A stretch of DNA of 62,526 nt, the filler included. It is 4 parts of 4 records of this genome, joined end to end, with 100 filler letters (N's around TTAATTAATTAA, not from the genome) between each part and the next. Parts side by side here need not be neighbours in the genome. Positions count along the whole stretch, not along the records: positions 53,213 to 62,526 come from SRR2962707_3379; 3 more parts are not named here. The stretch is one strand, 5' to 3'. Shown here piece after piece: positions 1 through 62,526 of this stretch. Position numbers and translations under genes: made by a program. The notes beneath the pieces are model-generated. The model was not told the origin of the DNA. It did no database searches and saw nothing but the letters and a program-made list of their open reading frames with translations. Within the stretch, counting starts at the first letter, position 1; each line of letters begins with the position of its first letter.

Positions 1-412
1 TTTGTGGCAACAAAAACACATCTTGAAATTCTTACTCAGCCGGATAAAATGTGGTTAGCTACTTCCAAGTAGTTCAAGTCTCCAATTACTTCGTACAATG
101 AATTTATACTTACTCCATACATCAACTAAAAACATTACTGTGATGCTTCTTTCTAAAATAGATATAGCTTACAAATTGTTAAAGTGGTAAATAGTTGGAA
201 ATAGCAAAGACACTTCGAAAGGGGCTTGGTTTCTGACCGAAAGGAACTTAGAAACCAAGCTTCCTTCTCCGCTTACTAAACCGGAAAGTGCCCTGGATTT
301 TGACAAAGGAAAAATTTCAGGGGGTCTTTTCCTGTTCGCCTTCCCGTCCTTTAGAAAATTTGTTTTCTTTTGATAAATTCTCGTGCTCCTCCATAGAAAA
401 GTCTCTATTTTA

Positions 413-715
413 CTACCACCTACTCGGTTTTACCAGTTTGGGGTTCTTACGAGCCAGCTCCAACAATTCCTTTTTGGAAAAGAAAACCGACCGTCCTATC
501 TGGAAATATGGCACCATACCCTTTTTCTTCCAGCTGATCAGACTGGTGACCGATATACCCAGAAATTTTGCCGCTTCTTTTTGGGTTAGCCTGTCCTCTT
601 CCGGGTTGGTACTGCCGATAGGTATCGTTTCTGTTTTTCGGATTTCTTCGACCACCATTCGGACTACTCTTTTCAAATCTTCCTTGTTGTGCGTGTAGAA
701 TAATACGTTTCCCAT
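413..715 (-). CDS. HTH_17/excisionase-like DNA-binding protein of an integrative element
   Basis: LTQKEAAKFLGISVTSLISWKKKGMVPYFQIGRSVFF is a typical MerR/Xis-type HTH. It lies downstream of the integrase. ATG at 715 preferred over the TTG at 721. Confidence 0.85.
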   Translation of the reverse strand: MGNVLFYTHNKEDLKRVVRMVVEEIRKTETIPIGSTNPEEDRLTQKEAAKFLGISVTSLISWKKKGMVPYFQIGRSVFFSKKELLELARKNPKLVKPSRW

Positions 716-861
716 CTTCAAACTTTTTTAAATTAAACTCTTGTTTCAACAGTTCAAAGTTGGAATAAAACTGCGCTGTATAATTGAGTGTTCGTTTAAT
801 CCATGCAGTAAAACCTTTGATATCGTAGCTTTAACGCACTTTAGGGTATTTCATTTTACTT

Positions 862-1671
862 TTAAGTGTTTCGTTTAAGTTTGCTTAAAAAGGTACGGAT
901 ATTAGGAGAATTTTTATAGTGAGTGGCAAACTTCATCTCGCTCGGAAGTTTTTCTACGGACTGTCCAAGCCCTGGATAAATGGCTTTTAATAACATGGCT
1001 ACATCGGAAAAGGGATTGGTAATAATCTCTTCCTTGCACAATACCCAAAAGAGTTCTATAAAGCTGGCCTTATCAAGTATCGGTGGCGGGGAAAAAGAAC
1101 CATTTATCCCCCGAAGCTTTTGTTGTCCCCGCTCCGGTTCAAAATTAGTGAATACAAAATGACGGATTTCATCCTGGTAATTATGGTTATAATATTCGCT
1201 TAGATAATTAAAAATATCCTTTTGTCCTATGGTTTCCTTGTTGTGGTAGCCTTGGGGTCTTAACTTAAGTTTGATCGAGGGATATACAGGTACCACCGGG
1301 TATACCATTTCAATGGAGCCTGTCTTGGTTGACAAATTTACTGCCGGATTATTCTCTTCCTTATAATCCACTACTTTCCAAGAGTCTTTTACCCGCTTAA
1401 CCTGTCTCTTTTTAATGTAAAAATACATAGCTGTGGCACTGACCAAAAGAATTAGTATGTAGGCTATGGTAAAAAAAGTACGGAAACTCCAATCATAGGA
1501 ATCATTCAGAAAAAAGCTAACTTCTAAAAAAGTAAACAATAAAAAAAGTATTGTAAAGAAGATAATGTACAGATTCCCAGAAAAGAAAGCCCTTATCTTA
1601 TTATAAAGCCTTCTTGCTGCATCATCCATTTTTATCATCAAAACACCGATATGTTCAAAAAAATTATTCAT
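862..1671 (-). CDS. Hypothetical membrane protein (two N-terminal TM helices), element cargo
   Basis: 269-aa ORF with two hydrophobic segments. Its ATG overlaps the integrase stop (ATGA at 1668-1671). Confidence 0.7.
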   Translation of the reverse strand: MNNFFEHIGVLMIKMDDAARRLYNKIRAFFSGNLYIIFFTILFLLFTFLEVSFFLNDSYDWSFRTFFTIAYILILLVSATAMYFYIKKRQVKRVKDSWKVVDYKEENNPAVNLSTKTGSIEMVYPVVPVYPSIKLKLRPQGYHNKETIGQKDIFNYLSEYYNHNYQDEIRHFVFTNFEPERGQQKLRGINGSFSPPPILDKASFIELFWVLCKEEIITNPFSDVAMLLKAIYPGLGQSVEKLPSEMKFATHYKNSPNIRTFLSKLKRNT

Positions 1672-2906
1672 ATCTTATTCCAAGTGCTGTCCATTTCCTG
1701 CCTTTTAAAATCTTCAGCGATTTTTACATAACGCCTAAAGGAGCTTTCCTTTTTATGTCCAGTAATATTCCTGATCACTATTTCTTTCATCCCTAAAATT
1801 AAACTATTTGTTACAAATGTTTTACGAGCGGTATGACTCGTTATAAATTCATACTTGGGTGCGGTCTTATCTACCCGCCTTTGTCCGATATAGCGGGTAA
1901 TGGTTACCAGAATATTGATTTCGGCCTCTTTACAGCACTTTTTAATGTATTCATTAAATTTCTGTGAAGAAATTACCGGTAGTGGTTCATAAATGGTATC
2001 CTTGTATTTATCCAACAAAGCTTTTGAATAATTGTTCAGGGGTATAACCTGATCTATTGTCTTTGTTTTTTGGACATTAAGCCGGATATGGTCTTCTTGT
2101 ATGTTCGATGAACGTAATTGCTTGACATCGGAGAAGCGAAGTCCCGTAAAACAGCTAAAACAGTAAGTGTCGCGTACATGTTCTAATTTCTTTGAAGTAA
2201 ACTCATGCTGATATAAGGTCATGAGCTCTTCTATGGTAAGGAAGATCACTTCGATGGGATCTTCTTTCGCTTTGAATTTCTTGTATGCATGGTTATCATG
2301 ATATCCCCTATCCGATGCCCATGTCATGAACGTCTTTAAAATTTTAATGATACAGGCAAAATAACTATTGGTGTACTTTTTCTTTAGAAAAGTATATTCC
2401 TGTAGGTTTTCAAAAAAGGTTTGATTGATAGTATCAAAATACAAAGCATAACCGGTATTTTTCTCAAAAGTTTTAAAAAAATTAGAGATGGTTACGTAAG
2501 ATTTAATAGTCCTTTCTACTTTGGTAGCTTTACTTTTTTCAATAAACTCGACAAAAGAAGGCCAAAACTCATGGCTTAAACGGGTAGCACTTAGATTGGT
2601 ATCGAGCTTTTCCAATATAAATTCTTTAGAGGAAGTAATTTCATTTAAAAGGATGTACCTGAATAATTTTTTGAGATCTGTTTCAAGTTCGTCTATCTTC
2701 TTATTATACTCTATATGGTAATTATAGGCTTCCCCTTTTCTTGGTGGCCGGATACGTTGGTTATCCTCCATCCATTGGGAAAGCGAACATTTTACCCCTT
2801 TAACTTGTTTACGGATACGCTGCCCATCTACAGTAATACTATAATAAACTGGTGAAAGACCACTTTTATCAATCTTGTTCTTAACAACATAAAAAGAAAC
2901 TTGCAT
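1668..2906 (-). CDS. Tyrosine recombinase/site-specific integrase (Bacteroidota arm-binding + SAM-like + catalytic domains)
   Basis: Catalytic motifs FTGLRFSD (R), QKTK (K), SHTARKT (HxxR), ITGH and RRY (Y); N-terminal arm-binding-like domain. Confidence 0.95.
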   Translation of the reverse strand: MQVSFYVVKNKIDKSGLSPVYYSITVDGQRIRKQVKGVKCSLSQWMEDNQRIRPPRKGEAYNYHIEYNKKIDELETDLKKLFRYILLNEITSSKEFILEKLDTNLSATRLSHEFWPSFVEFIEKSKATKVERTIKSYVTISNFFKTFEKNTGYALYFDTINQTFFENLQEYTFLKKKYTNSYFACIIKILKTFMTWASDRGYHDNHAYKKFKAKEDPIEVIFLTIEELMTLYQHEFTSKKLEHVRDTYCFSCFTGLRFSDVKQLRSSNIQEDHIRLNVQKTKTIDQVIPLNNYSKALLDKYKDTIYEPLPVISSQKFNEYIKKCCKEAEINILVTITRYIGQRRVDKTAPKYEFITSHTARKTFVTNSLILGMKEIVIRNITGHKKESSFRRYVKIAEDFKRQEMDSTWNKI

Positions 2907-2926
2907 AATATTACTAATGGATTTAA

Positions 2927-2960
2927 TTGGACAAAAGAGGTGACAAAAAAGGTGACAAAA
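2927..2960. repeat. Three 12-bp-period direct repeats (TTGGACAAAAGA/GGTGACAAAAAA/GGTGACAAAA), probable integrase arm-binding sites
   Basis: Seen directly between the integrase start and the att core. Confidence 0.6.
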
Positions 2961-3066
2961 TTTTTAAAAAACTTAAAAAAAATAGGTTTAAGTAAATTTC
3001 ACATACACCAAATATAGTGATTTATAAGGGGTTACAGGAGGTATAAAATAAGAAAAGTTCTATAGT

Positions 3067-3084
3067 ACTCCCGCCTCGAGTACA
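3067..3084 (+). other. Putative att core: displaced 3' end of a tRNA (likely tRNA-Leu), ACTCCCGCCTCGAGTACA
   Basis: Resembles the T-arm 3' half plus acceptor strand of Bacteroidota tRNA-Leu (recalled, not searched). No upstream tRNA body. Adjacent to the integrase. Confidence 0.6.
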
Positions 3085-3122
3085 AAAACCCTTGTTAATC
3101 ATTTGATTTTCAAGGGTTTTTT
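3085..3122. terminator. Hairpin AAAACCCTTG...CAAGGGTTTT, likely bidirectional terminator
   Basis: 10-bp inverted repeat with A/T tails, between the att core and the rodA stop. Confidence 0.65.
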
Positions 3123-3191
3123 ATTTTTATAGACTTTTATTGTACGCTTATTTTGGATCATTCCCAATTGTTGTGTTCATGCAAAATTAAC

Positions 3192-4472
3192 CTACATCCA
3201 CTCGTTAATTCTATTAGCGTCTAGTTTCAAAAAGATAAATAAAAGCACGGTAAATCCTAGCAGACCTGACCCTCCATAGCTAAAAAACGGCAATGGAATT
3301 CCTACAGTAGGCAACAAACCAATTACCATTCCTACATTAATTGCAAAGTGAAAAAAGATGATAGATGCTACAGAATAACCATATATTCTGCTGAAAGCAG
3401 ATTTTTGGCGTTCTGCCAAAAACAACAACCTTAAAATAAGCATCGAAAACAATAGAATAACTGCAGATGTTCCTACAAAACCCCACTCTTCTCCAACTGT
3501 ACTAAAAATATAATCGGTATGTTGTTCTGGGACAAAGTTTCCTTTGGTTCTTGTTCCTTCTAAAAATCCTTTCCCCATAAAACCTCCAGAACCAATAGCA
3601 GATTCTGATTGATAGGTATTATACCCAATAGTTTTTCTAATCTGATTAAGTTTCAGAGGATCGTCTTCTAGTCGTAACCACAAACTAAAACGGTCTCTGT
3701 GTCGTTGCTCAAAAACACTATTGTATATAAAATTAACAGAATACGAAAAAGCAGTAGCTATAATTAAAATAATTGTTAGCTGAGGAATAGATACTTTTTT
3801 CTTTTTCTTTTTAGAGAAATAATAAACCAACCCTAACAACAATGCACAACCCAAAAACACCCAGATAGTACCATAAAGTAGCGTGGACACAAATAAAACA
3901 ACAACAAACAATCCCACTAAAAGATACATTGGATGTAACCCTTCTCGATACAATACAAAAAAGAAAGCAGCATAGACTAATGCACTTCCAGGATCTGGCT
4001 GCGGAATGATAAGTAATGCTGGTAAACTTATAATAATAAAAGCTCTAAATAAGTCTTTAGGATTCTGAATATCGGTTTGTATATCACTTAAAAATTTAGC
4101 CAATGCCAAAGCTGTTGCAGCTTTAGCAAACTCAGACGGCTGAAGCGTCATCCCTCCAATTGCATACCAAGAAGTTGCTCCATTTACATTTTTCCCAAAA
4201 ACATAGAGCCCTAATAAAGATAGCAACGAAACCAAATAAATAATACTAGAAAACCGTTCGTAAAATTTAGCTTCTACAGATAAAATAAGGACAATGAGGA
4301 CGCAGCTTACAATTATAAACACTAATTGCTTCCCATAATAAGTTTCAGCATTTAAAACACTCCCTAACTCCCCAGTAAAAGAAGCGGAATAAATATTTAA
4401 CCAACCAATAAAAACCAATAATGCATACAGCAGAATACTAAACCAGTCTACTTTTTTTAAAAAATCACTCAT
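3192..4472 (-). CDS. rodA: Rod shape-determining protein RodA (SEDS)
   Basis: QPSEFAK, QPDPGS, PEQHTDYIF and PFFSYGGS motifs; follows mrdA. Confidence 0.97.
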   Translation of the reverse strand: MSDFLKKVDWFSILLYALLVFIGWLNIYSASFTGELGSVLNAETYYGKQLVFIIVSCVLIVLILSVEAKFYERFSSIIYLVSLLSLLGLYVFGKNVNGATSWYAIGGMTLQPSEFAKAATALALAKFLSDIQTDIQNPKDLFRAFIIISLPALLIIPQPDPGSALVYAAFFFVLYREGLHPMYLLVGLFVVVLFVSTLLYGTIWVFLGCALLLGLVYYFSKKKKKKVSIPQLTIILIIATAFSYSVNFIYNSVFEQRHRDRFSLWLRLEDDPLKLNQIRKTIGYNTYQSESAIGSGGFMGKGFLEGTRTKGNFVPEQHTDYIFSTVGEEWGFVGTSAVILLFSMLILRLLFLAERQKSAFSRIYGYSVASIIFFHFAINVGMVIGLLPTVGIPLPFFSYGGSGLLGFTVLLFIFLKLDANRINEWM

Positions 4473-6401
4473 TTAAGGCAAAGGTTTTTTAGTAGGTTGC
4501 TTTATAACTTCTTTTTCTGGCCATTTAACAAATGTTTTTCCATCGTTTATCCTAAACGATTCTCCACTTAGTGGCTTAGCATATTCTTCTTCCAAACTAC
4601 CTTTTAAAAGATAATTCTCCATATCTGTTCTGGTAATTTCGCCTTTTACATATTTTTCTATCATTAAACTAGCAATTCTACCAGCCCATCTACTCCCCCA
4701 ATATCCATTTTCAACAAAAACAGCTATAGCTATTTTAGGATCTTCTACTGGTGCAAAAGCTACAAATATAGAATGGTCTGTGAGCTGTACTCTTTCTCCT
4801 TCTATTTTTGTAAAATTCTCCGCAGTCCCTGTTTTTCCAGCAATATTAATCCCTGGAATTCTAAGCAAGCTTGCTGTTCCCTTATTATAAACATCATACA
4901 TCCCCTGCACTACAGGCTCAAAATTTTTAGTATCAATTGTGGTTTGATGTTTTTCTAAAAATTTATTTGGTATGGTATCATTTTCTATTTCTTTGATAAT
5001 ATGTGGCGTATAATAATACCCTCTATTTGCAATAGTAGCCGTTAAATTTGCTAACTGAATTGGGGTAGACAAAACCTCCCCTTGTCCAATAGCGTTAGAC
5101 AATGTATTTGTTGCAAACCATCGTCTTTCTCCATATACGCTGTTATAATAATCTGCATCTGGAATTTTACCAGATTGACCCGTTGGAAGATCATATCCTA
5201 GATAATTTCCTAATCCAAAACTTTCTACATGCTTCTCCCAAGCATTCATCCCTTCTGCAGAAGTAGGATACTTCTCAATAATTCGCCTGTATGTATTTGC
5301 AAAATAAGCATTACAAGATGCTTCAATTCCTCTTCTTAAGTTGTTTCGTGTTCCAGATGGGCAGTGGCAGCCCATAAACGAATTTCTTCCATAGCGATAC
5401 CCATGGTAACAGGTAAAAGTTGTACTCTCATCTATAACTCCTTCTTGCAAGCCAATTAAAGCATTCACTGTTTTAAATGGAGAACCGGGCGGATACATAG
5501 CATTCAAACCTCGGTCGTACAAGGGTTTCGCAATGGAGTCGTAATACAGCTCTGTATAATTTTTTGACCTCTTCCTCCCTACTAACAAGTCTGGATCATA
5601 ACTAGGCGCAGAAACCAAAGCCAATATTTCTCCCGTTTTAGGATCCAAAGCCACTATCCCTCCACGCTTATGAATCATTAATTTTTCTCCATATTTCTGA
5701 AGCTCATTATCCAACGTCAAAACGATATCCTTTCCAGGAACAGGGAGCGTATCAAAAACACCATCTTTATAAGGACCAATAACTCTATTAAAACGATCTT
5801 TCTGAATAAACTTCACCCCTTTTCTTCCTCGCAAAACATTTTCATACTCTTCTTCCACACCTTGCCTACCTATTAACTCCCCAGATTGGTAATAAGAATA
5901 TTTTTTTAAATCACGGTTATTCACTTCGCTTATATACCCTAAAACATTAGCCCCTACATGTGTCATATAGTGTCTTAAAGATCGTTTCTGAATATAAAAA
6001 CCTTCATATTTACGCATTTTTTCTTGCAAAATAGCATACTCCTTTTTAGAAAGCTGCGGTACAAATACTGAAGGAAGTCTAGGAGAATAAATTCTTGCTT
6101 TCTTATATTTTTTTTCAAACTCTTCTTTGGTAATATTAAGCAAAGCGCAAAACTCTAGAGTATCAAGCGGCTTCACTTCTCTTGGAATAACCATTACATC
6201 ATAAGAAGGTTGATTAGCCACCAATAACTCCCCATTTCTATCATAAATATGCCCTCTTTCTGGGTAATCATAAACTGCATTAATTGCAGTATCATTTAAT
6301 GGATTTTTATTGGTATTATCTAACAATTGCAAATAAGAAAGCCTCCCTATATAAACAATAGCGATGATAATAATAATAGATGCTAAAAGAAGTTTTCTCA
6401 T
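4473..6401 (-). CDS. mrdA: Penicillin-binding protein 2
   Basis: PERGHIYDRNG, SPFK (SxxK), SCN (SxN) and KTGT motifs; in the mreBCD-rodA operon. Confidence 0.96.
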   Translation of the reverse strand: MRKLLLASIIIIIAIVYIGRLSYLQLLDNTNKNPLNDTAINAVYDYPERGHIYDRNGELLVANQPSYDVMVIPREVKPLDTLEFCALLNITKEEFEKKYKKARIYSPRLPSVFVPQLSKKEYAILQEKMRKYEGFYIQKRSLRHYMTHVGANVLGYISEVNNRDLKKYSYYQSGELIGRQGVEEEYENVLRGRKGVKFIQKDRFNRVIGPYKDGVFDTLPVPGKDIVLTLDNELQKYGEKLMIHKRGGIVALDPKTGEILALVSAPSYDPDLLVGRKRSKNYTELYYDSIAKPLYDRGLNAMYPPGSPFKTVNALIGLQEGVIDESTTFTCYHGYRYGRNSFMGCHCPSGTRNNLRRGIEASCNAYFANTYRRIIEKYPTSAEGMNAWEKHVESFGLGNYLGYDLPTGQSGKIPDADYYNSVYGERRWFATNTLSNAIGQGEVLSTPIQLANLTATIANRGYYYTPHIIKEIENDTIPNKFLEKHQTTIDTKNFEPVVQGMYDVYNKGTASLLRIPGINIAGKTGTAENFTKIEGERVQLTDHSIFVAFAPVEDPKIAIAVFVENGYWGSRWAGRIASLMIEKYVKGEITRTDMENYLLKGSLEEEYAKPLSGESFRINDGKTFVKWPEKEVIKQPTKKPLP

Positions 6402-6907
6402 GTACTTTTTCTACTAAAGAGTGAGATAAAGATTAAACACATAATTAAGGTGAATATTGCAGAAAATAAGGTTTTTTTTAGAATCAGCAATATATGTGCA
6501 AAACTAAATATCTCTAAACTGAAAAGTACAAAATGGTGTGTTAAAATTAAGATAATGAGATAATTAATACGCTGACCAAAATATGTTTTTTCAATCTTTA
6601 TATTATGATAATCATAACTTACCCCAAAAACAGACCGCATCATTAACGGTCTAAAATAGGCTACAAAAACACATGCAGCTGCATGCACGCCACCACTATC
6701 ACTAAACATATCTATTGCTAACCCTAAAAGAAAAGCTGAAAAAATAAATAAAATCCTATTGTCTTTATCAAAAGGAAATAGAATGATAAAAAGTAGATAG
6801 ATATACGGATTTAAATAACCTAAAAAGTTAATATTACTAAAAATAACCACCTGTAAAATTACAAGCGCCACAAATCGAAGTATGGTTACAAAAGCTGTAT
6901 TATTCAT
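6398..6907 (-). CDS. mreD: Rod shape-determining protein MreD
   Basis: Hydrophobic ~170 aa with LGLAIDMF motif, between mreC and mrdA. ATG at 6907 preferred. Confidence 0.9.
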   Translation of the reverse strand: MNNTAFVTILRFVALVILQVVIFSNINFLGYLNPYIYLLFIILFPFDKDNRILFIFSAFLLGLAIDMFSDSGGVHAAACVFVAYFRPLMMRSVFGVSYDYHNIKIEKTYFGQRINYLIILILTHHFVLFSLEIFSFAHILLILKKTLFSAIFTLIMCLIFISLFSRKST

Positions 6908-7721
6908 CGATAGAAGCTTCAAGGGTTAAAATCTCATCCCTGTTCAGGTTTTCAATAACATAAACATGGTCTAACGTGGTCATATCGTTAAACAATTTTA
7001 CATCTATTAAATAATAATTTTGAGAAACATCCAAATCAAAATTTTCTATGGTTCCAATAGGTATTCCTTTGGGGAAAATACTTGACATTCCGCCAGTTAT
7101 TACGGTATCTCCTTTCTTAATGGCAGCAGACCGCAAAATATCGACTAACTGAACAGTTTTAAAGTCTTCTCCATTCCATTTTAAGGATCCAAAATTATTA
7201 GTATTCTTTATAGATGCATTTATTTCTGAAAGCGAATTTAATACCGATTGTACATTTGCATAATTGCTAGAATTGTTCTCTATAATCCCAACAATTCCTT
7301 TGGAAGTAATTACCCCCATATCTTGCTTTACACTATCATTTCTCCCTTTATTTATAAGCAAATAATTACGCCTTTTATTAAAGCTATTTTTTATAATTGA
7401 AGCATTGTACAAATTATAATTTGTAAATAAAGAATCAGAAGAAAATGTAGAATCTATTGCATTATCTTCAATATTTAAAAGCTGCTTACGCAAGCGCAAG
7501 TTTTCTTCTACTAATTGCTTGTTGTACTCTTTTAAATGAAAGTAATCTGAGATATTATTAGAATTACTATATACTTTTCCAGATACCCAATTTGCCGAGT
7601 TTACAAACTTAGTTTTTTGATATGAATGTGACTGAAAAGTAAAAAATAGCGACAAGCCAAAAAGCAATAGAAAGGTAATAAAGGTCTTATTCCTTATTAA
7701 AAAATTGACAATTTGTTGCAT
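6900..7721 (-). CDS. mreC: Rod shape-determining protein MreC
   Basis: N-terminal TM, coiled coil (LVEENLRLRKQL), GDTVITGGMSSIFPKGIPIG. Confidence 0.95.
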   Translation of the reverse strand: MQQIVNFLIRNKTFITFLLLFGLSLFFTFQSHSYQKTKFVNSANWVSGKVYSNSNNISDYFHLKEYNKQLVEENLRLRKQLLNIEDNAIDSTFSSDSLFTNYNLYNASIIKNSFNKRRNYLLINKGRNDSVKQDMGVITSKGIVGIIENNSSNYANVQSVLNSLSEINASIKNTNNFGSLKWNGEDFKTVQLVDILRSAAIKKGDTVITGGMSSIFPKGIPIGTIENFDLDVSQNYYLIDVKLFNDMTTLDHVYVIENLNRDEILTLEASIDE

Positions 7722-7730
7722 TCACTAATT

Positions 7731-8759
7731 CTATTTTATTAAGATTGGTTTATACTTCTCTAGATTTTTTAAAGCTATCCCCGTACCTCTTACTACCGCT
7801 CTTAATGGATCTTCGGCAATATAAACAGGAAGATCTGTTTTTTGCGAAATACGCTTATCAAGACCTCTAAGCATAGAACCTCCTCCTGCAAGATAAATTC
7901 CTGTATTGTAAATATCGGCAGCTAATTCTGGTGGCGTTTGAGATAGGGTTTCCATTACCGCATCTTCAATTCTTAAAATCGATTTATCCAGAGCTTTAGC
8001 AATCTCTCTATATGAAATTTGCACTTGTTTAGGTTTCCCTGTTAAAAGGTCACGCCCTTGAACACTCATTTCTTCTGGCGGAATTTCAAGATCTTCGGTA
8101 GCAGCTCCAATAGCTATTTTTATATTTTCTGCAGTAGTTTCTCCAACATATAAGTTATGCTGAGTCCGCATATAATAAATAATATCGTTTGTAAATACAT
8201 CTCCAGCAATTTTTACAGATTTATCACAAACAATCCCTCCTAAAGCAATTACTGCAATTTCGGTAGTTCCTCCACCTATATCAACAATCATATTTCCTTT
8301 AGGCTGCATAATATCCAATCCAATTCCAATAGCAGCAGCCATTGGCTCATGAATTAAATATACCTCTTTTCCATTAACACGCTCAGCAGATTCTTTTACC
8401 GCACGCATTTCTACTTCTGTTATTCCTGATGGAATACAAATAACCATTTTCAATGTAGGCTGAAAAAAACGTTTTTTTAATGCTGGAATTCCTTTAATGA
8501 ACATATTGATCATTTTTTCGGAAGCATCAAAATCGGCAATTACACCATCTTTTAAAGGCCTTATTGTTTTTATATTTTCATGGGTTTTTCCTTGCATCAT
8601 GCTGGCTTCCTTACCAACTGCAATAATTTTTCCAGTCATTCTGTCTCTGGCCACAATAGAAGGACTATCCACAACCACTTTGTCGTTATGAATAATTAGC
8701 GTATTTGCTGTTCCTAAATCTATAGCAATTTCTTCGGTCAAGAAGTCAAAAAATCCCAT
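7731..8759 (-). CDS. mreB: Actin-like MreB
   Basis: IAIDLGTANT, RPLKDGVIADF, VDIGGGTTE, LAGGGSML. Confidence 0.98.
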   Translation of the reverse strand: MGFFDFLTEEIAIDLGTANTLIIHNDKVVVDSPSIVARDRMTGKIIAVGKEASMMQGKTHENIKTIRPLKDGVIADFDASEKMINMFIKGIPALKKRFFQPTLKMVICIPSGITEVEMRAVKESAERVNGKEVYLIHEPMAAAIGIGLDIMQPKGNMIVDIGGGTTEIAVIALGGIVCDKSVKIAGDVFTNDIIYYMRTQHNLYVGETTAENIKIAIGAATEDLEIPPEEMSVQGRDLLTGKPKQVQISYREIAKALDKSILRIEDAVMETLSQTPPELAADIYNTGIYLAGGGSMLRGLDKRISQKTDLPVYIAEDPLRAVVRGTGIALKNLEKYKPILIK

Positions 8760-8850
8760 GAATTCTTCTGATATTAATCTGGTTATTTCCGCAAAGTGCG
8801 ACTAAAATATACCGAATATTTATTTCGGTATTTATTTGTTTATTTTATTC

Positions 8851-8880
8851 ATAACCTCGCAAATTACTTTGCGAGGTTAT
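8851..8880 (-). terminator. Hairpin ATAACCTCGCAAA-TTAC-TTTGCGAGGTTAT downstream of purH
   Basis: Perfect 13-bp inverted repeat 30 bp after the purH stop. Confidence 0.7.
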
Positions 8881-8910
8881 TTCTGTTTTAATTCTTTCAA
8901 ATGTAATGAA

Positions 8911-10443
8911 TTAATGTTTAAAATGACGTGTTCCTGTAAACACCATTGCAACATTATTTTCATTACAATAATCAATACTTAATTGATCTTTTATGGAACC
9001 TCCTGGCTGAATTACACTTGTAATTCCTGCCTTATCTGCAATTTCTACACAATCTGGAAATGGGAAGAAAGCATCACTAGCCATTGCAGCTCCATTAAGG
9101 TCGAAACTAAAAGATTTTGCTTTCTCAATAGCCTGCCTTAAAGCATCCACTCTACTTGTTTGCCCTGTACCACTTGCACAAAGTTGTAAGTTCTTAGCAA
9201 AAACAATTGTATTAGATTTTGTATGCTTACAAATTTTAGAAGCAAACAATAAATCCTTTAACTCACTTTCGGTAGGTTTATTGTTAGTCTCATAAGTAAT
9301 ATCTTCTAAAACATCTGTTTTAAGGTCTTTTTCCTGAACCAAAACTCCATTCAGACAAGAACGAACAGTTGTTTTAGGAAGTTCTATATCTTTTTGAACT
9401 AAAAGGATTCTATTCTTTTTCCCCTTTAAAACCTCTAAAGCCTGCGCAGAATATGAAGGCGCAATTACTACTTCACAAAATAAAGAATGAATCTCCTCAG
9501 CAGTTTCTGCATCAATTTCTGTATTTGAAATTAAAATACCTCCAAAAGCAGAAACAGGATCTCCAGCCAACGCATCTACATATGCCTCCTTTATAGTTGC
9601 TCTAGTTGCAACCCCACACGCATTATTGTGTTTTAAAATAGCAAATGTCGGATCATCATTTTTAAACTCTCCCATTAAGTTTACGGCAGCATCCACATCT
9701 AGTAAATTATTATAGGAAAGCTCTTTTCCATGAAGTTTATCAAACATCTCGTCCATATTTCCGTAAAAATATCCTTTTTGATGTGGATTCTCTCCATAAC
9801 GTAATGTTTGGCCATTAGATTCGCTTACTTTATAAGCCTCTAATTCTTCTGTCTGATTGAAGTAATTAAAGATTGCGCTATCATAATGCGAAGAAACATT
9901 GAAAGCTTTAGCTGCAAAACGTTTTCTATTCTCAATAGAAGTTTGTCCATTTTGCGTTGTTATAATATCCAAAAATTCTGCATAATCTTCCATAGAAGAA
10001 ACGCAAATAACATCTTTGAAATTTTTAGCAGCAGCTCTAATTAAAGAAATTCCTCCTATATCAATTTTTTCAATAATATCTTGCTCGCTTGCTCCACTAG
10101 CTACCGTTTTTTCAAACGGATATAAATCTACAATAACAATGTCAAGCTGTGGAATTTCATATTGCGCTAATTCTGCAACATCTCCATCATGATCTTGTCT
10201 GTTTAAAATTCCACCAAAAACTTTTGGATGCAATGTTTTAACACGCCCTCCTAAAATTGAAGGATAGCTAGTAACATCTTCCACAGGGATCACGTTTATA
10301 CCCAGATCTTTTATAAATTTCTCGGTTCCTCCAGTAGAGTAAATTGTTACTCCTTGCTCATCTAATTTCTTTACAATTGGTTCTAATCCGTCTTTACTGA
10401 AAACAGAAATTAAAGCCGATTTGGCTTGCTTCAAATTATTCAT
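8911..10443 (-). CDS. purH: Bifunctional AICAR transformylase/IMP cyclohydrolase
   Basis: GGRVKTLHP, IDIGGISLIRAAAKN, LRYGENPHQ, ASDAFFPF and C-terminal RHFKH. Confidence 0.98.
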   Translation of the reverse strand: MNNLKQAKSALISVFSKDGLEPIVKKLDEQGVTIYSTGGTEKFIKDLGINVIPVEDVTSYPSILGGRVKTLHPKVFGGILNRQDHDGDVAELAQYEIPQLDIVIVDLYPFEKTVASGASEQDIIEKIDIGGISLIRAAAKNFKDVICVSSMEDYAEFLDIITTQNGQTSIENRKRFAAKAFNVSSHYDSAIFNYFNQTEELEAYKVSESNGQTLRYGENPHQKGYFYGNMDEMFDKLHGKELSYNNLLDVDAAVNLMGEFKNDDPTFAILKHNNACGVATRATIKEAYVDALAGDPVSAFGGILISNTEIDAETAEEIHSLFCEVVIAPSYSAQALEVLKGKKNRILLVQKDIELPKTTVRSCLNGVLVQEKDLKTDVLEDITYETNNKPTESELKDLLFASKICKHTKSNTIVFAKNLQLCASGTGQTSRVDALRQAIEKAKSFSFDLNGAAMASDAFFPFPDCVEIADKAGITSVIQPGGSIKDQLSIDYCNENNVAMVFTGTRHFKH

Positions 10444-10469
10444 TGTTATTGTGTTGTTTTTGGATTGTG

Positions 10470-10477
10470 CAAAAGTA
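10470..10477 (-). promoter_or_regulatory. Bacteroidota -7 promoter element TACTTTTG upstream of purH
   Basis: Matches the TAnnTTTG consensus, about 27 bp before the ATG. Confidence 0.55.
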
Positions 10478-10553
10478 ATTTATTTGCATTAAATAGTTGT
10501 GCTGTATAAAAGAAAAAAACAGCATTAAAGCTGTTTTTAGATTATTATATGCT

Positions 10554-11012
10554 TTATTTTAGAATTGAAGCTACTTGGCTATTTACAAATTCCAAAAATT
10601 CTTCATCGTCTTTAGAAAATGGATCTGCAGTATGCGAATCAATATCTATTTGTCCAATATTTTCCCCGTTTACAAAAAGTGGAATTACAATTTCAGCTTT
10701 TACAAAAATGCTACATGCAATATAATTGTTTTGCGCTTTTACATCGGGTACTACAAAATTGCTATTGGAAACAGCCACTTGGCCGCAAATTCCTTTTCCA
10801 AAAGGGATAATAGTATGATCTGATGGCTCTCCAGCAAACGAACGTAACTTTAATTCTTCTTTATTTCCATTTCTGAAATAAAAACCAACCCAATCATAAT
10901 ATGGAACATTCTCTTGCAGAAGCTCGCAAATACCTGTTAATCTATCATCAACTGAGGCATCTTCCCTCTTGATTATATTGTTTACTTCAGATTTTAAATC
11001 TTCAAATGTCAT
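10554..11012 (-). CDS. GAF-domain protein, free methionine-R-sulfoxide reductase (MsrC-like)
   Basis: DWVGFY, IPFGKGICG, YIACS and IDIDS motifs. A TAnnTTTG element at 11028-11035 overlaps the ORF-track TTG, so the ATG at 11012 is preferred. Confidence 0.85.
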   Translation of the reverse strand: MTFEDLKSEVNNIIKREDASVDDRLTGICELLQENVPYYDWVGFYFRNGNKEELKLRSFAGEPSDHTIIPFGKGICGQVAVSNSNFVVPDVKAQNNYIACSIFVKAEIVIPLFVNGENIGQIDIDSHTADPFSKDDEEFLEFVNSQVASILK

Positions 11013-11186
11013 CTTAAAAAATTTTGACAAAGGTATAATAAAGTTTAATGTTTATAAAGTTTGTATTCTGAAAAGAAGAATATCATTTCACTGTAAAAAC
11101 GAAGACTCCTCCCCCCCATTTAACAAGAAAATTTTTACTTTAGAAATTATTTCTTACCTTAGGAATAAACTTAAAAATAAAAGAAA

Positions 11187-11396
11187 ATGAAAAAAATAAT
11201 ATTAAGTGCATCTATGTTATTGATAGCAGGAGGTGCTTTTGTATCGTGTAAAGAAACAACAAAGGAAAAAGAAGTTATTATAAAAGAAGAACCTGCCGCA
11301 GAAGAAGACCAAGGTGTTCTTGAGCGCGTTGGCGAAAAGGTAGACGATAAAGTTGACGAAGAAGTAGATGAAACTATTGATAAGATAGGAGACTAA
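11187..11396 (+). CDS. Small acidic lipoprotein
   Basis: MKK + hydrophobic stretch + lipobox FVSC. Confidence 0.8.
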   Translation: MKKIILSASMLLIAGGAFVSCKETTKEKEVIIKEEPAAEEDQGVLERVGEKVDDKVDEEVDETIDKIGD

Positions 11397-11463
11397 TTTC
11401 AATCAAAATAGCACCTTAGTAAAAAACAATTAGCTTACATATTAGTAGTTTTTTTGCTAAGCC

Positions 11464-11660
11464 AAAAGGGGCTGTTTAAGCAGTAATTGTCGTTGTCGAA
11501 CTGAGCTTGTCGTTGTCAACTGAGCTTGTCGAAGTTTCGAACATCTCAACTCAAAATGTCATCCTTCGACAAGCTCAGGAGGACATCTCGACCAAGAAGA
11601 CATTTCGACAAGCTCAGGAGGACATTTTGAGTTTTGGGCACTTTTTAAACAGCTTCTTTT
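11464..11660. repeat. Composite REP/MITE-like palindromic element between convergent genes
   Basis: Outer IR GGCTGTTTAA...TTAAACAGCT. Inner CTGAGCTTGTCG x2, inverse TTCGACAAGCTCAGGAGGACAT x2, and IR AACTCAAAATGTC...GACATTTTGAGTT. Confidence 0.7.
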
Positions 11661-11664
11661 TAAC

Positions 11665-12540
11665 TTACCCTCTAGGCATTTCAATATAAGAATCGTCATT
11701 ACTCACCTCTGGAAACTCTCTATTAATCCATCGCTCCTTAGCCTTTTCTATGGTCTCTTTTTCTGAAGCTACAAAATTCCAAAAAATATGTTTCTCTTCA
11801 GGAAAAGCTTCTCCTCCAAATAAGAGCAAATGTGTATGCTCGGCAACTTCTACTTTACAAACATCTTCCGTTTTAGAAACAATCATATTTCCTTCATCAA
11901 TTTTTTCATCACAAGCCTGAATACTTCCCTTTACAATACAAATTCCAATCTCTCCTTTTACTTGATCTACAACCTCTAAATTAGTTTTACCTGTGGTCTT
12001 TATTTCAACCATAAACAAAGGAGAATGAACTGGAACAGGCGATTTCTTTCCAAAAGCCTCCCCAGCAATTAATGTATAATTAGCTCCTTCTTTTTCCCAT
12101 TTCGGCAATTGCTTCTTTTCAATATGATGAAATTCGGGTTCCATTGCTTCTAATTCTTCAGGTAATGCTACCCATATTTGAAAACCATGAGTTGTAAACG
12201 CTTCGCCATTTCTTAAAAGCTCTGGCGTACGTTCGGTATGCACAGCGCCCTTTCCAGCTGTCATCCAATTAACAGATCCTGGGGTAATTACTTGATCACT
12301 CCCAACACTATCTCGGTGCCTAATTTCTCCTTCAAATAAATACGTAAGCGTGGAAATTCCAATATGTGGATGCTGACCAATATCCATATAATTACCAGGT
12401 TTTATAGTTGTTGGCCCCATATGGTCTATAAATATAAAAGGACCTACCATTCTTTTTTTTCTGAAGGGAAGTAATCTTCCCACTAAAAAATCTCCAATAT
12501 CTCGAGCACGCTCTTCTATAATTAAACCTTTGTTTGACAT
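11665..12540 (-). CDS. Pirin family protein
   Basis: GPFIFIDH, HPHIG, VNWMTAGKGAVHTE and WNFV motifs. Confidence 0.95.
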   Translation of the reverse strand: MSNKGLIIEERARDIGDFLVGRLLPFRKKRMVGPFIFIDHMGPTTIKPGNYMDIGQHPHIGISTLTYLFEGEIRHRDSVGSDQVITPGSVNWMTAGKGAVHTERTPELLRNGEAFTTHGFQIWVALPEELEAMEPEFHHIEKKQLPKWEKEGANYTLIAGEAFGKKSPVPVHSPLFMVEIKTTGKTNLEVVDQVKGEIGICIVKGSIQACDEKIDEGNMIVSKTEDVCKVEVAEHTHLLLFGGEAFPEEKHIFWNFVASEKETIEKAKERWINREFPEVSNDDSYIEMPRG

Positions 12541-12601
12541 ATTTTTTCTTTTTTATAAAGATAGCTATACAAGAGAAACTATTTTAAAATAATACCCTAA
12601 T

Positions 12602-12640
12602 AAAAAAGTCGCCTAAAAAATTAATTTTTAGACGACTCTT
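12602..12640 (-). terminator. Hairpin downstream of gldN
   Basis: AGTCGCCTAAAAA...TTTTTAGACGACT imperfect IR with a U-tract on the minus strand. Confidence 0.55.
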
Positions 12641-12677
12641 AAATGTTATTTTGTATTGAATTGGTAGCTATTTAATT

Positions 12678-13568
12678 TTAATAACTCCACATATCTTGTT
12701 CCTTATCTCTTATTTTCTCTTCTAAACGTTGAGATTCTAACAATTGAAACATGGCATTATCTGGGATATAATCTTTAATAGATCTATCTCCTTGCACATT
12801 TTCTTCTTTGTATATAACAGCGTTAAAACGTCTGGCATTTAACAATTGATCGAAAGAAATTGGTCTTGAAGAATTTTTATTATTAAAGGCTTTTGCTTCG
12901 TGTAAAATATCTCTTGAACTTGGAAACCAAACCCAGAATAACTCTACTAAATCTGATTGCTCACTGTCAATAAAATTCACATCTGGAGCAACAGGCGCTA
13001 GCCCTAGCAAACGATATTTTAATTCTCCTTGACGCTTATCAAAGTACCAAACTCCTTTAATACGCCATTCTTGAATATCGGCAGCTGTAAGCTCTCTTCG
13101 GTTTATATACTCTAAAGAAACTTGCTCTCCAGCATTTAGTTGTTCATATCCAAGATCTGTAGTATCCACTTTTTGCAAAGTAGCTTCTAAATCTCCAAAT
13201 TTTCTTTTTTCGGTAAAATACGAATCAACATAAATATCCTTTAAATTTCCATTTTTGATATTTTTAATGATGACATCGTATAAAGATCTACGCTCGCTTC
13301 CTATATCTACAGTATCTATTGGATAATAATATGGGAAGTTAATACGCTCATCTAAATCGATTCGCTCCCACACAGTTTTAGACCAAAGAATATCTCTATC
13401 GTCTACATAACCGTATGGCAAAGGCTCATCGTTATCGGCCTCTATCTGATCCACCGTTTTTACACCAACTTCTTCTGGAAACTCTGCATTTAATAGGTTT
13501 GCTTGCGCAAAACTACTTGCAGACACAAGAACAGTTGTTATAGTTAATACAATACCTTTCCAATTCAT
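12678..13568 (-). CDS. gldN: Gliding motility/T9SS protein GldN
   Basis: DILWSKTVWERIDL, KGVWYFDKRQGELKYRLLG, ELFWVWFP; last gene of gldKLMN. Confidence 0.95.
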   Translation of the reverse strand: MNWKGIVLTITTVLVSASSFAQANLLNAEFPEEVGVKTVDQIEADNDEPLPYGYVDDRDILWSKTVWERIDLDERINFPYYYPIDTVDIGSERRSLYDVIIKNIKNGNLKDIYVDSYFTEKRKFGDLEATLQKVDTTDLGYEQLNAGEQVSLEYINRRELTAADIQEWRIKGVWYFDKRQGELKYRLLGLAPVAPDVNFIDSEQSDLVELFWVWFPSSRDILHEAKAFNNKNSSRPISFDQLLNARRFNAVIYKEENVQGDRSIKDYIPDNAMFQLLESQRLEEKIRDKEQDMWSY

Positions 13569-13583
13569 AACATCAATAATTTA

Positions 13584-15185
13584 TTAATTTGTTAGCTCAA
13601 CAACAACAGGCGATACTTTTTTAAGTTTGTAAGATCTGTTATTAGTTATATAAGCCTCAATATCAAAAATCTGAACTGCCTCTCCTCTACCTGCTCTTTT
13701 AAGTGCAGATTTAGCTCGGCTATCTAATTTGTTTCCTCTAACCTCAACAGTTGGCTGACCAGGTACTTTAAATTTAAAGCCACTAATAGCTAAGTTTAAA
13801 TCGAAGTCAAAGTCTTCTAACATCGCTCCTACAGTAGAGATTTCAAGGTTATTTCTTGGCATTTTAATTTCGCCATATTCACCTCTTACCGTTCCTGAAG
13901 GACGTGGAATATCTTTAATTCTGAATTCTGAAGTTGAAGAAACTCCTTGACCGTCTGGAAGTGTTCCACTTGCCTTAATCACAACAGTTCTTCCTGTCCC
14001 AGGATTCATTGCATACTTACTTCCAGAAACTTTTTTAAGTCCGGCCGCAGATGCACTTACTTTATTATCTGGAATACCAGGAATAGAAATTGTAATAGGA
14101 TTAGAAACTCCACGGTACACCACATTCATTTTATCTGCTGAAATTACTGCCGCATTTGGCTTGGTAATAGTTGCAAATTTTTGAGAAACTGGCACTTCTA
14201 TTGGCTCTCCATCTTGTTTAAAGATTAAGTTCCCTTCAAGAGTATGATCTCCTGCTGAACCAGCACTTACTTTAAGTTTTACTCGCCCGTTTTCAATAAC
14301 GAAATCATCTCCTTCTTTAAGATCTCTTCCGTCTAACTTAAGATTTACTTCGTTAGGCTTAGTACTTCCATCTTTTCTCCCTAAAACAATTGCTCCATCA
14401 AAAGTTTCTCCTTGATAGTAAGCAGATTTAGGCTGCTCTAACAACGTAGTATAATTGGTCATTGAAAGATCGGAAGCCATTTGCCCTTGCAACATCGCTT
14501 TTAAAATCTCATCTTGAGTAGTTTTAATATCCGACTGTAATAAAGTAACCTTTGTTAAAGAGGCTACTAAAGGAAATCCTTCGTAATGATAGTTTAACCA
14601 ATCGATCTTTTTACCATCTCTATTTTCCGCTTTTCCATTTTCATCTCCTGTAGTAAAACGAGTTTCGATAGAAGATTTCAAAGCCGATTTCTGAGCAGGT
14701 TTCATTAAAGAATCTGGAATCTCAGTAATCGTTTCTATAGAGCTCTCTCTAAAGTTGTTAATATAATTTACAAATTTTTGTCCTTCCGCAGAATAACGAT
14801 CCCCTTGAAAGAAAGCCTGATCTAGGTAATCCGACTTATCCATTACTTCATAATCTTGAAGATCTTCTTGTGGAATTTTAGAAACCATCTGTCCTTTTAA
14901 GCTATCTAAATAACTATTAAACTTCATTGATGTTTCTTTTATTTCTTCTACATCTCTAAAAAGAGCTTCGTATTTTTCTGGCTGTTCTGTAGATTTTAAT
15001 TTCAAATCGTTAAACGCTGCCAAGTTACGTTCTGTAGCTTTTTCATTAAAGTTTGTAAGCTTTTCGTTTAATAATCCAAAAGCCGACAATACTTCTTTAC
15101 TCATATTCAACGCCAACATTGCAATGAAAACCAAATACATTAGGTTAATCATCTTTTGACGTGGTGATAAATTTCCTCCTGCCAT
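13584..15185 (-). CDS. gldM: Gliding motility/T9SS motor protein GldM
   Basis: MAGGNLSPRQKMINLMYLVFIAMLALNMSKEVL and ADKMNVVYRGVSNP. Confidence 0.97.
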   Translation of the reverse strand: MAGGNLSPRQKMINLMYLVFIAMLALNMSKEVLSAFGLLNEKLTNFNEKATERNLAAFNDLKLKSTEQPEKYEALFRDVEEIKETSMKFNSYLDSLKGQMVSKIPQEDLQDYEVMDKSDYLDQAFFQGDRYSAEGQKFVNYINNFRESSIETITEIPDSLMKPAQKSALKSSIETRFTTGDENGKAENRDGKKIDWLNYHYEGFPLVASLTKVTLLQSDIKTTQDEILKAMLQGQMASDLSMTNYTTLLEQPKSAYYQGETFDGAIVLGRKDGSTKPNEVNLKLDGRDLKEGDDFVIENGRVKLKVSAGSAGDHTLEGNLIFKQDGEPIEVPVSQKFATITKPNAAVISADKMNVVYRGVSNPITISIPGIPDNKVSASAAGLKKVSGSKYAMNPGTGRTVVIKASGTLPDGQGVSSTSEFRIKDIPRPSGTVRGEYGEIKMPRNNLEISTVGAMLEDFDFDLNLAISGFKFKVPGQPTVEVRGNKLDSRAKSALKRAGRGEAVQIFDIEAYITNNRSYKLKKVSPVVVELTN

Positions 15186-15230
15186 TTCTTAATTAGTTTT
15201 AATGTTAATTATTTATTCAATAAAACTGAA

Positions 15231-15887
15231 TTAATTAGCTGGTCTGTTCATAGCAGAAAGCATTCCACCATATACACCATTTAAAGAAGACAAATTATTT
15301 GTTAGCGACTGCATTTGGTCTTTTAATTTTCCAGCGTTTGCAGCAACTTCTTCTTGAATTGTTGCTTGCTTATTAGCACTTTCCAATTGCACTTTATAAA
15401 GGCTATTTAAAGATTCCATTTGTACAGCAGCTAAAGAAAGCTCTTCACTATATTTTCTAGTAGAAGTTAATGCTTCTGCTGTTGGAGAAATATTTTTTGC
15501 AGCACCTTCAAAGTTTCTGATACTATCTCCTAGGCTAGCCATTAAAGAAGAATCAATTTTAGCCTCTTTTAGCATTTCGTCAAGTTTTTTAGAAAGCTGA
15601 CCTTCTGCTTCTTTAACTTCTAATGCATCTTTTTTTCTAGAAACAGTAGCACCTCCTGCTAATTCAGGATATACTAATGTCCAATCTAAATCGTCGTCTA
15701 CAGGTTCAAAAGCAGAAATTGCAAAAATTAAAGCTTCTGTAATTAGACCAATGGCCAATAATAGCCCTCCATTAATGGGACCAAACTCCCAGTGTAAAAT
15801 CTTAAATAATGCTCCAATAATTACAACCGAAGCCCCTAGCCCGTAGGCCATGTTAAATAGTTTCTTTGATGATTTTGCTTGTGCCAT
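15231..15887 (-). CDS. gldL: Gliding motility/T9SS motor protein GldL
   Basis: YGLGASVVIIGALFKILHW, GLITEA, DWTLVYPEL and YGGMLSAM. Confidence 0.97.
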   Translation of the reverse strand: MAQAKSSKKLFNMAYGLGASVVIIGALFKILHWEFGPINGGLLLAIGLITEALIFAISAFEPVDDDLDWTLVYPELAGGATVSRKKDALEVKEAEGQLSKKLDEMLKEAKIDSSLMASLGDSIRNFEGAAKNISPTAEALTSTRKYSEELSLAAVQMESLNSLYKVQLESANKQATIQEEVAANAGKLKDQMQSLTNNLSSLNGVYGGMLSAMNRPAN

Positions 15888-15947
15888 AGTAATAAAAATT
15901 TTTAAGTTAAGTCAAGTTATTAAATAAGTAGTAATTTGGTTTAAAGT

Positions 15948-17309
15948 TTAATTCTGAGTAGCTTCAATACCCATGTAATCTTGAACTGTTCGGAAGCCAA
16001 TATAACTTCTTGCAGAATCTTGATACTCATAATCTCTAGTACTTACTTGTAAAAAGTAAGCTACGTCTTTCCAAGAACCACCTCTTATAACTTTACGCTT
16101 GTTTTCGCCATCATAAGTGTTTGGGTTCATTGTAGAAACGTACTCGTACGAATTGGGGTCGTAAGATGAATTTGTCCATTCAGAAACATTACCTGCCATA
16201 TTGTAAAGATTATAATCGTTAGGGTCATACGACTTAGCTTCCACAGTATACAAAGCTTGATCGGCTGCATAATCTCCTCGCAACGGTTTAAAGTTTGCCA
16301 TAAAGCAACCTCTGTCGTTTAAGATGTATGGCCCTCCCCAAGGATATGTTCCAGATTCAATTCCGCCTCTGGCAGCATATTCCCATTCTGCTTCTGTAGG
16401 TAATCTAAACTGATTTACAAATTGTTGATTTTTCTGTTTCTGAAAATCATTTTTATATTTTGTACGCCATGCGCAAAAAGCTTTTGCTTGTTTCCAAGAA
16501 ACTCCAACTACTGGATAGTCGCTATACGCTTCACTCCAAAAATAGTCGTTATGCATTGGCTCATTATAAGAATAACTAAAGTCTTTAATCCATACTGTAG
16601 TATCTGGATATACCAACACCTCTTCATGTCTAATAAAATCTTTACGACTTCCACCACCTTTAGCTCTGGCAGCTGCTTGGATATCCATCCAATCGTATTG
16701 AAATTTTAATTTAGTTACATCAATAGTTCTTTGTCCGTTGTAAGACTCCTCAACAGGAATATACATGGTATCCATTATTTCCGTGTAGTATTCGTCTGGG
16801 TATTCAGAAACATCCCAAATAAGATCTACATCTTTATTTAAGCGTCTCCCTTCGTATCCTGTTTCTCCCATTCCAGCATAATTAAAAAGCATATACTTTT
16901 CATATTCTGAAAGATTTGTAGTGTCTGCATCGTTAAAAGCAAACTCCCCAATTCCTCCATTTCCAGGAATTTCACCTAACTCATCAGCAAGAATTGCTAA
17001 TTTAGTACGGACAGTGGAATCTTTTACCCATTCTACAAACTGACGATACTCGCTGTTTGTTATCTCTGTTTCGTCCATATAAAATGAACGCACTGTTACG
17101 GTCTTAGTTGGAGCATTGAGAACATCGGCCATGTCTTCTTCAGACCTTCCCATTATGAAGGCTCCTCCTGGAACAAGTGACATTCCGTAGGGCTTTTCGG
17201 GATGCCATTTTTTTCCACTCACGCCAACTAATTCTCCTCTGTCATTAGAACCACAGCTGGTTAATAATAATGTAACAGATGCTAATAGAAATAGCTTTTT
17301 CATATACAT
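15948..17309 (-). CDS. gldK: Gliding motility/T9SS lipoprotein GldK
   Basis: Lipobox LTSC; FGE-sulfatase-like motifs RLPTEAEWEYAARGG, NMAGNVSEW and RGGSW. Confidence 0.97.
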   Translation of the reverse strand: MYMKKLFLLASVTLLLTSCGSNDRGELVGVSGKKWHPEKPYGMSLVPGGAFIMGRSEEDMADVLNAPTKTVTVRSFYMDETEITNSEYRQFVEWVKDSTVRTKLAILADELGEIPGNGGIGEFAFNDADTTNLSEYEKYMLFNYAGMGETGYEGRRLNKDVDLIWDVSEYPDEYYTEIMDTMYIPVEESYNGQRTIDVTKLKFQYDWMDIQAAARAKGGGSRKDFIRHEEVLVYPDTTVWIKDFSYSYNEPMHNDYFWSEAYSDYPVVGVSWKQAKAFCAWRTKYKNDFQKQKNQQFVNQFRLPTEAEWEYAARGGIESGTYPWGGPYILNDRGCFMANFKPLRGDYAADQALYTVEAKSYDPNDYNLYNMAGNVSEWTNSSYDPNSYEYVSTMNPNTYDGENKRKVIRGGSWKDVAYFLQVSTRDYEYQDSARSYIGFRTVQDYMGIEATQN

Positions 17310-17450
17310 AATTGAGGTTAAATTACATTCTTAGATTTAAGATGGTAAACCTATTTAATAAAATTCAAAAAAACAATAAACTCTTTATTTTTGTTGTAAA
17401 ACGCCGAGAAACCACAGTCAACCTAAAATATCGTGTTATTTCTACACCCG

Positions 17451-18608
17451 CTAAACTAACATTTTTTTATATGCTTTCCACCATCTTTCTGGCACTACGC
17501 CATTACTAGCTTCAAGATATTCATTGTGTGTGCATGGTAATAACGCATGTCTTTTGTATTTATTATTCAAATTTTCTATTTGTGGTACTTCTATCCACCA
17601 CCTTCCAGAAATATTACTCTCATAAAAACAAATATCCATTTCCTCCAAAGGCACTATATACTTGTTATAGTTGGTATTTGTAATGAAAGGATAGTCCTTT
17701 TTTCTAAAGTTAAAACCTTCTATAAAATACCACAAAATTTGTGCAGATAATTGTGCACATTGTAATGTTTTTCTTGTATTAAATAACCCAAATGAAGTTA
17801 CTTTATCACTTATTCCTGCATACCTAGCAATTGCACAAATCTCTCTCCCATCAAAACCATTAGGATAGCTTCCTGAGGCATATCCAAGCTCTGAAGCTTT
17901 TATGGAGGTTACATCCAAACTCACCAAATCGGTATCTCTAAATACTGGTTCTACACTAGAAACATCATTAATAACTCCCCCTAATCTATACGCATCAAAA
18001 AAGAGTTTCTCCATTAAATCAATCTCTTCTTGTGCATTAAAATAAGTTTGATATCCTACAATAGAATAATTGAATAAATTATTAGGCTGCTCCATAATAA
18101 CCTTACTCATATATGCATTGGAGGCTATTAATTCGTCGGAAGCACTAAAGTCGAATTTACTATCTACAGAGGTTAAGTTTACCATTTGCTCCATGGTATC
18201 ATACGCTCTATACATGGCATAAGTAAGATCCTGACTCCCACCAATTACAATAGGAATGATATTTTTTTTAAGAAGCGAAGTTGTTACCTCTGAAAGCGCA
18301 TAATACGTATCTTTCAAGGTTTCTCCAGGCTCGATATCTCCTAAGTCGGCAATTGAAGCATGCCAATTTCCATAAAAGAGTTTATAAAACTCAATTCTTA
18401 TAGCATTTAAATCGAGTTCCGCATAATTATCGGCTGTTTCGCTTCGGGTGTCTTTAACTCCAACTATTGCTAGCTGAATATTTTCCAAGTCAGGAAAACC
18501 ACCTTTTTCGGTATGAATATGAATTGTTTTTCCTAAAGCTTGTTTGGGCAATAATTCTTTATGCGCCAAAACTACGCTTTTAACAGGCGCTAAAAATTCA
18601 ATATTCAT
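17451..18608 (-). CDS. Arginase/formimidoylglutamase-fold protein
   Basis: IADLGDI, PIVIGGSQD and PNGFDGREIC motifs; lies between topA and gldK. Confidence 0.85.
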   Translation of the reverse strand: MNIEFLAPVKSVVLAHKELLPKQALGKTIHIHTEKGGFPDLENIQLAIVGVKDTRSETADNYAELDLNAIRIEFYKLFYGNWHASIADLGDIEPGETLKDTYYALSEVTTSLLKKNIIPIVIGGSQDLTYAMYRAYDTMEQMVNLTSVDSKFDFSASDELIASNAYMSKVIMEQPNNLFNYSIVGYQTYFNAQEEIDLMEKLFFDAYRLGGVINDVSSVEPVFRDTDLVSLDVTSIKASELGYASGSYPNGFDGREICAIARYAGISDKVTSFGLFNTRKTLQCAQLSAQILWYFIEGFNFRKKDYPFITNTNYNKYIVPLEEMDICFYESNISGRWWIEVPQIENLNNKYKRHALLPCTHNEYLEASNGVVPERWWKAYKKMLV

Positions 18609-18702
18609 ATGTTTATTTTTATTGTCTTTAAATGGTTATACGGAACATCCAAATAATAATCATTCAGCTATTTGCCTAAAATTAGACATGGATGTTTCAT
18701 AA

Positions 18703-21225
18703 TTACTTTTTAGTATTTGTTTTCTTAGTTGTTGCTTTCTTTTTGGCAGGCGCTTTCTTTTTGGCTGCTGCCTTTTTCTTAGGCGCCTTCTTTTCAATTA
18801 AATCTTTCACCGCTTCAAGCGTTAATTTTGTAGCATCAACATCTTTAGAAAGCTCTATTTTTGTTTTCCCTTTTATAATATTAGAACGTCCCCATCGTGC
18901 TTTTTCCACACGGATTCCTTCTTCTTCCCAATTATGAATTACTTTTTCTCGCTCTTTCTTAAGCTTGTCTTCAATAAGTTCTTCAATATCGGCTTGTGAA
19001 AGGTTATCGAAATCGTATTTTTTATTGACATTGATAAACATTCCGTCCCATTTAATAAAAGGACCAAAACGCCCAACTCCTTTAGTAACATCTATATCTT
19101 TATAACTTGCTATTGGAGCATCTGCTTTTTTCTTCTGAAGGATGAGCTCTTTTGCACGATCCATATCTACTTCAAAAACATCTTCTCCTTTTTCTAAGGA
19201 AACAAAACTTTTTCCAAAACGAACATACGGTCCAAAACGCCCAACATTAACCTCAACTTCTTCTCCTTCAAATGTTCCTAACTGACGTGGAAGCTTAAAT
19301 AAATCTAGAGCTTCATCAAAGGTAATAGTATCTATAGACTGGTCTGGCAATAAACTGGCAAACTTAGGCTTCTCTTCCTCTTCCGCAGTTCCTATTTGCG
19401 CCATCGGCCCAAAGCGACCTAAACGCACGCTTAACTGTCTTCCTGTTTGCGGATCTTTCCCTAAAACTCGTTCTCCACTTTCACGCTCGGCATTTTCTTC
19501 TACATCTTTTACATTTGGATGAAAATCTTTATAGAAGTTCTCAATCATCTTTGTCCAATCTTCTTCTCCAGAAGCAATATCATCAAAACTCTGCTCTACT
19601 TTTGCCGTAAAATTATAATCTAGAATTCCTGAAAAATGATTTACCAAAAAGTCATTTACAATCATTCCAATATCTGTAGGCACTAATTTACCTTTATCAG
19701 AACCCACATTCTCTGTTAGGCTCTCTTCTTTTATTTTATTATTCTCTAAAGTAAACTGAACATATGCACGCTCCACTCCATCAATAGTTCCACGCTCCAC
19801 ATACCCTCTATTTTGAATAGTTGAAATAGTTGGCGCATAAGTAGACGGGCGACCTATACCTAGCTCTTCCAGTTTTTTAACCAAAGAAGCCTCTGTATAT
19901 CTGTATGGCGGACGCGTAAACCGTTCTGTTGCGGTAATATAATTATCATAAACAGTCTCTCCAACTTTTAAAGCTGGCAACATTCCTGCTTGCTCTTCAT
20001 CTTCATCATCGGTTCCTTCTAAATAAACCTTTAAAAAACCTTCAAATTTTAATACCTCTCCATTTGCTGTAAACAATTCGGAATGCTTATCTGCTTCAAT
20101 CTTAACATTTGTTCGCTCTAATTGAGCATCACTCATTTGAGAAGCCAAGGTTCTTTTCCAAATCAATTCATACAAACGTGCTTGATCTCTATCTATTTGA
20201 ACACGATGACGTGTCATATCTGTAGGACGGATAGCTTCGTGAGCTTCTTGCGCTCCTTTAGATTTTCCTGTATAATTTCTCGGCTTGCTAAATTCTTTAC
20301 CATAAGATTTTATAATCTCATCTTTTGCCGCTTCAACAGCCTCACTAGACAAGTTTACACTATCTGTTCTCATATATGTTATAAGTCCAGCTTCATATAA
20401 ACGTTGCGCCATATTCATGGTTTTTCCAACCGAGAAATACAACTTACGAGAAGCTTCCTGTTGTAAAGTTGAAGTTGTAAAAGGTGCTGCAGGTGTTTTT
20501 TTAGCTGGCTTCGTATCTAAATCGGCTATTTTGAAATTAGCACCTACATTGGTATCAAGAAAAGCTTTTGCTTCTTCTTTCGATTTAAAACTCTTATTAA
20601 TTTTAGCTTTAAAAGTTTTCCCTTCTTCATTTTTAAATTCAGCAACAATTTTAAAAGAAGCTTCAGGAGTAAACTCTTTAATTTCTCGTTCTCTTTCTAC
20701 AATTAAACGTACAGAAACAGATTGCACTCTCCCTGCGGAAAGTCCAGTTTTAATCTTTTTCCATAACACAGGAGAAAGCTCATACCCCACCAATCTATCT
20801 AAAACCCTTCTTGCCTGTTGTGCATTTACCAAATTATAATCTATGGTACGCGGATTCTCAATAGCTTTTTGAATAGCACTTTTGGTAATTGAATTAAAAA
20901 CAATACGCTTAGTCTTACTTGCATCAAGCTTCAACTCTTCTGCTAAGTGCCATGCAATAGCTTCCCCTTCTCGGTCTTCATCACTTGCTAACCAAACCAT
21001 TTCAGCGGTTTTTGCAAGGTCTTTTAATTTCTTAACAACCGATTTTTTATCAGAAGAAACGATGTATTTAGGTTTAAAATCCTTTTCTACATCCACCCCC
21101 AATTCTCTCGAAGGAAGGTCTGCTATATGCCCAAAGCTAGAAGCTACCGTATAATCTTTTCCTAAAAATTTCTCGATAGTTTTCGCTTTCGCAGGGGACT
21201 CAACAATAACCAAATTCTTTGCCAT
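18703..21225 (-). CDS. topA: DNA topoisomerase I
   Basis: LVIVESPAKAK, DEDREGEAIAWH, SAGRVQS, ITYMRTD and AQEAHEAIRPT; Lys/Ala-rich tail. Confidence 0.98.
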   Translation of the reverse strand: MAKNLVIVESPAKAKTIEKFLGKDYTVASSFGHIADLPSRELGVDVEKDFKPKYIVSSDKKSVVKKLKDLAKTAEMVWLASDEDREGEAIAWHLAEELKLDASKTKRIVFNSITKSAIQKAIENPRTIDYNLVNAQQARRVLDRLVGYELSPVLWKKIKTGLSAGRVQSVSVRLIVEREREIKEFTPEASFKIVAEFKNEEGKTFKAKINKSFKSKEEAKAFLDTNVGANFKIADLDTKPAKKTPAAPFTTSTLQQEASRKLYFSVGKTMNMAQRLYEAGLITYMRTDSVNLSSEAVEAAKDEIIKSYGKEFSKPRNYTGKSKGAQEAHEAIRPTDMTRHRVQIDRDQARLYELIWKRTLASQMSDAQLERTNVKIEADKHSELFTANGEVLKFEGFLKVYLEGTDDEDEEQAGMLPALKVGETVYDNYITATERFTRPPYRYTEASLVKKLEELGIGRPSTYAPTISTIQNRGYVERGTIDGVERAYVQFTLENNKIKEESLTENVGSDKGKLVPTDIGMIVNDFLVNHFSGILDYNFTAKVEQSFDDIASGEEDWTKMIENFYKDFHPNVKDVEENAERESGERVLGKDPQTGRQLSVRLGRFGPMAQIGTAEEEEKPKFASLLPDQSIDTITFDEALDLFKLPRQLGTFEGEEVEVNVGRFGPYVRFGKSFVSLEKGEDVFEVDMDRAKELILQKKKADAPIASYKDIDVTKGVGRFGPFIKWDGMFINVNKKYDFDNLSQADIEELIEDKLKKEREKVIHNWEEEGIRVEKARWGRSNIIKGKTKIELSKDVDATKLTLEAVKDLIEKKAPKKKAAAKKKAPAKKKATTKKTNTKK

Positions 21226-21319
21226 AAAGCCATTTTTTAAGATTACAAAAGTATACAGATTTTTTAACTTCCAATACTTTCCGTTTTTTTAAGCAATTAA
21301 AATACCCATAAAATCATAG

Positions 21320-21351
21320 AAAAGCCTTTGCTAAACAGCAAAGGCTTTCTC
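21320..21351. terminator. Hairpin AAAGCCTTTGCT-AAAC-AGCAAAGGCTTT
   Basis: Perfect 12-bp IR downstream of the 21463-22230 gene. Confidence 0.65.
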
Positions 21352-21462
21352 TTTATATTTTGATAGTGAAGTGAGTTTAATTATACTAATACTCGCATTT
21401 TCGAGTACTTAGAAATTAATTTTAAACTCCTTTTTTACTTCACTTAAATAATTGACATTTTC

Positions 21463-22230
21463 TTAAACTTCGGAGGTACCAATTTGAGATATTTCATTAT
21501 CATCATCAAAACCTACCGCTTCTTTGTACACCAAATAAGTTGGTAAATAGGTAAAAGATGCTGTAAATAAAAGTCCAATTCCACAAAGTATCATCCCTAC
21601 CATTTGAGCCAAAAAGCTAGAAACTACAATTAAACCAAAGGTTATTAACCACTTTTTATTCCCTAGTTTAAAACTAGCCTTCAACGTTTCTTTAGCACTT
21701 AACTCTGGATTAAAAGCAAATATAATGGAAATAAAGGCCAAAGGAACCGATACATATATTACAGGAAAAACACATAAAAGTGTTGCCAATAACGCTATTA
21801 CTAATGAGAAAAATGACAGCTTAAAAAGTTTCCCTAAATAAGGTTTCTTTAAAAACATAAACAAACTATTATTTTCTACTTCCCTATTTAAGTCTTTACT
21901 CCTTACAATTTTATAAAAGCCAGCCATAAGTCCTAAAGATATAGTTTGAATAATTAAAAGCACTGGAAGCAGTAATAGAAAGAAAGGAATCATTGCGGCT
22001 GGAGACATTTCCGAGCTCATTTCCGAATTATAAGATTGAGCCATTGCAGCGCCAATAATTGGAACATAAAGTATCATTAACGCAGGAAGCATTAATAAAA
22101 AAGTAACAATTACTAGTAACACTCCTTGCCCCCAAGTTTTTTTAAACAACTCAATTGCCTTTCCAAAAACAGACCCAAAGTCGATAGATTTACTGCTTTC
22201 AATTTTTTCTAATAGAAGATTAAAATTCAT
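21463..22230 (-). CDS. Conserved hypothetical integral membrane protein
   Basis: 255 aa, several TM helices, GMILCGIGLLFT motif. Confidence 0.8.
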   Translation of the reverse strand: MNFNLLLEKIESSKSIDFGSVFGKAIELFKKTWGQGVLLVIVTFLLMLPALMILYVPIIGAAMAQSYNSEMSSEMSPAAMIPFFLLLLPVLLIIQTISLGLMAGFYKIVRSKDLNREVENNSLFMFLKKPYLGKLFKLSFFSLVIALLATLLCVFPVIYVSVPLAFISIIFAFNPELSAKETLKASFKLGNKKWLITFGLIVVSSFLAQMVGMILCGIGLLFTASFTYLPTYLVYKEAVGFDDDNEISQIGTSEV

Positions 22231-22424
22231 TTTTATTTTTTCTGATGGATTAGTCGCACGAAATTAATATTATTTTTTCGAACCAAATTAAAAAAGACCA
22301 TTTAAAAATAAAGCCAAGAATCTCCCCCTCAACTCGCCCTAAAAAACTATACCCGACTCTTTTTAAACATGCTTTTAGACTAAACCCCATAAAGCTTTAA
22401 AAACCTCTGAAATATTTTAAATAT

Positions 22425-23660
22425 TTATAACTCAAATTCACTTACTAATTCCAATCCGTTTTCTAAATAACTATATTGATATAATGTACCATCTCCTATC
22501 ATTATTAAATTATTGGCTAATGGAATTACGTCGTAAGCTTTTTCAACATCATAAGTTTCTAGTAACTTAACCGAAGGAACATCTTTTTTATCAAAAACTT
22601 TAAGTCCAGCATCCCCATCACACACATACAATTTATCGTTTTTAACTCCTAATCCATAAGGTTCCTCTAGAGTGTAAGACGATTTTTCAACTGGATTCAT
22701 AATGTCTGAAATATCTATCACTCGCAAACTACTATTTATAGCACCACAAAAATTCCCTCCTCTTAAGGTTACAAAGGCATAATCTCCATCCACCACAACA
22801 GGATCGCAAGAGGTAACATGTCTAAATTCTGAAACAAAACTAGGAACTGCAGGTGTTTTTATATCATATATATACAAGCCATTCATACTCCCAAGAAACA
22901 AGTACTCCCCTCTGTTAAATATAGTTTCGATATCAAAACCAGCTTCAACAGATTCTTTTTTCTGAGGCGTATTCAAATTAGAAATATCAAAAACATTAAT
23001 ATTGCTATAATCTACAGCATACAAATAATTATTTACAATTTTAAACCTCGCCAAAGAGCCTCCTTGTCCAGTTTCAGAAGAAGAAAAACTTTCACTAAAA
23101 GCAGCATTAGACACATCATAATAAACAGGATTATCTTCTATCTTTCTTCGCTCTTCTTTTATATCCCAACCAACTACTATCGCTTTTTGATCTTGCGGAT
23201 AGGTATTATAATTAATATAAGTAGCATCCACAGGATAAGGAGCATAATAAGGAAAAACGTCTTCTAATCTTTCTACTTCTTTTATTTCAGTTAGATTAGA
23301 AATATCAAAAACCACCAAATCCATATAACTATCTACATACAGATAATCTCCTTTAATTTCCATATCGTTACTTCCAAGCACTTTTAAGAAGGCTGTTTTT
23401 TGAGGATTTGCAGGATTCGTATTATCTATTAAATGAATTCCTTCTTTTTTATCGTTTATCAAAATTAAATGGTCTTTTACATAAACCTTTCCAGACTCAG
23501 AGATGTTTTGCGGCGGAAGTACAGAGATAGAGTTTCGCAATTCCGCAACACTCATTGTTATTGCAGATGCAACTTGCACAGTTTCATAATCATCGTCATT
23601 TGCACAAGAAACAAACACAAGCAAAGACAACAAACACAGTAGTAACTTATTAATTTTCAT
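22425..23660 (-). CDS. LVIVD-repeat beta-propeller lipoprotein
   Basis: Lipobox FVSC; repeated IDISD/FDISN units; GQGGSLARF and SCDPVVV motifs. Confidence 0.85.
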   Translation of the reverse strand: MKINKLLLCLLSLLVFVSCANDDDYETVQVASAITMSVAELRNSISVLPPQNISESGKVYVKDHLILINDKKEGIHLIDNTNPANPQKTAFLKVLGSNDMEIKGDYLYVDSYMDLVVFDISNLTEIKEVERLEDVFPYYAPYPVDATYINYNTYPQDQKAIVVGWDIKEERRKIEDNPVYYDVSNAAFSESFSSSETGQGGSLARFKIVNNYLYAVDYSNINVFDISNLNTPQKKESVEAGFDIETIFNRGEYLFLGSMNGLYIYDIKTPAVPSFVSEFRHVTSCDPVVVDGDYAFVTLRGGNFCGAINSSLRVIDISDIMNPVEKSSYTLEEPYGLGVKNDKLYVCDGDAGLKVFDKKDVPSVKLLETYDVEKAYDVIPLANNLIMIGDGTLYQYSYLENGLELVSEFEL

Positions 23661-23734
23661 TGGTTTTGGTTTTTTGGTTATTTCCTCATAGATTCAAATT
23701 AAGTTAAAAAGTTGCGTTAAATTTACGCTGACAA

Positions 23735-23767
23735 TTTGTCACTACACCAAATATAATCTTATCTTTG
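23735..23767 (+). promoter_or_regulatory. Bacteroidota housekeeping promoter (-33 TTTG / -7 TATCTTTG) for miaB
   Basis: TTTG at 23735-23738, 21-nt spacer, TAnnTTTG at 23760-23767. Confidence 0.65.
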
Positions 23768-23794
23768 CATCCAAATTGATTTTTTAAGGATACG

Positions 23795-25240
23795 ATGGAG
23801 AAGATTATTGACGAAAACAAACAAGGTAATAGTTTAGTTTTAGAGCAAGAAGTAACCAATTCTAGAAAGCTTTATATTGAAAGTTATGGGTGCCAGATGA
23901 ATTTTTCTGACAGCGAAATTGTTGCTTCCATCTTGGCAAAAGAAGGTTTTAATACCACCGAGAAAATGGAAGAAGCCGACCTTGTGTTGGTAAACACATG
24001 TTCTATTAGAGATAAAGCTGAGCAAACTGTACGCAAGCGTTTAGAAAAATTTAATGCCGTAAAACGTATTAATCCGAAAATGAAAGTTGGCGTTCTTGGC
24101 TGTATGGCAGAACGTTTAAAAGATAAATTTCTAGAAGAAGAAAAAATTGTAGATATGGTTGTAGGCCCAGATGCCTACAAAGATTTACCTAACCTTGTAC
24201 AAGAAATTGGCGAAGGAAAAAATGCAGTAAACGTAATTCTTTCCAAAGAAGAAACCTATGGAGATGTTGCTCCTGTACGTTTAAATACCAATGGGGTTAG
24301 CGCCTTTGTATCTATTACTCGTGGTTGTGATAATATGTGTACATTTTGTGTGGTTCCTTTTACCCGCGGGAGAGAACGTAGCCGAGATCCACAATCTATT
24401 TTAGAAGAAGTAAAAAATCTTGCCGAACGTGGTTTTAAAGAAATTACCCTACTAGGACAAAATGTGGATAGCTATTTATGGTATGGTGGCGGACTCAAAA
24501 AAGATTATGATAAAGCTTCGGATATGCAAAAAGCAACTGCAGTAAATTTTTCAGAATTACTATCTCTTGTTGCGGAAGCACATCCAAAAATGCGTATTCG
24601 TTTTTCAACTTCCAACCCTCAAGATATGACATTGGATGTTATTGAAACAATGGCAAAACATAAGAATATATGTAAGCATATCCATTTACCAGTACAAAGT
24701 GGAAGTAATAGAATTTTAAAAGAAATGAATCGTCTTCATACCCGTGAAGAGTATTTTGAATTGATAGATAATATCCGAAAAATCCTTCCTGAGTGTTCTG
24801 TTTCTCAAGATATGATTATTGGTTTTCCTACAGAAACTACCAAAGACCATGAAGACACTATGGATTTAATGGAACATGTAAAATACGATTTCGGTTATAT
24901 GTTTACGTATTCGGAACGCCCGGGAACACTTGCAGAACGAAAATTAGAAGACGATGTTCCAGAAGAAACTAAAAAGAGCAGACTTACAGAAATTATAAAC
25001 CTTCAGCAAAAACATAGCGCCTTCCGTACTAAGCAAAATTTAGGCAAAACGGTAGAAGTACTTATTGAAGGGAATTCTAAAAAATCTGATGCACATTGGA
25101 TGGGACGTACCTCACAAAACACGGTTACTGTTTTCCCAAAAGAACAATATAAAATTGGAGAATTTGTTAATGTTAAAATCAACGAATGTACAACTGCAAC
25201 CCTTATTGGCGAAGCTATTGGATATTCGGAGAATAACTAA
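23795..25240 (+). CDS. miaB: tRNA-2-methylthio-N6-dimethylallyladenosine synthase
   Basis: YGCQMN, NTCSIR, radical [19 protein letters not shown] and a C-terminal TRAM domain. Confidence 0.97.
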
Positions 25241-25267
25241 AAACAACTTCCTAAAAACAAAATAAAC

Positions 25268-26173
25268 ATGGAGAGTGTTCAAGCTACAAAACAACGTTTT
25301 GGTATCATCGGAAACGATGTAAAACTAAATCGTGCTATTGAAAAAGCCATTCAAGTTGCCCCTACCGATATTTCTGTATTAATTACAGGAGAAAGTGGCG
25401 TTGGGAAGGAAGCACTTCCAAAAATTATACATTCGCTTTCTCATAGAAAACATGGGAAATTTATAGCAGTAAACTGTGGTGCAATTCCAGAAGGAACAAT
25501 TGATTCTGAGCTTTTTGGGCACGAAAAAGGAGCCTTTACAGGAGCTACACAAACTAGAAGTGGATACTTTGAGGAAGCAGATGGCGGAACTATTTTTTTA
25601 GATGAAGTAGGAGAACTTCCACTTACCACACAGGTTCGACTATTAAGAGTACTTGAAAATGGAGAATTTTTAAAAGTAGGATCTTCAAAAGTTCAAAAAA
25701 CGGATGTTCGTATCGTAGCTGCTACCAATATCAATATGTTTGAAGCTATTGAAAAAGAGAAGTTTCGTGAAGATTTATACTACAGATTAAGCACTGTAGA
25801 AATACATTTGCCTCCACTTAGAGAGCGTAAAGACGATATCCATTTACTTTTTAGAAAATTTGCTTCAGATTTTGCTCAGAAATACAAAATGCCAACCATC
25901 CGTTTAGAAGAAGATGCTGTTCAACTTTTAAACAAATACCGATGGAGCGGAAATGTACGTCAGCTTAGAAATATTGCTGAACAAATTTCAGTTTTAGAGC
26001 AAAATAGAGCTATTACTTATGATACTTTAAAGGGATACCTTCCAGATGCTGGCAGTAATTTACCAGCCGTTATTAAGAATCAGAAATCGGAAAGCGATTT
26101 TAGTAGCGAGCGTGAAATTCTTTATAAAATCCTTTTTGATATGAAAGGAGATTTAAACGATTTAAAGAAACTT
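25268..26173 (+). CDS. Sigma-54 interaction domain (AAA+) protein, truncated by contig end
   Basis: GESGVGKE, GAFTGA, FLDEVGE, FREDLYYRL and WSGNVRQL. Confidence 0.93.
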
Positions 26174-26273
26174 NNNNNNNNNNNNNNNNNNNNNNNNNNN
26201 NNNNNNNNNNNNNNNNNTTAATTAATTAANNNNNNNNNNNNNNNNNNNNNNNNNNNNNNNNNNNNNNNNNNNN
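26174..26273. other. Artificial contig linker (N-run/TTAATTAATTAA/N-run)
   Basis: 100-bp spacer containing stops in all frames. Confidence 0.99.
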
Positions 26274-26315
26274 TCATGCCTGCCTGTGGCAGACAGGCTG
26301 AGGCACGAAGCATCT
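26274..26315. repeat. Nested REP-like palindromes at contig start
   Basis: TCATG[CCTGCCTGTGGCAGACAGG]CTGAGGCACGAAGCATCT. Confidence 0.55.
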
Positions 26316-26378
26316 CAATTATTACATCCACTCGTACCTGAACGGAGTATTTAACCACTTCTCATTATCTTCAACCCC

Positions 26379-27704
26379 ATGAAGCGAAGAGCATGCGTGA
26401 TTGGTGCCGGGCCTTCCGGTATTACGGCTTTGAAAAACATTCTGGATGAAGGGATAGAGGCCGTCTGTTTCGACCGCAATGACCGTGTAGGTGGTAATTG
26501 GATTTATAGCGAGAAACCCAGCCACTCCAGCGTGTTTGAAACCACGCACATCATCAGCTCAAAGTTGCTTTCCCAGTACGAGGACTATACGTGGGAGGAT
26601 CATGGCGAAGAGGTGGCGGATTATCCCAGCCATCAGCAGCTGGCGAGTTACTTTCAGGGGTATGCCCGGCATTTTGATCTGCTTGATCACATCCAATTTG
26701 AGACGACCGTCAAACATGCTGAACGCATTACCGAAACAGAGTGGAAAGTCACGATCGAAAATAAAGACGGCCAGCACGAAGAAGTCTTTACCGATTTGGT
26801 CGTTTGCAATGGACATCACTGGAATCCGCGCATGCCGGAATATCCGGGCACATTTGATGGCGAGTTTCTCCATTCACATGATTTCAAAAAAGCCGAGCCT
26901 TTCCGAGATAAGCGAGTGCTGGTGATCGGCGGTGGAAACTCCGCCTGCGACGTAGCGGTGGAAACTAGCAGGGTGAGTAAAAAAACCAGTATCAGCTGGA
27001 GGCGTGGCTATCGCATCATTCCAAAATTTATGTTTGGAAAGCCTTCGGATGTCGTTGGTTCCGGTATGACCTGGCTGCCGGTAAAAATCAGGAGTCTGCT
27101 TTCACAATTGCTCATCCGTATCTTCATTGGTCCGAATAAAAACTACGGACTGCAGGAACCGGATCACAACTTTGGTCAGACCCACCCGGTGATCAACGAT
27201 GAGTTGCTTTATCGCATTCGGCATGGTAAGGTTCACCCGAAAGTAGACATTGAAAGACTGGACGGGCATACGGTCCATTTCAAGGATGGAAGCAACGAAG
27301 ATTTTGATGTGATCATTGCTTGCACAGGATTCATCATCTCTCACCCATTTCTGGATGACTCCCTGGTCAATTACAGTGATGGGCCGGTTCCCTTGTATTT
27401 AAAAATGATGCATCCAACCATGGACAATTTATTCTTCGTTGGGCTTTTTCAACCACTGGGATGCATCTGGCCCGGTGCAGAATTGCAATCCAAGATTATT
27501 GCCCGACAGCTTTCCGGCAAATGGAAGCGACCAAAGAATATGGAGAAGCTAACTGAGAAAGAAGTATCCAACCCACACTATAATCAACTTAATACCCCAA
27601 GACACACGATTACGGTCGATTACCATGTTTTCAGAAGGCAGCTACTGAATGAGCTCCCGAAAGACTGGGTTTCTAAAGAAAGAAAGGATTTACAGCTTGC
27701 CTGA
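26379..27704 (+). CDS. Flavin-containing monooxygenase (FMO family)
   Basis: GAGPSG, FDGEFLHSHDFK (FxGxxxHxxxF/Y), GGGNSACD and ACTGF. Confidence 0.93.
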   Translation: MKRRACVIGAGPSGITALKNILDEGIEAVCFDRNDRVGGNWIYSEKPSHSSVFETTHIISSKLLSQYEDYTWEDHGEEVADYPSHQQLASYFQGYARHFDLLDHIQFETTVKHAERITETEWKVTIENKDGQHEEVFTDLVVCNGHHWNPRMPEYPGTFDGEFLHSHDFKKAEPFRDKRVLVIGGGNSACDVAVETSRVSKKTSISWRRGYRIIPKFMFGKPSDVVGSGMTWLPVKIRSLLSQLLIRIFIGPNKNYGLQEPDHNFGQTHPVINDELLYRIRHGKVHPKVDIERLDGHTVHFKDGSNEDFDVIIACTGFIISHPFLDDSLVNYSDGPVPLYLKMMHPTMDNLFFVGLFQPLGCIWPGAELQSKIIARQLSGKWKRPKNMEKLTEKEVSNPHYNQLNTPRHTITVDYHVFRRQLLNELPKDWVSKERKDLQLA

Positions 27705-28697
27705 TCACCTTTTCTTTGCAAAAGATGTTACTATCCCGAATTTGATCCCGGTCACATTCGTTTGATCAACATGGTAGAAGGGAATAGATACTACCGTAAA
27801 TATGCGAAGGTTCACTGTTGAGTTCCTGTTGATCAGGTAGCCGCCTCCAATATAAGCACCTATCCCAGACTCAGATTCTTTGTCTCCCCATTCCGCATCC
27901 TCCTGCCTGATGGTGGTGTATCCATATTCCATCCCTCCGTTTAAAAAGAAGGTCGAACGCTTTCGTGTGAGCGGATACGTTACCCCCAGGGATACTCCAC
28001 CGCTTTGCATTTTCTGACCCGGATTGCTATGATTGATGGAAATGGTAGAAGAAGGAAATAGCTCAAAATCAAAATTGAAAAGTACCGTAGATGCATCGTA
28101 GGTATACGCCAGGCCAAAACCGGATAAGGTGCTTTCATTTGGGATAGCCTTTCCACCAAGCATTACACCGACAAAATGATTGACCTTCATCTGCGCCAGC
28201 TCTACTCCCTGCTGATCATAGGTTGTTACTTCGTCAATTTCAATATCTGTCTTGGCCGTTCTATCCATAAAAAAAGATCGACCCAGACGAGACAATAAAG
28301 GATCCAGATCTTGTTCGGCTGCTCCTTTGGCCATGTCGTGCCAGACTTGCTCCATGCTGGCTGTCTCATACACACCAAGTGAAATAATGTAGACTCCCTG
28401 CAGGAAATGAATTTCCCCTCGCATAAAGAACCGAGCTTTTTGCTCCGTGGCATTGGCAACTGATTGCTGTAGCGATTCACGACTCAGGTATCCTTCGCCT
28501 CCGATGCGCTCGTCAAGCAGGATGGTATAGCTGTGGTTGTCTTCGATATACGATTTAATAAGCTTAGAAGTAGAGTACTGCAGGCCCGCAGTGGGTTCTT
28601 CCACATTGATCAGTTCAAAGCCGGGAAAGTAAACGACATTCTGGGCGGTAGCTAGCTGAAAACAGAGTGAACAGAGCAGAAATACATAGGCTTTCAT
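27705..28697 (-). CDS. Secreted/outer-membrane protein with probable C-terminal beta-barrel
   Basis: Signal peptide (ATA-Q); alternating beta-strand pattern in the C-terminal half. Confidence 0.7.
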   Translation of the reverse strand: MKAYVFLLCSLCFQLATAQNVVYFPGFELINVEEPTAGLQYSTSKLIKSYIEDNHSYTILLDERIGGEGYLSRESLQQSVANATEQKARFFMRGEIHFLQGVYIISLGVYETASMEQVWHDMAKGAAEQDLDPLLSRLGRSFFMDRTAKTDIEIDEVTTYDQQGVELAQMKVNHFVGVMLGGKAIPNESTLSGFGLAYTYDASTVLFNFDFELFPSSTISINHSNPGQKMQSGGVSLGVTYPLTRKRSTFFLNGGMEYGYTTIRQEDAEWGDKESESGIGAYIGGGYLINRNSTVNLRIFTVVSIPFYHVDQTNVTGIKFGIVTSFAKKR

Positions 28698-28815
28698 GTT
28701 GGCTGTGGGTTTGTGTTTGCTCTAAGGGACTTCATACAGGAACAGCCCCCAATGACGGGATCAAAAAGTGAAAATAAAGTTTGAATGCTTAGGGGAAACG
28801 AGGATTTCTCCTGCC

Positions 28816-29550
28816 TTATGCGTTTTTCCCTGATTCAGCTTCTCTCGCTATGGTCTTGTCCACTTGCGCCTGCATCTGCTCGAAAGTGGCATAGCCATGA
28901 GCGACCATAAACAGCTGATCCTGGTGCAGCAAAACGATGGTGGGGTAGCCCTGTACGCCCCACTGACGATTCAGCATAAACTCATTTCGGGTTTCGTATC
29001 GCACTTCTTCGCTTTCGAATCTTTCAAGGAATTTCTGATAGTCCACACCAAACTTCTCACAGATGCTTTGGTAGAATTCGTTAGTTCCGGGATCTTCTGA
29101 TTCCACGTAAAATTTGCGTTGAATTTCCTCAAAGAACTCCATCTCCTGCTCATTCACAAGCGGGCGAGCAGCTACCACTGCCCGACAAGCAGGCTCTGTG
29201 TCGTAATTGAAATCATCTCGCTCCATCAGCTTGTAGCCGAATGGTTGTCCACTCATTTCGGTTACATGGCCCCAATGCTCCTTTAGAAAATCTTTCATCT
29301 GATCGTTCCATGAGTCGCCCCCGCCAGGTCTAAGTCCGCCGACAACAACTCGATAGCCTACTTCCTTGTCGCGGTAATGATCACGAAGTTTGATTAGAGC
29401 AGGTGATATCCCCCAGCACCACGAGCACATGGGATCGCCTATGTAGATGATCTCCGTCTTTTCTGTCAGCTTATCCTGACCGATGGATTGGAGGTCCTCA
29501 AAGGTTGATGGTGTACAAATGCCGGTTTCGGGATCGCAATATGGGTTCAT
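28816..29550 (-). CDS. DsbA-family (thioredoxin fold) protein
   Basis: DPMCSWCWG CxxC motif and GVQGYPT cis-Pro loop. Confidence 0.9.
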   Translation of the reverse strand: MNPYCDPETGICTPSTFEDLQSIGQDKLTEKTEIIYIGDPMCSWCWGISPALIKLRDHYRDKEVGYRVVVGGLRPGGGDSWNDQMKDFLKEHWGHVTEMSGQPFGYKLMERDDFNYDTEPACRAVVAARPLVNEQEMEFFEEIQRKFYVESEDPGTNEFYQSICEKFGVDYQKFLERFESEEVRYETRNEFMLNRQWGVQGYPTIVLLHQDQLFMVAHGYATFEQMQAQVDKTIAREAESGKNA

Positions 29551-29673
29551 GCAATGCTAAACACTCCATATGACGATTGAGTTTGCATGCTCTTCGATTT
29601 AAAGAGTTAATCAGTAGATTGTTTCTAAATCAAAGGGAACCTTTTGTCACTTCCATCGACTAGAGGTTAGCAA

Positions 29674-30237
29674 ATGAAAACTTCGGATCAAATAATTGAG
29701 GAATGGTTGGTGATTAATTGCCAGGCCGGAGATCGGAAAGCCTTCGAATTATTGGTGAAACGATGGAATCCCAAAATGCTGAACAGGGTATACCATACGA
29801 CCAAAGATGTAGATGCAACAAAGGACATTGTGCAGGATGCATGGGTTACAATTTTCAGGAAAATGAAAACCTTAAAAGATCCGGGAGCATTTCAGGGTTG
29901 GTCGCTGCGCATTGCTACCAATCTTGCAATAAGTTGGATTCGATCCAATCAGGTCAATAGAAAAAGAGAAGACATCCGAAAGACCGCTCAGGAAGAGTTT
30001 GCAGAGTCTAATCAAAGCACAAAGGAAGAAGCACTCGAAAAACTAAGACTTGCGATTGAGCAATTACCAGAAGAGCAAAGGGAAGTGATCCGCCTGTTCT
30101 ATCAGGAAAACCTGACACTGATCACCATCGGGGGATTCTTGAAACTCCCTATTGGAACAGTAAAATCCAGGCTCTCTCGTGGACGAAAACATTTGAAAGG
30201 AATATTAGAAACAAAACGGTATCAAGATGAAAAATAA
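29674..30237 (+). CDS. ECF RNA polymerase sigma factor
   Basis: Region 2 (DIVQDAW, AFQGWSLRIATN) and region 4 (LPEEQREVI, PIGTVKSRLSRGR). Confidence 0.93.
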   Translation: MKTSDQIIEEWLVINCQAGDRKAFELLVKRWNPKMLNRVYHTTKDVDATKDIVQDAWVTIFRKMKTLKDPGAFQGWSLRIATNLAISWIRSNQVNRKREDIRKTAQEEFAESNQSTKEEALEKLRLAIEQLPEEQREVIRLFYQENLTLITIGGFLKLPIGTVKSRLSRGRKHLKGILETKRYQDEK

Positions 30238-30613
30238 TGAGGAAATCGATCAGATGATCACAGAAGCATTATCTGAAGATGAAAAAGAACTTTTTAACAC
30301 TTATGATGAGCAAGGCATGTTTCAAATGCTTGGTGGACTATTTCAGGGAAAAATGAGATGGCTCAACGCCGGAATCCTGCTGGTTCAGTTTGCTTTAGCA
30401 GGTTTAGCTTTCTACTGTGGCTATCAATTATTCAATACATCGGAGGTCACGGAAGTGATTCAATTTGGGGCCGGTTTAGTATTCCCACTTATGGGGATTG
30501 GCTTGCTTAAGCTATTTCAGTTTATGGAAATGCATAAAAACGCAACCATCCGTGAGATTAAACGATTGGAACTGCAAGTTTCAGTACTTGCTAAGTCATT
30601 ACAGAAGAACTAA
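30227..30613 (+). CDS. Two-TM membrane protein overlapping the ECF gene, probable anti-sigma partner (DUF6768-like)
   Basis: Two TM helices, C-terminal KNATIREIKRLELQV; overlaps the sigma stop. Confidence 0.7.
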   Translation: MKNNEEIDQMITEALSEDEKELFNTYDEQGMFQMLGGLFQGKMRWLNAGILLVQFALAGLAFYCGYQLFNTSEVTEVIQFGAGLVFPLMGIGLLKLFQFMEMHKNATIREIKRLELQVSVLAKSLQKN

Positions 30614-31122
30614 ATCGGCGGTAATTCCGGATAAGGAATAATCGCCTCGATCAATAGCATCACACCTTCTTTTGTGAGAAGGGTCAGGGTGATCAGGATA
30701 CTGCTGATGATAAGTGACACGCCCACATTGTTTTTCCTGATTTCCTCAAACTCATCAATAGGTGTGAGCTTGCTGTAAAGAAAGGTACTGATCAAACCAA
30801 TCAGGACGGTGGCAGTGTAGGCAATGGCAATGTAGATTGCTCCGGTAGCAATGTATTCAAAAGCCAGACTGAAGCTGTCTGCCCGCTGATTCAAAAGCCT
30901 GAACGATGAAATCAATGGCTGGATGATTCCACTGATCATGATCCCGACCGAAATGATGATCGCAGATACGAAAATGCTATAGGACAAGTTGTAATCGTCG
31001 ATACGATAATACTTTCGCCCAACCCACTGCACAATTTTGTACGTGAGCGCGAGAATAAAAATGCCGATCGTAATGGCAGAAATGATTTCGATAAGGGCCA
31101 GAAGTGCGATGTTAGCGTTCAT
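30610..31122 (-). CDS. DUF350-like membrane protein
   Basis: Four TM helices and a KLTPIDEFEEIRKNNVGVSL motif. Confidence 0.75.
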   Translation of the reverse strand: MNANIALLALIEIISAITIGIFILALTYKIVQWVGRKYYRIDDYNLSYSIFVSAIIISVGIMISGIIQPLISSFRLLNQRADSFSLAFEYIATGAIYIAIAYTATVLIGLISTFLYSKLTPIDEFEEIRKNNVGVSLIISSILITLTLLTKEGVMLLIEAIIPYPELPPI

Positions 31123-31912
31123 TGACAAGTGCGATTTTCCAGTAATTGATATTATTTGAATTGGGTGGAAGCATTCCGATCGGCCATCCTTTGCCGGTGG
31201 TCTCCCAAAAGTAGTAGTTCTTACCCTGATACCTCAGGTGATCCCCTCTTGCAGGGATATTCAATGCGATCATGGCATGCGCGTACTCATTACTCACCAC
31301 GATCATCGGGTCATAACCGAGTTTTTCCAGCATGGCATAAATAAGCACTGCGCGTGTGTCGCAATCCCCATAAAGGGAATGCAAAAATTCATAAGGCGAC
31401 AGCAAGCCCAGCGCAATATGCCCGACGCAGGGTTTGCCTTGATTATTGGCTTCAGAACAATCTCCAACCCTCACATAACTATAGGGGATATCCTGCACGA
31501 ACGTGACAATCAACTCAGCCAACTCAGTTCTGGATAGTTCTTTCATTAAAGCGATGGAAGAGAGCGAGTCCAGGAGAAAGTCAATTTCTTTTTGACTGTC
31601 CTTAACAAGCTTATTGTAGATCGTCCCCCAGAAGTTTTCATAAGAATCGGCGTTGGCGATAAGATCATTTCTTTTCTCCCCTGAAGCCAGGCTAACTGCT
31701 TCGCTGGACTCATACGATGTGCAGAAAGAATGAGAATAGTCGATCAGTTGCCAGTCTCTTTCATGCAGTCGATCATTATTTGCATTAACAACTCGAAACT
31801 GGTCAGCACATGCTGGAATGTTGATTGCCTCAGTCGAAAGCAGACTGATCACGCTCGCGAGCAGCACATAGACCACCAAAACAAATACGAAGAAACGGAA
31901 AAAAGATTTCAC
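31112..31912 (-). CDS. Transglutaminase-like cysteine-fold protein with N-terminal anchor
   Basis: FVQDIPY, GDCDTRA (Cys), HAM (His) and YYFWETT. Confidence 0.75.
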   Translation of the reverse strand: MKSFFRFFVFVLVVYVLLASVISLLSTEAINIPACADQFRVVNANNDRLHERDWQLIDYSHSFCTSYESSEAVSLASGEKRNDLIANADSYENFWGTIYNKLVKDSQKEIDFLLDSLSSIALMKELSRTELAELIVTFVQDIPYSYVRVGDCSEANNQGKPCVGHIALGLLSPYEFLHSLYGDCDTRAVLIYAMLEKLGYDPMIVVSNEYAHAMIALNIPARGDHLRYQGKNYYFWETTGKGWPIGMLPPNSNNINYWKIALVNER

Positions 31913-31981
31913 CGGATAAATATCTTAAAAGTTGACCAGATATTGATTAACTTAACAACAAGCGAAATCCTTTTTGGCGGC

Positions 31982-32419
31982 ATGATATATTATCTCATTT
32001 ATACCAGTCAGCCAACTATACCTATGACCGAAGAGGTGTTGGAAGACATCACTCAGATTTCTATTCGAAATAATGAAAAGACAGGTATCACCGGGTTGCT
32101 TTTGGGAATTGAGAATAAGTACATGCAGTATCTTGAAGGAGAGCAGCAAGAAGTCAATAAACTTTATGAAACTCTGAAAAAAGATACAAGGCATAAAGAA
32201 CTTGTACGATGGGTTACCGGGTATACAGAGGAGCGGGTTTTTAGTGATTGGGCGATGGCTTCCTGGATGCTCTCTAAAGAAAAGTTGGAAAGTCTATCAG
32301 CACTTGGTGATTTGAAAAAGTTTCTTCAAGATCCCAAACAAAATAAGATTCAACCAAAAAGATTCATTGCTTTGATGAATGGACTGCTCAAGACATGGAT
32401 CGCTGATCAATCTGATTGA
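31982..32419 (+). CDS. BLUF-domain blue-light sensor 1
   Basis: IYTS (Tyr), RNN, ITGLL, MQYLEG (Gln), DTRH and RVFSDWAM. Start re-set to the ATG at 31982. Confidence 0.92.
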   Translation: MIYYLIYTSQPTIPMTEEVLEDITQISIRNNEKTGITGLLLGIENKYMQYLEGEQQEVNKLYETLKKDTRHKELVRWVTGYTEERVFSDWAMASWMLSKEKLESLSALGDLKKFLQDPKQNKIQPKRFIALMNGLLKTWIADQSD

Positions 32420-32484
32420 CAAGAATTCATCAACTTCTTATCTCTTTTATCTAAATTAGGGATAAACCTACACTACATATTTGA

Positions 32485-32943
32485 ATGATTTTTTACACGA
32501 TTTATACCAGCGCACCCCGTGGTGAAATGAGTCGGGAGATTCTGAATCAAATTGCCAAAGAATCTCAATCCAATAATTCGAATGATGGAATTACCGGGAT
32601 ATTGCTGGGTATTGAAAACAAATACCTTCAATACCTTGAGGGAGATGAAAAAGAGGTTAATGCGCTTTTCGAAAAGATAAAGAAAGATCCAAGACATCAA
32701 AATGTAACACAATGGATCAAGGGATACTCTAATGAGCGTGTCTTCTCCGATTGGTCCATGGGCTCATGGATGCTGAGTAGCAAAGAACTGGAGGAACTTA
32801 AGGCGCTTGACGACCTGCGTGAATTTCTTGATGACCCGCTGAATAGCGAACTGCAATCCAAAAAGTTTATCGCCATGATGCAGAGCCTCCTCAAAACCTG
32901 GATTGCTCACGAACCTGAGCGGATGAAAAAAATGAGGGATTAG
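32485..32943 (+). CDS. BLUF-domain blue-light sensor 2
   Basis: IYTS, SNN, ITGILL, LQYLEG, DPRH and RVFSDWSM. Confidence 0.92.
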   Translation: MIFYTIYTSAPRGEMSREILNQIAKESQSNNSNDGITGILLGIENKYLQYLEGDEKEVNALFEKIKKDPRHQNVTQWIKGYSNERVFSDWSMGSWMLSSKELEELKALDDLREFLDDPLNSELQSKKFIAMMQSLLKTWIAHEPERMKKMRD

Positions 32944-32990
32944 TGTCCATAATTGATTTTTTATTCGTCAAATAACAAAATAAACTGCTT

Positions 32991-33440
32991 ATGAAAAAAC
33001 AATTTCTAACATCTGCTGTATTGCTTTTATTATCCTTTTTCGGCTACTCACAGTCTGAATTCCCGTATGCGTGGCTGGCAGGTAATTGGGTAGGTGATGG
33101 ATTTGGAGGCACTTCGGAAGAGCTGTGGTCTCAGCCATCGGCTGATGGAACCCTGATGGGCACTTATCGACATCACAAAGGAGACGGAAGCTTAAATTTC
33201 TATGAGTTCATGGTGATGGATTCAACCGGCTTGAGATTAAAGCATTTTAACCCTGACATGGTCGGATGGGAGACGAAGGAAGACTTTGTGCACTTCGAGC
33301 TAATTGAGTTCACCGAAAACAAAATCACTCTAAAGGGGCTGGTTTTCGAGCGAAAATCAGATACTGAAATGGAGATCCGTTTAGATCTTAAAAATGGAGA
33401 TAAGCAGTGGACGGAGGTCTTTAGGATGAGACGGAAGTAA
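32991..33440 (+). CDS. Secreted hypothetical protein (DUF6265-like)
   Basis: Signal peptide; WLAGNWVG, EELWS and LRLKHF motifs. Confidence 0.75.
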   Translation: MKKQFLTSAVLLLLSFFGYSQSEFPYAWLAGNWVGDGFGGTSEELWSQPSADGTLMGTYRHHKGDGSLNFYEFMVMDSTGLRLKHFNPDMVGWETKEDFVHFELIEFTENKITLKGLVFERKSDTEMEIRLDLKNGDKQWTEVFRMRRK

Positions 33441-34587
33441 AATTCCTCAGACTAACCAAACCAAAAACCGGCCCTAAAACAAGTATCAAATAGGCATAGC
33501 TTGGGAATTTATCAACCAAGTAATTGAGCAATTGGATACTCACAATCGTAATTGAAAATCCAATACATGTTACGATAGTCAGCGCTGTGCCTTTCAATTC
33601 GGGTTTTGCATTTTTTGCCACCAGGGAAGAAAAAAGTGGCGAGTCTGCAATGACCGCAAGTCCCCAGATGACAAGAAACCCAATGAAAATAAGTTCTGGA
33701 GCAAAAAAGACAATCGGACTTAATAGACAGCAAATCCCTGAGATGAAAAGAGATGATGCTGCGACCTTTTTCTCTCCCAACCACTCAGACAGATAGCCTC
33801 CTGCAATACAGGAGATCGCACCCCCTCCAATGATCAGAAATGACAGGAGAGAAACATTTATTTCTACACTGCGAAGATTTTCATATAAAACCAACATAGC
33901 CGGGACAAACGCCCAGAAGGCATAGAGCTCCCACATATGTCCAAAATATCCGAAAGCCGCAGCTTTGAATGGTCGACTCTCGAAGACTTTCATAGCCGCT
34001 TTTAGCTTCAGCTTTGCTCCCTGTTTACGGAAAGGTCCGTTCGGAACAAAAATCAGTATCAACAAACCTCCGGTCACGGCAAGGGTGGATGTAGCATAGA
34101 TCACTACGGTCCAGTCATAAGAAAGGTCTATGCTGGCCAGCAGATGAGGCAGAGCTGTTCCCAATACCAGGGCACCTACCAAAAACCCAAGTGCTTTCCC
34201 TAGGCCTTTTTCGAAATAATCAGCCGCAATTTTCATCCCGACCGGATAAATACCGGCCAGAAAAAAACCTGTGAAAAATCGCAGCACCAAAAGCTGTGAA
34301 AAAGAAACATCCCAAACAATCAGTCCATTGAAGATCGACCCCAAACAGGCACTAACAAAGAAAACCCGGGACGGCTGGAAGCGATCCGCTATCGTAAGCA
34401 TAGCATAAACGAGCGTTCCGATAATGAAGCCAAGCTGAACCGCGGAAGTGATGTATCCTAAATCTGTATCGAGCAAGTCAAGCTTAACAATCAGTCCTGG
34501 CATCACAGCATTCCCGGCAAACCAAAGTGAGGTGCAGAAAAATTGCGCAACTACTATGATTGGAAGGATATAAGCTCGTTGCTGCAT
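33421..34587 (-). CDS. MFS transporter
   Basis: About 12 TM; RFFTGFFLAGIYPVGMK and GYFGHMWELY. ATG at 34587 overlaps the upstream TGA. Confidence 0.92.
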   Translation of the reverse strand: MQQRAYILPIIVVAQFFCTSLWFAGNAVMPGLIVKLDLLDTDLGYITSAVQLGFIIGTLVYAMLTIADRFQPSRVFFVSACLGSIFNGLIVWDVSFSQLLVLRFFTGFFLAGIYPVGMKIAADYFEKGLGKALGFLVGALVLGTALPHLLASIDLSYDWTVVIYATSTLAVTGGLLILIFVPNGPFRKQGAKLKLKAAMKVFESRPFKAAAFGYFGHMWELYAFWAFVPAMLVLYENLRSVEINVSLLSFLIIGGGAISCIAGGYLSEWLGEKKVAASSLFISGICCLLSPIVFFAPELIFIGFLVIWGLAVIADSPLFSSLVAKNAKPELKGTALTIVTCIGFSITIVSIQLLNYLVDKFPSYAYLILVLGPVFGLVSLRNFTSVSS

Positions 34588-35600
34588 CAGGCGAAAAACC
34601 AAAAGTCTTCAACGGGTTTCTTCCCCCACTTCTCCAGCTGATTTCGTATTTCTACTTTTTCTTCAGGGGAGGTGACTACAATTAAGATTTGAGGTTTTTC
34701 AATTTCCGGAACGCTCTCCTGATGCTTGATGGTTATGCCGTAGACGTCCTTCCCTACTTTCCTTCTATTGTCGCACACCCAATGAAAGGTGTTCTCTTCT
34801 TCAAAAAGAAGCTTGGCCAAATCCTTTCCATTGCGTCCTGCGCCCCAAAGCAACAGCGGCCGGGATCGATCCCGGTCTATCTGATAAAAGTACCGTAGTT
34901 TCATTTCGAAGTAGCGGTTGTCTTTGTACTCCTCCCATGTCCGCGAAATACGATCTGACCGATCCCGCCAATAGTGAAGCACTTTATCTATTCCGTGTAC
35001 TTTCAAGCGCTTTTTGTAAAAACGGAAGCACAGGTCGTAATCTTCCGGATAGACTTCCGGGTTAAATGCGTTCACCGCATCAAAATCTTCTTTATGAATG
35101 ATCCAGCAATGGGATGGAATGACGCATTCCTGGTAGATTTCCTGATAATGCTTTTCCTCCCGAGCTACTTCATTTAGCCACTCTTCATATCTGCGAAAAC
35201 CATCACCTATCTCCCCTTTATCCACGAAGTGCTGCGTACCTCCTGCTACAATATGACCCTTGCCATGCTTCAACCATTCTGTGACTAATGCTTCAATCTT
35301 ATCATCCGGCATATAATCATCTGAGTCCATCCGGTTGATCAGCTCCCCCTTAGCCTGGGCATATCCTTCTTTCAGTGCAGGTATCAGCTTATGTCTGCGA
35401 CTATGCACCACTTTGATCCGGTCGTCTTTTTCAGCATACCAGTTCAGGATATCCGGCGTTCGGTCAGAAGAGTGGTCATTAATGGCAATCAACTCCCAGT
35501 TTTTATATGTCTGCCGAACAATCGAGTCCATGCACTTAGGCAGATAGGGTGCGGTATCTTTTGCCGCCATGATGATTGATACAAGAGGTTGCTGGTCCAT
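34587..35600 (-). CDS. Glycosyltransferase family 2
   Basis: VSIIMA, INDHSSD, RMDSDD (DxD) and EDYDL. Confidence 0.92.
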   Translation of the reverse strand: MDQQPLVSIIMAAKDTAPYLPKCMDSIVRQTYKNWELIAINDHSSDRTPDILNWYAEKDDRIKVVHSRRHKLIPALKEGYAQAKGELINRMDSDDYMPDDKIEALVTEWLKHGKGHIVAGGTQHFVDKGEIGDGFRRYEEWLNEVAREEKHYQEIYQECVIPSHCWIIHKEDFDAVNAFNPEVYPEDYDLCFRFYKKRLKVHGIDKVLHYWRDRSDRISRTWEEYKDNRYFEMKLRYFYQIDRDRSRPLLLWGAGRNGKDLAKLLFEEENTFHWVCDNRRKVGKDVYGITIKHQESVPEIEKPQILIVVTSPEEKVEIRNQLEKWGKKPVEDFWFFA

Positions 35601-36305
35601 CTAATTCGTTAGGTTTTTGTTCCAGTATTTCTCGGCGTATGGAGAAACCGGAATCCCTAAATTAAAACGAATGAACATATTCAGGTCAAACCAGGCCACC
35701 TTAAAAAAACCATGTTCAAGAAATCGACGTGCAGAAGTCCGAATGCCGGGGCGAAGAAGTGCTAATCTGCCTACCTTTCTTAGCCTCTTGCATAAAAAAG
35801 CTGTTTCCATCAATGCTTCTTCCGGAACTCCACTAATTTGATTAAATACCTCCCTGCTAACAAAGACCGCCTGATCGCCATAATACACTTTGCTAAAACG
35901 GTACCGGATCCGATTAAGGATGGCCAGTGTCCATAATTTCCAATCAGGATTTTCAAATGAAAACTCAAAAGCTCCACCTACTACTTCGGTATTTTTCAGT
36001 TCTTCTCGTATGAGCGTATCGAAGCGCTTAGGCAGAAGGGTATCTGCATCCAGAAACAAGAGAATGTCACCGGAAGATTGATCAGCACCGTAGTTCATAC
36101 TTGCATACTTTTGAAAAAGCAGGTCCGGCCTTATTATGCTTTTTACCTCCAGGTCTTCAATGCTTTTGATCGTTCCATCCGTACTTCCTGCATCTACGAC
36201 AATTAGCTCCAGGTTGGTTTTGTCTTCGACCATCTTTAAGGTATGTAAGATGGTTTGCCTTAGGTGTTTTTCTTCATTGAGTGTTGGAATGATAATCGAA
36301 ATCAC
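35601..36305 (-). CDS. GT2 glycosyltransferase (TIGR04283-like)
   Basis: SIIIPTLNEE, VDAGSTD, FLDADT, YGDQAVFV and TSARRF. Confidence 0.85.
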   Translation of the reverse strand: MISIIIPTLNEEKHLRQTILHTLKMVEDKTNLELIVVDAGSTDGTIKSIEDLEVKSIIRPDLLFQKYASMNYGADQSSGDILLFLDADTLLPKRFDTLIREELKNTEVVGGAFEFSFENPDWKLWTLAILNRIRYRFSKVYYGDQAVFVSREVFNQISGVPEEALMETAFLCKRLRKVGRLALLRPGIRTSARRFLEHGFFKVAWFDLNMFIRFNLGIPVSPYAEKYWNKNLTN

Positions 36306-36706
36306 GCTTCACTGATCTCAAAAAGATGACCATCAGGATCACGGAAAAAAGCCCGTATCTCATACCCCCAGTCCACCGGAGGAGTAAGAAACTTAGCACC
36401 TCTTTCTTCTAGGGTTTCGTAACATCCCATGCAATCCTTTACCCGAATGGTAAAGGAATGACTTATATCGTTGGGGTTTTTTGGTGACACAAATTGTGTG
36501 GTCGGTTTGTCTTTGGTTTCGCCTCCTTGCGTTACTAGCAGAATCCAGTTTCCCAAAAATTGTAAGACGCAGGAGTCTCCACCGTACTCACGATAGATCT
36601 CTGCCCCTAAAACATGTTGATAAAACTTTTTGGATTTCTTCATGTCCGAAACGACCAAAATAGTCGTCAGTGCCATATCTTCTGTAGGGAAGGGTGCTTT
36701 TGCCAT
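36302..36706 (-). CDS. VOC/glyoxalase family protein
   Basis: VSDMKKSKKFYQHVLG and FFRDPDGHLFEI. Confidence 0.9.
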   Translation of the reverse strand: MAKAPFPTEDMALTTILVVSDMKKSKKFYQHVLGAEIYREYGGDSCVLQFLGNWILLVTQGGETKDKPTTQFVSPKNPNDISHSFTIRVKDCMGCYETLEERGAKFLTPPVDWGYEIRAFFRDPDGHLFEISEA

Positions 36707-36708
36707 GA

Positions 36709-37056
36709 TTACAGATTTCCTAAATGTGTATGTTTAAAGTTATCACTAAACTTTAACCCATATCCGAATATCCGGTCCATACTGGAGTGCCCAAATAAGA
36801 TGATCCCAGCCAGCATGATCTCTTCGGAAATGGCTACCCATCCAAATACCAGGAGCAAAATGGCTATGCCCTTATGATGAAAAATATTGTAGGTGATTGC
36901 CCCCACTTTTGTGTTTATCAGATAGCCCAACATGCCAATGTCAGGAGTAAGTATCAACAGCAAGAATACCCACCAGGCATAATCGAGCAAACTAAATAGG
37001 TAGATTGAAAGAAGGAACATAGCCAGTTCCTCTATTTTGAGCAGGTTTTTCATCAT
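36709..37056 (-). CDS. DUF4260-like membrane protein
   Basis: PDIGMLGYL, YNIFHH, HSSMDRIFGYGLK and FKHTHLG. Confidence 0.85.
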   Translation of the reverse strand: MMKNLLKIEELAMFLLSIYLFSLLDYAWWVFLLLILTPDIGMLGYLINTKVGAITYNIFHHKGIAILLLVFGWVAISEEIMLAGIILFGHSSMDRIFGYGLKFSDNFKHTHLGNL

Positions 37057-37077
37057 TCAGGAAATTATTCCTGAAAG

Positions 37078-37260
37078 TTAGCTTTTCCCGAACTTCTCTT
37101 CCAGCACATTTACCCGGTATTCAAAAATTCCTTTCAATTGTTTCTTGACAAAAAGCGCTTGAGCTATAGACCCTAGAAAACCAAATGGAATCTTGTAAGA
37201 CACTTTATCAGTCATCATGATGCCCTTTTCATTTTCTTCAAAATGGTGCTCATGATGCCA
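37078..37260 (-). CDS. SRPBCC-family protein, C-terminal fragment (5' end cut by contig end; not in ORF track)
   Basis: Manual translation: WHHEHHFEENEKGIMMTDKVSYKIPFGFLGSIAQALFVKKQLKGIFEYR...KS*. Confidence 0.8.
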   Translation of the reverse strand, partial: WHHEHHFEENEKGIMMTDKVSYKIPFGFLGSIAQALFVKKQLKGIFEYRVNVLEEKFGKS

Positions 37261-37262
37261 CA

Positions 37263-37362
37263 NNNNNNNNNNNNNNNNNNNNNNNNNNNNNNNNNNNNNN
37301 NNNNNNTTAATTAATTAANNNNNNNNNNNNNNNNNNNNNNNNNNNNNNNNNNNNNNNNNNNN
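37263..37362. other. Artificial contig linker
   Basis: Same 100-bp N/TTAATTAATTAA spacer. Confidence 0.99.
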
Positions 37363-37943
37363 TCACTCGCAGAGGACTCTGAGGCTACACTTCGATAATC
37401 AACTAAGCTAACCATTCCTTTCTTTCCATTTTCATAAAAACCGGCACTGGAATACAGATACTTTGTAAAATCATCCACCAGGTTCCACTTACCACTCACT
37501 GGATTGTGATGCATGTAGTCAAGTACTTTATTAATGCTTTCCTCACCCACAACTTCTTTCGCATCGAAGGATAAGCGAAAAACCTGATGTTTTTTGCCTT
37601 TTGCTTTTTCATTTTCCTGAACCCCATCGATCAACTTCTCCAGCAGCACATCCTCACCACGTTCCTTCAATCTGGATACAATCTCATAGGCCATAAACCG
37701 CTTACTATCTCCTAGTATACGATTGAATCCTTTGCAATTCTTATCCACATAAATCAATAAGTGCAGATGGTTGGGCATCATCACATAGCCGCAAGTGGTG
37801 AGTCCACGGCTAGACAATTGATCAACCCACCCAGGCAGATACGTATGGATATCTGCTCTCTCTAACAATGGTAGCCACCTGTGACAAGTGAAAGTAGTGA
37901 AATAAAAGGTCTCCTTCTTTTCATGGATGCGATGCGTGGGCAT
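37363..37943 (-). mobile_element. REP-associated tyrosine (Y1/HUH) transposase, RAYT-1; 3' end runs into a REP and the contig end
   Basis: YFTTFTC, MPNHLH (HUH), YMHHNPV (catalytic Tyr) and YSSAGFY; flanked by CCTCAGAGTC...GACTCTGAGG palindromes. Confidence 0.88.
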
Positions 37944-37972
37944 AACCAAATATACTGCTACTTCCTTCTATT

Positions 37973-38040
37973 CCTCAGAGTCCGCTATTCCTCCTCTCTA
38001 CCCCTGAGGTGACTCTGAGGGGGATAAAGAGGGGGATAAA
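37973..38040. repeat. REP hairpin CCTCAGAGTC(37973-37982)...GACTCTGAGG(38011-38020) plus 12-bp tandem duplication GAGGGGGATAAA x2
   Basis: Seen directly. A partial copy (TCACTCGCAGAGGACTCTGAGG) sits at 37363-37384. Confidence 0.75.
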
Positions 38041-38227
38041 TATGCACGTGGTTACTCATCAAACACCAGCTATAGACTATCAGACCCTTTTCTTTCTGAC
38101 AATGCCTGATGCTTTCTAAGAAAATATCACGATAAGACTGGCGCGTGAAAACATCCACCCATTCCACGGTTGCAAAAGTGATAAAATAGATTCCTTCCTT
38201 GTTTTGAATCTTATAATTCCGGCTCAT
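38041..38227 (-). pseudogene. Truncated second RAYT (5' part only)
   Basis: MSRNYKIQNKEGIYFITFATVEWVDVFTR...WCLMSNHVH; homology stops right after the HUH motif at the REP. Confidence 0.8.
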
Positions 38228-38232
38228 GCAAT

Positions 38233-38295
38233 ACAAGTTACAAACTTGTAAGAAAAGCTATCTTCTTTTCTTTTCCGCAAGTTGCAAACTTGCGG
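38233..38295. repeat. Two REP palindromes ACAAGTTACAAACTTGT and CCGCAAGTTGCAAACTTGCGG upstream of RAYT-2
   Basis: Seen directly; a different REP class from the one around RAYT-1. Confidence 0.7.
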
Positions 38296-38330
38296 TAGCT
38301 GTGGGGAAAACTACGCTTAGTTGGAGTTGC

Positions 38331-38873
38331 TTAGTTGGTGTAGCCCGATTTTCTTTTAAGAACTCGTAGATTGTCTTTCTGCTCTTTGATTACTAATAGA
38401 TTGTCCGATAGATGATAAATCACTTCCTCTATGGATTGATAAATTTTGCCATCTTCTCCTTTAAAGGTTAAACCTTGGTCTATGAGTGATTTACCCACTT
38501 GACTATTTTCGTCTATTTCTAAGTAGTATATTATTTTACCTTCACTATAAAGCCAGGTTCCCTTATCAATATTCTCTTCAGTAAACCTTTTGAAGTATGA
38601 GCCGTTTTTTTTGAAATTAATATCGGCCCTTGCAATAACCTCAATAGGGTTTGGGATAAGTCCTTCCCATTCAGGGTGATAAATGGTATCAATTTTATTA
38701 AAGTTTTGATCATATAAGCCCTCGAAAGACCATTCTCCCTCTAGCTCCTCAACTGGATTCTTAAAATCGTTAAAATCAGTTTTGGTAATTGCAGCAACAT
38801 CTTGTGCTCTAGACGTGAAAATACCAATACTGATATTTAATAAAACAGCCTTAACTAAAATCTTATTTACCAA
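38331..38873 (-). CDS. Secreted lipocalin-like protein, possible second immunity/accessory gene
   Basis: Signal-like N-terminus; LEGEWSF, FKKNGSY, GTWLY and LSDNLLVI pattern; overlaps the upstream gene. Confidence 0.6.
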   Translation of the reverse strand: MVNKILVKAVLLNISIGIFTSRAQDVAAITKTDFNDFKNPVEELEGEWSFEGLYDQNFNKIDTIYHPEWEGLIPNPIEVIARADINFKKNGSYFKRFTEENIDKGTWLYSEGKIIYYLEIDENSQVGKSLIDQGLTFKGEDGKIYQSIEEVIYHLSDNLLVIKEQKDNLRVLKRKSGYTN

Positions 38874-39268
38874 CCTGTAATTCCTTTATATATTTCCCTA
38901 TCTGTTAACTCAAAATCAATAACAATACCTAACCTCTTCTCACTTTTAAATTTATGGTCGAAAAGAGTTATATGATCTTTTGGGCTTTCTGGTAAATACA
39001 AAATGTAAAAATATTCACCTTCTTCCTTAGGGCCCTCTAACCATACCGAAGTTCTCTTAGTATATTTCCTTCCTTTCACAACATAAACATAATCAATGTA
39101 CCTTGTGTCAGAAGCGTAAGTTGTTTTATAAATTCGGGCTGGGGTAATTAACCCTTCCCTATATTTATCCACATCATAATATCCTGAGATCAGAACCCAG
39201 AGTATGATAGAAAATATAACCGCTGCAATCCAATAACCTTTCCTGAAAAATGATTTTACTAAATCCAT
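38867..39268 (-). CDS. Putative immunity protein (single TM, DUF3592-like)
   Basis: Start overlaps the Rhs stop; AT-rich; TM followed by IDYVYVVKGRKY...ILYLPESP. Confidence 0.65.
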   Translation of the reverse strand: MDLVKSFFRKGYWIAAVIFSIILWVLISGYYDVDKYREGLITPARIYKTTYASDTRYIDYVYVVKGRKYTKRTSVWLEGPKEEGEYFYILYLPESPKDHITLFDHKFKSEKRLGIVIDFELTDREIYKGITGW

Positions 39269-42200
39269 TACTGATCAAATCCATCTCCCCCCATTATCCT
39301 CTTTGCTACATCATTAACCTGAGTAGGTATTTGATCTCCCAAAACACCTTTCTGTCCTATTGTTATTGCGTCTATCCCAGTGTGAACTAGTGTTTTACCT
39401 GCAGTGTCTAAGATTTCAGCTTTACTATTAACTTTAAGTGTCACACCTCCTTCTCCATTAAAATCCACAAAGTTATTCAGGGCATTTTTAGCCCCGTCTA
39501 CCAAAATTTCTTTTGTTTCGCCTGGTAAAACTTTATCCACTTTACCAAACAATAATCCTGCTGCGTCTACTCCTTCCATTGCACCTTGCCAATCACCTCC
39601 ATTTTTTGCATAATTAAAAGCAAATGATTTTCCATAGGCGGCCCAACCTCCTGGACCAGATAAAATAGAAGCAGTCAAAACGGCCATAGATCTAGTTAAC
39701 GAATTATGAATAAAATTATCTTGACCTCTATAAACTGCTGCTTGAATGCCATTACCATAAACAGTAATTTCTGATAACATAGTTAATTCCAGATTTCCAG
39801 CTTGATCTAAGATGTAATGAGTATGCTTTCCTCCTTGTGTTCCTACTTTTTTGAGACTCCCATCTTCTTGGCGTTGATATACATGATCAAATCCCCCATC
39901 TGGATCAACTCTTCTTATTGGATTATTCCCCATACCAAGATACGAAGAAGTATATTGTCTCATCGGATCCACCTGTAACCACCTCCCAATCAGCGGATCA
40001 TACATCCTCAGTTCAAACGCATTCCATCCTGTCGTTGTATCACTCTCTGCGTACTGTCCCTGATATCCATGTCGGTACGGGTCCCGCTGGGTCTGTACGG
40101 AGTTGTTCCACTGCTTGGCTACCGCACCAAACGGGTAGTAGTCTGTAGAACGAATCATCCGTGTGCCCAGCACAGAGAAGGTGAAATCATCCCAGTAGAG
40201 GTCTACATCACTTTCGTTTACCAGGTAGGCGTAGATGTAGCCATCCTGTGTCACCTCATCTGAAATGGACAGCTGTTTCCATCCATTGTCTGCAGAGGTG
40301 CCTGCCTCCACGGGAATAGCACCATCTCCTACCACATTAAACGATTCATCGAAAAGGATGTATTGCATATAAGCCCTGGTTTCGTTTGAAGAGGTCGTTA
40401 CCGCTGCGAGTAAAGCGTTTACATTGGCCCCTACGGCGTTTGAAAGCAGCCCGCCTTCTACTCCTACTACCGCATCATTGGCACTGGACTGTAGCAAATC
40501 TTCCAAGCCGAACGGTGTAGGGCTTTCAGTACTTGTTCCAGCTTCTTTGAAGAAGACTTCCAGGTTAATCTGATCGCCCTCCTGAACCCGCAGTGTCGTG
40601 GTTGGACCAATCGGCGCACCAGGATGGGTATACGCTGAGTAGCTACCACGGTAGCTATTGGCGACATCCAGCTGTCGGACAGATAGGTTATCAAAATATT
40701 GCGACTCATAGGTATCGTTTTCGGTCTCCATCGTGGCAGTCGCCATCAACCCCAGCTTGGTAGCCAGTGCCCGAACATTGCCTAGATGGTCAGTGAGTTC
40801 ATAGATGTATTTGTAGTGGTCGGGGTTTTTGAAGGCCATGCCCAGTTTGGTGGCTCCATAGATCGGTAGCTCGATCTGAGCAAGTGCCGTTTCAGGATCA
40901 GTTCCCCGGTGATAGATCGCCATCACCTGCCCGGAAGCGTCCCGCACATACCACTCCTCTATCTCTCCTTCCTTTTTCATCATGCGGAAGCCCCGATCAT
41001 CGTAAGCAAAGCTGATCAGTTCTTCTGGGGTGGATGGATTTGTAACATCCCACACCTGGGTCACTTTACCGGTTACATCATAATCAATTTCGATATCCGG
41101 TCGCTCCGGATCGGTATATTCGATTCCGGTTACTTGCCCTATTTCATTGTAATCAATGTTAGAGATATAGCCCGATACACTTTGTAGCCGATTGGTGTTA
41201 GGATAGTAAGTGAAGGTAAAATCATCCCGCTCCGAATTAGGGTCATCGCCGTACCGCTCTATCCGTGAAATATTTCCATTTTCATCGTATCCATCCACAC
41301 TCACATCATAAGCATTGGTTTCAGAACCATCTTTGGTGTAGTCTGCTTTCTTTAGCTGATACTTTTCGTCGTACTCGTACGCGTACACCTCTCCCTTCTG
41401 TGAGTCTACAATCCGCTGGCTTGCCGGCACATCCGGCTTCACCTGTAAACTCACATTTTTCCCATTGGAGTTGAACCCATCAGTCAAAGTGATGGATTTT
41501 TCCGCTTTTCTAGTGAGGTCATCGCTTAGCGTGTTACTGAATGTGAGTTCCTGCTGGTAGTTGTAAAACTTGGCTTGCTTATAGCTGGAGCTATACCCAC
41601 TGTTATCTCCTTCGCCAAATACCATCGCCCGGATGTTTCCATTGTATTGCTGTGGAACCTGTGCATCATCCAGGTCCAATGAACCAATGTTGGAGTTTGC
41701 CGTGGCATAGTCGCCTTCAAAGTATTCCAGGGACATCCCAAAGAAATCTTTATGCACATTGTTGGTCATTCCATCCTTGCCCGGATCCAGGCCACGCACC
41801 GGATGGTTAATGGCTTTTAGCCAGCCCTGTGGTGTATAGGTGTAGTCGATTCCCTGCATATCATCAGCCAGTACCACACGCTTTAACGGTCCGTGTTTAT
41901 AATATTCATACGTCGCATGGAGGTACTTCTCTGTATCAGGTTTTACGGATGTCTCCACCATTTTTAAGCGTTGGTTCTTGTCATAGGTATAGTAGTGCCA
42001 ATAGGCTTCATTGACATGGTCCGGATCACAACCTGAGCTACAATAAGTTTGAGGCTGGAAAGCTACTTTTTCGACATTGCCTAAGAAATCATACGAATAC
42101 CGGATCAGGAAATACTTCTCCAGATCCTTATAGTACTGGAGGAACCATGTCACTCGTCCCTGCTCATCGTAGCTGTACCACGATTGCACTTCTTCGGATT

Positions 42201-44580
42201 CGGTGGAGGATACAGCCCCGGCTACAAACTCCTGTGCCAGCGCATAATCACCTGAAAACTCTGTCGGTAGGGACGGAAGTGTAGCTACATCATAATAGGT
42301 TTTGATCCAGTCTTCCTGATTACCCGAAATGATTCCTGTTTCATTAATGACCAGCTTATGTTGTTTTGTGTCAGAGAAGTACTCATCAAAATCTTTTACA
42401 TTGGATTGTGTAAAAGGCACCATATATTCACCAGACATAATCGGTCTTCCCAGCTTATCATAGGATGTCACAGAAAACCGACTATTCACTCCATCGGCAG
42501 CCTGTTCAGCATTTTGCGAAAAACGTATTTGACCATCGGTTCGGTAAATGTACCGAGTAGTCCCAGCATCCGGTTCGGTCATAGAAGTTAGTCTGCCCTG
42601 AAAATCGTACGTATATAAGGTGGTGTACGGGAGGTTATCAGCAGTATATCCACTCACCCCTCCATTATCTTTTATTTCCTGAACGCCTTTTGGAGTCATG
42701 GATGCAATGAGGCGTCCTTTATTGTCATAAAAATTATAGGTAAAATTCGAATAGGTTAAGGTATAATAGATCGTTGTATTAGATCCATTATTCGTAAATC
42801 GGTAGATGCCGGGAGGCTTGGTTCCGGATTTATTTTTTTCATTAATTAAGTCATAATAAGTATTTGCATCATCATTACTAACACTGAAATGCACTTCATA
42901 AGACTCGCCAGCTCTAACCCACTTACTGTACGTTTCCTCCGGACCTCCGGTACCTATGGCTGAGGCAAAAGTATTTCCACTATCATCAACATACACAATG
43001 GATTGATTGCCGTTTGCATCAATGGCTATTTTTTTAACCAGTCGACTTGAAACACTGTTTTGCCCAACCAATTTATTTCGAATGGCCCAGTAATACTCCA
43101 GCTCTGCTCCTTTTGCCGGTAAGACTTTTCCAACGCTGTTATTCCCACTTTTCAGGAAATGAAAATCGCCCGGCTGAGAAGCTGTTTTTTGTTCACCGCT
43201 TCCATCTTCATAGAAGTTGCTTACTGCATAGGGATGGCTGGTCTCCGGAATCCGTCCGTCATCACCTGTGTTATTGCTGCTGTAGTAATGCCCCAAGGTA
43301 TTGGGTTCCGACTTATCCACTCCTTGCGGGGTGTCTGCACCCCATTCAGATTCACTCAGTTTATTTCCGCCTTTCGTAGCAAAACCTTCTTTAAAGCCAA
43401 TTATATCGTTCCTTCCAATCGGTGCACTCAGTGTTTGACCGACAGCTCGGTCATAATCATCATAGAGCGGTTCGCTGGCAAATACCTCATTTTCTTGTGG
43501 ATTCCATGTTTGTGATTGTAAGGCTTTACCCGCATTGTCAAAATACTGGACAGACTTACTAACAGGTCCTGAGTTATCGTAGCTTGTAGAAGTGATGGAG
43601 TGATAATCAGGGATGAATTCCGTAACATTAATGGTAACAGATGGTGTGTATTGATTGGGTTGTTCAGGGCAATCCTTATCGATCAAAGCACGAATGAGTG
43701 TGGTTTCGTTAAATGTATCCGTATAGCTTATGGACTTGCTGTTGGTGTTTTTAAAAGTCTCCCAATCCCCATCGCCTCGCTTTATTTTCCAATTTTTGAT
43801 GGGTGCTGATGCATCTATCAGTTTTATAGAACCTGACACTTCTTGGCCTTCGTAGACTGTCCTATTACCATATATTCTTCCAAGTTGAGCATTAGAATAC
43901 GTAATAGGTTCAATTATAGTCCTTGATGCGGACTTGATTGAACTGCAACCAGGATCACCGATTGATGCTCTCGCTTCATATGTTCCAATTTCCGAAACGG
44001 TAGTAACTTTTGATGTCGATATTCTCTGACCACTACTATTATACCATCCCATCCATCCACTACTAGCATCTCCATATGTAGTTGCCGATAAGGTTATCTC
44101 ATCACCGTCGCACATAATATATGATGAAAATGAAATTGAAATAGAGCCACTACCCGGATCGCCTACCGTTAATGTTTTTGATTGTGTTGCACTTACAAAA
44201 GGACAATTATTAAATTCATCTATAAATGTAATTTTGTAGTCCTCTGCTCCCGGAGAATATGGGCCTCCTGTTCCACCACTACTAAACTCAGATTCTGCGG
44301 AAACATTGATTGACTTTGAACCAGTACTATTCCAGCGAACTTTCAGTGTCCTGGTGCCTTGCCCACTGATAATAGTTCCTCCAGAAGAAGGGTTCCAATA
44401 ATAAGTCAGACATGAGGAGGGAGCTGGTGCCTCACCACCATCCCAGTTCGCCGTATAGGTAACTTCATCTCCTTCACAAGGTGAGTTGTTATTAGCATCA
44501 ATAGTGAGTCCTTGAGATGGGGCCTGAGAAAATATAATTCTCACGCAAAGAATAAAAAATAGATAGGTTATTGTTCGCAT
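39268..44580 (-). CDS. Rhs-repeat polymorphic toxin (signal peptide, PKD/Ig-like domains, YD repeats, Rhs core, ~208-aa C-terminal payload)
   Basis: YTYDFQGRL, YELTDHLGNVR, DYYPFG, RMYDPLIGRWLQVDP and NNPIRRVDPDG cleavage motif. Confidence 0.92.
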   Translation of the reverse strand: MRTITYLFFILCVRIIFSQAPSQGLTIDANNNSPCEGDEVTYTANWDGGEAPAPSSCLTYYWNPSSGGTIISGQGTRTLKVRWNSTGSKSINVSAESEFSSGGTGGPYSPGAEDYKITFIDEFNNCPFVSATQSKTLTVGDPGSGSISISFSSYIMCDGDEITLSATTYGDASSGWMGWYNSSGQRISTSKVTTVSEIGTYEARASIGDPGCSSIKSASRTIIEPITYSNAQLGRIYGNRTVYEGQEVSGSIKLIDASAPIKNWKIKRGDGDWETFKNTNSKSISYTDTFNETTLIRALIDKDCPEQPNQYTPSVTINVTEFIPDYHSITSTSYDNSGPVSKSVQYFDNAGKALQSQTWNPQENEVFASEPLYDDYDRAVGQTLSAPIGRNDIIGFKEGFATKGGNKLSESEWGADTPQGVDKSEPNTLGHYYSSNNTGDDGRIPETSHPYAVSNFYEDGSGEQKTASQPGDFHFLKSGNNSVGKVLPAKGAELEYYWAIRNKLVGQNSVSSRLVKKIAIDANGNQSIVYVDDSGNTFASAIGTGGPEETYSKWVRAGESYEVHFSVSNDDANTYYDLINEKNKSGTKPPGIYRFTNNGSNTTIYYTLTYSNFTYNFYDNKGRLIASMTPKGVQEIKDNGGVSGYTADNLPYTTLYTYDFQGRLTSMTEPDAGTTRYIYRTDGQIRFSQNAEQAADGVNSRFSVTSYDKLGRPIMSGEYMVPFTQSNVKDFDEYFSDTKQHKLVINETGIISGNQEDWIKTYYDVATLPSLPTEFSGDYALAQEFVAGAVSSTESEEVQSWYSYDEQGRVTWFLQYYKDLEKYFLIRYSYDFLGNVEKVAFQPQTYCSSGCDPDHVNEAYWHYYTYDKNQRLKMVETSVKPDTEKYLHATYEYYKHGPLKRVVLADDMQGIDYTYTPQGWLKAINHPVRGLDPGKDGMTNNVHKDFFGMSLEYFEGDYATANSNIGSLDLDDAQVPQQYNGNIRAMVFGEGDNSGYSSSYKQAKFYNYQQELTFSNTLSDDLTRKAEKSITLTDGFNSNGKNVSLQVKPDVPASQRIVDSQKGEVYAYEYDEKYQLKKADYTKDGSETNAYDVSVDGYDENGNISRIERYGDDPNSERDDFTFTYYPNTNRLQSVSGYISNIDYNEIGQVTGIEYTDPERPDIEIDYDVTGKVTQVWDVTNPSTPEELISFAYDDRGFRMMKKEGEIEEWYVRDASGQVMAIYHRGTDPETALAQIELPIYGATKLGMAFKNPDHYKYIYELTDHLGNVRALATKLGLMATATMETENDTYESQYFDNLSVRQLDVANSYRGSYSAYTHPGAPIGPTTTLRVQEGDQINLEVFFKEAGTSTESPTPFGLEDLLQSSANDAVVGVEGGLLSNAVGANVNALLAAVTTSSNETRAYMQYILFDESFNVVGDGAIPVEAGTSADNGWKQLSISDEVTQDGYIYAYLVNESDVDLYWDDFTFSVLGTRMIRSTDYYPFGAVAKQWNNSVQTQRDPYRHGYQGQYAESDTTTGWNAFELRMYDPLIGRWLQVDPMRQYTSSYLGMGNNPIRRVDPDGGFDHVYQRQEDGSLKKVGTQGGKHTHYILDQAGNLELTMLSEITVYGNGIQAAVYRGQDNFIHNSLTRSMAVLTASILSGPGGWAAYGKSFAFNYAKNGGDWQGAMEGVDAAGLLFGKVDKVLPGETKEILVDGAKNALNNFVDFNGEGGVTLKVNSKAEILDTAGKTLVHTGIDAITIGQKGVLGDQIPTQVNDVAKRIMGGDGFDQ

Positions 44581-47500
44581 CCTGGTAAATTATTATTTCC
44601 ATCTATACATGAAAAAACGGTTTCCTCTACTTCGTAATACCCACAGAAGCCGTCAGCATATCTTTTGATCATGATTCCTGTATAGCATCCATTACTATTT
44701 GTTTCACATCTGGTACTCATCAAAGTCCCTGCAGGACTACAGACCGTTATAACCTTTGTTTGATAATCCGTAAATGAGAGACCTGTCTGATTGTCTGTGA
44801 CAGTTGCTATTATTTCTATTTGTTCAGAACTGGAAAGCGTAATATTCTTATTCAATCCATTAGTGTTTGAAACATTTCCATCAATATCCCATCGAACCTT
44901 ATAGTCACCAGAACCTTCATTACTTAGATCTATTGACAACCTAGTGGTATTGTAATCAATTTGTGAGGTCGTTATCGTTCCATAAAAACTCGTTGAACGA
45001 CCACTTTTATAATGGATCTCTGCATCTGATACTTTCACCGGACCATTGCTAAACGTTTCCCTTGTAACAGACTTGAGCCGCCCCATCTTGTCGTACTCAT
45101 AATGCGTGTAGAGATTATTGGCATCCAGAATATCGGATAGTTCACCCCATTCATTGTAGGCATAGCTGGTCATGGTGGCGTCTATCGGATGAACTCTGAA
45201 ATCGTCCCAATACACCTCGGTATCTGACACTCCCAAAGTAAATACCTCGAGGTTACTGAAGGCACTTGGAACAGGAACATTCAAAGTAATGAGGTACCAA
45301 TCGCCTGATTTTTTTGATTCATCCGGTTTCGCGGTAACCGTGGTAGATCCATCTATTCGATACCTGAGCTTTGCCTCCGGGTGGGTTGTCCAAACAGAGG
45401 CCTTAAATGTTCGCCCTGCAGCTGACGCTGGCAGCCAATACTTAAATGGGTTGCCTGAATTGGATGACCTGAGTGACTTAGTCCCGGTATGCACCGGACC
45501 TTCTGAGATATCAATGATAGCACCACCACTCTTTATTACCCCTCCTCCGAAATACTTTACATTATCTATATCGACCAAATCATCCTCAGCGCCAGAGTAT
45601 GCAAACTCATCGTAACGGGCATTGGCCACTGTTGCAAACACTCGCTGATTGTTATTATCAAACTTGGTCGCTGCAAAGTTGCCATTGATGTCTTTGGCTT
45701 CTAAGGCATGGGAGTTAACGTCATAAAGCGTAATCCTCGACTGTTCTTCCCAGCCCAAACTAGGATTTGCATAGCCATCATCAATCTCAAACGTAGGTAT
45801 ATAGCCATCCGCTATTTCAATGTTGAAAGTTCCATCATCATTAAATTGTCTAAAACCGGATTGTGAATTTCTTGGGTTTTTATTTACGTAGTATTTATGC
45901 TTTCTAAATGCAGCCGAAGAAGAATACTTCGTATTTCCGTCCATGATATCAACACCTTGAGACCAAGATTGGAAGGTGGCACTTATTAGTCCAACTGCAT
46001 CTCTTCTCAATGCACGAGGATCTGAATAATCATACGAATAGTCATCCGGATCAAACTCATCTTTTAGGGTAAACACATACGTTTCGCCTTCCTGGGTTAG
46101 CATATTGTAGGCTTTCATGCTTCCGTATGTTTTATAGGCAGGAATCGATTTGGTAGCTATTTTATTACCATATCCATCTTCTTCATAGGTTTCAGTGACC
46201 TGACCAGAGTAGAAGTCGAATGCCAGGTTTCTTGATTCCGAGGTTATTCCAGTGCGATAGTTTGTCTTTCGCGTACCTAATTGAATCGATGGATATTTTT
46301 CCCGGGCCGTGGTGACAGCATATAAATCAAACTTATCTCCGGGAACTCTGACATACCTAGCACTTAAATAGGCTTCATGAATTACCCCTTGGTTATTGAA
46401 TCTTTCATCAAGCAGATCTTCATACTCATTTATGTTATTGTAAAACTTATCCTCAGAAGAATTCCCATTTGGAAGTTGATCATGCAAATAGATATTTTCA
46501 GTCTTAGAAATGAGCTGATCTTGTTGATCATACACGGTAATGCTTTTCAAATTGCCTACCCTGTTCGTATAATCCTTTAATTGCAATGAAGCTCGTTTGA
46601 ACTTGACCGTAGTGAAGTTCACATCGAAACCGGGATCTTTTGTTCCCGGGTGATCTGATGTATTTTGTTGACCTTCGAGTGGGTTATACATCCCCACCAT
46701 ACTCGGGTCAAAAGTTTCAAATTCATACACTGAGTATGAGGGTAATTTTCTGGTGACACCATCTACCTTCACAGACTCTTCAACCTTCACGCGACCATAT
46801 AGTACCCCTGGCGATGGGATTTCAGTAGCCAATTTCAATAAGTCTTGATTTTTCTTAAAAACGATATCATAATAATTCTGAGCATAAATTTCTCTAGCAT
46901 CGTTTTCTTTTTCACGAACACAGGAAGTTTTATCCGGTGACAAAAGGTTTCCAAAAGGAACTCCCATCCCTATAGGTTCATATGAGGTCGCACCTTCTTC
47001 ATATTCATAATTTGTAATATTTTCCGAAAATCCATTATTGACAGAAATCTTATCGACTTTGAGTCCACCGCCTTTCCTAGATAGCCTCGCTTGCTTATTT
47101 GTTAAACTAAGAACTCCAGATACTATTACTCTATCAGTATACCCTGCTTTTGTAGTAAGTTCCGCGTTTTGCACGATCATAGAATTCGAATTGACCGAAA
47201 TGACTTTGACCAAGTCATTAAACTGATGCCAAGACCAATTCCTTGTCTGAATACTACCATCACAGCTTGTGAAATCTGACCAAGTGGTTCGAGTTAAGGC
47301 TGCCAATTTGATATCTTTTCCAACTAAGTTGTCAAAAGAGCCAAGTGAGATATCATTATAGAATTCGAGGCGTAATCTATTCTGAGCTTCATTTGTAACA
47401 ATAATATCCTTTATTAATAGACTTGGTTTGGACATTAATGCTACTTCATACTCATCGGGAGAGTAAGAGATTTCGATTTCTGAACCAAGCGAAGTATTTA

Positions 47501-50378
47501 CCTTATTAAGAGACCAACTATTGATATCCTCGGCAGATTCTTCCGTAACCATTCTTGAAATAGAACTACTAAAATCATCCAAATCTTGATCAAAATCTTT
47601 TTTAAAGAATCCCCACATATCGAATTTATTTTTATTGTAAGGTTTATTCTTCTTTAAATAAGAAAAACTCATTTTTGGAATGACATCCGCACCTCCTTTA
47701 CCTAAAAATTTAAGACCATTTAAGGTTAGTTTTCCACTGGAACTATTGGGCGTGTTTGGTACCAAATCATAGTGGTCATTATTGAAATCAATCACTCTCA
47801 GTGAGTTGGAGGTAAGCGTGCTATTTATATCCTTTACATCCAGCACATTATCCGGTTTATGCTGATCAAATGTATAGGGCTCAAGTTCTAGATGACCACC
47901 ACTAAATTCGTTGGTCCACGAAACAGTATAAGGATTGAATTCACTCCAGTTTCCACTTGTTTTGTTTGCAGTTGCATATTCGTTTTCTATCAAAATAACC
48001 TTTGAAAGCCTCAATGATTTTGTTGGTTCACAATAGTAATTGAGATAAGAATATTGATCATCTCCAAGGCCAACAACTCTAATCTTTGCTCTTACCTGCA
48101 TGTCATCACCTTCGAATCCACCTTCCCTATTTTCATCAATAAGCGGATCGGTACTATAGGTTTTCCAAGGTTGGAAATGGTAGGACCTAAGATTTCTAAA
48201 ATACTTAAGGGAGCTTTTAGCATCTTCTCTTATATCTTTTACAAATAGTGCGGTATGCGTTTTTGTCTTAATAGCATCCAGGTAGTAAACCTCTTTTGTG
48301 CCTTCAGAAAAACTCTTGAATTCCGAATCGAGATCTTTCTCCATTCCTTTTCCAGGTGTTCGCCAGAAGTATTGATCCGTCCATTTTCCGTAATCAAACT
48401 CCACCCAATACCCCCAATCGTCTTCATCAAGCATTCCATTAGGCTCGGATCCATCTCCTCCTCCTCTATCGATATAGTCAGGGCCGGTTATCGCAGTGAG
48501 ATGCCAGGTATAAGCATATTTTTCCGGATTCTTATACTCATTGTACGTTAAGGTTTTGGATGTATTCTCTGAATAGGAATATTCATCGTAACTGTAGGCT
48601 GGTAATGTAAAATGATAGCTTACCCCAGACTCATTAGTGATTACATATGCTCCGATTTGACTACTTGGCGCAGATACTCGATCGAAACCAGACGATTTTG
48701 TTTCGACAAAACCAATCATATTCGGGGGCCAAATACCCTCATTTTCATAGGCATTCACCGCTCCAGCTATTTTGCTATTTGTATAATGCTTTACTTTTCT
48801 GGATGCTCCATTCAGCACACCATCAAAGAAATCACTATTTCCGTTTTCTCCAGACTGATGATTTGAAAACTGATGATACACCCCATTACTTCCTGTACTT
48901 GGCACTGTATGTCCATTATATGTGAATCTATTAGAGAAATCATTGATAAACCTGAATCCAACATTATTGGTCTGTGGATCATGATTAGCCCATGGATAAT
49001 GGATAACTTGATCCTCACCATTACTTTTGATTTCATGTCGTCTTACCAGATTTTGTTTATAGATATGAGGCCTCATACTTCCTGAAATGCCCTGAGCTAC
49101 CACATTATAATTATCAAAATTGGGAAACGTGCCCCCCCTGGCTTTGTCCGGGTTATTGTATGCGTCTGAGCCAATTTCAGAATTAGGATCCTGAAGTGAA
49201 TACACATCATAATCATGATCCACCAGATCCTGATAGGTGATTTTTTCACTCCCCGAGCCTCCTTCAGGAAAATGCAACGCGCCGCTTGTCAAAACATTAT
49301 CAGTTTGATCAATCCAATAGCGCTGATATCTGTATCCTAGATGAACCAGAGGAAGCGGTAGAGTTATACTATACCCGGATGTACTTATTTTATCTTTTTT
49401 ACTGTTGGTCACTTTGGCAACTCCGCCACCCACAGAAAGTGACGGTTTTATTCCACTTCCGCTAGAAGAAATTGATGCGCCTACTAGACTAAATCCTCCT
49501 TGTTGTATTCTAACATTACCAGAACCAACCGGAGGGCCATATGAAACACTTACTCCACCACCTGCATAGCTACTAACTGATTTGAAGTTTGTTGATACCC
49601 CTACGCTTCCTGAAAGATTCACAGCTGAATTCTGCCCTCCTGCGCTTAATCCAAAACCAGCCCCAGCTGAGGGATTACCCCAGGGATCAACTCCAAAATT
49701 AAAACCCACACTTGCGGGACTATTATCACCCCCTACTCCAATATTCAAACCCGTGAATCCGCCAACACCAAACCCCTGATAGGTGTCTTTACCGATTGAA
49801 ATCCCGGCGCTAACTCCAGCAATTCCGGCAATTCCTAAAGTCACCCCTACTTCAGCTACATGACTTTCTCCACCATCCCAGTAGAACCTATCCGTATGCT
49901 GAACATTCTTATGATCATCTGCAAAACCATTTACACTACGATTGATCGCCCCAGGATTAAGAGTCCAGCCCAACCCCACCCATGAAGCTTCTTCGTTGGG
50001 CATGATACCCGCATGATAAGAAAGGGAAAGTGGATATCCTCCGGCAGGTCCAGGGACTTCTAACAATGGGATATTGTAAGCTAAATCCCCTGATAGTAGA
50101 TTAACCATATCGGTAGTATCTACCGGTTCAAAACTGGTGTAGTCCGGAGAAGTAGGTCCCGATGTAAGCGCATACGCTACATTCGGCGCAAACAGACTGG
50201 ATAGGAAGTTTATAATGAAGAAAGCAGCAATGAGCTTGATGTGCTTTCTAATTGATTTGGTGGGAGAGCTCCCAGTTCTTCTTAATAATAATGGAGACAT
50301 CCCCCTGCCATCACGAAAGGCCTTCACGCCCCCCTTGAAAGGGGGAATCCCATTTTTAATTATTCGTAACAAGTTCAT
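44568..50378 (-). CDS. Large secreted YD-repeat protein with SpvB/TcB-like N-terminus
   Basis: Signal peptide ending AYA; VNLLSGDLAYNIPLLEVPGPAGGYPLSLSYHAG...ASWVGLGWTL; terminal YD repeat YEYDKMGRL; Cys-rich tail. Confidence 0.8.
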   Translation of the reverse strand: MNLLRIIKNGIPPFKGGVKAFRDGRGMSPLLLRRTGSSPTKSIRKHIKLIAAFFIINFLSSLFAPNVAYALTSGPTSPDYTSFEPVDTTDMVNLLSGDLAYNIPLLEVPGPAGGYPLSLSYHAGIMPNEEASWVGLGWTLNPGAINRSVNGFADDHKNVQHTDRFYWDGGESHVAEVGVTLGIAGIAGVSAGISIGKDTYQGFGVGGFTGLNIGVGGDNSPASVGFNFGVDPWGNPSAGAGFGLSAGGQNSAVNLSGSVGVSTNFKSVSSYAGGGVSVSYGPPVGSGNVRIQQGGFSLVGASISSSGSGIKPSLSVGGGVAKVTNSKKDKISTSGYSITLPLPLVHLGYRYQRYWIDQTDNVLTSGALHFPEGGSGSEKITYQDLVDHDYDVYSLQDPNSEIGSDAYNNPDKARGGTFPNFDNYNVVAQGISGSMRPHIYKQNLVRRHEIKSNGEDQVIHYPWANHDPQTNNVGFRFINDFSNRFTYNGHTVPSTGSNGVYHQFSNHQSGENGNSDFFDGVLNGASRKVKHYTNSKIAGAVNAYENEGIWPPNMIGFVETKSSGFDRVSAPSSQIGAYVITNESGVSYHFTLPAYSYDEYSYSENTSKTLTYNEYKNPEKYAYTWHLTAITGPDYIDRGGGDGSEPNGMLDEDDWGYWVEFDYGKWTDQYFWRTPGKGMEKDLDSEFKSFSEGTKEVYYLDAIKTKTHTALFVKDIREDAKSSLKYFRNLRSYHFQPWKTYSTDPLIDENREGGFEGDDMQVRAKIRVVGLGDDQYSYLNYYCEPTKSLRLSKVILIENEYATANKTSGNWSEFNPYTVSWTNEFSGGHLELEPYTFDQHKPDNVLDVKDINSTLTSNSLRVIDFNNDHYDLVPNTPNSSSGKLTLNGLKFLGKGGADVIPKMSFSYLKKNKPYNKNKFDMWGFFKKDFDQDLDDFSSSISRMVTEESAEDINSWSLNKVNTSLGSEIEISYSPDEYEVALMSKPSLLIKDIIVTNEAQNRLRLEFYNDISLGSFDNLVGKDIKLAALTRTTWSDFTSCDGSIQTRNWSWHQFNDLVKVISVNSNSMIVQNAELTTKAGYTDRVIVSGVLSLTNKQARLSRKGGGLKVDKISVNNGFSENITNYEYEEGATSYEPIGMGVPFGNLLSPDKTSCVREKENDAREIYAQNYYDIVFKKNQDLLKLATEIPSPGVLYGRVKVEESVKVDGVTRKLPSYSVYEFETFDPSMVGMYNPLEGQQNTSDHPGTKDPGFDVNFTTVKFKRASLQLKDYTNRVGNLKSITVYDQQDQLISKTENIYLHDQLPNGNSSEDKFYNNINEYEDLLDERFNNQGVIHEAYLSARYVRVPGDKFDLYAVTTAREKYPSIQLGTRKTNYRTGITSESRNLAFDFYSGQVTETYEEDGYGNKIATKSIPAYKTYGSMKAYNMLTQEGETYVFTLKDEFDPDDYSYDYSDPRALRRDAVGLISATFQSWSQGVDIMDGNTKYSSSAAFRKHKYYVNKNPRNSQSGFRQFNDDGTFNIEIADGYIPTFEIDDGYANPSLGWEEQSRITLYDVNSHALEAKDINGNFAATKFDNNNQRVFATVANARYDEFAYSGAEDDLVDIDNVKYFGGGVIKSGGAIIDISEGPVHTGTKSLRSSNSGNPFKYWLPASAAGRTFKASVWTTHPEAKLRYRIDGSTTVTAKPDESKKSGDWYLITLNVPVPSAFSNLEVFTLGVSDTEVYWDDFRVHPIDATMTSYAYNEWGELSDILDANNLYTHYEYDKMGRLKSVTRETFSNGPVKVSDAEIHYKSGRSTSFYGTITTSQIDYNTTRLSIDLSNEGSGDYKVRWDIDGNVSNTNGLNKNITLSSSEQIEIIATVTDNQTGLSFTDYQTKVITVCSPAGTLMSTRCETNSNGCYTGIMIKRYADGFCGYYEVEETVFSCIDGNNNLPGCEQ

Positions 50379-51093
50379 AGTACGGTTTGAGTTGTGTTAG
50401 TTTGGGTGTGTTTTTTAAATCTTCAAGACGGAAGCTAAAGCTTCTTCGCCCCGTTTTAAATCCAAATTCTTTACTGTTGATGGCAATCCAGTCATCATCG
50501 CTTACCTGTTCAGCATTGAATACCAGCAGCACATCACTGCTTTTGCTTAAGCCAAACATGCGGCTGTAGTAGGCATCCGCTAAAGGGATGGTATCCTGCT
50601 CTGCAGTGGTCATGTTTATATACTGTGGCATGCGGAAAGACAGGGTCTGAAGCTTGTCGCTAAAGTCGGACTGGTCCGCTGCTGTACCGTAGAGTGCATC
50701 CCGCTCTCCGGCCTGCAGCTGCATCACGAAATACAGGTACTGGCTATAGTTGTTTATCACATCTTTGATACGTGTGGTATCCTGCTCACCTTCCAGTTCC
50801 TGCCAGATCAAAAAGTCGTTTGGACGATAGGTGATCTTCATCGTAACCTCCCCGGTATTGATGGACCTGGAGACGTTATTGGATTCATCTGCCAGGTATT
50901 CTTGGAGTTCTTTTTCAGGGAGGTATTCGGGAGTGGTGCAGGAGGCTAGCAATAAGCCACAAGCAGCGAGGAGTAAGTAGAACCTCACCCTTCCAACACG
51001 CATATCAGACACACCACCCCTCAGAGGGGGATTAGATGCTGAAACAAGTTCAGCATGACTTATTTGTATATTATGTGGCCTAATCGTTTTCAA
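50356..51093 (-). CDS. Hypothetical lipoprotein of the Rhs operon
   Basis: Lipobox LLASC; overlaps both neighbours; REP-derived N-terminal extension. Confidence 0.75.
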   Translation of the reverse strand: MKTIRPHNIQISHAELVSASNPPLRGGVSDMRVGRVRFYLLLAACGLLLASCTTPEYLPEKELQEYLADESNNVSRSINTGEVTMKITYRPNDFLIWQELEGEQDTTRIKDVINNYSQYLYFVMQLQAGERDALYGTAADQSDFSDKLQTLSFRMPQYINMTTAEQDTIPLADAYYSRMFGLSKSSDVLLVFNAEQVSDDDWIAINSKEFGFKTGRRSFSFRLEDLKNTPKLTQLKPYYELVTNN

Positions 51094-51629
51094 AACCCTT
51101 GATAATTTTTGTTTAATGCTTCCTGGAGTTCTTCAGTGACATCCAGGTAGTCTTCGGCATAGACAATGTTGCCGGAATTGTTCGCTCCCAGGATGTAGGT
51201 ATACCCTTTCTTCTTTCCGTAGCTCTCGATGAATGCGTTTACCTCCGTCAGCACCTGCTCTGTCATCTGATAATCTTCCTGCTGAGACTTTTGCTGAATT
51301 CCTTTTTGGTAGTCCACCAATTGCTGTTGTTTGGTTCCAATGAGTTTTTCATTCAGCTCTCTTTCTTTTGTGCTCATGGATGATTTGCCTGCTTCATAGG
51401 CCTCAATTTCCCGGTTGAGCTCCGAACGCAGGGTATCAATGTTGGCTTGCCACAGAGTGGCCTTCTGCTGGTATTCCTGTCTGGCTACCTTCATGCCTTC
51501 ATAGTTTTCCAGCAATACATTGGTGTCTACATAGACAACCTTTTCATCCATAAAAAGTGTATACAGGCAAACACCCTGAATAATCAGAATGACGGTGAAA
51601 AGACCAATGGATACTTGTTTAAATGTCAT
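51090..51629 (-). CDS. OmpH/Skp-family chaperone with N-terminal TM
   Basis: KVVYVDTNVLLENY, long coiled coil, YGKKKGYTYILG...YAEDYLDVTEEL. Confidence 0.88.
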   Translation of the reverse strand: MTFKQVSIGLFTVILIIQGVCLYTLFMDEKVVYVDTNVLLENYEGMKVARQEYQQKATLWQANIDTLRSELNREIEAYEAGKSSMSTKERELNEKLIGTKQQQLVDYQKGIQQKSQQEDYQMTEQVLTEVNAFIESYGKKKGYTYILGANNSGNIVYAEDYLDVTEELQEALNKNYQGF

Positions 51630-52918
51630 TTGCTAATGGTTATTCCTAATCGTATGGTAAATTTCTTCTGTTGCAATTGCGATGGTGCTGTCAAGTTGTA
51701 CAATGCCGTGATACTGGTATTGATAAACTTGTATTTGAAATTGCGACCCAATCCCAGGTACGTATTCCTTTCTTTAATCGGGGTACCACCTTCACTCCCT
51801 GTGTTTTGTTTGATCCACTCAGATTCGCCATGGAGGAAGTAATTGCTGTAAAAGGTGTACTGGGCAAAAGTTCTTATCCCCCGCGTATTCAGGCTATCAC
51901 TTCCATTCAAAGAGATATTTGTTTGATAGCCAACTCCAACATTAATTTTCCTGATCGGGGCATAGGTGATAATTGGAGTCAGTTCAATGGCCTCTTTTGA
52001 AGCATCATATCGCATGTACCCTCCAATTGAAAATCGGGAAAGGGTATTCGTGCTTCCCTTTTGATCCTCTGCTGACTCTGGTGTCAATTGATCAAGTAGT
52101 TCCTGCTTTTTCCGCTCTTTTTGCTGTTCCAGCAAAGCTTCCGCAAGCTTTTCATCAGGTATTTCGGGTTTCTGATAATTAAACTTTTCGAGATCCGGAA
52201 CATACTGTTGCACCTGAGTACGAGGATCTTCCATTTGTTGGTCCAGGCCAAAGTCTTCAGATGCAATTTTTTCTTTTACCAGTGACTCGAGACGGTTTTC
52301 AATTCGCTGAGCGATGAGCGAGTCAGAAGGGATTTGATCACTGTAAGTGGAATCATATTCCAAAGACTGGTATTGATTATATGCTGACACTAAATCACTG
52401 TCAGGTAGCAGGTCTCTACCACTTTGGATGATTGAGTCCTTCTCGCTCATGCTTAACTGATCAAAATTCACAGAATCCATAGGGTATTGTCCCTTTACAT
52501 CTTGGTAGCTATCAGGCAATGCCGATTGCGTCAAGGCTGAATGATCTTTATTCAAATTCTGATCGGCATATTTCCCTTGGTAATCGTCAACCTCTTTCAA
52601 CTGACTCAGTTGGTCTATTTCTCCATGTAATTGGTTCAATTCCGAGGAATCCATCGATTGAAAAACCAGTTGGTACGTGGATAATTTGTCCTCACTTAAA
52701 TTAGTATTTTGCTTAAGCAGCTTTTTAAGCTTCTTCACCTTCTTATTCTTCAGTTTTGTGAGTTTCCGACTCGCTACCTTTTGCTTTTTAGGCTTTTTCA
52801 TGTCGGCGAACTGAATCGTAGTGGTAGGCACGGCTATTTTGGTCTGAGCTGATAGATCGGCTTGAATAGCGATTGCCAGTATGAGAATGAGAACAATATG
52901 GTGTCGGAGCTTAGTCAA
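51626..52918 (-). CDS. Exported protein: helical N-terminal region plus a C-terminal ~8-strand outer-membrane beta-barrel
   Basis: Signal peptide (LSA-Q); last ~135 aa are amphipathic strands ending FTIRLGITISK. Confidence 0.7.
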   Translation of the reverse strand: MTKLRHHIVLILILAIAIQADLSAQTKIAVPTTTIQFADMKKPKKQKVASRKLTKLKNKKVKKLKKLLKQNTNLSEDKLSTYQLVFQSMDSSELNQLHGEIDQLSQLKEVDDYQGKYADQNLNKDHSALTQSALPDSYQDVKGQYPMDSVNFDQLSMSEKDSIIQSGRDLLPDSDLVSAYNQYQSLEYDSTYSDQIPSDSLIAQRIENRLESLVKEKIASEDFGLDQQMEDPRTQVQQYVPDLEKFNYQKPEIPDEKLAEALLEQQKERKKQELLDQLTPESAEDQKGSTNTLSRFSIGGYMRYDASKEAIELTPIITYAPIRKINVGVGYQTNISLNGSDSLNTRGIRTFAQYTFYSNYFLHGESEWIKQNTGSEGGTPIKERNTYLGLGRNFKYKFINTSITALYNLTAPSQLQQKKFTIRLGITISK

Positions 52919-53111
52919 CTTTCTCTTCCAGGGCTTTTTCCAATTTTTTCACTCGCTCCAATAGTTCAATCTGATACAGAGTCATTTCTTCGATCTTCTT
53001 CAGCAACAACATATTCATCTCCCCCAGCTGCACGCCGTTCGCCTCCATTTCTTTGGCAGATGGGATTTCCGGGAGGTGCTTGTTTGCTTGGATGTAGGCT
53101 TCTGTTTCTTC
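52911..53111 (-). CDS. C-terminal fragment of a Bacteroidota tail-fibre-like protein with S74-like chaperone/coiled-coil end (not in ORF track)
   Basis: Manual translation: EETEAYIQANKHLPEIPSAKEMEANGVQLGEMNMLLLKKIEEMTLYQIELLERVKKLEKALEEKVD*. Its stop overlaps the next start. Confidence 0.8.
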   Translation of the reverse strand, partial: EETEAYIQANKHLPEIPSAKEMEANGVQLGEMNMLLLKKIEEMTLYQIELLERVKKLEKALEEKVD

Positions 53112-53112
53112 G

Positions 53113-53212
53113 NNNNNNNNNNNNNNNNNNNNNNNNNNNNNNNNNNNNNNNNNNNNTTAATTAATTAANNNNNNNNNNNNNNNNNNNNNNNNNNNNNNNN
53201 NNNNNNNNNNNN
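53113..53212. other. Artificial contig linker
   Basis: Same 100-bp spacer. Confidence 0.99.
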
Positions 53213-54790
53213 GGACCTCTTCCCCTCTCCTCCCCCCCCCCCACTTGCACCCACAAACAGACAATCAAACATACTTCTGCGGCCGGACGAGGTGTTGCTG
53301 GTGGAGGAAACCAAACTCCGAACGTCGGAGGCTCTCGCTGTGTTCGGGGAACTTGCGCATCACTGTGAACGCCCTGCACGAGTTTTGTGGGAGCTGCGCA
53401 ACCCCCCTTTTTTTTGCTATTTATTGTAGGTTTGGTATGAAACTTCGCGGTGTGTTGCTGATTGAAAGTCTGGAACATTATTAATTCTTGCAAAACCTTG
53501 GTTGGAAATGGTGCGCCATCGCATGCAGTTTTGACAGTTTTTTTTACCAAACAATGTGGTAGATATTTTATCCATTAGATTTGTCAGAGGTACCTTTTGC
53601 AGTTTTTATTAAAAACCAAGCACTTGAGCCTTTAACTCAGATTGTTGCCTGGCGTCAAGGGACGTGGGCGTAGAATACGAAGCCAGAGCGCTTGCCTCCA
53701 GCACTACAAGATGGGCCGTAGGCAAAATCATCAGCACTTGCACAAATACTGTAAACTGCAACTATTCAGTACGCAGCGAGCGCCCCGAAAACGTCAGCAT
53801 GGTCAACTGATAGCTTCAGAAGGAGGCAGCTCCAGTATTGACATCGCAAGACCACCGAGTATTTGCGTCGCAAACAATAATTGCACGCCACCTTCGACGC
53901 ATGGTGAACAGAAGCAGTTTTTACCACAAACCATCACTAGCAGCCAGCAAAAGTGGGTAAAACCTTTGAGTTCTTTGTTGTCCAGTGAACGTGCACGACT
54001 GCATGTGTTTAATACCTTGACTTTTTTTTCTTCCGAATTGTGCGGCACCAAGCGCTCTTGCGCGACAACTCTTTCCTGGTCCAGGGCAAACAAATTCCAA
54101 GAAAAAGCGAGTACAGATCTCAACAAACAGTGAACAAAAGAGCGTATGCGCGCAAGTTCCAACAGCAAAAGATTGTCGACGAACTTGCAACTCGAGTGTC
54201 GCCCGTGTTGGTGATGACTCTCAAACGAATGGCGGCCGAGGATCCGAAGGTGGACAAGGAAGCACACGCCTAAAAAAGCACAACAGCTTTCAAACAGATC
54301 CCTTTGTAACTCCAGAAAAACCTGTTGAAAGTGTTCAACAAAAGCTCGACGCGAAACGCTCGACCAAGTCGGGAGCGTCGAGAAAGTTGGGTCCTCAAAC
54401 ACTGACGATTCTACCTCCTCGACATGATTTATTCCGCCCGTTCGACCGACTCGCACAGGAGGAGGGCGACACTGATGTAGAGGCGATTGCATATGACCAA
54501 CGCGATGCAGTTGAGAGTGTTCGAGACGCAGTTTGCTGGTTGAAGTGCAACGTCCTGCCCTCCGACAGCCGTCGTATCAAATGGATGTGTTCAAGGGACC
54601 GCTTTGAGTCTACAATCGCGTTCTAGAACAATATCCGTGTTGCGGGGGAGCATACGCCGCCTGTGGATATGAGAAACTACTCGATGAGGTATTGTGTGAT
54701 GCCTGTGATGTCAATGCGCCCATGTTCAAGGATCTACCGGACACGGTTCGTTGTTCTTGTTTCGCATTTTTTCAAAATAAATTCACATTT
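53213..54790 (+). CDS. Possible spliced eukaryotic gene of unknown function (structure unresolved)
   Basis: Several open segments bounded by plausible GT/AG sites; no recognisable domain. Confidence 0.25.
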
Positions 54791-54805
54791 TTTATCACGC
54801 TTTTG

Positions 54806-57800
54806 TCAAAAGCCAAAGCGCAAACGCATGATTTTGTCTTCAAATCCATTGAGCAGCAGGCACGTCTCCGTGCAACGCAGATTTGAGACAGTTGCGGTGT
54901 TTGTATCGAAACCCCACAGTTTCTTCAGAGAAGTACCGCCCTTTTCGATGCCCCACACCTAACAAAAAATCAAAACCAATACCAGACCACAACAACCGTG
55001 CTCAGCAATGAGTGCTGCAAACTGGACAACAGCAGTGGCAGAACGAACGAGTGACGTACCTGCAATAACCCGGTTTGCAGGACGAGAACAATCCGCCCGC
55101 CAGTTGCATCAAGGAAGCAACACTTGGGTGTGTCGTCAATAACCACACGACACTGCTGACTCACATACACCGCTGGCAATAAATAGCGTGGAGACGGCGC
55201 AGTGGTTGCTTTTACAGCGGCCCCTCGAGCTGCAAGCAGGTCCTTTGTGAATGTTTGAACAGTGCAGCTTTGATCTTGATCAAAGTTGCTGGTCCGTTTG
55301 GCACCCGCTGCACCACCACCACCACTAGCGTCGCTTGCCGCACCAACGAGTGGAGGGGGCGCACGTTTTGTAGATCCCGTGATATTGCTGGATGTAAAGA
55401 TGATTTCACCGTAAGACATGAAAGCACCTTGAAGCAAAATGAAGCGATTTCCATTGACGCTCATTTGGGGTTCGGTCTGAGAGCAGCGTCGCAACGACAG
55501 GAGATACAGGGACAAAGGTTACGCTGTGTATCAGTTCACATTGGTAGACAACTGGATCATCAAACTACGAACGTGTAATGCCGATTGTCGGATGTGACTA
55601 TGCGAAAGTACGATTCCGTGAATGAGGTCAATAAAGACAATTGTCAGTACTTCCATGGAGCTGCACACACAGACGAGGACTGGGGGATCGTCCCGCGAAA
55701 CCCCGCGAGTAATGACAGCACAGTATGAAAGCTGCTTCTCAAACTTTATGGTGTGACGACGGATGCCCGCCTCCACATCCCACACGTAGACTTCATCTTC
55801 ACTTGTGGCGCTCCAGCACAAGTCATTGCCTTGGAATCGTGAACGAAACGACGCAAATAAATTCGAATCTGGACGGCAGTGAAAGTAGCCCACCTGTGGT
55901 CGCCCCGAACCCGACGAGAACAAAGACAAGACGAAGTTCAGCCCTTTGCACGACCGGATTCCATTCAGATCCTAGGCCTTCGAAAAAACGTAGACTTGCC
56001 TGTGTCACTGAGCCTGCGTGCCCATCTAGAGTGCGGCAACACTTCCATTCTCCGCGGGAGGCGACGCTGGGCATGCCTGTTATTAATTTCCAGACTTTTA
56101 CAGAATTTCTGCCCACATCGCATGCAATCCGATCAACACAAAATTGCATGGGAAATTGAACCAAATCGACACAAACGACCAGCAGCCAGTACAACACGCG
56201 CATCAAAACGAGAATCGCAGACAAACCGGAACTGTAGTGCGTTGGCTCCATGTGCCATCCACGGAAGAAGCCCAGAGCCAGATATAATGGTCGAGTTGTC
56301 ATCGCACACATGAAGCGCAGTCACAGCATTGACATGGTTGTCAGGGAGTGGTTCTGAAATTGCGTCGGTGTCGACGTCACCCACGCGGATAGTTCCATCA
56401 AATGAACCTACTGCAACGAGATTTGTACTCGAGGCAGCATACTCTTGGATGTGCATTTGAAAGCGCAAGGGCCCTACGAACCGAGTACACAGCAGAAATC
56501 GAGTCAAAACTCAACTTTTCAAAACAAACCCAGTGCTCAAATCGGCGAAACCCGTGCAAACAAGTTGTTGTTAACAAGTTCGCACACCTTGCGACATTGG
56601 TTGACCAGTTTGCCAATTGCGCCGACAAACAACTTTCTCAGTGTGAAACAGTTTGTACTGTGCACGCGATGCCGCAAAAGTGCTCTCCGTCACCGCACCC
56701 AAAACCTGCAGCCCAAGTAAATTCAACACAACCACCACAGCAGCAACAAGAGCACGAAGTAAACTACCGATGGGCCACAACTGCCACGAGCACGGCTACA
56801 ATGCATGAATTCGCTTATATCAACTACAAAGTTTGCATCAACTTGCCTTGTGCGAAAAGTCTCTTTGCAAGAGCCCTGCCCAGAACCCCATCGAGATATT
56901 GGTGTCCGCCAAGAAATTGCGGATGCGCCAACAAGTCAACATCATGCTGTGGATTTCGCCAATTCGCAAAAAAGACATGACTTGCGATAACGTGTGTGCG
57001 TTAGTCAATAGCCACGCTATGCGACGTCGCGGACTTGAGGGTTCAAGGTCACTGCTTTCACTTTTGCCACGCATGGCTTCCGTGCTGTGCGTTTCGTCAG
57101 AATCAGTGGAATTCGAAGTGGTCGAAGGCACTGGCACCATTTCTATTGATGTCTTATCCTCAGGACTCGGGGACGGTGCGCGGTCAGGTGTTCGGCTCGA
57201 TTCTGTTCCTTTCGATTCCGCATTTTCAATGAAGAAGTTGGGGTACCTATGACACGATTAACAAAGCACTCAAGGTGTGATCAACGAGCGCTCTGCACGA
57301 TGCCATCAATTGCATGACTCGCCCCGACACCTCAGTGTCCATACGCTTGTGGTCCAGACACAGACAGATTCCTACCCCATTCCGTCGGCGAATTGAAGAT
57401 CGAGACCAGCCTCTTCAAGGCTGGCAGATGTCCGGAGCAACGTTGGAGTTGCGTAGCGCATAAAAAAAAATATCACCAAAGCCGTACACGACGACCATCT
57501 AGCAGAGTTGCGTTGATGGTTTAAGTTTTCAGAATCATGATCACGGCCCAAAGATCAGACGCAACCAGACTTGGGATTCTCTCGCTACATGCTCCAGGCA
57601 ACGACGTACACAACAATGACGAGAAGACCAAGAAGTTGAATGCCAAGGCCGCGAAAATTTCCGGAATAGACTAACCCTGGAACTTCTGAGGGTGAAAGCT
57701 CAGGGCAAGCAAATATCCCCGTTAGAACCACACCTTCACGAAGAACAGTGCAAGCAAAAGTTATCCAAGCGCCACACAAGTTTTGCAGTGCAAGCACACG

Positions 57801-59985
57801 GGCAGGTCTCGAATATCCACACAGAAAACCGGAAAGTATTCAACGACAAAACTTCACGGACCCACAGATCCTGCTCCAGCGTGAACAGCGAATGCATCCA
57901 CAGGATCGTCAACGCGACAGCGAAGAGCCAAGATGCTGCACACACGCAAACGCAAAGCCATTCGCGCTGTCAGAAATATTGGTGCAACAGACCATTTGTG
58001 ATCGAGCAAGAGTATCCGTTGTTTTACCTGTATCCGTGAGTCACAATCGCGCCGAGCAGCCCGATCACAAATGCCGCCCAAGTGTCGACATAGCCACAGC
58101 CCGAAGTGATCGCCTTCAAACAAAACCGTGAAATGTGTCAAACAGCGCCGTTTGGCGTTCAAAAACGACACAAGCGTGCGAGAAGAGCAGAGAGACCTCG
58201 GCCACGTACAACCAAAGACGCCAATATGGAGTTCATGATGATTGTCAAATTGTGTTCTGATCGCGCGAGGGATATCCCAATGCCCGCCTATGGTCATACG
58301 TACCAGCAGTCAAAACTAAACAAGCAAGGTCGACGCGAATGCGACACCGCAGCGGTTGTTTCGAAAAGCGATGGTGCACACGAAACTAAGCGTACCACAA
58401 GACCTGCTCCAAATGCTATGACTGTGTTGGAAGCTGCCAGACTGGAGACATAAAAGTCGCTCACAAGCCCATCGTTGAGCCGAGATGCATTGAATCCAGT
58501 CCAACCGAAGAAAAGAATCCAAACTCCGGTCACTGTGAGCGAAGAGGAGTGCTTACCAAAGTTGCGAACAGTCACAACGCCATCTTGTGTGACTCGGAAC
58601 CGGTTTGCACGGGGCCCAATAACGGCAGCTCCGACGAATGCACAAAGTCCTCCGGTTACATGCACAACTCCCGATCCCGCAAAATCAAGGAAGCCCAAAT
58701 TTTCAAGGAAACCGTCAGGGTGCCAAGCCCAGTAGCTCAGAATCGGGTAGGTCACGATTGACATGTAGACTGAGAAAAGGACATATCTTTCAGAAGTTCC
58801 CGGGTCATGCAACAAACATCATACAGGGGCAGTCATTTATGAGGACTCGAAATGGCACGAGCTCATGCGCGGGGACAAATGTGCATACGACTAGACTTAG
58901 GGACTCACCCATATGCCTCCATTCTCCCAAGCGTACCCCCACTGACAATGGTCACGGACGTGCTACAGAAGCTCAACGATGAGAGCCACAGACTCAACTT
59001 TTCAGGGCCGGAGCGCCTTGACAATGCGATGGAGTCTACATCAAGAGTAGCGATGGCAAACCTACCGCATCAGCACATGATCACCACAACGGGGCAACAA
59101 CAACAAAATGACAAGTAAGTGAGGACTGGTTGGCGCACAAGGGGGGAAACATGCTGGGTTTCCACGCTTCACAGTACACAAGAGAAGTGCGTCGTACCCA
59201 AACAGCCACCACGCAATAATGGTGGTGCCAAAATCCATCAAGTTCTTCAATAGAACAGCTTTCACGCTATTAGCACGCGCTATTCCCGCTTCGAGGAGCG
59301 CGAAGCCCGTTTGCATGAACAGAATGTTGAATGTCGTCAGCAGCGTCCAGGATACTACTGTGGCTGTATCGGCCGTAGCATTCGTCAAGTTGGCAATGTC
59401 TTCCAAATCGTCGACGCCAAGGGCGTATTGCATTTGTACCTATCAACCCAACGCAATCGATGTGAGACATTTTCTCTGGTATTTTGGCACGGCAGGCACC
59501 GACGGCAAGCCAACGAGAGCCCATACCACAGAACTGGCAAGCAATTGGACAGATTCGGAGAGACAGGCCACGTCCGAACATTCTTGTGCTTCGAGACCCT
59601 GCACATTGCTTGTGGAAACGGACATGTTTTTTAAAAAAAAAAAGCAACTGCTCTTTTAAGGGTCAACAACGGTATGCGTTCGCGTCAATCACGTAGACCA
59701 TGGATGGAAAGGGCCGCAAGCGCGCGGCCGCACAAGCAGCGTGCCAGGTGGTATTGAGTTCGGTATTATTTTTCGAATGCTTTTCCCGAGTGCTTTAATA
59801 ACCGGGTGAAACAAGTCAAAACTAGCAACCCTGGATTCTTCAGCGTCACCGAGTGCCGAGTTGAGGGTCGAGAGACGCTGCTTCTCTCGTTCTGAGAGTG
59901 AGTCACGAGAGGGCGAGCTTCGAGCTTCGGAGCGAACGGGGGACGAGACGATAGTCAACGAGTCAACGTCTCGTGCTTCTGCCAC
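54806..59985 (-). CDS. amt: Eukaryotic multi-exon gene: Amt/Mep ammonium transporter fused to an F-box-like motif and WD40 repeats (5' exon unresolved)
   Basis: Exons 59985-59734, 59598-59527, 59439-59198, 59061-58909, 58786-58396, 58287-58210, 58113-58028, 57935-57862, 57733-57610, 57498-57376, 57246-56847, 56705-56588, 56473-56227, 56108-56000, 55893-55573, 55476-55060 and 54958-54806 total 3360 nt, all phases consistent. Motifs: FMQTGFALLEAG, DFAGSGVVH, GWTGFN, DDPVDAFAVH, EEAGLD, F-box-like segment, RNWQTG, GSFDGTIRV, GHAGSV. Confidence 0.8.
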
Positions 59986-60064
59986 CTAGCGGTGTCGAAA
60001 GCTGGATTTCGGTGCTTTCACACGTGCGACCGGGACCCTCGGGCGGGTGAGCAAGCGAATCAGC

Positions 60065-60217
60065 GTGACTTCGTGCTTTCGCGAGTTCGCGAGTTCGCGA
60101 GTCCGCGAGTCCGTGACTCTGCGAGTCCGTGAGTCCGTGCGTTCGCGAGTTCGTGAGTCCGCGAGTCCGCGAGTTCGTGAGTCCGTGAGGTCTGTGACCC
60201 CGTGAGCCCGTGACTCC
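60065..60217. repeat. Octamer minisatellite G(C/T)GAGT(C/T)C, about 19 degenerate copies
   Basis: Seen directly, just upstream of the first resolved amt exon. Confidence 0.9.
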
Positions 60218-60914
60218 GTGGCTACGTACGTGACTGATGACTCCGTATGGTCAAGTATGTTGTATGTGATGTACAACGTGTATGTATGTTGTTGTCCTGT
60301 TTGTATGGTCATGTATGTTGTTGTAAAAAGGCAGCAAGCGTGATGAGCGGCTGCGGTTGGTTGGTTCCAGGTGGCCGCCGCTATGGTTGTTGTTGTTGTG
60401 TGGTGGTGTGTGTGTGTGTGGGTGCATCATGGTCGTGAAGAACAAACAAAGTGGTGACTCGCATAGCCTTGAGCCCAGTGTTCTTCAGGCTTAGTAACCG
60501 GAACTGTTTGAAAAACGATAGTTTATCGACCTACAACGTTTGCGTTGGAAGTATGTATGGTCATACGACACGGAGCGTGTGCGAAAAGTGTTAATTTAGC
60601 AGTTGGAACTGCCAGCGTCGTTTTGGTTTGGTCATCGCTGGACTTTGTCCCCTAGCCCCTCGTCATGCTGGGCAATACCGGGTATCTTGGCAACACCACT
60701 ACGAATCACGACCTCGGTGGCGGAACCGGGATTCAGGGCCAACGTGGTGGGCGCAAAGCGTGGAAGCTTTCAGAAAAGTGTTTCCAAAGTCGCGACGTTT
60801 GTGGCTGTCCTGAATAAGCGTCGGCATGGGTACAATGGCAGAAAAAATCTCCACAGCTTGCACACCCACACCACCACCAGCTCGTATCACGAATCACTCA
60901 CGAGTAGGACACCT

Positions 60915-62504
60915 TCAGTCATCCTGTGAATAGTCGTCATCGTCGTCGTTGTCGTCTTGGCTGAAGTCGTTGTCGTCGTTGCTGTAGTTGCTCCCGTCAT
61001 CCTCTGCGTCTTGTTCGTTCGTGCTGGCAGCCGGAGGTGCGCCGTTCTCATCACTGCCAGAGGTGCCCGATTCAGGAGCGCTGAGGGGTTCCCTGGGTTC
61101 AGCCGGCTCCTTCACCAGCGCATGTCCGGCATCATCATCAGTGGGATCGTTGCTGTAATCGTCTTCGTTGTAGTCCTCGCTGTCGGTTCCGGACCCGCTG
61201 CCGTCCGCGTTGGCAGCCTCTGCGACTAATTTCATTGGATCCTTATCCGTCTGAGCGCTCGCCACAGTGCTGTCGAGGGACACATCGGCAACTGCCTTCA
61301 GCGCACCAGGCGAAACCACAGGCGCTTTCTTGTCCTTCTTCTCTCGCGAATCGCTGCGGATTCTTCCAGCGCCCGCATCTCCTCCAATAGTTCCAGGATC
61401 TGAGTGTGCTCCGACAATGGACGTCGCGATGGACCACGGGCGCGGACGGTTGGCGCGAAGTTCGGCGCGAGTTGGTGCCGGGTTATCACGGCGGGCTTTT
61501 GGCTTTTTGCGCATGTGGCTTTGCCATGGACGGGCTCGTGCTTCTCTCTGAGCTCGGCGATCTTTCTCAGGTTCCGATTCTGGCTCCGCCTTCGCAGTTT
61601 TCATGTTGGCGACCCACGGACGAGGACGCTGCTGGCGTCTTGTGCTTCTGTCAAGATCTTCTGCGGCGGTACTGGCATTGGTAGCAGCATTGTCACCTTC
61701 GTGTTCATTTTCAGAATCGTCGCCACTGGCCTCCAACTGCTGTCTGGACGTCGCTTTCATGCAGCGTGTCCAAGGCCGTGGTCGTGACTGACGCAGAGTC
61801 GCTCGATCAACCTCGGGCTCTTGGACCACCGGAGGCCGCGCAGTCTTCGACATCTTGTGCTTCCATGGTCGCTCTTCAATGTTGTACTTCTCCCATATTG
61901 AAACATCTTTTTCCGGAGAAGGGGGCTTCGGTTTTGTAGACATGTGCTTCCGCCACGGCCGCGCTTCGATTTTGTACTTGCTCCAAATGTCTTGCGGGCT
62001 ACCAGTAGGTTTGGCTTCAGGACCACTGCCTGTTTCCTCATTCGTATCCATTGCAGAAGCTCTTCCACCACCAGACGTCAAAGAAGTGCTTTGAGGTTTG
62101 GTGTTTTTCTGCTTCCGCTTGGTCTTTTCAAGGGCAGGGTCATTTTCACGAACATGACTGGCAGGACGGCTTTTGCGAGTGGGCGTGAGTTTTTGCTTGT
62201 CTTGCCACCACGGCGCGACTGCAGCAGAAGAGGCTCGGTTGATTTCTTCAGCAGAGACGTGAAGAAGCGCAGGTATATCGAGCGTCGATATGTTGGCCGA
62301 GCTGAGAGAACTTACTATGTTGAGCAAAGTGCCGTCATCCAACGGAGCGTGGATATTCTGCTCCCTCAGAAATCGTTTGATTGCTTCTTTCTCGCAGTTC
62401 ATTGTCGTCCGACAAGCCGGCAAGTTCGACACCGCAAAAATCTCACTGTTCAGGCCACTACTGTCGGTGCCATTTGCGCCACCGCCGCCAACCGAACACA
62501 ACAA
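60915..62504 (-). CDS. Eukaryotic low-complexity protein with six RPW repeats and an acidic tail (start uncertain, possibly ATG near 62402)
   Basis: 529-aa uninterrupted ORF; repeats such as IWSKYKIEARPWRKHM and DRATLRQSRPRPWTRCM. Confidence 0.7.
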   Translation of the reverse strand: MLCSVGGGGANGTDSSGLNSEIFAVSNLPACRTTMNCEKEAIKRFLREQNIHAPLDDGTLLNIVSSLSSANISTLDIPALLHVSAEEINRASSAAVAPWWQDKQKLTPTRKSRPASHVRENDPALEKTKRKQKNTKPQSTSLTSGGGRASAMDTNEETGSGPEAKPTGSPQDIWSKYKIEARPWRKHMSTKPKPPSPEKDVSIWEKYNIEERPWKHKMSKTARPPVVQEPEVDRATLRQSRPRPWTRCMKATSRQQLEASGDDSENEHEGDNAATNASTAAEDLDRSTRRQQRPRPWVANMKTAKAEPESEPEKDRRAQREARARPWQSHMRKKPKARRDNPAPTRAELRANRPRPWSIATSIVGAHSDPGTIGGDAGAGRIRSDSREKKDKKAPVVSPGALKAVADVSLDSTVASAQTDKDPMKLVAEAANADGSGSGTDSEDYNEDDYSNDPTDDDAGHALVKEPAEPREPLSAPESGTSGSDENGAPPAASTNEQDAEDDGSNYSNDDNDFSQDDNDDDDDYSQDD

Positions 62505-62505
62505 G

Positions 62506-62526
62506 CAGCAGCAGCAGCAGCAGCAG
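62506..62526. repeat. (CAG)7 microsatellite at window edge
   Basis: Seen directly. Confidence 0.9.

Follow-up and report, generated by a model that had tools for sequence, protein, structure and literature searches.

Structure and transcript of the gene

The window analysed here is a stretch of 62,526 nucleotides, and the gene under study, from a marine protist, lies entirely within one N-free piece of it (53213-62526, record SRR2962707_3379). The coding region occupies 54806..59625 on the minus strand. It comprises 16 exons and 15 introns, with the ATG at 59625 and the stop codon TGA at 54808-54806, and yields 3135 nt, that is 1044 codons plus TGA, for a protein of 1044 aa. The introns measure 87-141 bp, and two of the 15 are of the GC-AG type with GCAAGT donors. 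The spliced translation is identical to the public transcriptome protein P0188 at 1044/1044 residues. In run X1, which is presumed to be RNA from its label 'RNA?' and whose contig is intron-free, one 4076-nt contig has 15/15 introns removed at the coordinates of the model, including 57375-57247 (depth 33, 0 other letters). The X1 contig and the P0188 ORF perhaps stem from the same transcriptome data and thus may not be mutually independent. The public transcriptome also contains P0001 (376 aa), in which intron 7 of this gene is retained.

A minus-strand, multi-exon gene with introns of 87-141 bp had been proposed in an earlier note on this DNA, and the spliced model recovered it. Both splices that the note had marked for an RNA check, 57376/57246 and 56847/56705, are exact and are crossed by the single spliced X1 contig. 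Its count of 17 exons and about 1119 aa with a start at 59985 did not hold. An in-frame TAA is present at 59658-59656, upstream of the ATG at 59625, and the contig shows no splice between 59524 and 59700. The 5' untranslated part (59626..59783, minus strand) is covered by this contig, whose record position 84 corresponds to 59700 and whose 5' end lies near 59783, and both public ORFs begin with MSVSTSN. The in-frame TAA, the unspliced 5' part and the shared start therefore lead to 16 exons and 1044 aa. The flanking ORFs matched no Pfam family, and the gene was not found in the nearest genome, G001.

The fusion joint and its conservation

The fusion joint is intron 9 (57247..57375, minus strand, 129 nt). 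At its donor, exon end GGG is followed by GTAGGA, which overlaps a TAG at 57374-57372; were the intron retained, this TAG would end a stand-alone Amt. The RNA contig skips the intron. After splicing, the joint reads ...ADGMG-YPNF, the completed Amt tail that the earlier note had read there, and the two orthologues described below carry the equivalent tails ...ADGMAYPNF and ...ADGLGYPQF.

The same architecture was found in two further organisms. The Logan protein P0003 (957 aa) aligns to model residues 75-995 with 47.5% identity over 967 columns. A metagenome profile search yielded L001 and L002, the latter a seawater metagenome gene with a stop-free 1057-aa model. L002 has no intron at the joint; a single exon runs from its Amt tail through the linker into the F-box-like part. 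The gene and L002 have 10 of 15 intron positions in common, five per half. Identity to L002 and P0003 is 73% and 63% in the Amt domain, 57% and 42% in the F-box-like segment, 62% and 45% in the helical linker, and 57% and 43% in the propeller, compared with 36% and 16% in the linker at residues 458-530. Judged from these alignments, the domains are conserved across the three organisms and the linker is not.

Relatives of the C-terminal module outside these three organisms were not found in the searches run. When 7999 proteins of 526-1675 aa were scored against P0003 region 478-957, only P0003 itself was recovered, and with exon 10 against longer proteins, 0 of 147 candidates scored. A whole-library HMMER search with P0003 gave 10608 matches at E<=1e-3, the best 150 of which hit the Amt part, save P0003 itself. 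P0003 was also the only match of phmmer with both C-halves against 187 proteins, and a pattern scan of genome contigs gave 335 pattern matches and no relative. The earlier note knew of no Amt-F-box-WD40 fusion; likewise, our literature search found no description of an Amt-F-box or Amt-WD40 fusion, and a search on membrane-anchored F-box proteins gave nothing comparable among the matches listed.

One spliced ORF thus fuses the Amt to the C-terminal module, a single polypeptide as the earlier note had proposed, which the RNA contig, the identical public ORF and the two orthologues back. Two other accounts of the joint were weighed. Genome misassembly or a transcript chimera could have united two adjacent genes, and the window is indeed a chimeric scaffold of pieces joined by N runs, with positions 1-20000 being 99% identical to a bacterial chromosome. 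The gene, however, is confined to its one N-free piece, and four lines concur on the joint: the spliced X1 contig, P0188 as the identical public ORF, P0003, and L002 with its one-exon joint. Moreover, intron positions are common to L002 on either side of the joint. We reject this artefact, to which we attach a negligible probability. The locus might instead make two products, a normal 457-aa Amt through retention of intron 9 and the fused form as a regulated or minor isoform. The overlap of the stop codon with the intron 9 donor would suit such a switch, as would the intron 7 retention seen in P0001, but the contig examined is fully spliced. L002 lacks the intron and P0003 reads through as well, which argues that the fused form is the conserved product and makes a two-product locus highly improbable.

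Receptor-type residues in the Amt half

The Amt/Mep domain spans residues 64-455 in exons 2-9 (57381..59349, minus strand). P0188 matches Pfam Ammonium_transp (PF00909) with an E-value of 8.2e-86 (288.7 bits, cut-off 23.2) over profile positions 2-396 of 399, and all Amt motifs quoted in the earlier note are present, in agreement with its assignment. Among solved structures, P0188 scores best against Sd-Amt1 (1.2e-40) and Ks-Amt5 (1.4e-35), followed by Mep2 (8.7e-33) and AmtB (1.9e-27). Ks-Amt5 joins an Amt to a histidine kinase and Sd-Amt1 joins an Amt to HAMP and diguanylate cyclase domains, both being bacterial ammonium receptors (PMC5764959, PMC11152129); fusions of this kind had been mentioned in the earlier note. 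A crude hydropathy scan was run on the Amt, and a topology of eleven membrane helices with a cytoplasmic C-terminus is predicted from homology to solved Amts.

These papers give Q22, E29, N45, D48, F49, T104, and S107 as the N1/N2 residues of Sd-Amt1, and His-169 and His-323 as its twin-His pair (PMC5764959, PMC11152129). In the alignment to 8qj3_A, the same seven residues occur at the corresponding positions (Q76, E83, N99, D102, F103, T151, and S154), so that P0188 carries the complete AmR-class ligand set (Q, E, N, D, F/T, T, S/T), and H207 and H368 align with the twin-His. The published AmR pattern reads QX6EX15NX2D[F/T]X54-60TX2[S/T] (PMC5764959, PMC11152129). P0188, L002, and P0003 match its first part but not the strict pattern, the gap to TIVS being 47 residues rather than 54-60. 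The strict pattern is matched by 15 of the 190 proteins examined, and by 0/3 of the fusion proteins. By its N1/N2 residues and best solved matches, the Amt half is assigned to the receptor (sensor) type.

The linker and the C-terminal module

The conserved YPNF tail motif is followed by an acidic Ser/Pro/Thr-rich linker at residues 458-530 (57027..57245, minus strand), with an orthologue identity of 16-36%. The 69 residues measured in this gene are 87% disorder-promoting, with 14 acidic versus 7 basic residues. Across the three orthologues the linkers are 69-86 residues long, acidic, and 80-87% disorder-promoting, and contain four S/T-P sites in this gene and two and none in the other two. From this composition, the linker is probably disordered. 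Sd-Amt1 has a helical connector between Amt and output (PMC5764959, PMC11152129). Because the linker here is acidic, disorder-promoting and poorly conserved, as opposed to that helical connector, direct rigid allosteric coupling of the Amt to the module, of the sort known from bacterial sensor Amts, is doubtful.

An F-box-like helical segment (IAWLLTNAHTLSQVMSFL...FWAGLLQRDFSHK) occupies residues 531-590 (56847..57026, minus strand), with an orthologue identity of 42-57%. Pfam F-box is the sole family that matches this helical piece, and it does so below its cut-off: on a 70-aa piece of this gene it gave E 0.041 and 14.3 bits versus a cut-off of 20.5, over profile positions 9-37 of 43. Pfam F-box was absent from full-length P0188 at E<=1, from whole P0003 at E<=1, and from the 488-aa C-part of P0003 at E<=10, and no score reached the curated cut-off of the F-box domain (PF00646 / PF12937). 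Sought as reference F-boxes, PF12937 was not found in 21 bacterial and 14 control genomes. Compared by sequence with solved structures, the exon 10 helical piece hit no F-box protein and gave two irrelevant matches (E 0.76 and 4.9). At the LP proline and Trp positions of a canonical F-box, 3/3 orthologues have T or H and I or T, respectively. In a language-model atlas, the best clusters for P0003 478-957 were F-box or F-box/WD40 (0.97-0.93), with 9 of the 10 best sharing a family; for the helices at 474-578, F-box clusters made up 10/10 of the best, with a top score of 0.85 that serves as a lead only. Taken together, the segment weakly resembles an F-box.

Exon 11 (56588..56705, minus strand) encodes a linker with QYKLFHTEKVVCRRNWQTGQP, which is predicted to be helical at low confidence in the models of P0003 and P0188. 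Its pattern QY[KR]LF..E...C..NW..G.P is kept in 3/3 orthologues. The F-box-like, QY..NW..G and WD-like strings of the earlier note were all found, and both orthologues conserve them.

A divergent WD40 propeller follows in exons 12-16 (residues 630-1044; 54809..56473, minus strand), to which exon 15 contributes a low-complexity insert; its orthologue identity is 43-57%. Against solved structures, exon 12 matched FBXW7 best among natural proteins (2.2e-7), then WDR5 (7e-7), and it matched the designed propellers Ika8 and Tako8 with scores down to 3.7e-20. Profile A2 gave WD40 matches only, with WDR5 aligned over profile positions 125-269; for profile A5 (all 957 columns) the match list was filled by Amt. 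Pfam WD40 and propeller families matched exon 12 at 1e-5 to 4e-5, under their cut-offs; the PF00400 cut-off of 27 was not reached by exon 12 (24.4 bits) or P0188 (19.9 bits), and exons 14-16 matched no Pfam family. Of the three Pfam assignments suggested in the earlier note, Ammonium_transp stands (8.2e-86), whereas F-box and WD40 remain below their curated cut-offs in every orthologue. Its WD40 identity is nonetheless borne out by the significant similarity to solved propellers, and on this similarity we assign the C-half to the WD40 propellers. By sequence, the order of F-box-like helices, helical NW..G linker and propeller is present.

Two AlphaFold models of the module were poor. Model 1 (P0003 470-957) had a mean pLDDT of 46.5, with helices predicted at 64-78 locally, and model 2 (P0188 527-634) had a mean pLDDT of 62.5, also with predicted helices. 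The top Foldseek rows for the poor model 1 were FBXW7, beta-TrCP, FBXW11, Cdc4, and FBXW8, none at E<=1e-3. Its top VIA match, a Legionella protein of unknown function over the helices (Z 8.0), and FBXW7 (Z 6.5, rmsd 9.2) were both within background. Model 2, the domain alone, had no meaningful structural match, its top hits reaching E 1.9 in Foldseek and Z 5.7 in VIA.

Comparison with known systems

Like Ks-Amt5 and Sd-Amt1, the protein carries a cytoplasmic output module C-terminal to an Amt with identical N1/N2 residues and twin-His. Unlike these bacterial proteins, it is eukaryotic and its output is an F-box/WD40-like adaptor and no enzyme. Its connector is long, acidic and 80-87% disorder-promoting, in contrast to the helical one of Sd-Amt1, and its N1/N2 spacing of 47 departs from the 54-60 of the published AmR signature. 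Eukaryote-type Amt fusions with signalling outputs also exist: P0042 combines two Amt domains with a guanylate/adenylate cyclase, and P0044 combines two with a protein kinase. Both are close Amt relatives in HMMER searches with P0003 (2e-84 and 2.6e-83), and P0044 matches the strict N1/N2 pattern. They differ from the present gene in their tandem Amt domains, their enzymatic outputs and their lack of similarity to the C-module.

The C-terminal half follows the order of Fbw7, Cdc4 and beta-TrCP, namely F-box-like helices, an NW..G helical linker and a WD40 propeller, and its first blades match FBXW7 best among natural solved structures. In contrast to these receptors, its F-box-like segment scores below threshold and has other residues at the LP and Trp positions, and its propeller is far more divergent. 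Fbw7-type receptors have an N-terminal dimerisation domain, whose place is taken here by the linker to a predicted 11-helix transporter. Yeast Mep2 and plant AMT1 share the conserved cytoplasmic tail, which is used there for regulation, and signal via separate kinases and partners, whereas the presumed partner-binding module is here part of the same chain.

Proposed function and alternatives

We favour a reading, at a little short of an even chance, in which a receptor-type Amt, a probably disordered acidic linker, an F-box-like segment and a WD40 propeller work together as an SCF substrate receptor. As established for AmtB and Mep2, Amt proteins form trimers whose C-termini lie in the cytoplasm; a trimer of the fusion protein would thus carry three adaptor modules on the cytoplasmic side of the membrane. 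Skp1-cullin would be recruited there through the F-box-like helices, and membrane-proximal targets for ubiquitination would be chosen by the propeller. Since the linker is floppy, ammonium status would be relayed not through a rigid lever but through alterations of the conserved Amt tail, together with phosphorylation of the tail or linker; these would change how accessible the module is, or generate its targets. Both the SCF function and the ammonium control of ubiquitination are what we infer from this arrangement. The stricter version, in which the protein is ammonium receptor and substrate subunit of a membrane-bound trimeric SCF and N1/N2 occupancy directly sets the membrane ubiquitination targets, is rather unlikely.

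The module may also derive from an F-box/WD40 ancestor that has lost SCF function and now be a membrane-tethered binding platform. By analogy with GlnK on AmtB, its docking partner might be a kinase, a regulator or the cytoplasmic face of the pore itself. The substitution of the F-box hallmarks LP and Trp in 3/3 orthologues would fit such a loss, as would uniformly sub-threshold F-box scores, a highly divergent propeller with exons 14-16 outside any Pfam family, and C-module relatives confined, in our searches, to three organisms. Yet the helical segment is conserved about equally with the propeller (42-57%), which shows constraint on a specific surface, and every independent lead indicates F-box families and no other helical fold; on balance we think such a loss rather unlikely, though worth serious consideration. 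The module could otherwise act in cis, bringing SCF to its own transporter or to trimer neighbours for ubiquitination, so that ammonium would set Amt turnover or endocytosis, a built-in counterpart of adaptor-driven down-regulation of nutrient permeases. A covalent tether through a flexible linker of 69-86 residues suits targets in the same trimer, four S/T-P sites lie in the linker of this gene, and F-box proteins are often auto-ubiquitinated. Against this, the S/T-P sites are unconserved (4, 2, and 0 per linker) and it is not obvious why self-directed action should require an N1/N2 site of the receptor type, so we rate this reading as distinctly unlikely.

Significance

The sensor Amts with fused outputs that have been characterised hitherto are bacterial and carry a kinase or a cyclase. 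In the present gene, a eukaryotic Amt with the same sensing residues is joined to a module resembling a ubiquitin-ligase adaptor. Such an architecture is easily hidden, as Pfam shows the Amt domain only on 3/3 proteins. The sole source name of P0188 is an automatic ORF label. The fusion supplies clonable constructs for probing how conformational states of Amts are read out in eukaryotes. On the stricter version, in which N1/N2 occupancy directly sets the ubiquitination targets, the protein would comprise a nutrient-to-proteolysis pathway within one polypeptide and be the first polytopic transporter known as an F-box protein. Should the module recruit SCF, the protein would be a rare integral-membrane F-box protein and ammonium sensing would be tied directly to protein degradation, a new logic for nutrient transceptors.

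Gene structure and evidence for a single fused protein

We assembled the gene model by joining stop-free segments at GT/GC-AG splice sites. It lies on the minus strand at 59625..54806 and comprises 16 exons separated by 15 introns of 87-141 nt, giving a coding sequence of 3135 nt with 1044 codons before the TGA stop. The two introns at 56846-56706 and 55999-55894 are of the GC-AG type, each with a perfect GCAAGT donor, and both are spliced out in an RNA contig from the public run X1. The splices 57376/57246 and 56847/56705 proposed in the earlier note are exact and are both required by the rebuilt gene. The former forms the fusion joint, and its donor, GGG/GTAGGA, overlaps the TAG that would otherwise terminate the Amt. 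The note also placed an extra upstream exon starting at 59985, for a protein of about 1119 aa. This exon lacks support: an in-frame TAA lies ten codons 5' of the ATG at 59625 and the transcript contig, which begins near 59783, is unspliced in the region 5' of that ATG.

X1, the only public run found with this stretch and one whose kind is recorded as a guess ("RNA?"), provides a single 4076-nt contig at depth 33 with 0 mismatches. All 15 introns are missing from it at the model coordinates, including 57375-57247. A cluster look-up retrieved P0188, a 1044-aa 'complete' ORF of a public transcriptome-derived proteome, which is identical to the model at 1044 of 1044 residues, although it and the X1 contig may stem from the same transcriptome data and are possibly not independent lines. 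The organism named in the P0188 accession is Incisomonas marina (Stramenopiles, Bigyra, Nanomonadea). Retention of intron 7 (57862-57734) shortens this protein to 376 aa in a second isoform, P0001, which ends in ...HAGAGSVGP; therefore, at least one intron-retention product of the gene is on record.

The same architecture was found in two orthologues. P0003, a 957-aa ORF, comes from a 3944-nt Logan contig of a different organism and shares 47.5% identity with model residues 75-995 over 967 columns. L002 lies on a seawater-metagenome contig, and its spliced model of 1057 aa is stop-free (L001 and L002 are 99.8% identical). The last membrane helix, ...GLDFQFADGMAYPNFIIEN..., the whole linker and the first F-box-like residues are all encoded by a single L002 exon, so neither an intron nor a stop occurs at the joint. 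Ten of the 15 intron positions, five per half, are common to the window gene and L002 in both column and phase. Identities of the window protein to L002 and P0003, respectively, are 73% and 63% in the Amt, 36% and 16% in the linker, 57% and 42% in the F-box-like segment, 62% and 45% in the helical linker, and 57% and 43% in the propeller. High identity in the domains and low identity in the linker is the pattern expected for one conserved multidomain protein. The spliced X1 contig, the identical P0188, P0003 and the joint within one L002 exon exclude a misassembly and bear out the single polypeptide that had been proposed: the window gene is a real, conserved gene fusion.

The Amt half resembles ammonium receptors

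Residues 64-455 of P0188 match Pfam Ammonium_transp at 8.2e-86. Among all solved structures, the best match of P0188 is Sd-Amt1 (8qj3/8qpf; 1.2e-40) and the second is Ks-Amt5 (6eu6; 1.4e-35), with yeast Mep2 (8.7e-33), Af-Amt1 (8.6e-29) and AmtB (1.9e-27) also matching. Sd-Amt1 and Ks-Amt5 are described in passages of PMC5764959 and PMC11152129 as ammonium receptors whose Amt module controls the kinase or diguanylate cyclase fused to it. In the alignment, P0188 is identical to Sd-Amt1 at each of the seven N1/N2 ligand positions (Q76, E83, N99, D102, F103, T151 and S154 in P0188) and has both pore histidines, H207 and H368. P0188 departs from the published N1/N2 spacing pattern in the loop before TIVS, which has 47 residues versus 54-60. 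Of 190 fetched proteins, only 31 match its opening portion and 15 match it strictly. The same N1/N2 site is reported for plant AMT1 transporters (PMC11152129), and therefore the residues permit a sensing role and do not prove it.

The C-terminal half carries an F-box-like segment and a WD40-like propeller

The C-terminal ~415 residues contain WD-like blades conserved in the three orthologues. Searched against solved structures, exon 12 on its own finds FBXW7 (2.2e-7) and WDR5 (7e-7), with designed propellers ranking ahead, and a profile aligns to WDR5 across about four blades. Several Pfam propeller families also match (1e-5 to 1e-3), none of them reaching its own cut-off. The FBXW7 and WDR5 matches agree with the WD40-like repeats previously noted, and the WD40 identity of this part is supported by these sequence comparisons.

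Between the Amt and the propeller, a barely conserved acidic linker of 69-86 residues (80-87% disorder-promoting) starts after a conserved YP(N/Q)F motif. In the three orthologues it is followed by an F-box-like segment of ~60 conserved residues (L.....TL..V...L...., T.RR...FL.D...SMG.W..LLQRDF..K) and a conserved helical stretch (QY[KR]LF..E...C..NW..G.P). In L002, two introns flanking an 11-codon mini-exon (VLAFLPISDVM, 5884-5916) divide the F-box-like segment; the window gene has one exon there. Pfam F-box is the single family matching a 70-aa piece (E 0.041; 14.3 bits versus a cut-off of 20.5). No Pfam F-box match was obtained for full-length P0188 at E<=1, for whole P0003 at E<=1 or for its 488-aa C-terminal part at E<=10. 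By language-model features, P0003 478-957 falls with F-box or F-box/WD40 clusters at 0.97-0.93, one family accounting for nine of the ten best; its helices alone retrieve F-box clusters only, with a best score of 0.85, a level often reached by random sequences. Two AlphaFold models of the region are both of poor quality, and a Foldseek search with a poor model is headed by FBXW7, beta-TrCP, FBXW11, Cdc4 and FBXW8, at a TM of about 0.13 and none at E<=1e-3.

The helical piece has no sequence match among solved F-box proteins, and in all three orthologues the hallmark LP position of F-boxes holds T or H, and the hallmark Trp position I or T. The sequence of the F-box-like segment weakly suggests F-box identity. 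We consider the C-terminal half likely to be homologous to F-box/WD40 receptors, and put the chance that it would still bind Skp1 at about even.

Genomic surroundings

Some 300-450 nt 5' of the point where the transcript begins, at 60064-60220, is an array of 8/16/24-nt units in about 14 copies (CGCGAGTC-like). The upstream neighbour is a long open frame on the minus strand at 60915-62525, which is acidic, contains recurring RPRPW-like motifs and extends past the window edge; others lie at 53803-54576 (minus) and 54021-54626 (plus). No Pfam family was found in these three frames. The RNA contig extends ~677 nt beyond 54700 into the downstream open frames, and the 3' UTR may therefore reach into a neighbour.

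Window positions 1-26173 are bacterial and low in GC (about 33%). Positions 1-20000 are 99% identical to, and collinear with, one stretch of G001, a 4.5-Mb prokaryote genome; neither 26274-46000 nor the Amt gene matches it. Therefore, the scaffold joins bacterial to protist DNA, and the window as a whole is a chimera of DNA from a co-cultured or prey bacterium and from a protist. In each of the gaps at 26174-26273, 37263-37362 and 53113-53212, 12 bases separate two runs of 44 N; the first gap coincides with the GC jump. The Amt gene is located in the last N-free piece, 53213-62526.

Possible working of the fusion and its place among Amt relatives

As established for AmtB and Mep2, Amt proteins form trimers whose C-termini face the cytoplasm. 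By homology, the window protein would have the same arrangement, and three adaptor modules would therefore be held under the membrane. Fbw7-type receptors have a dimerisation domain ahead of the F-box; in the fusion, oligomerisation could come from the trimeric transporter. The connector of bacterial sensor Amts is helical (passages of PMC11152129), whereas that of the window protein is long, acidic and probably disordered, which favours coupling by tethering and a tail or linker switch, for example phosphorylation, over a rigid lever.

The fusion could plausibly have a ligase role. The conserved segment could instead be a degenerate F-box, with its substituted hallmark positions, serving as a plain docking platform. 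The module might also act in cis on the turnover of its own transporter, or the output might be set by isoform switching via intron 9.

HMMER, local phmmer, metagenome, contig and word-index searches, the last covering protein lengths of 526-1675 aa, found the C-terminal module in these three organisms alone. The subclade also includes two Amt fragments, P0002 and P0004, which are 63-69% identical to the three orthologues. A literature search over the running text of papers turned up no description of an Amt-F-box or Amt-WD40 fusion; Fig 7B and the supplements of PMC11152129 give domain organisations of eukaryotic fused Amts and may bear on novelty. No comparable membrane-anchored F-box protein was among the literature matches listed, and passages of a Dictyostelium review keep ammonia cues apart from FbxA, an F-box/WD40 protein, as distinct components. 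The P0188 sequence is public under an automatic ORF label only, and Pfam annotates its Amt domain alone.

About 18 giant fused Amt proteins of 900-2800 aa are among the best 150 matches. Two close Amt relatives of this giant kind carry two Amt domains each, P0042 with a guanylate/adenylate cyclase and P0044 with a protein kinase, whereas the output of the window gene is F-box/WD40-like. What appears to be new is a fused sensor-Amt with such an output. Since its nearest long relatives carry other outputs, this Amt clade repeatedly serves as an input module.
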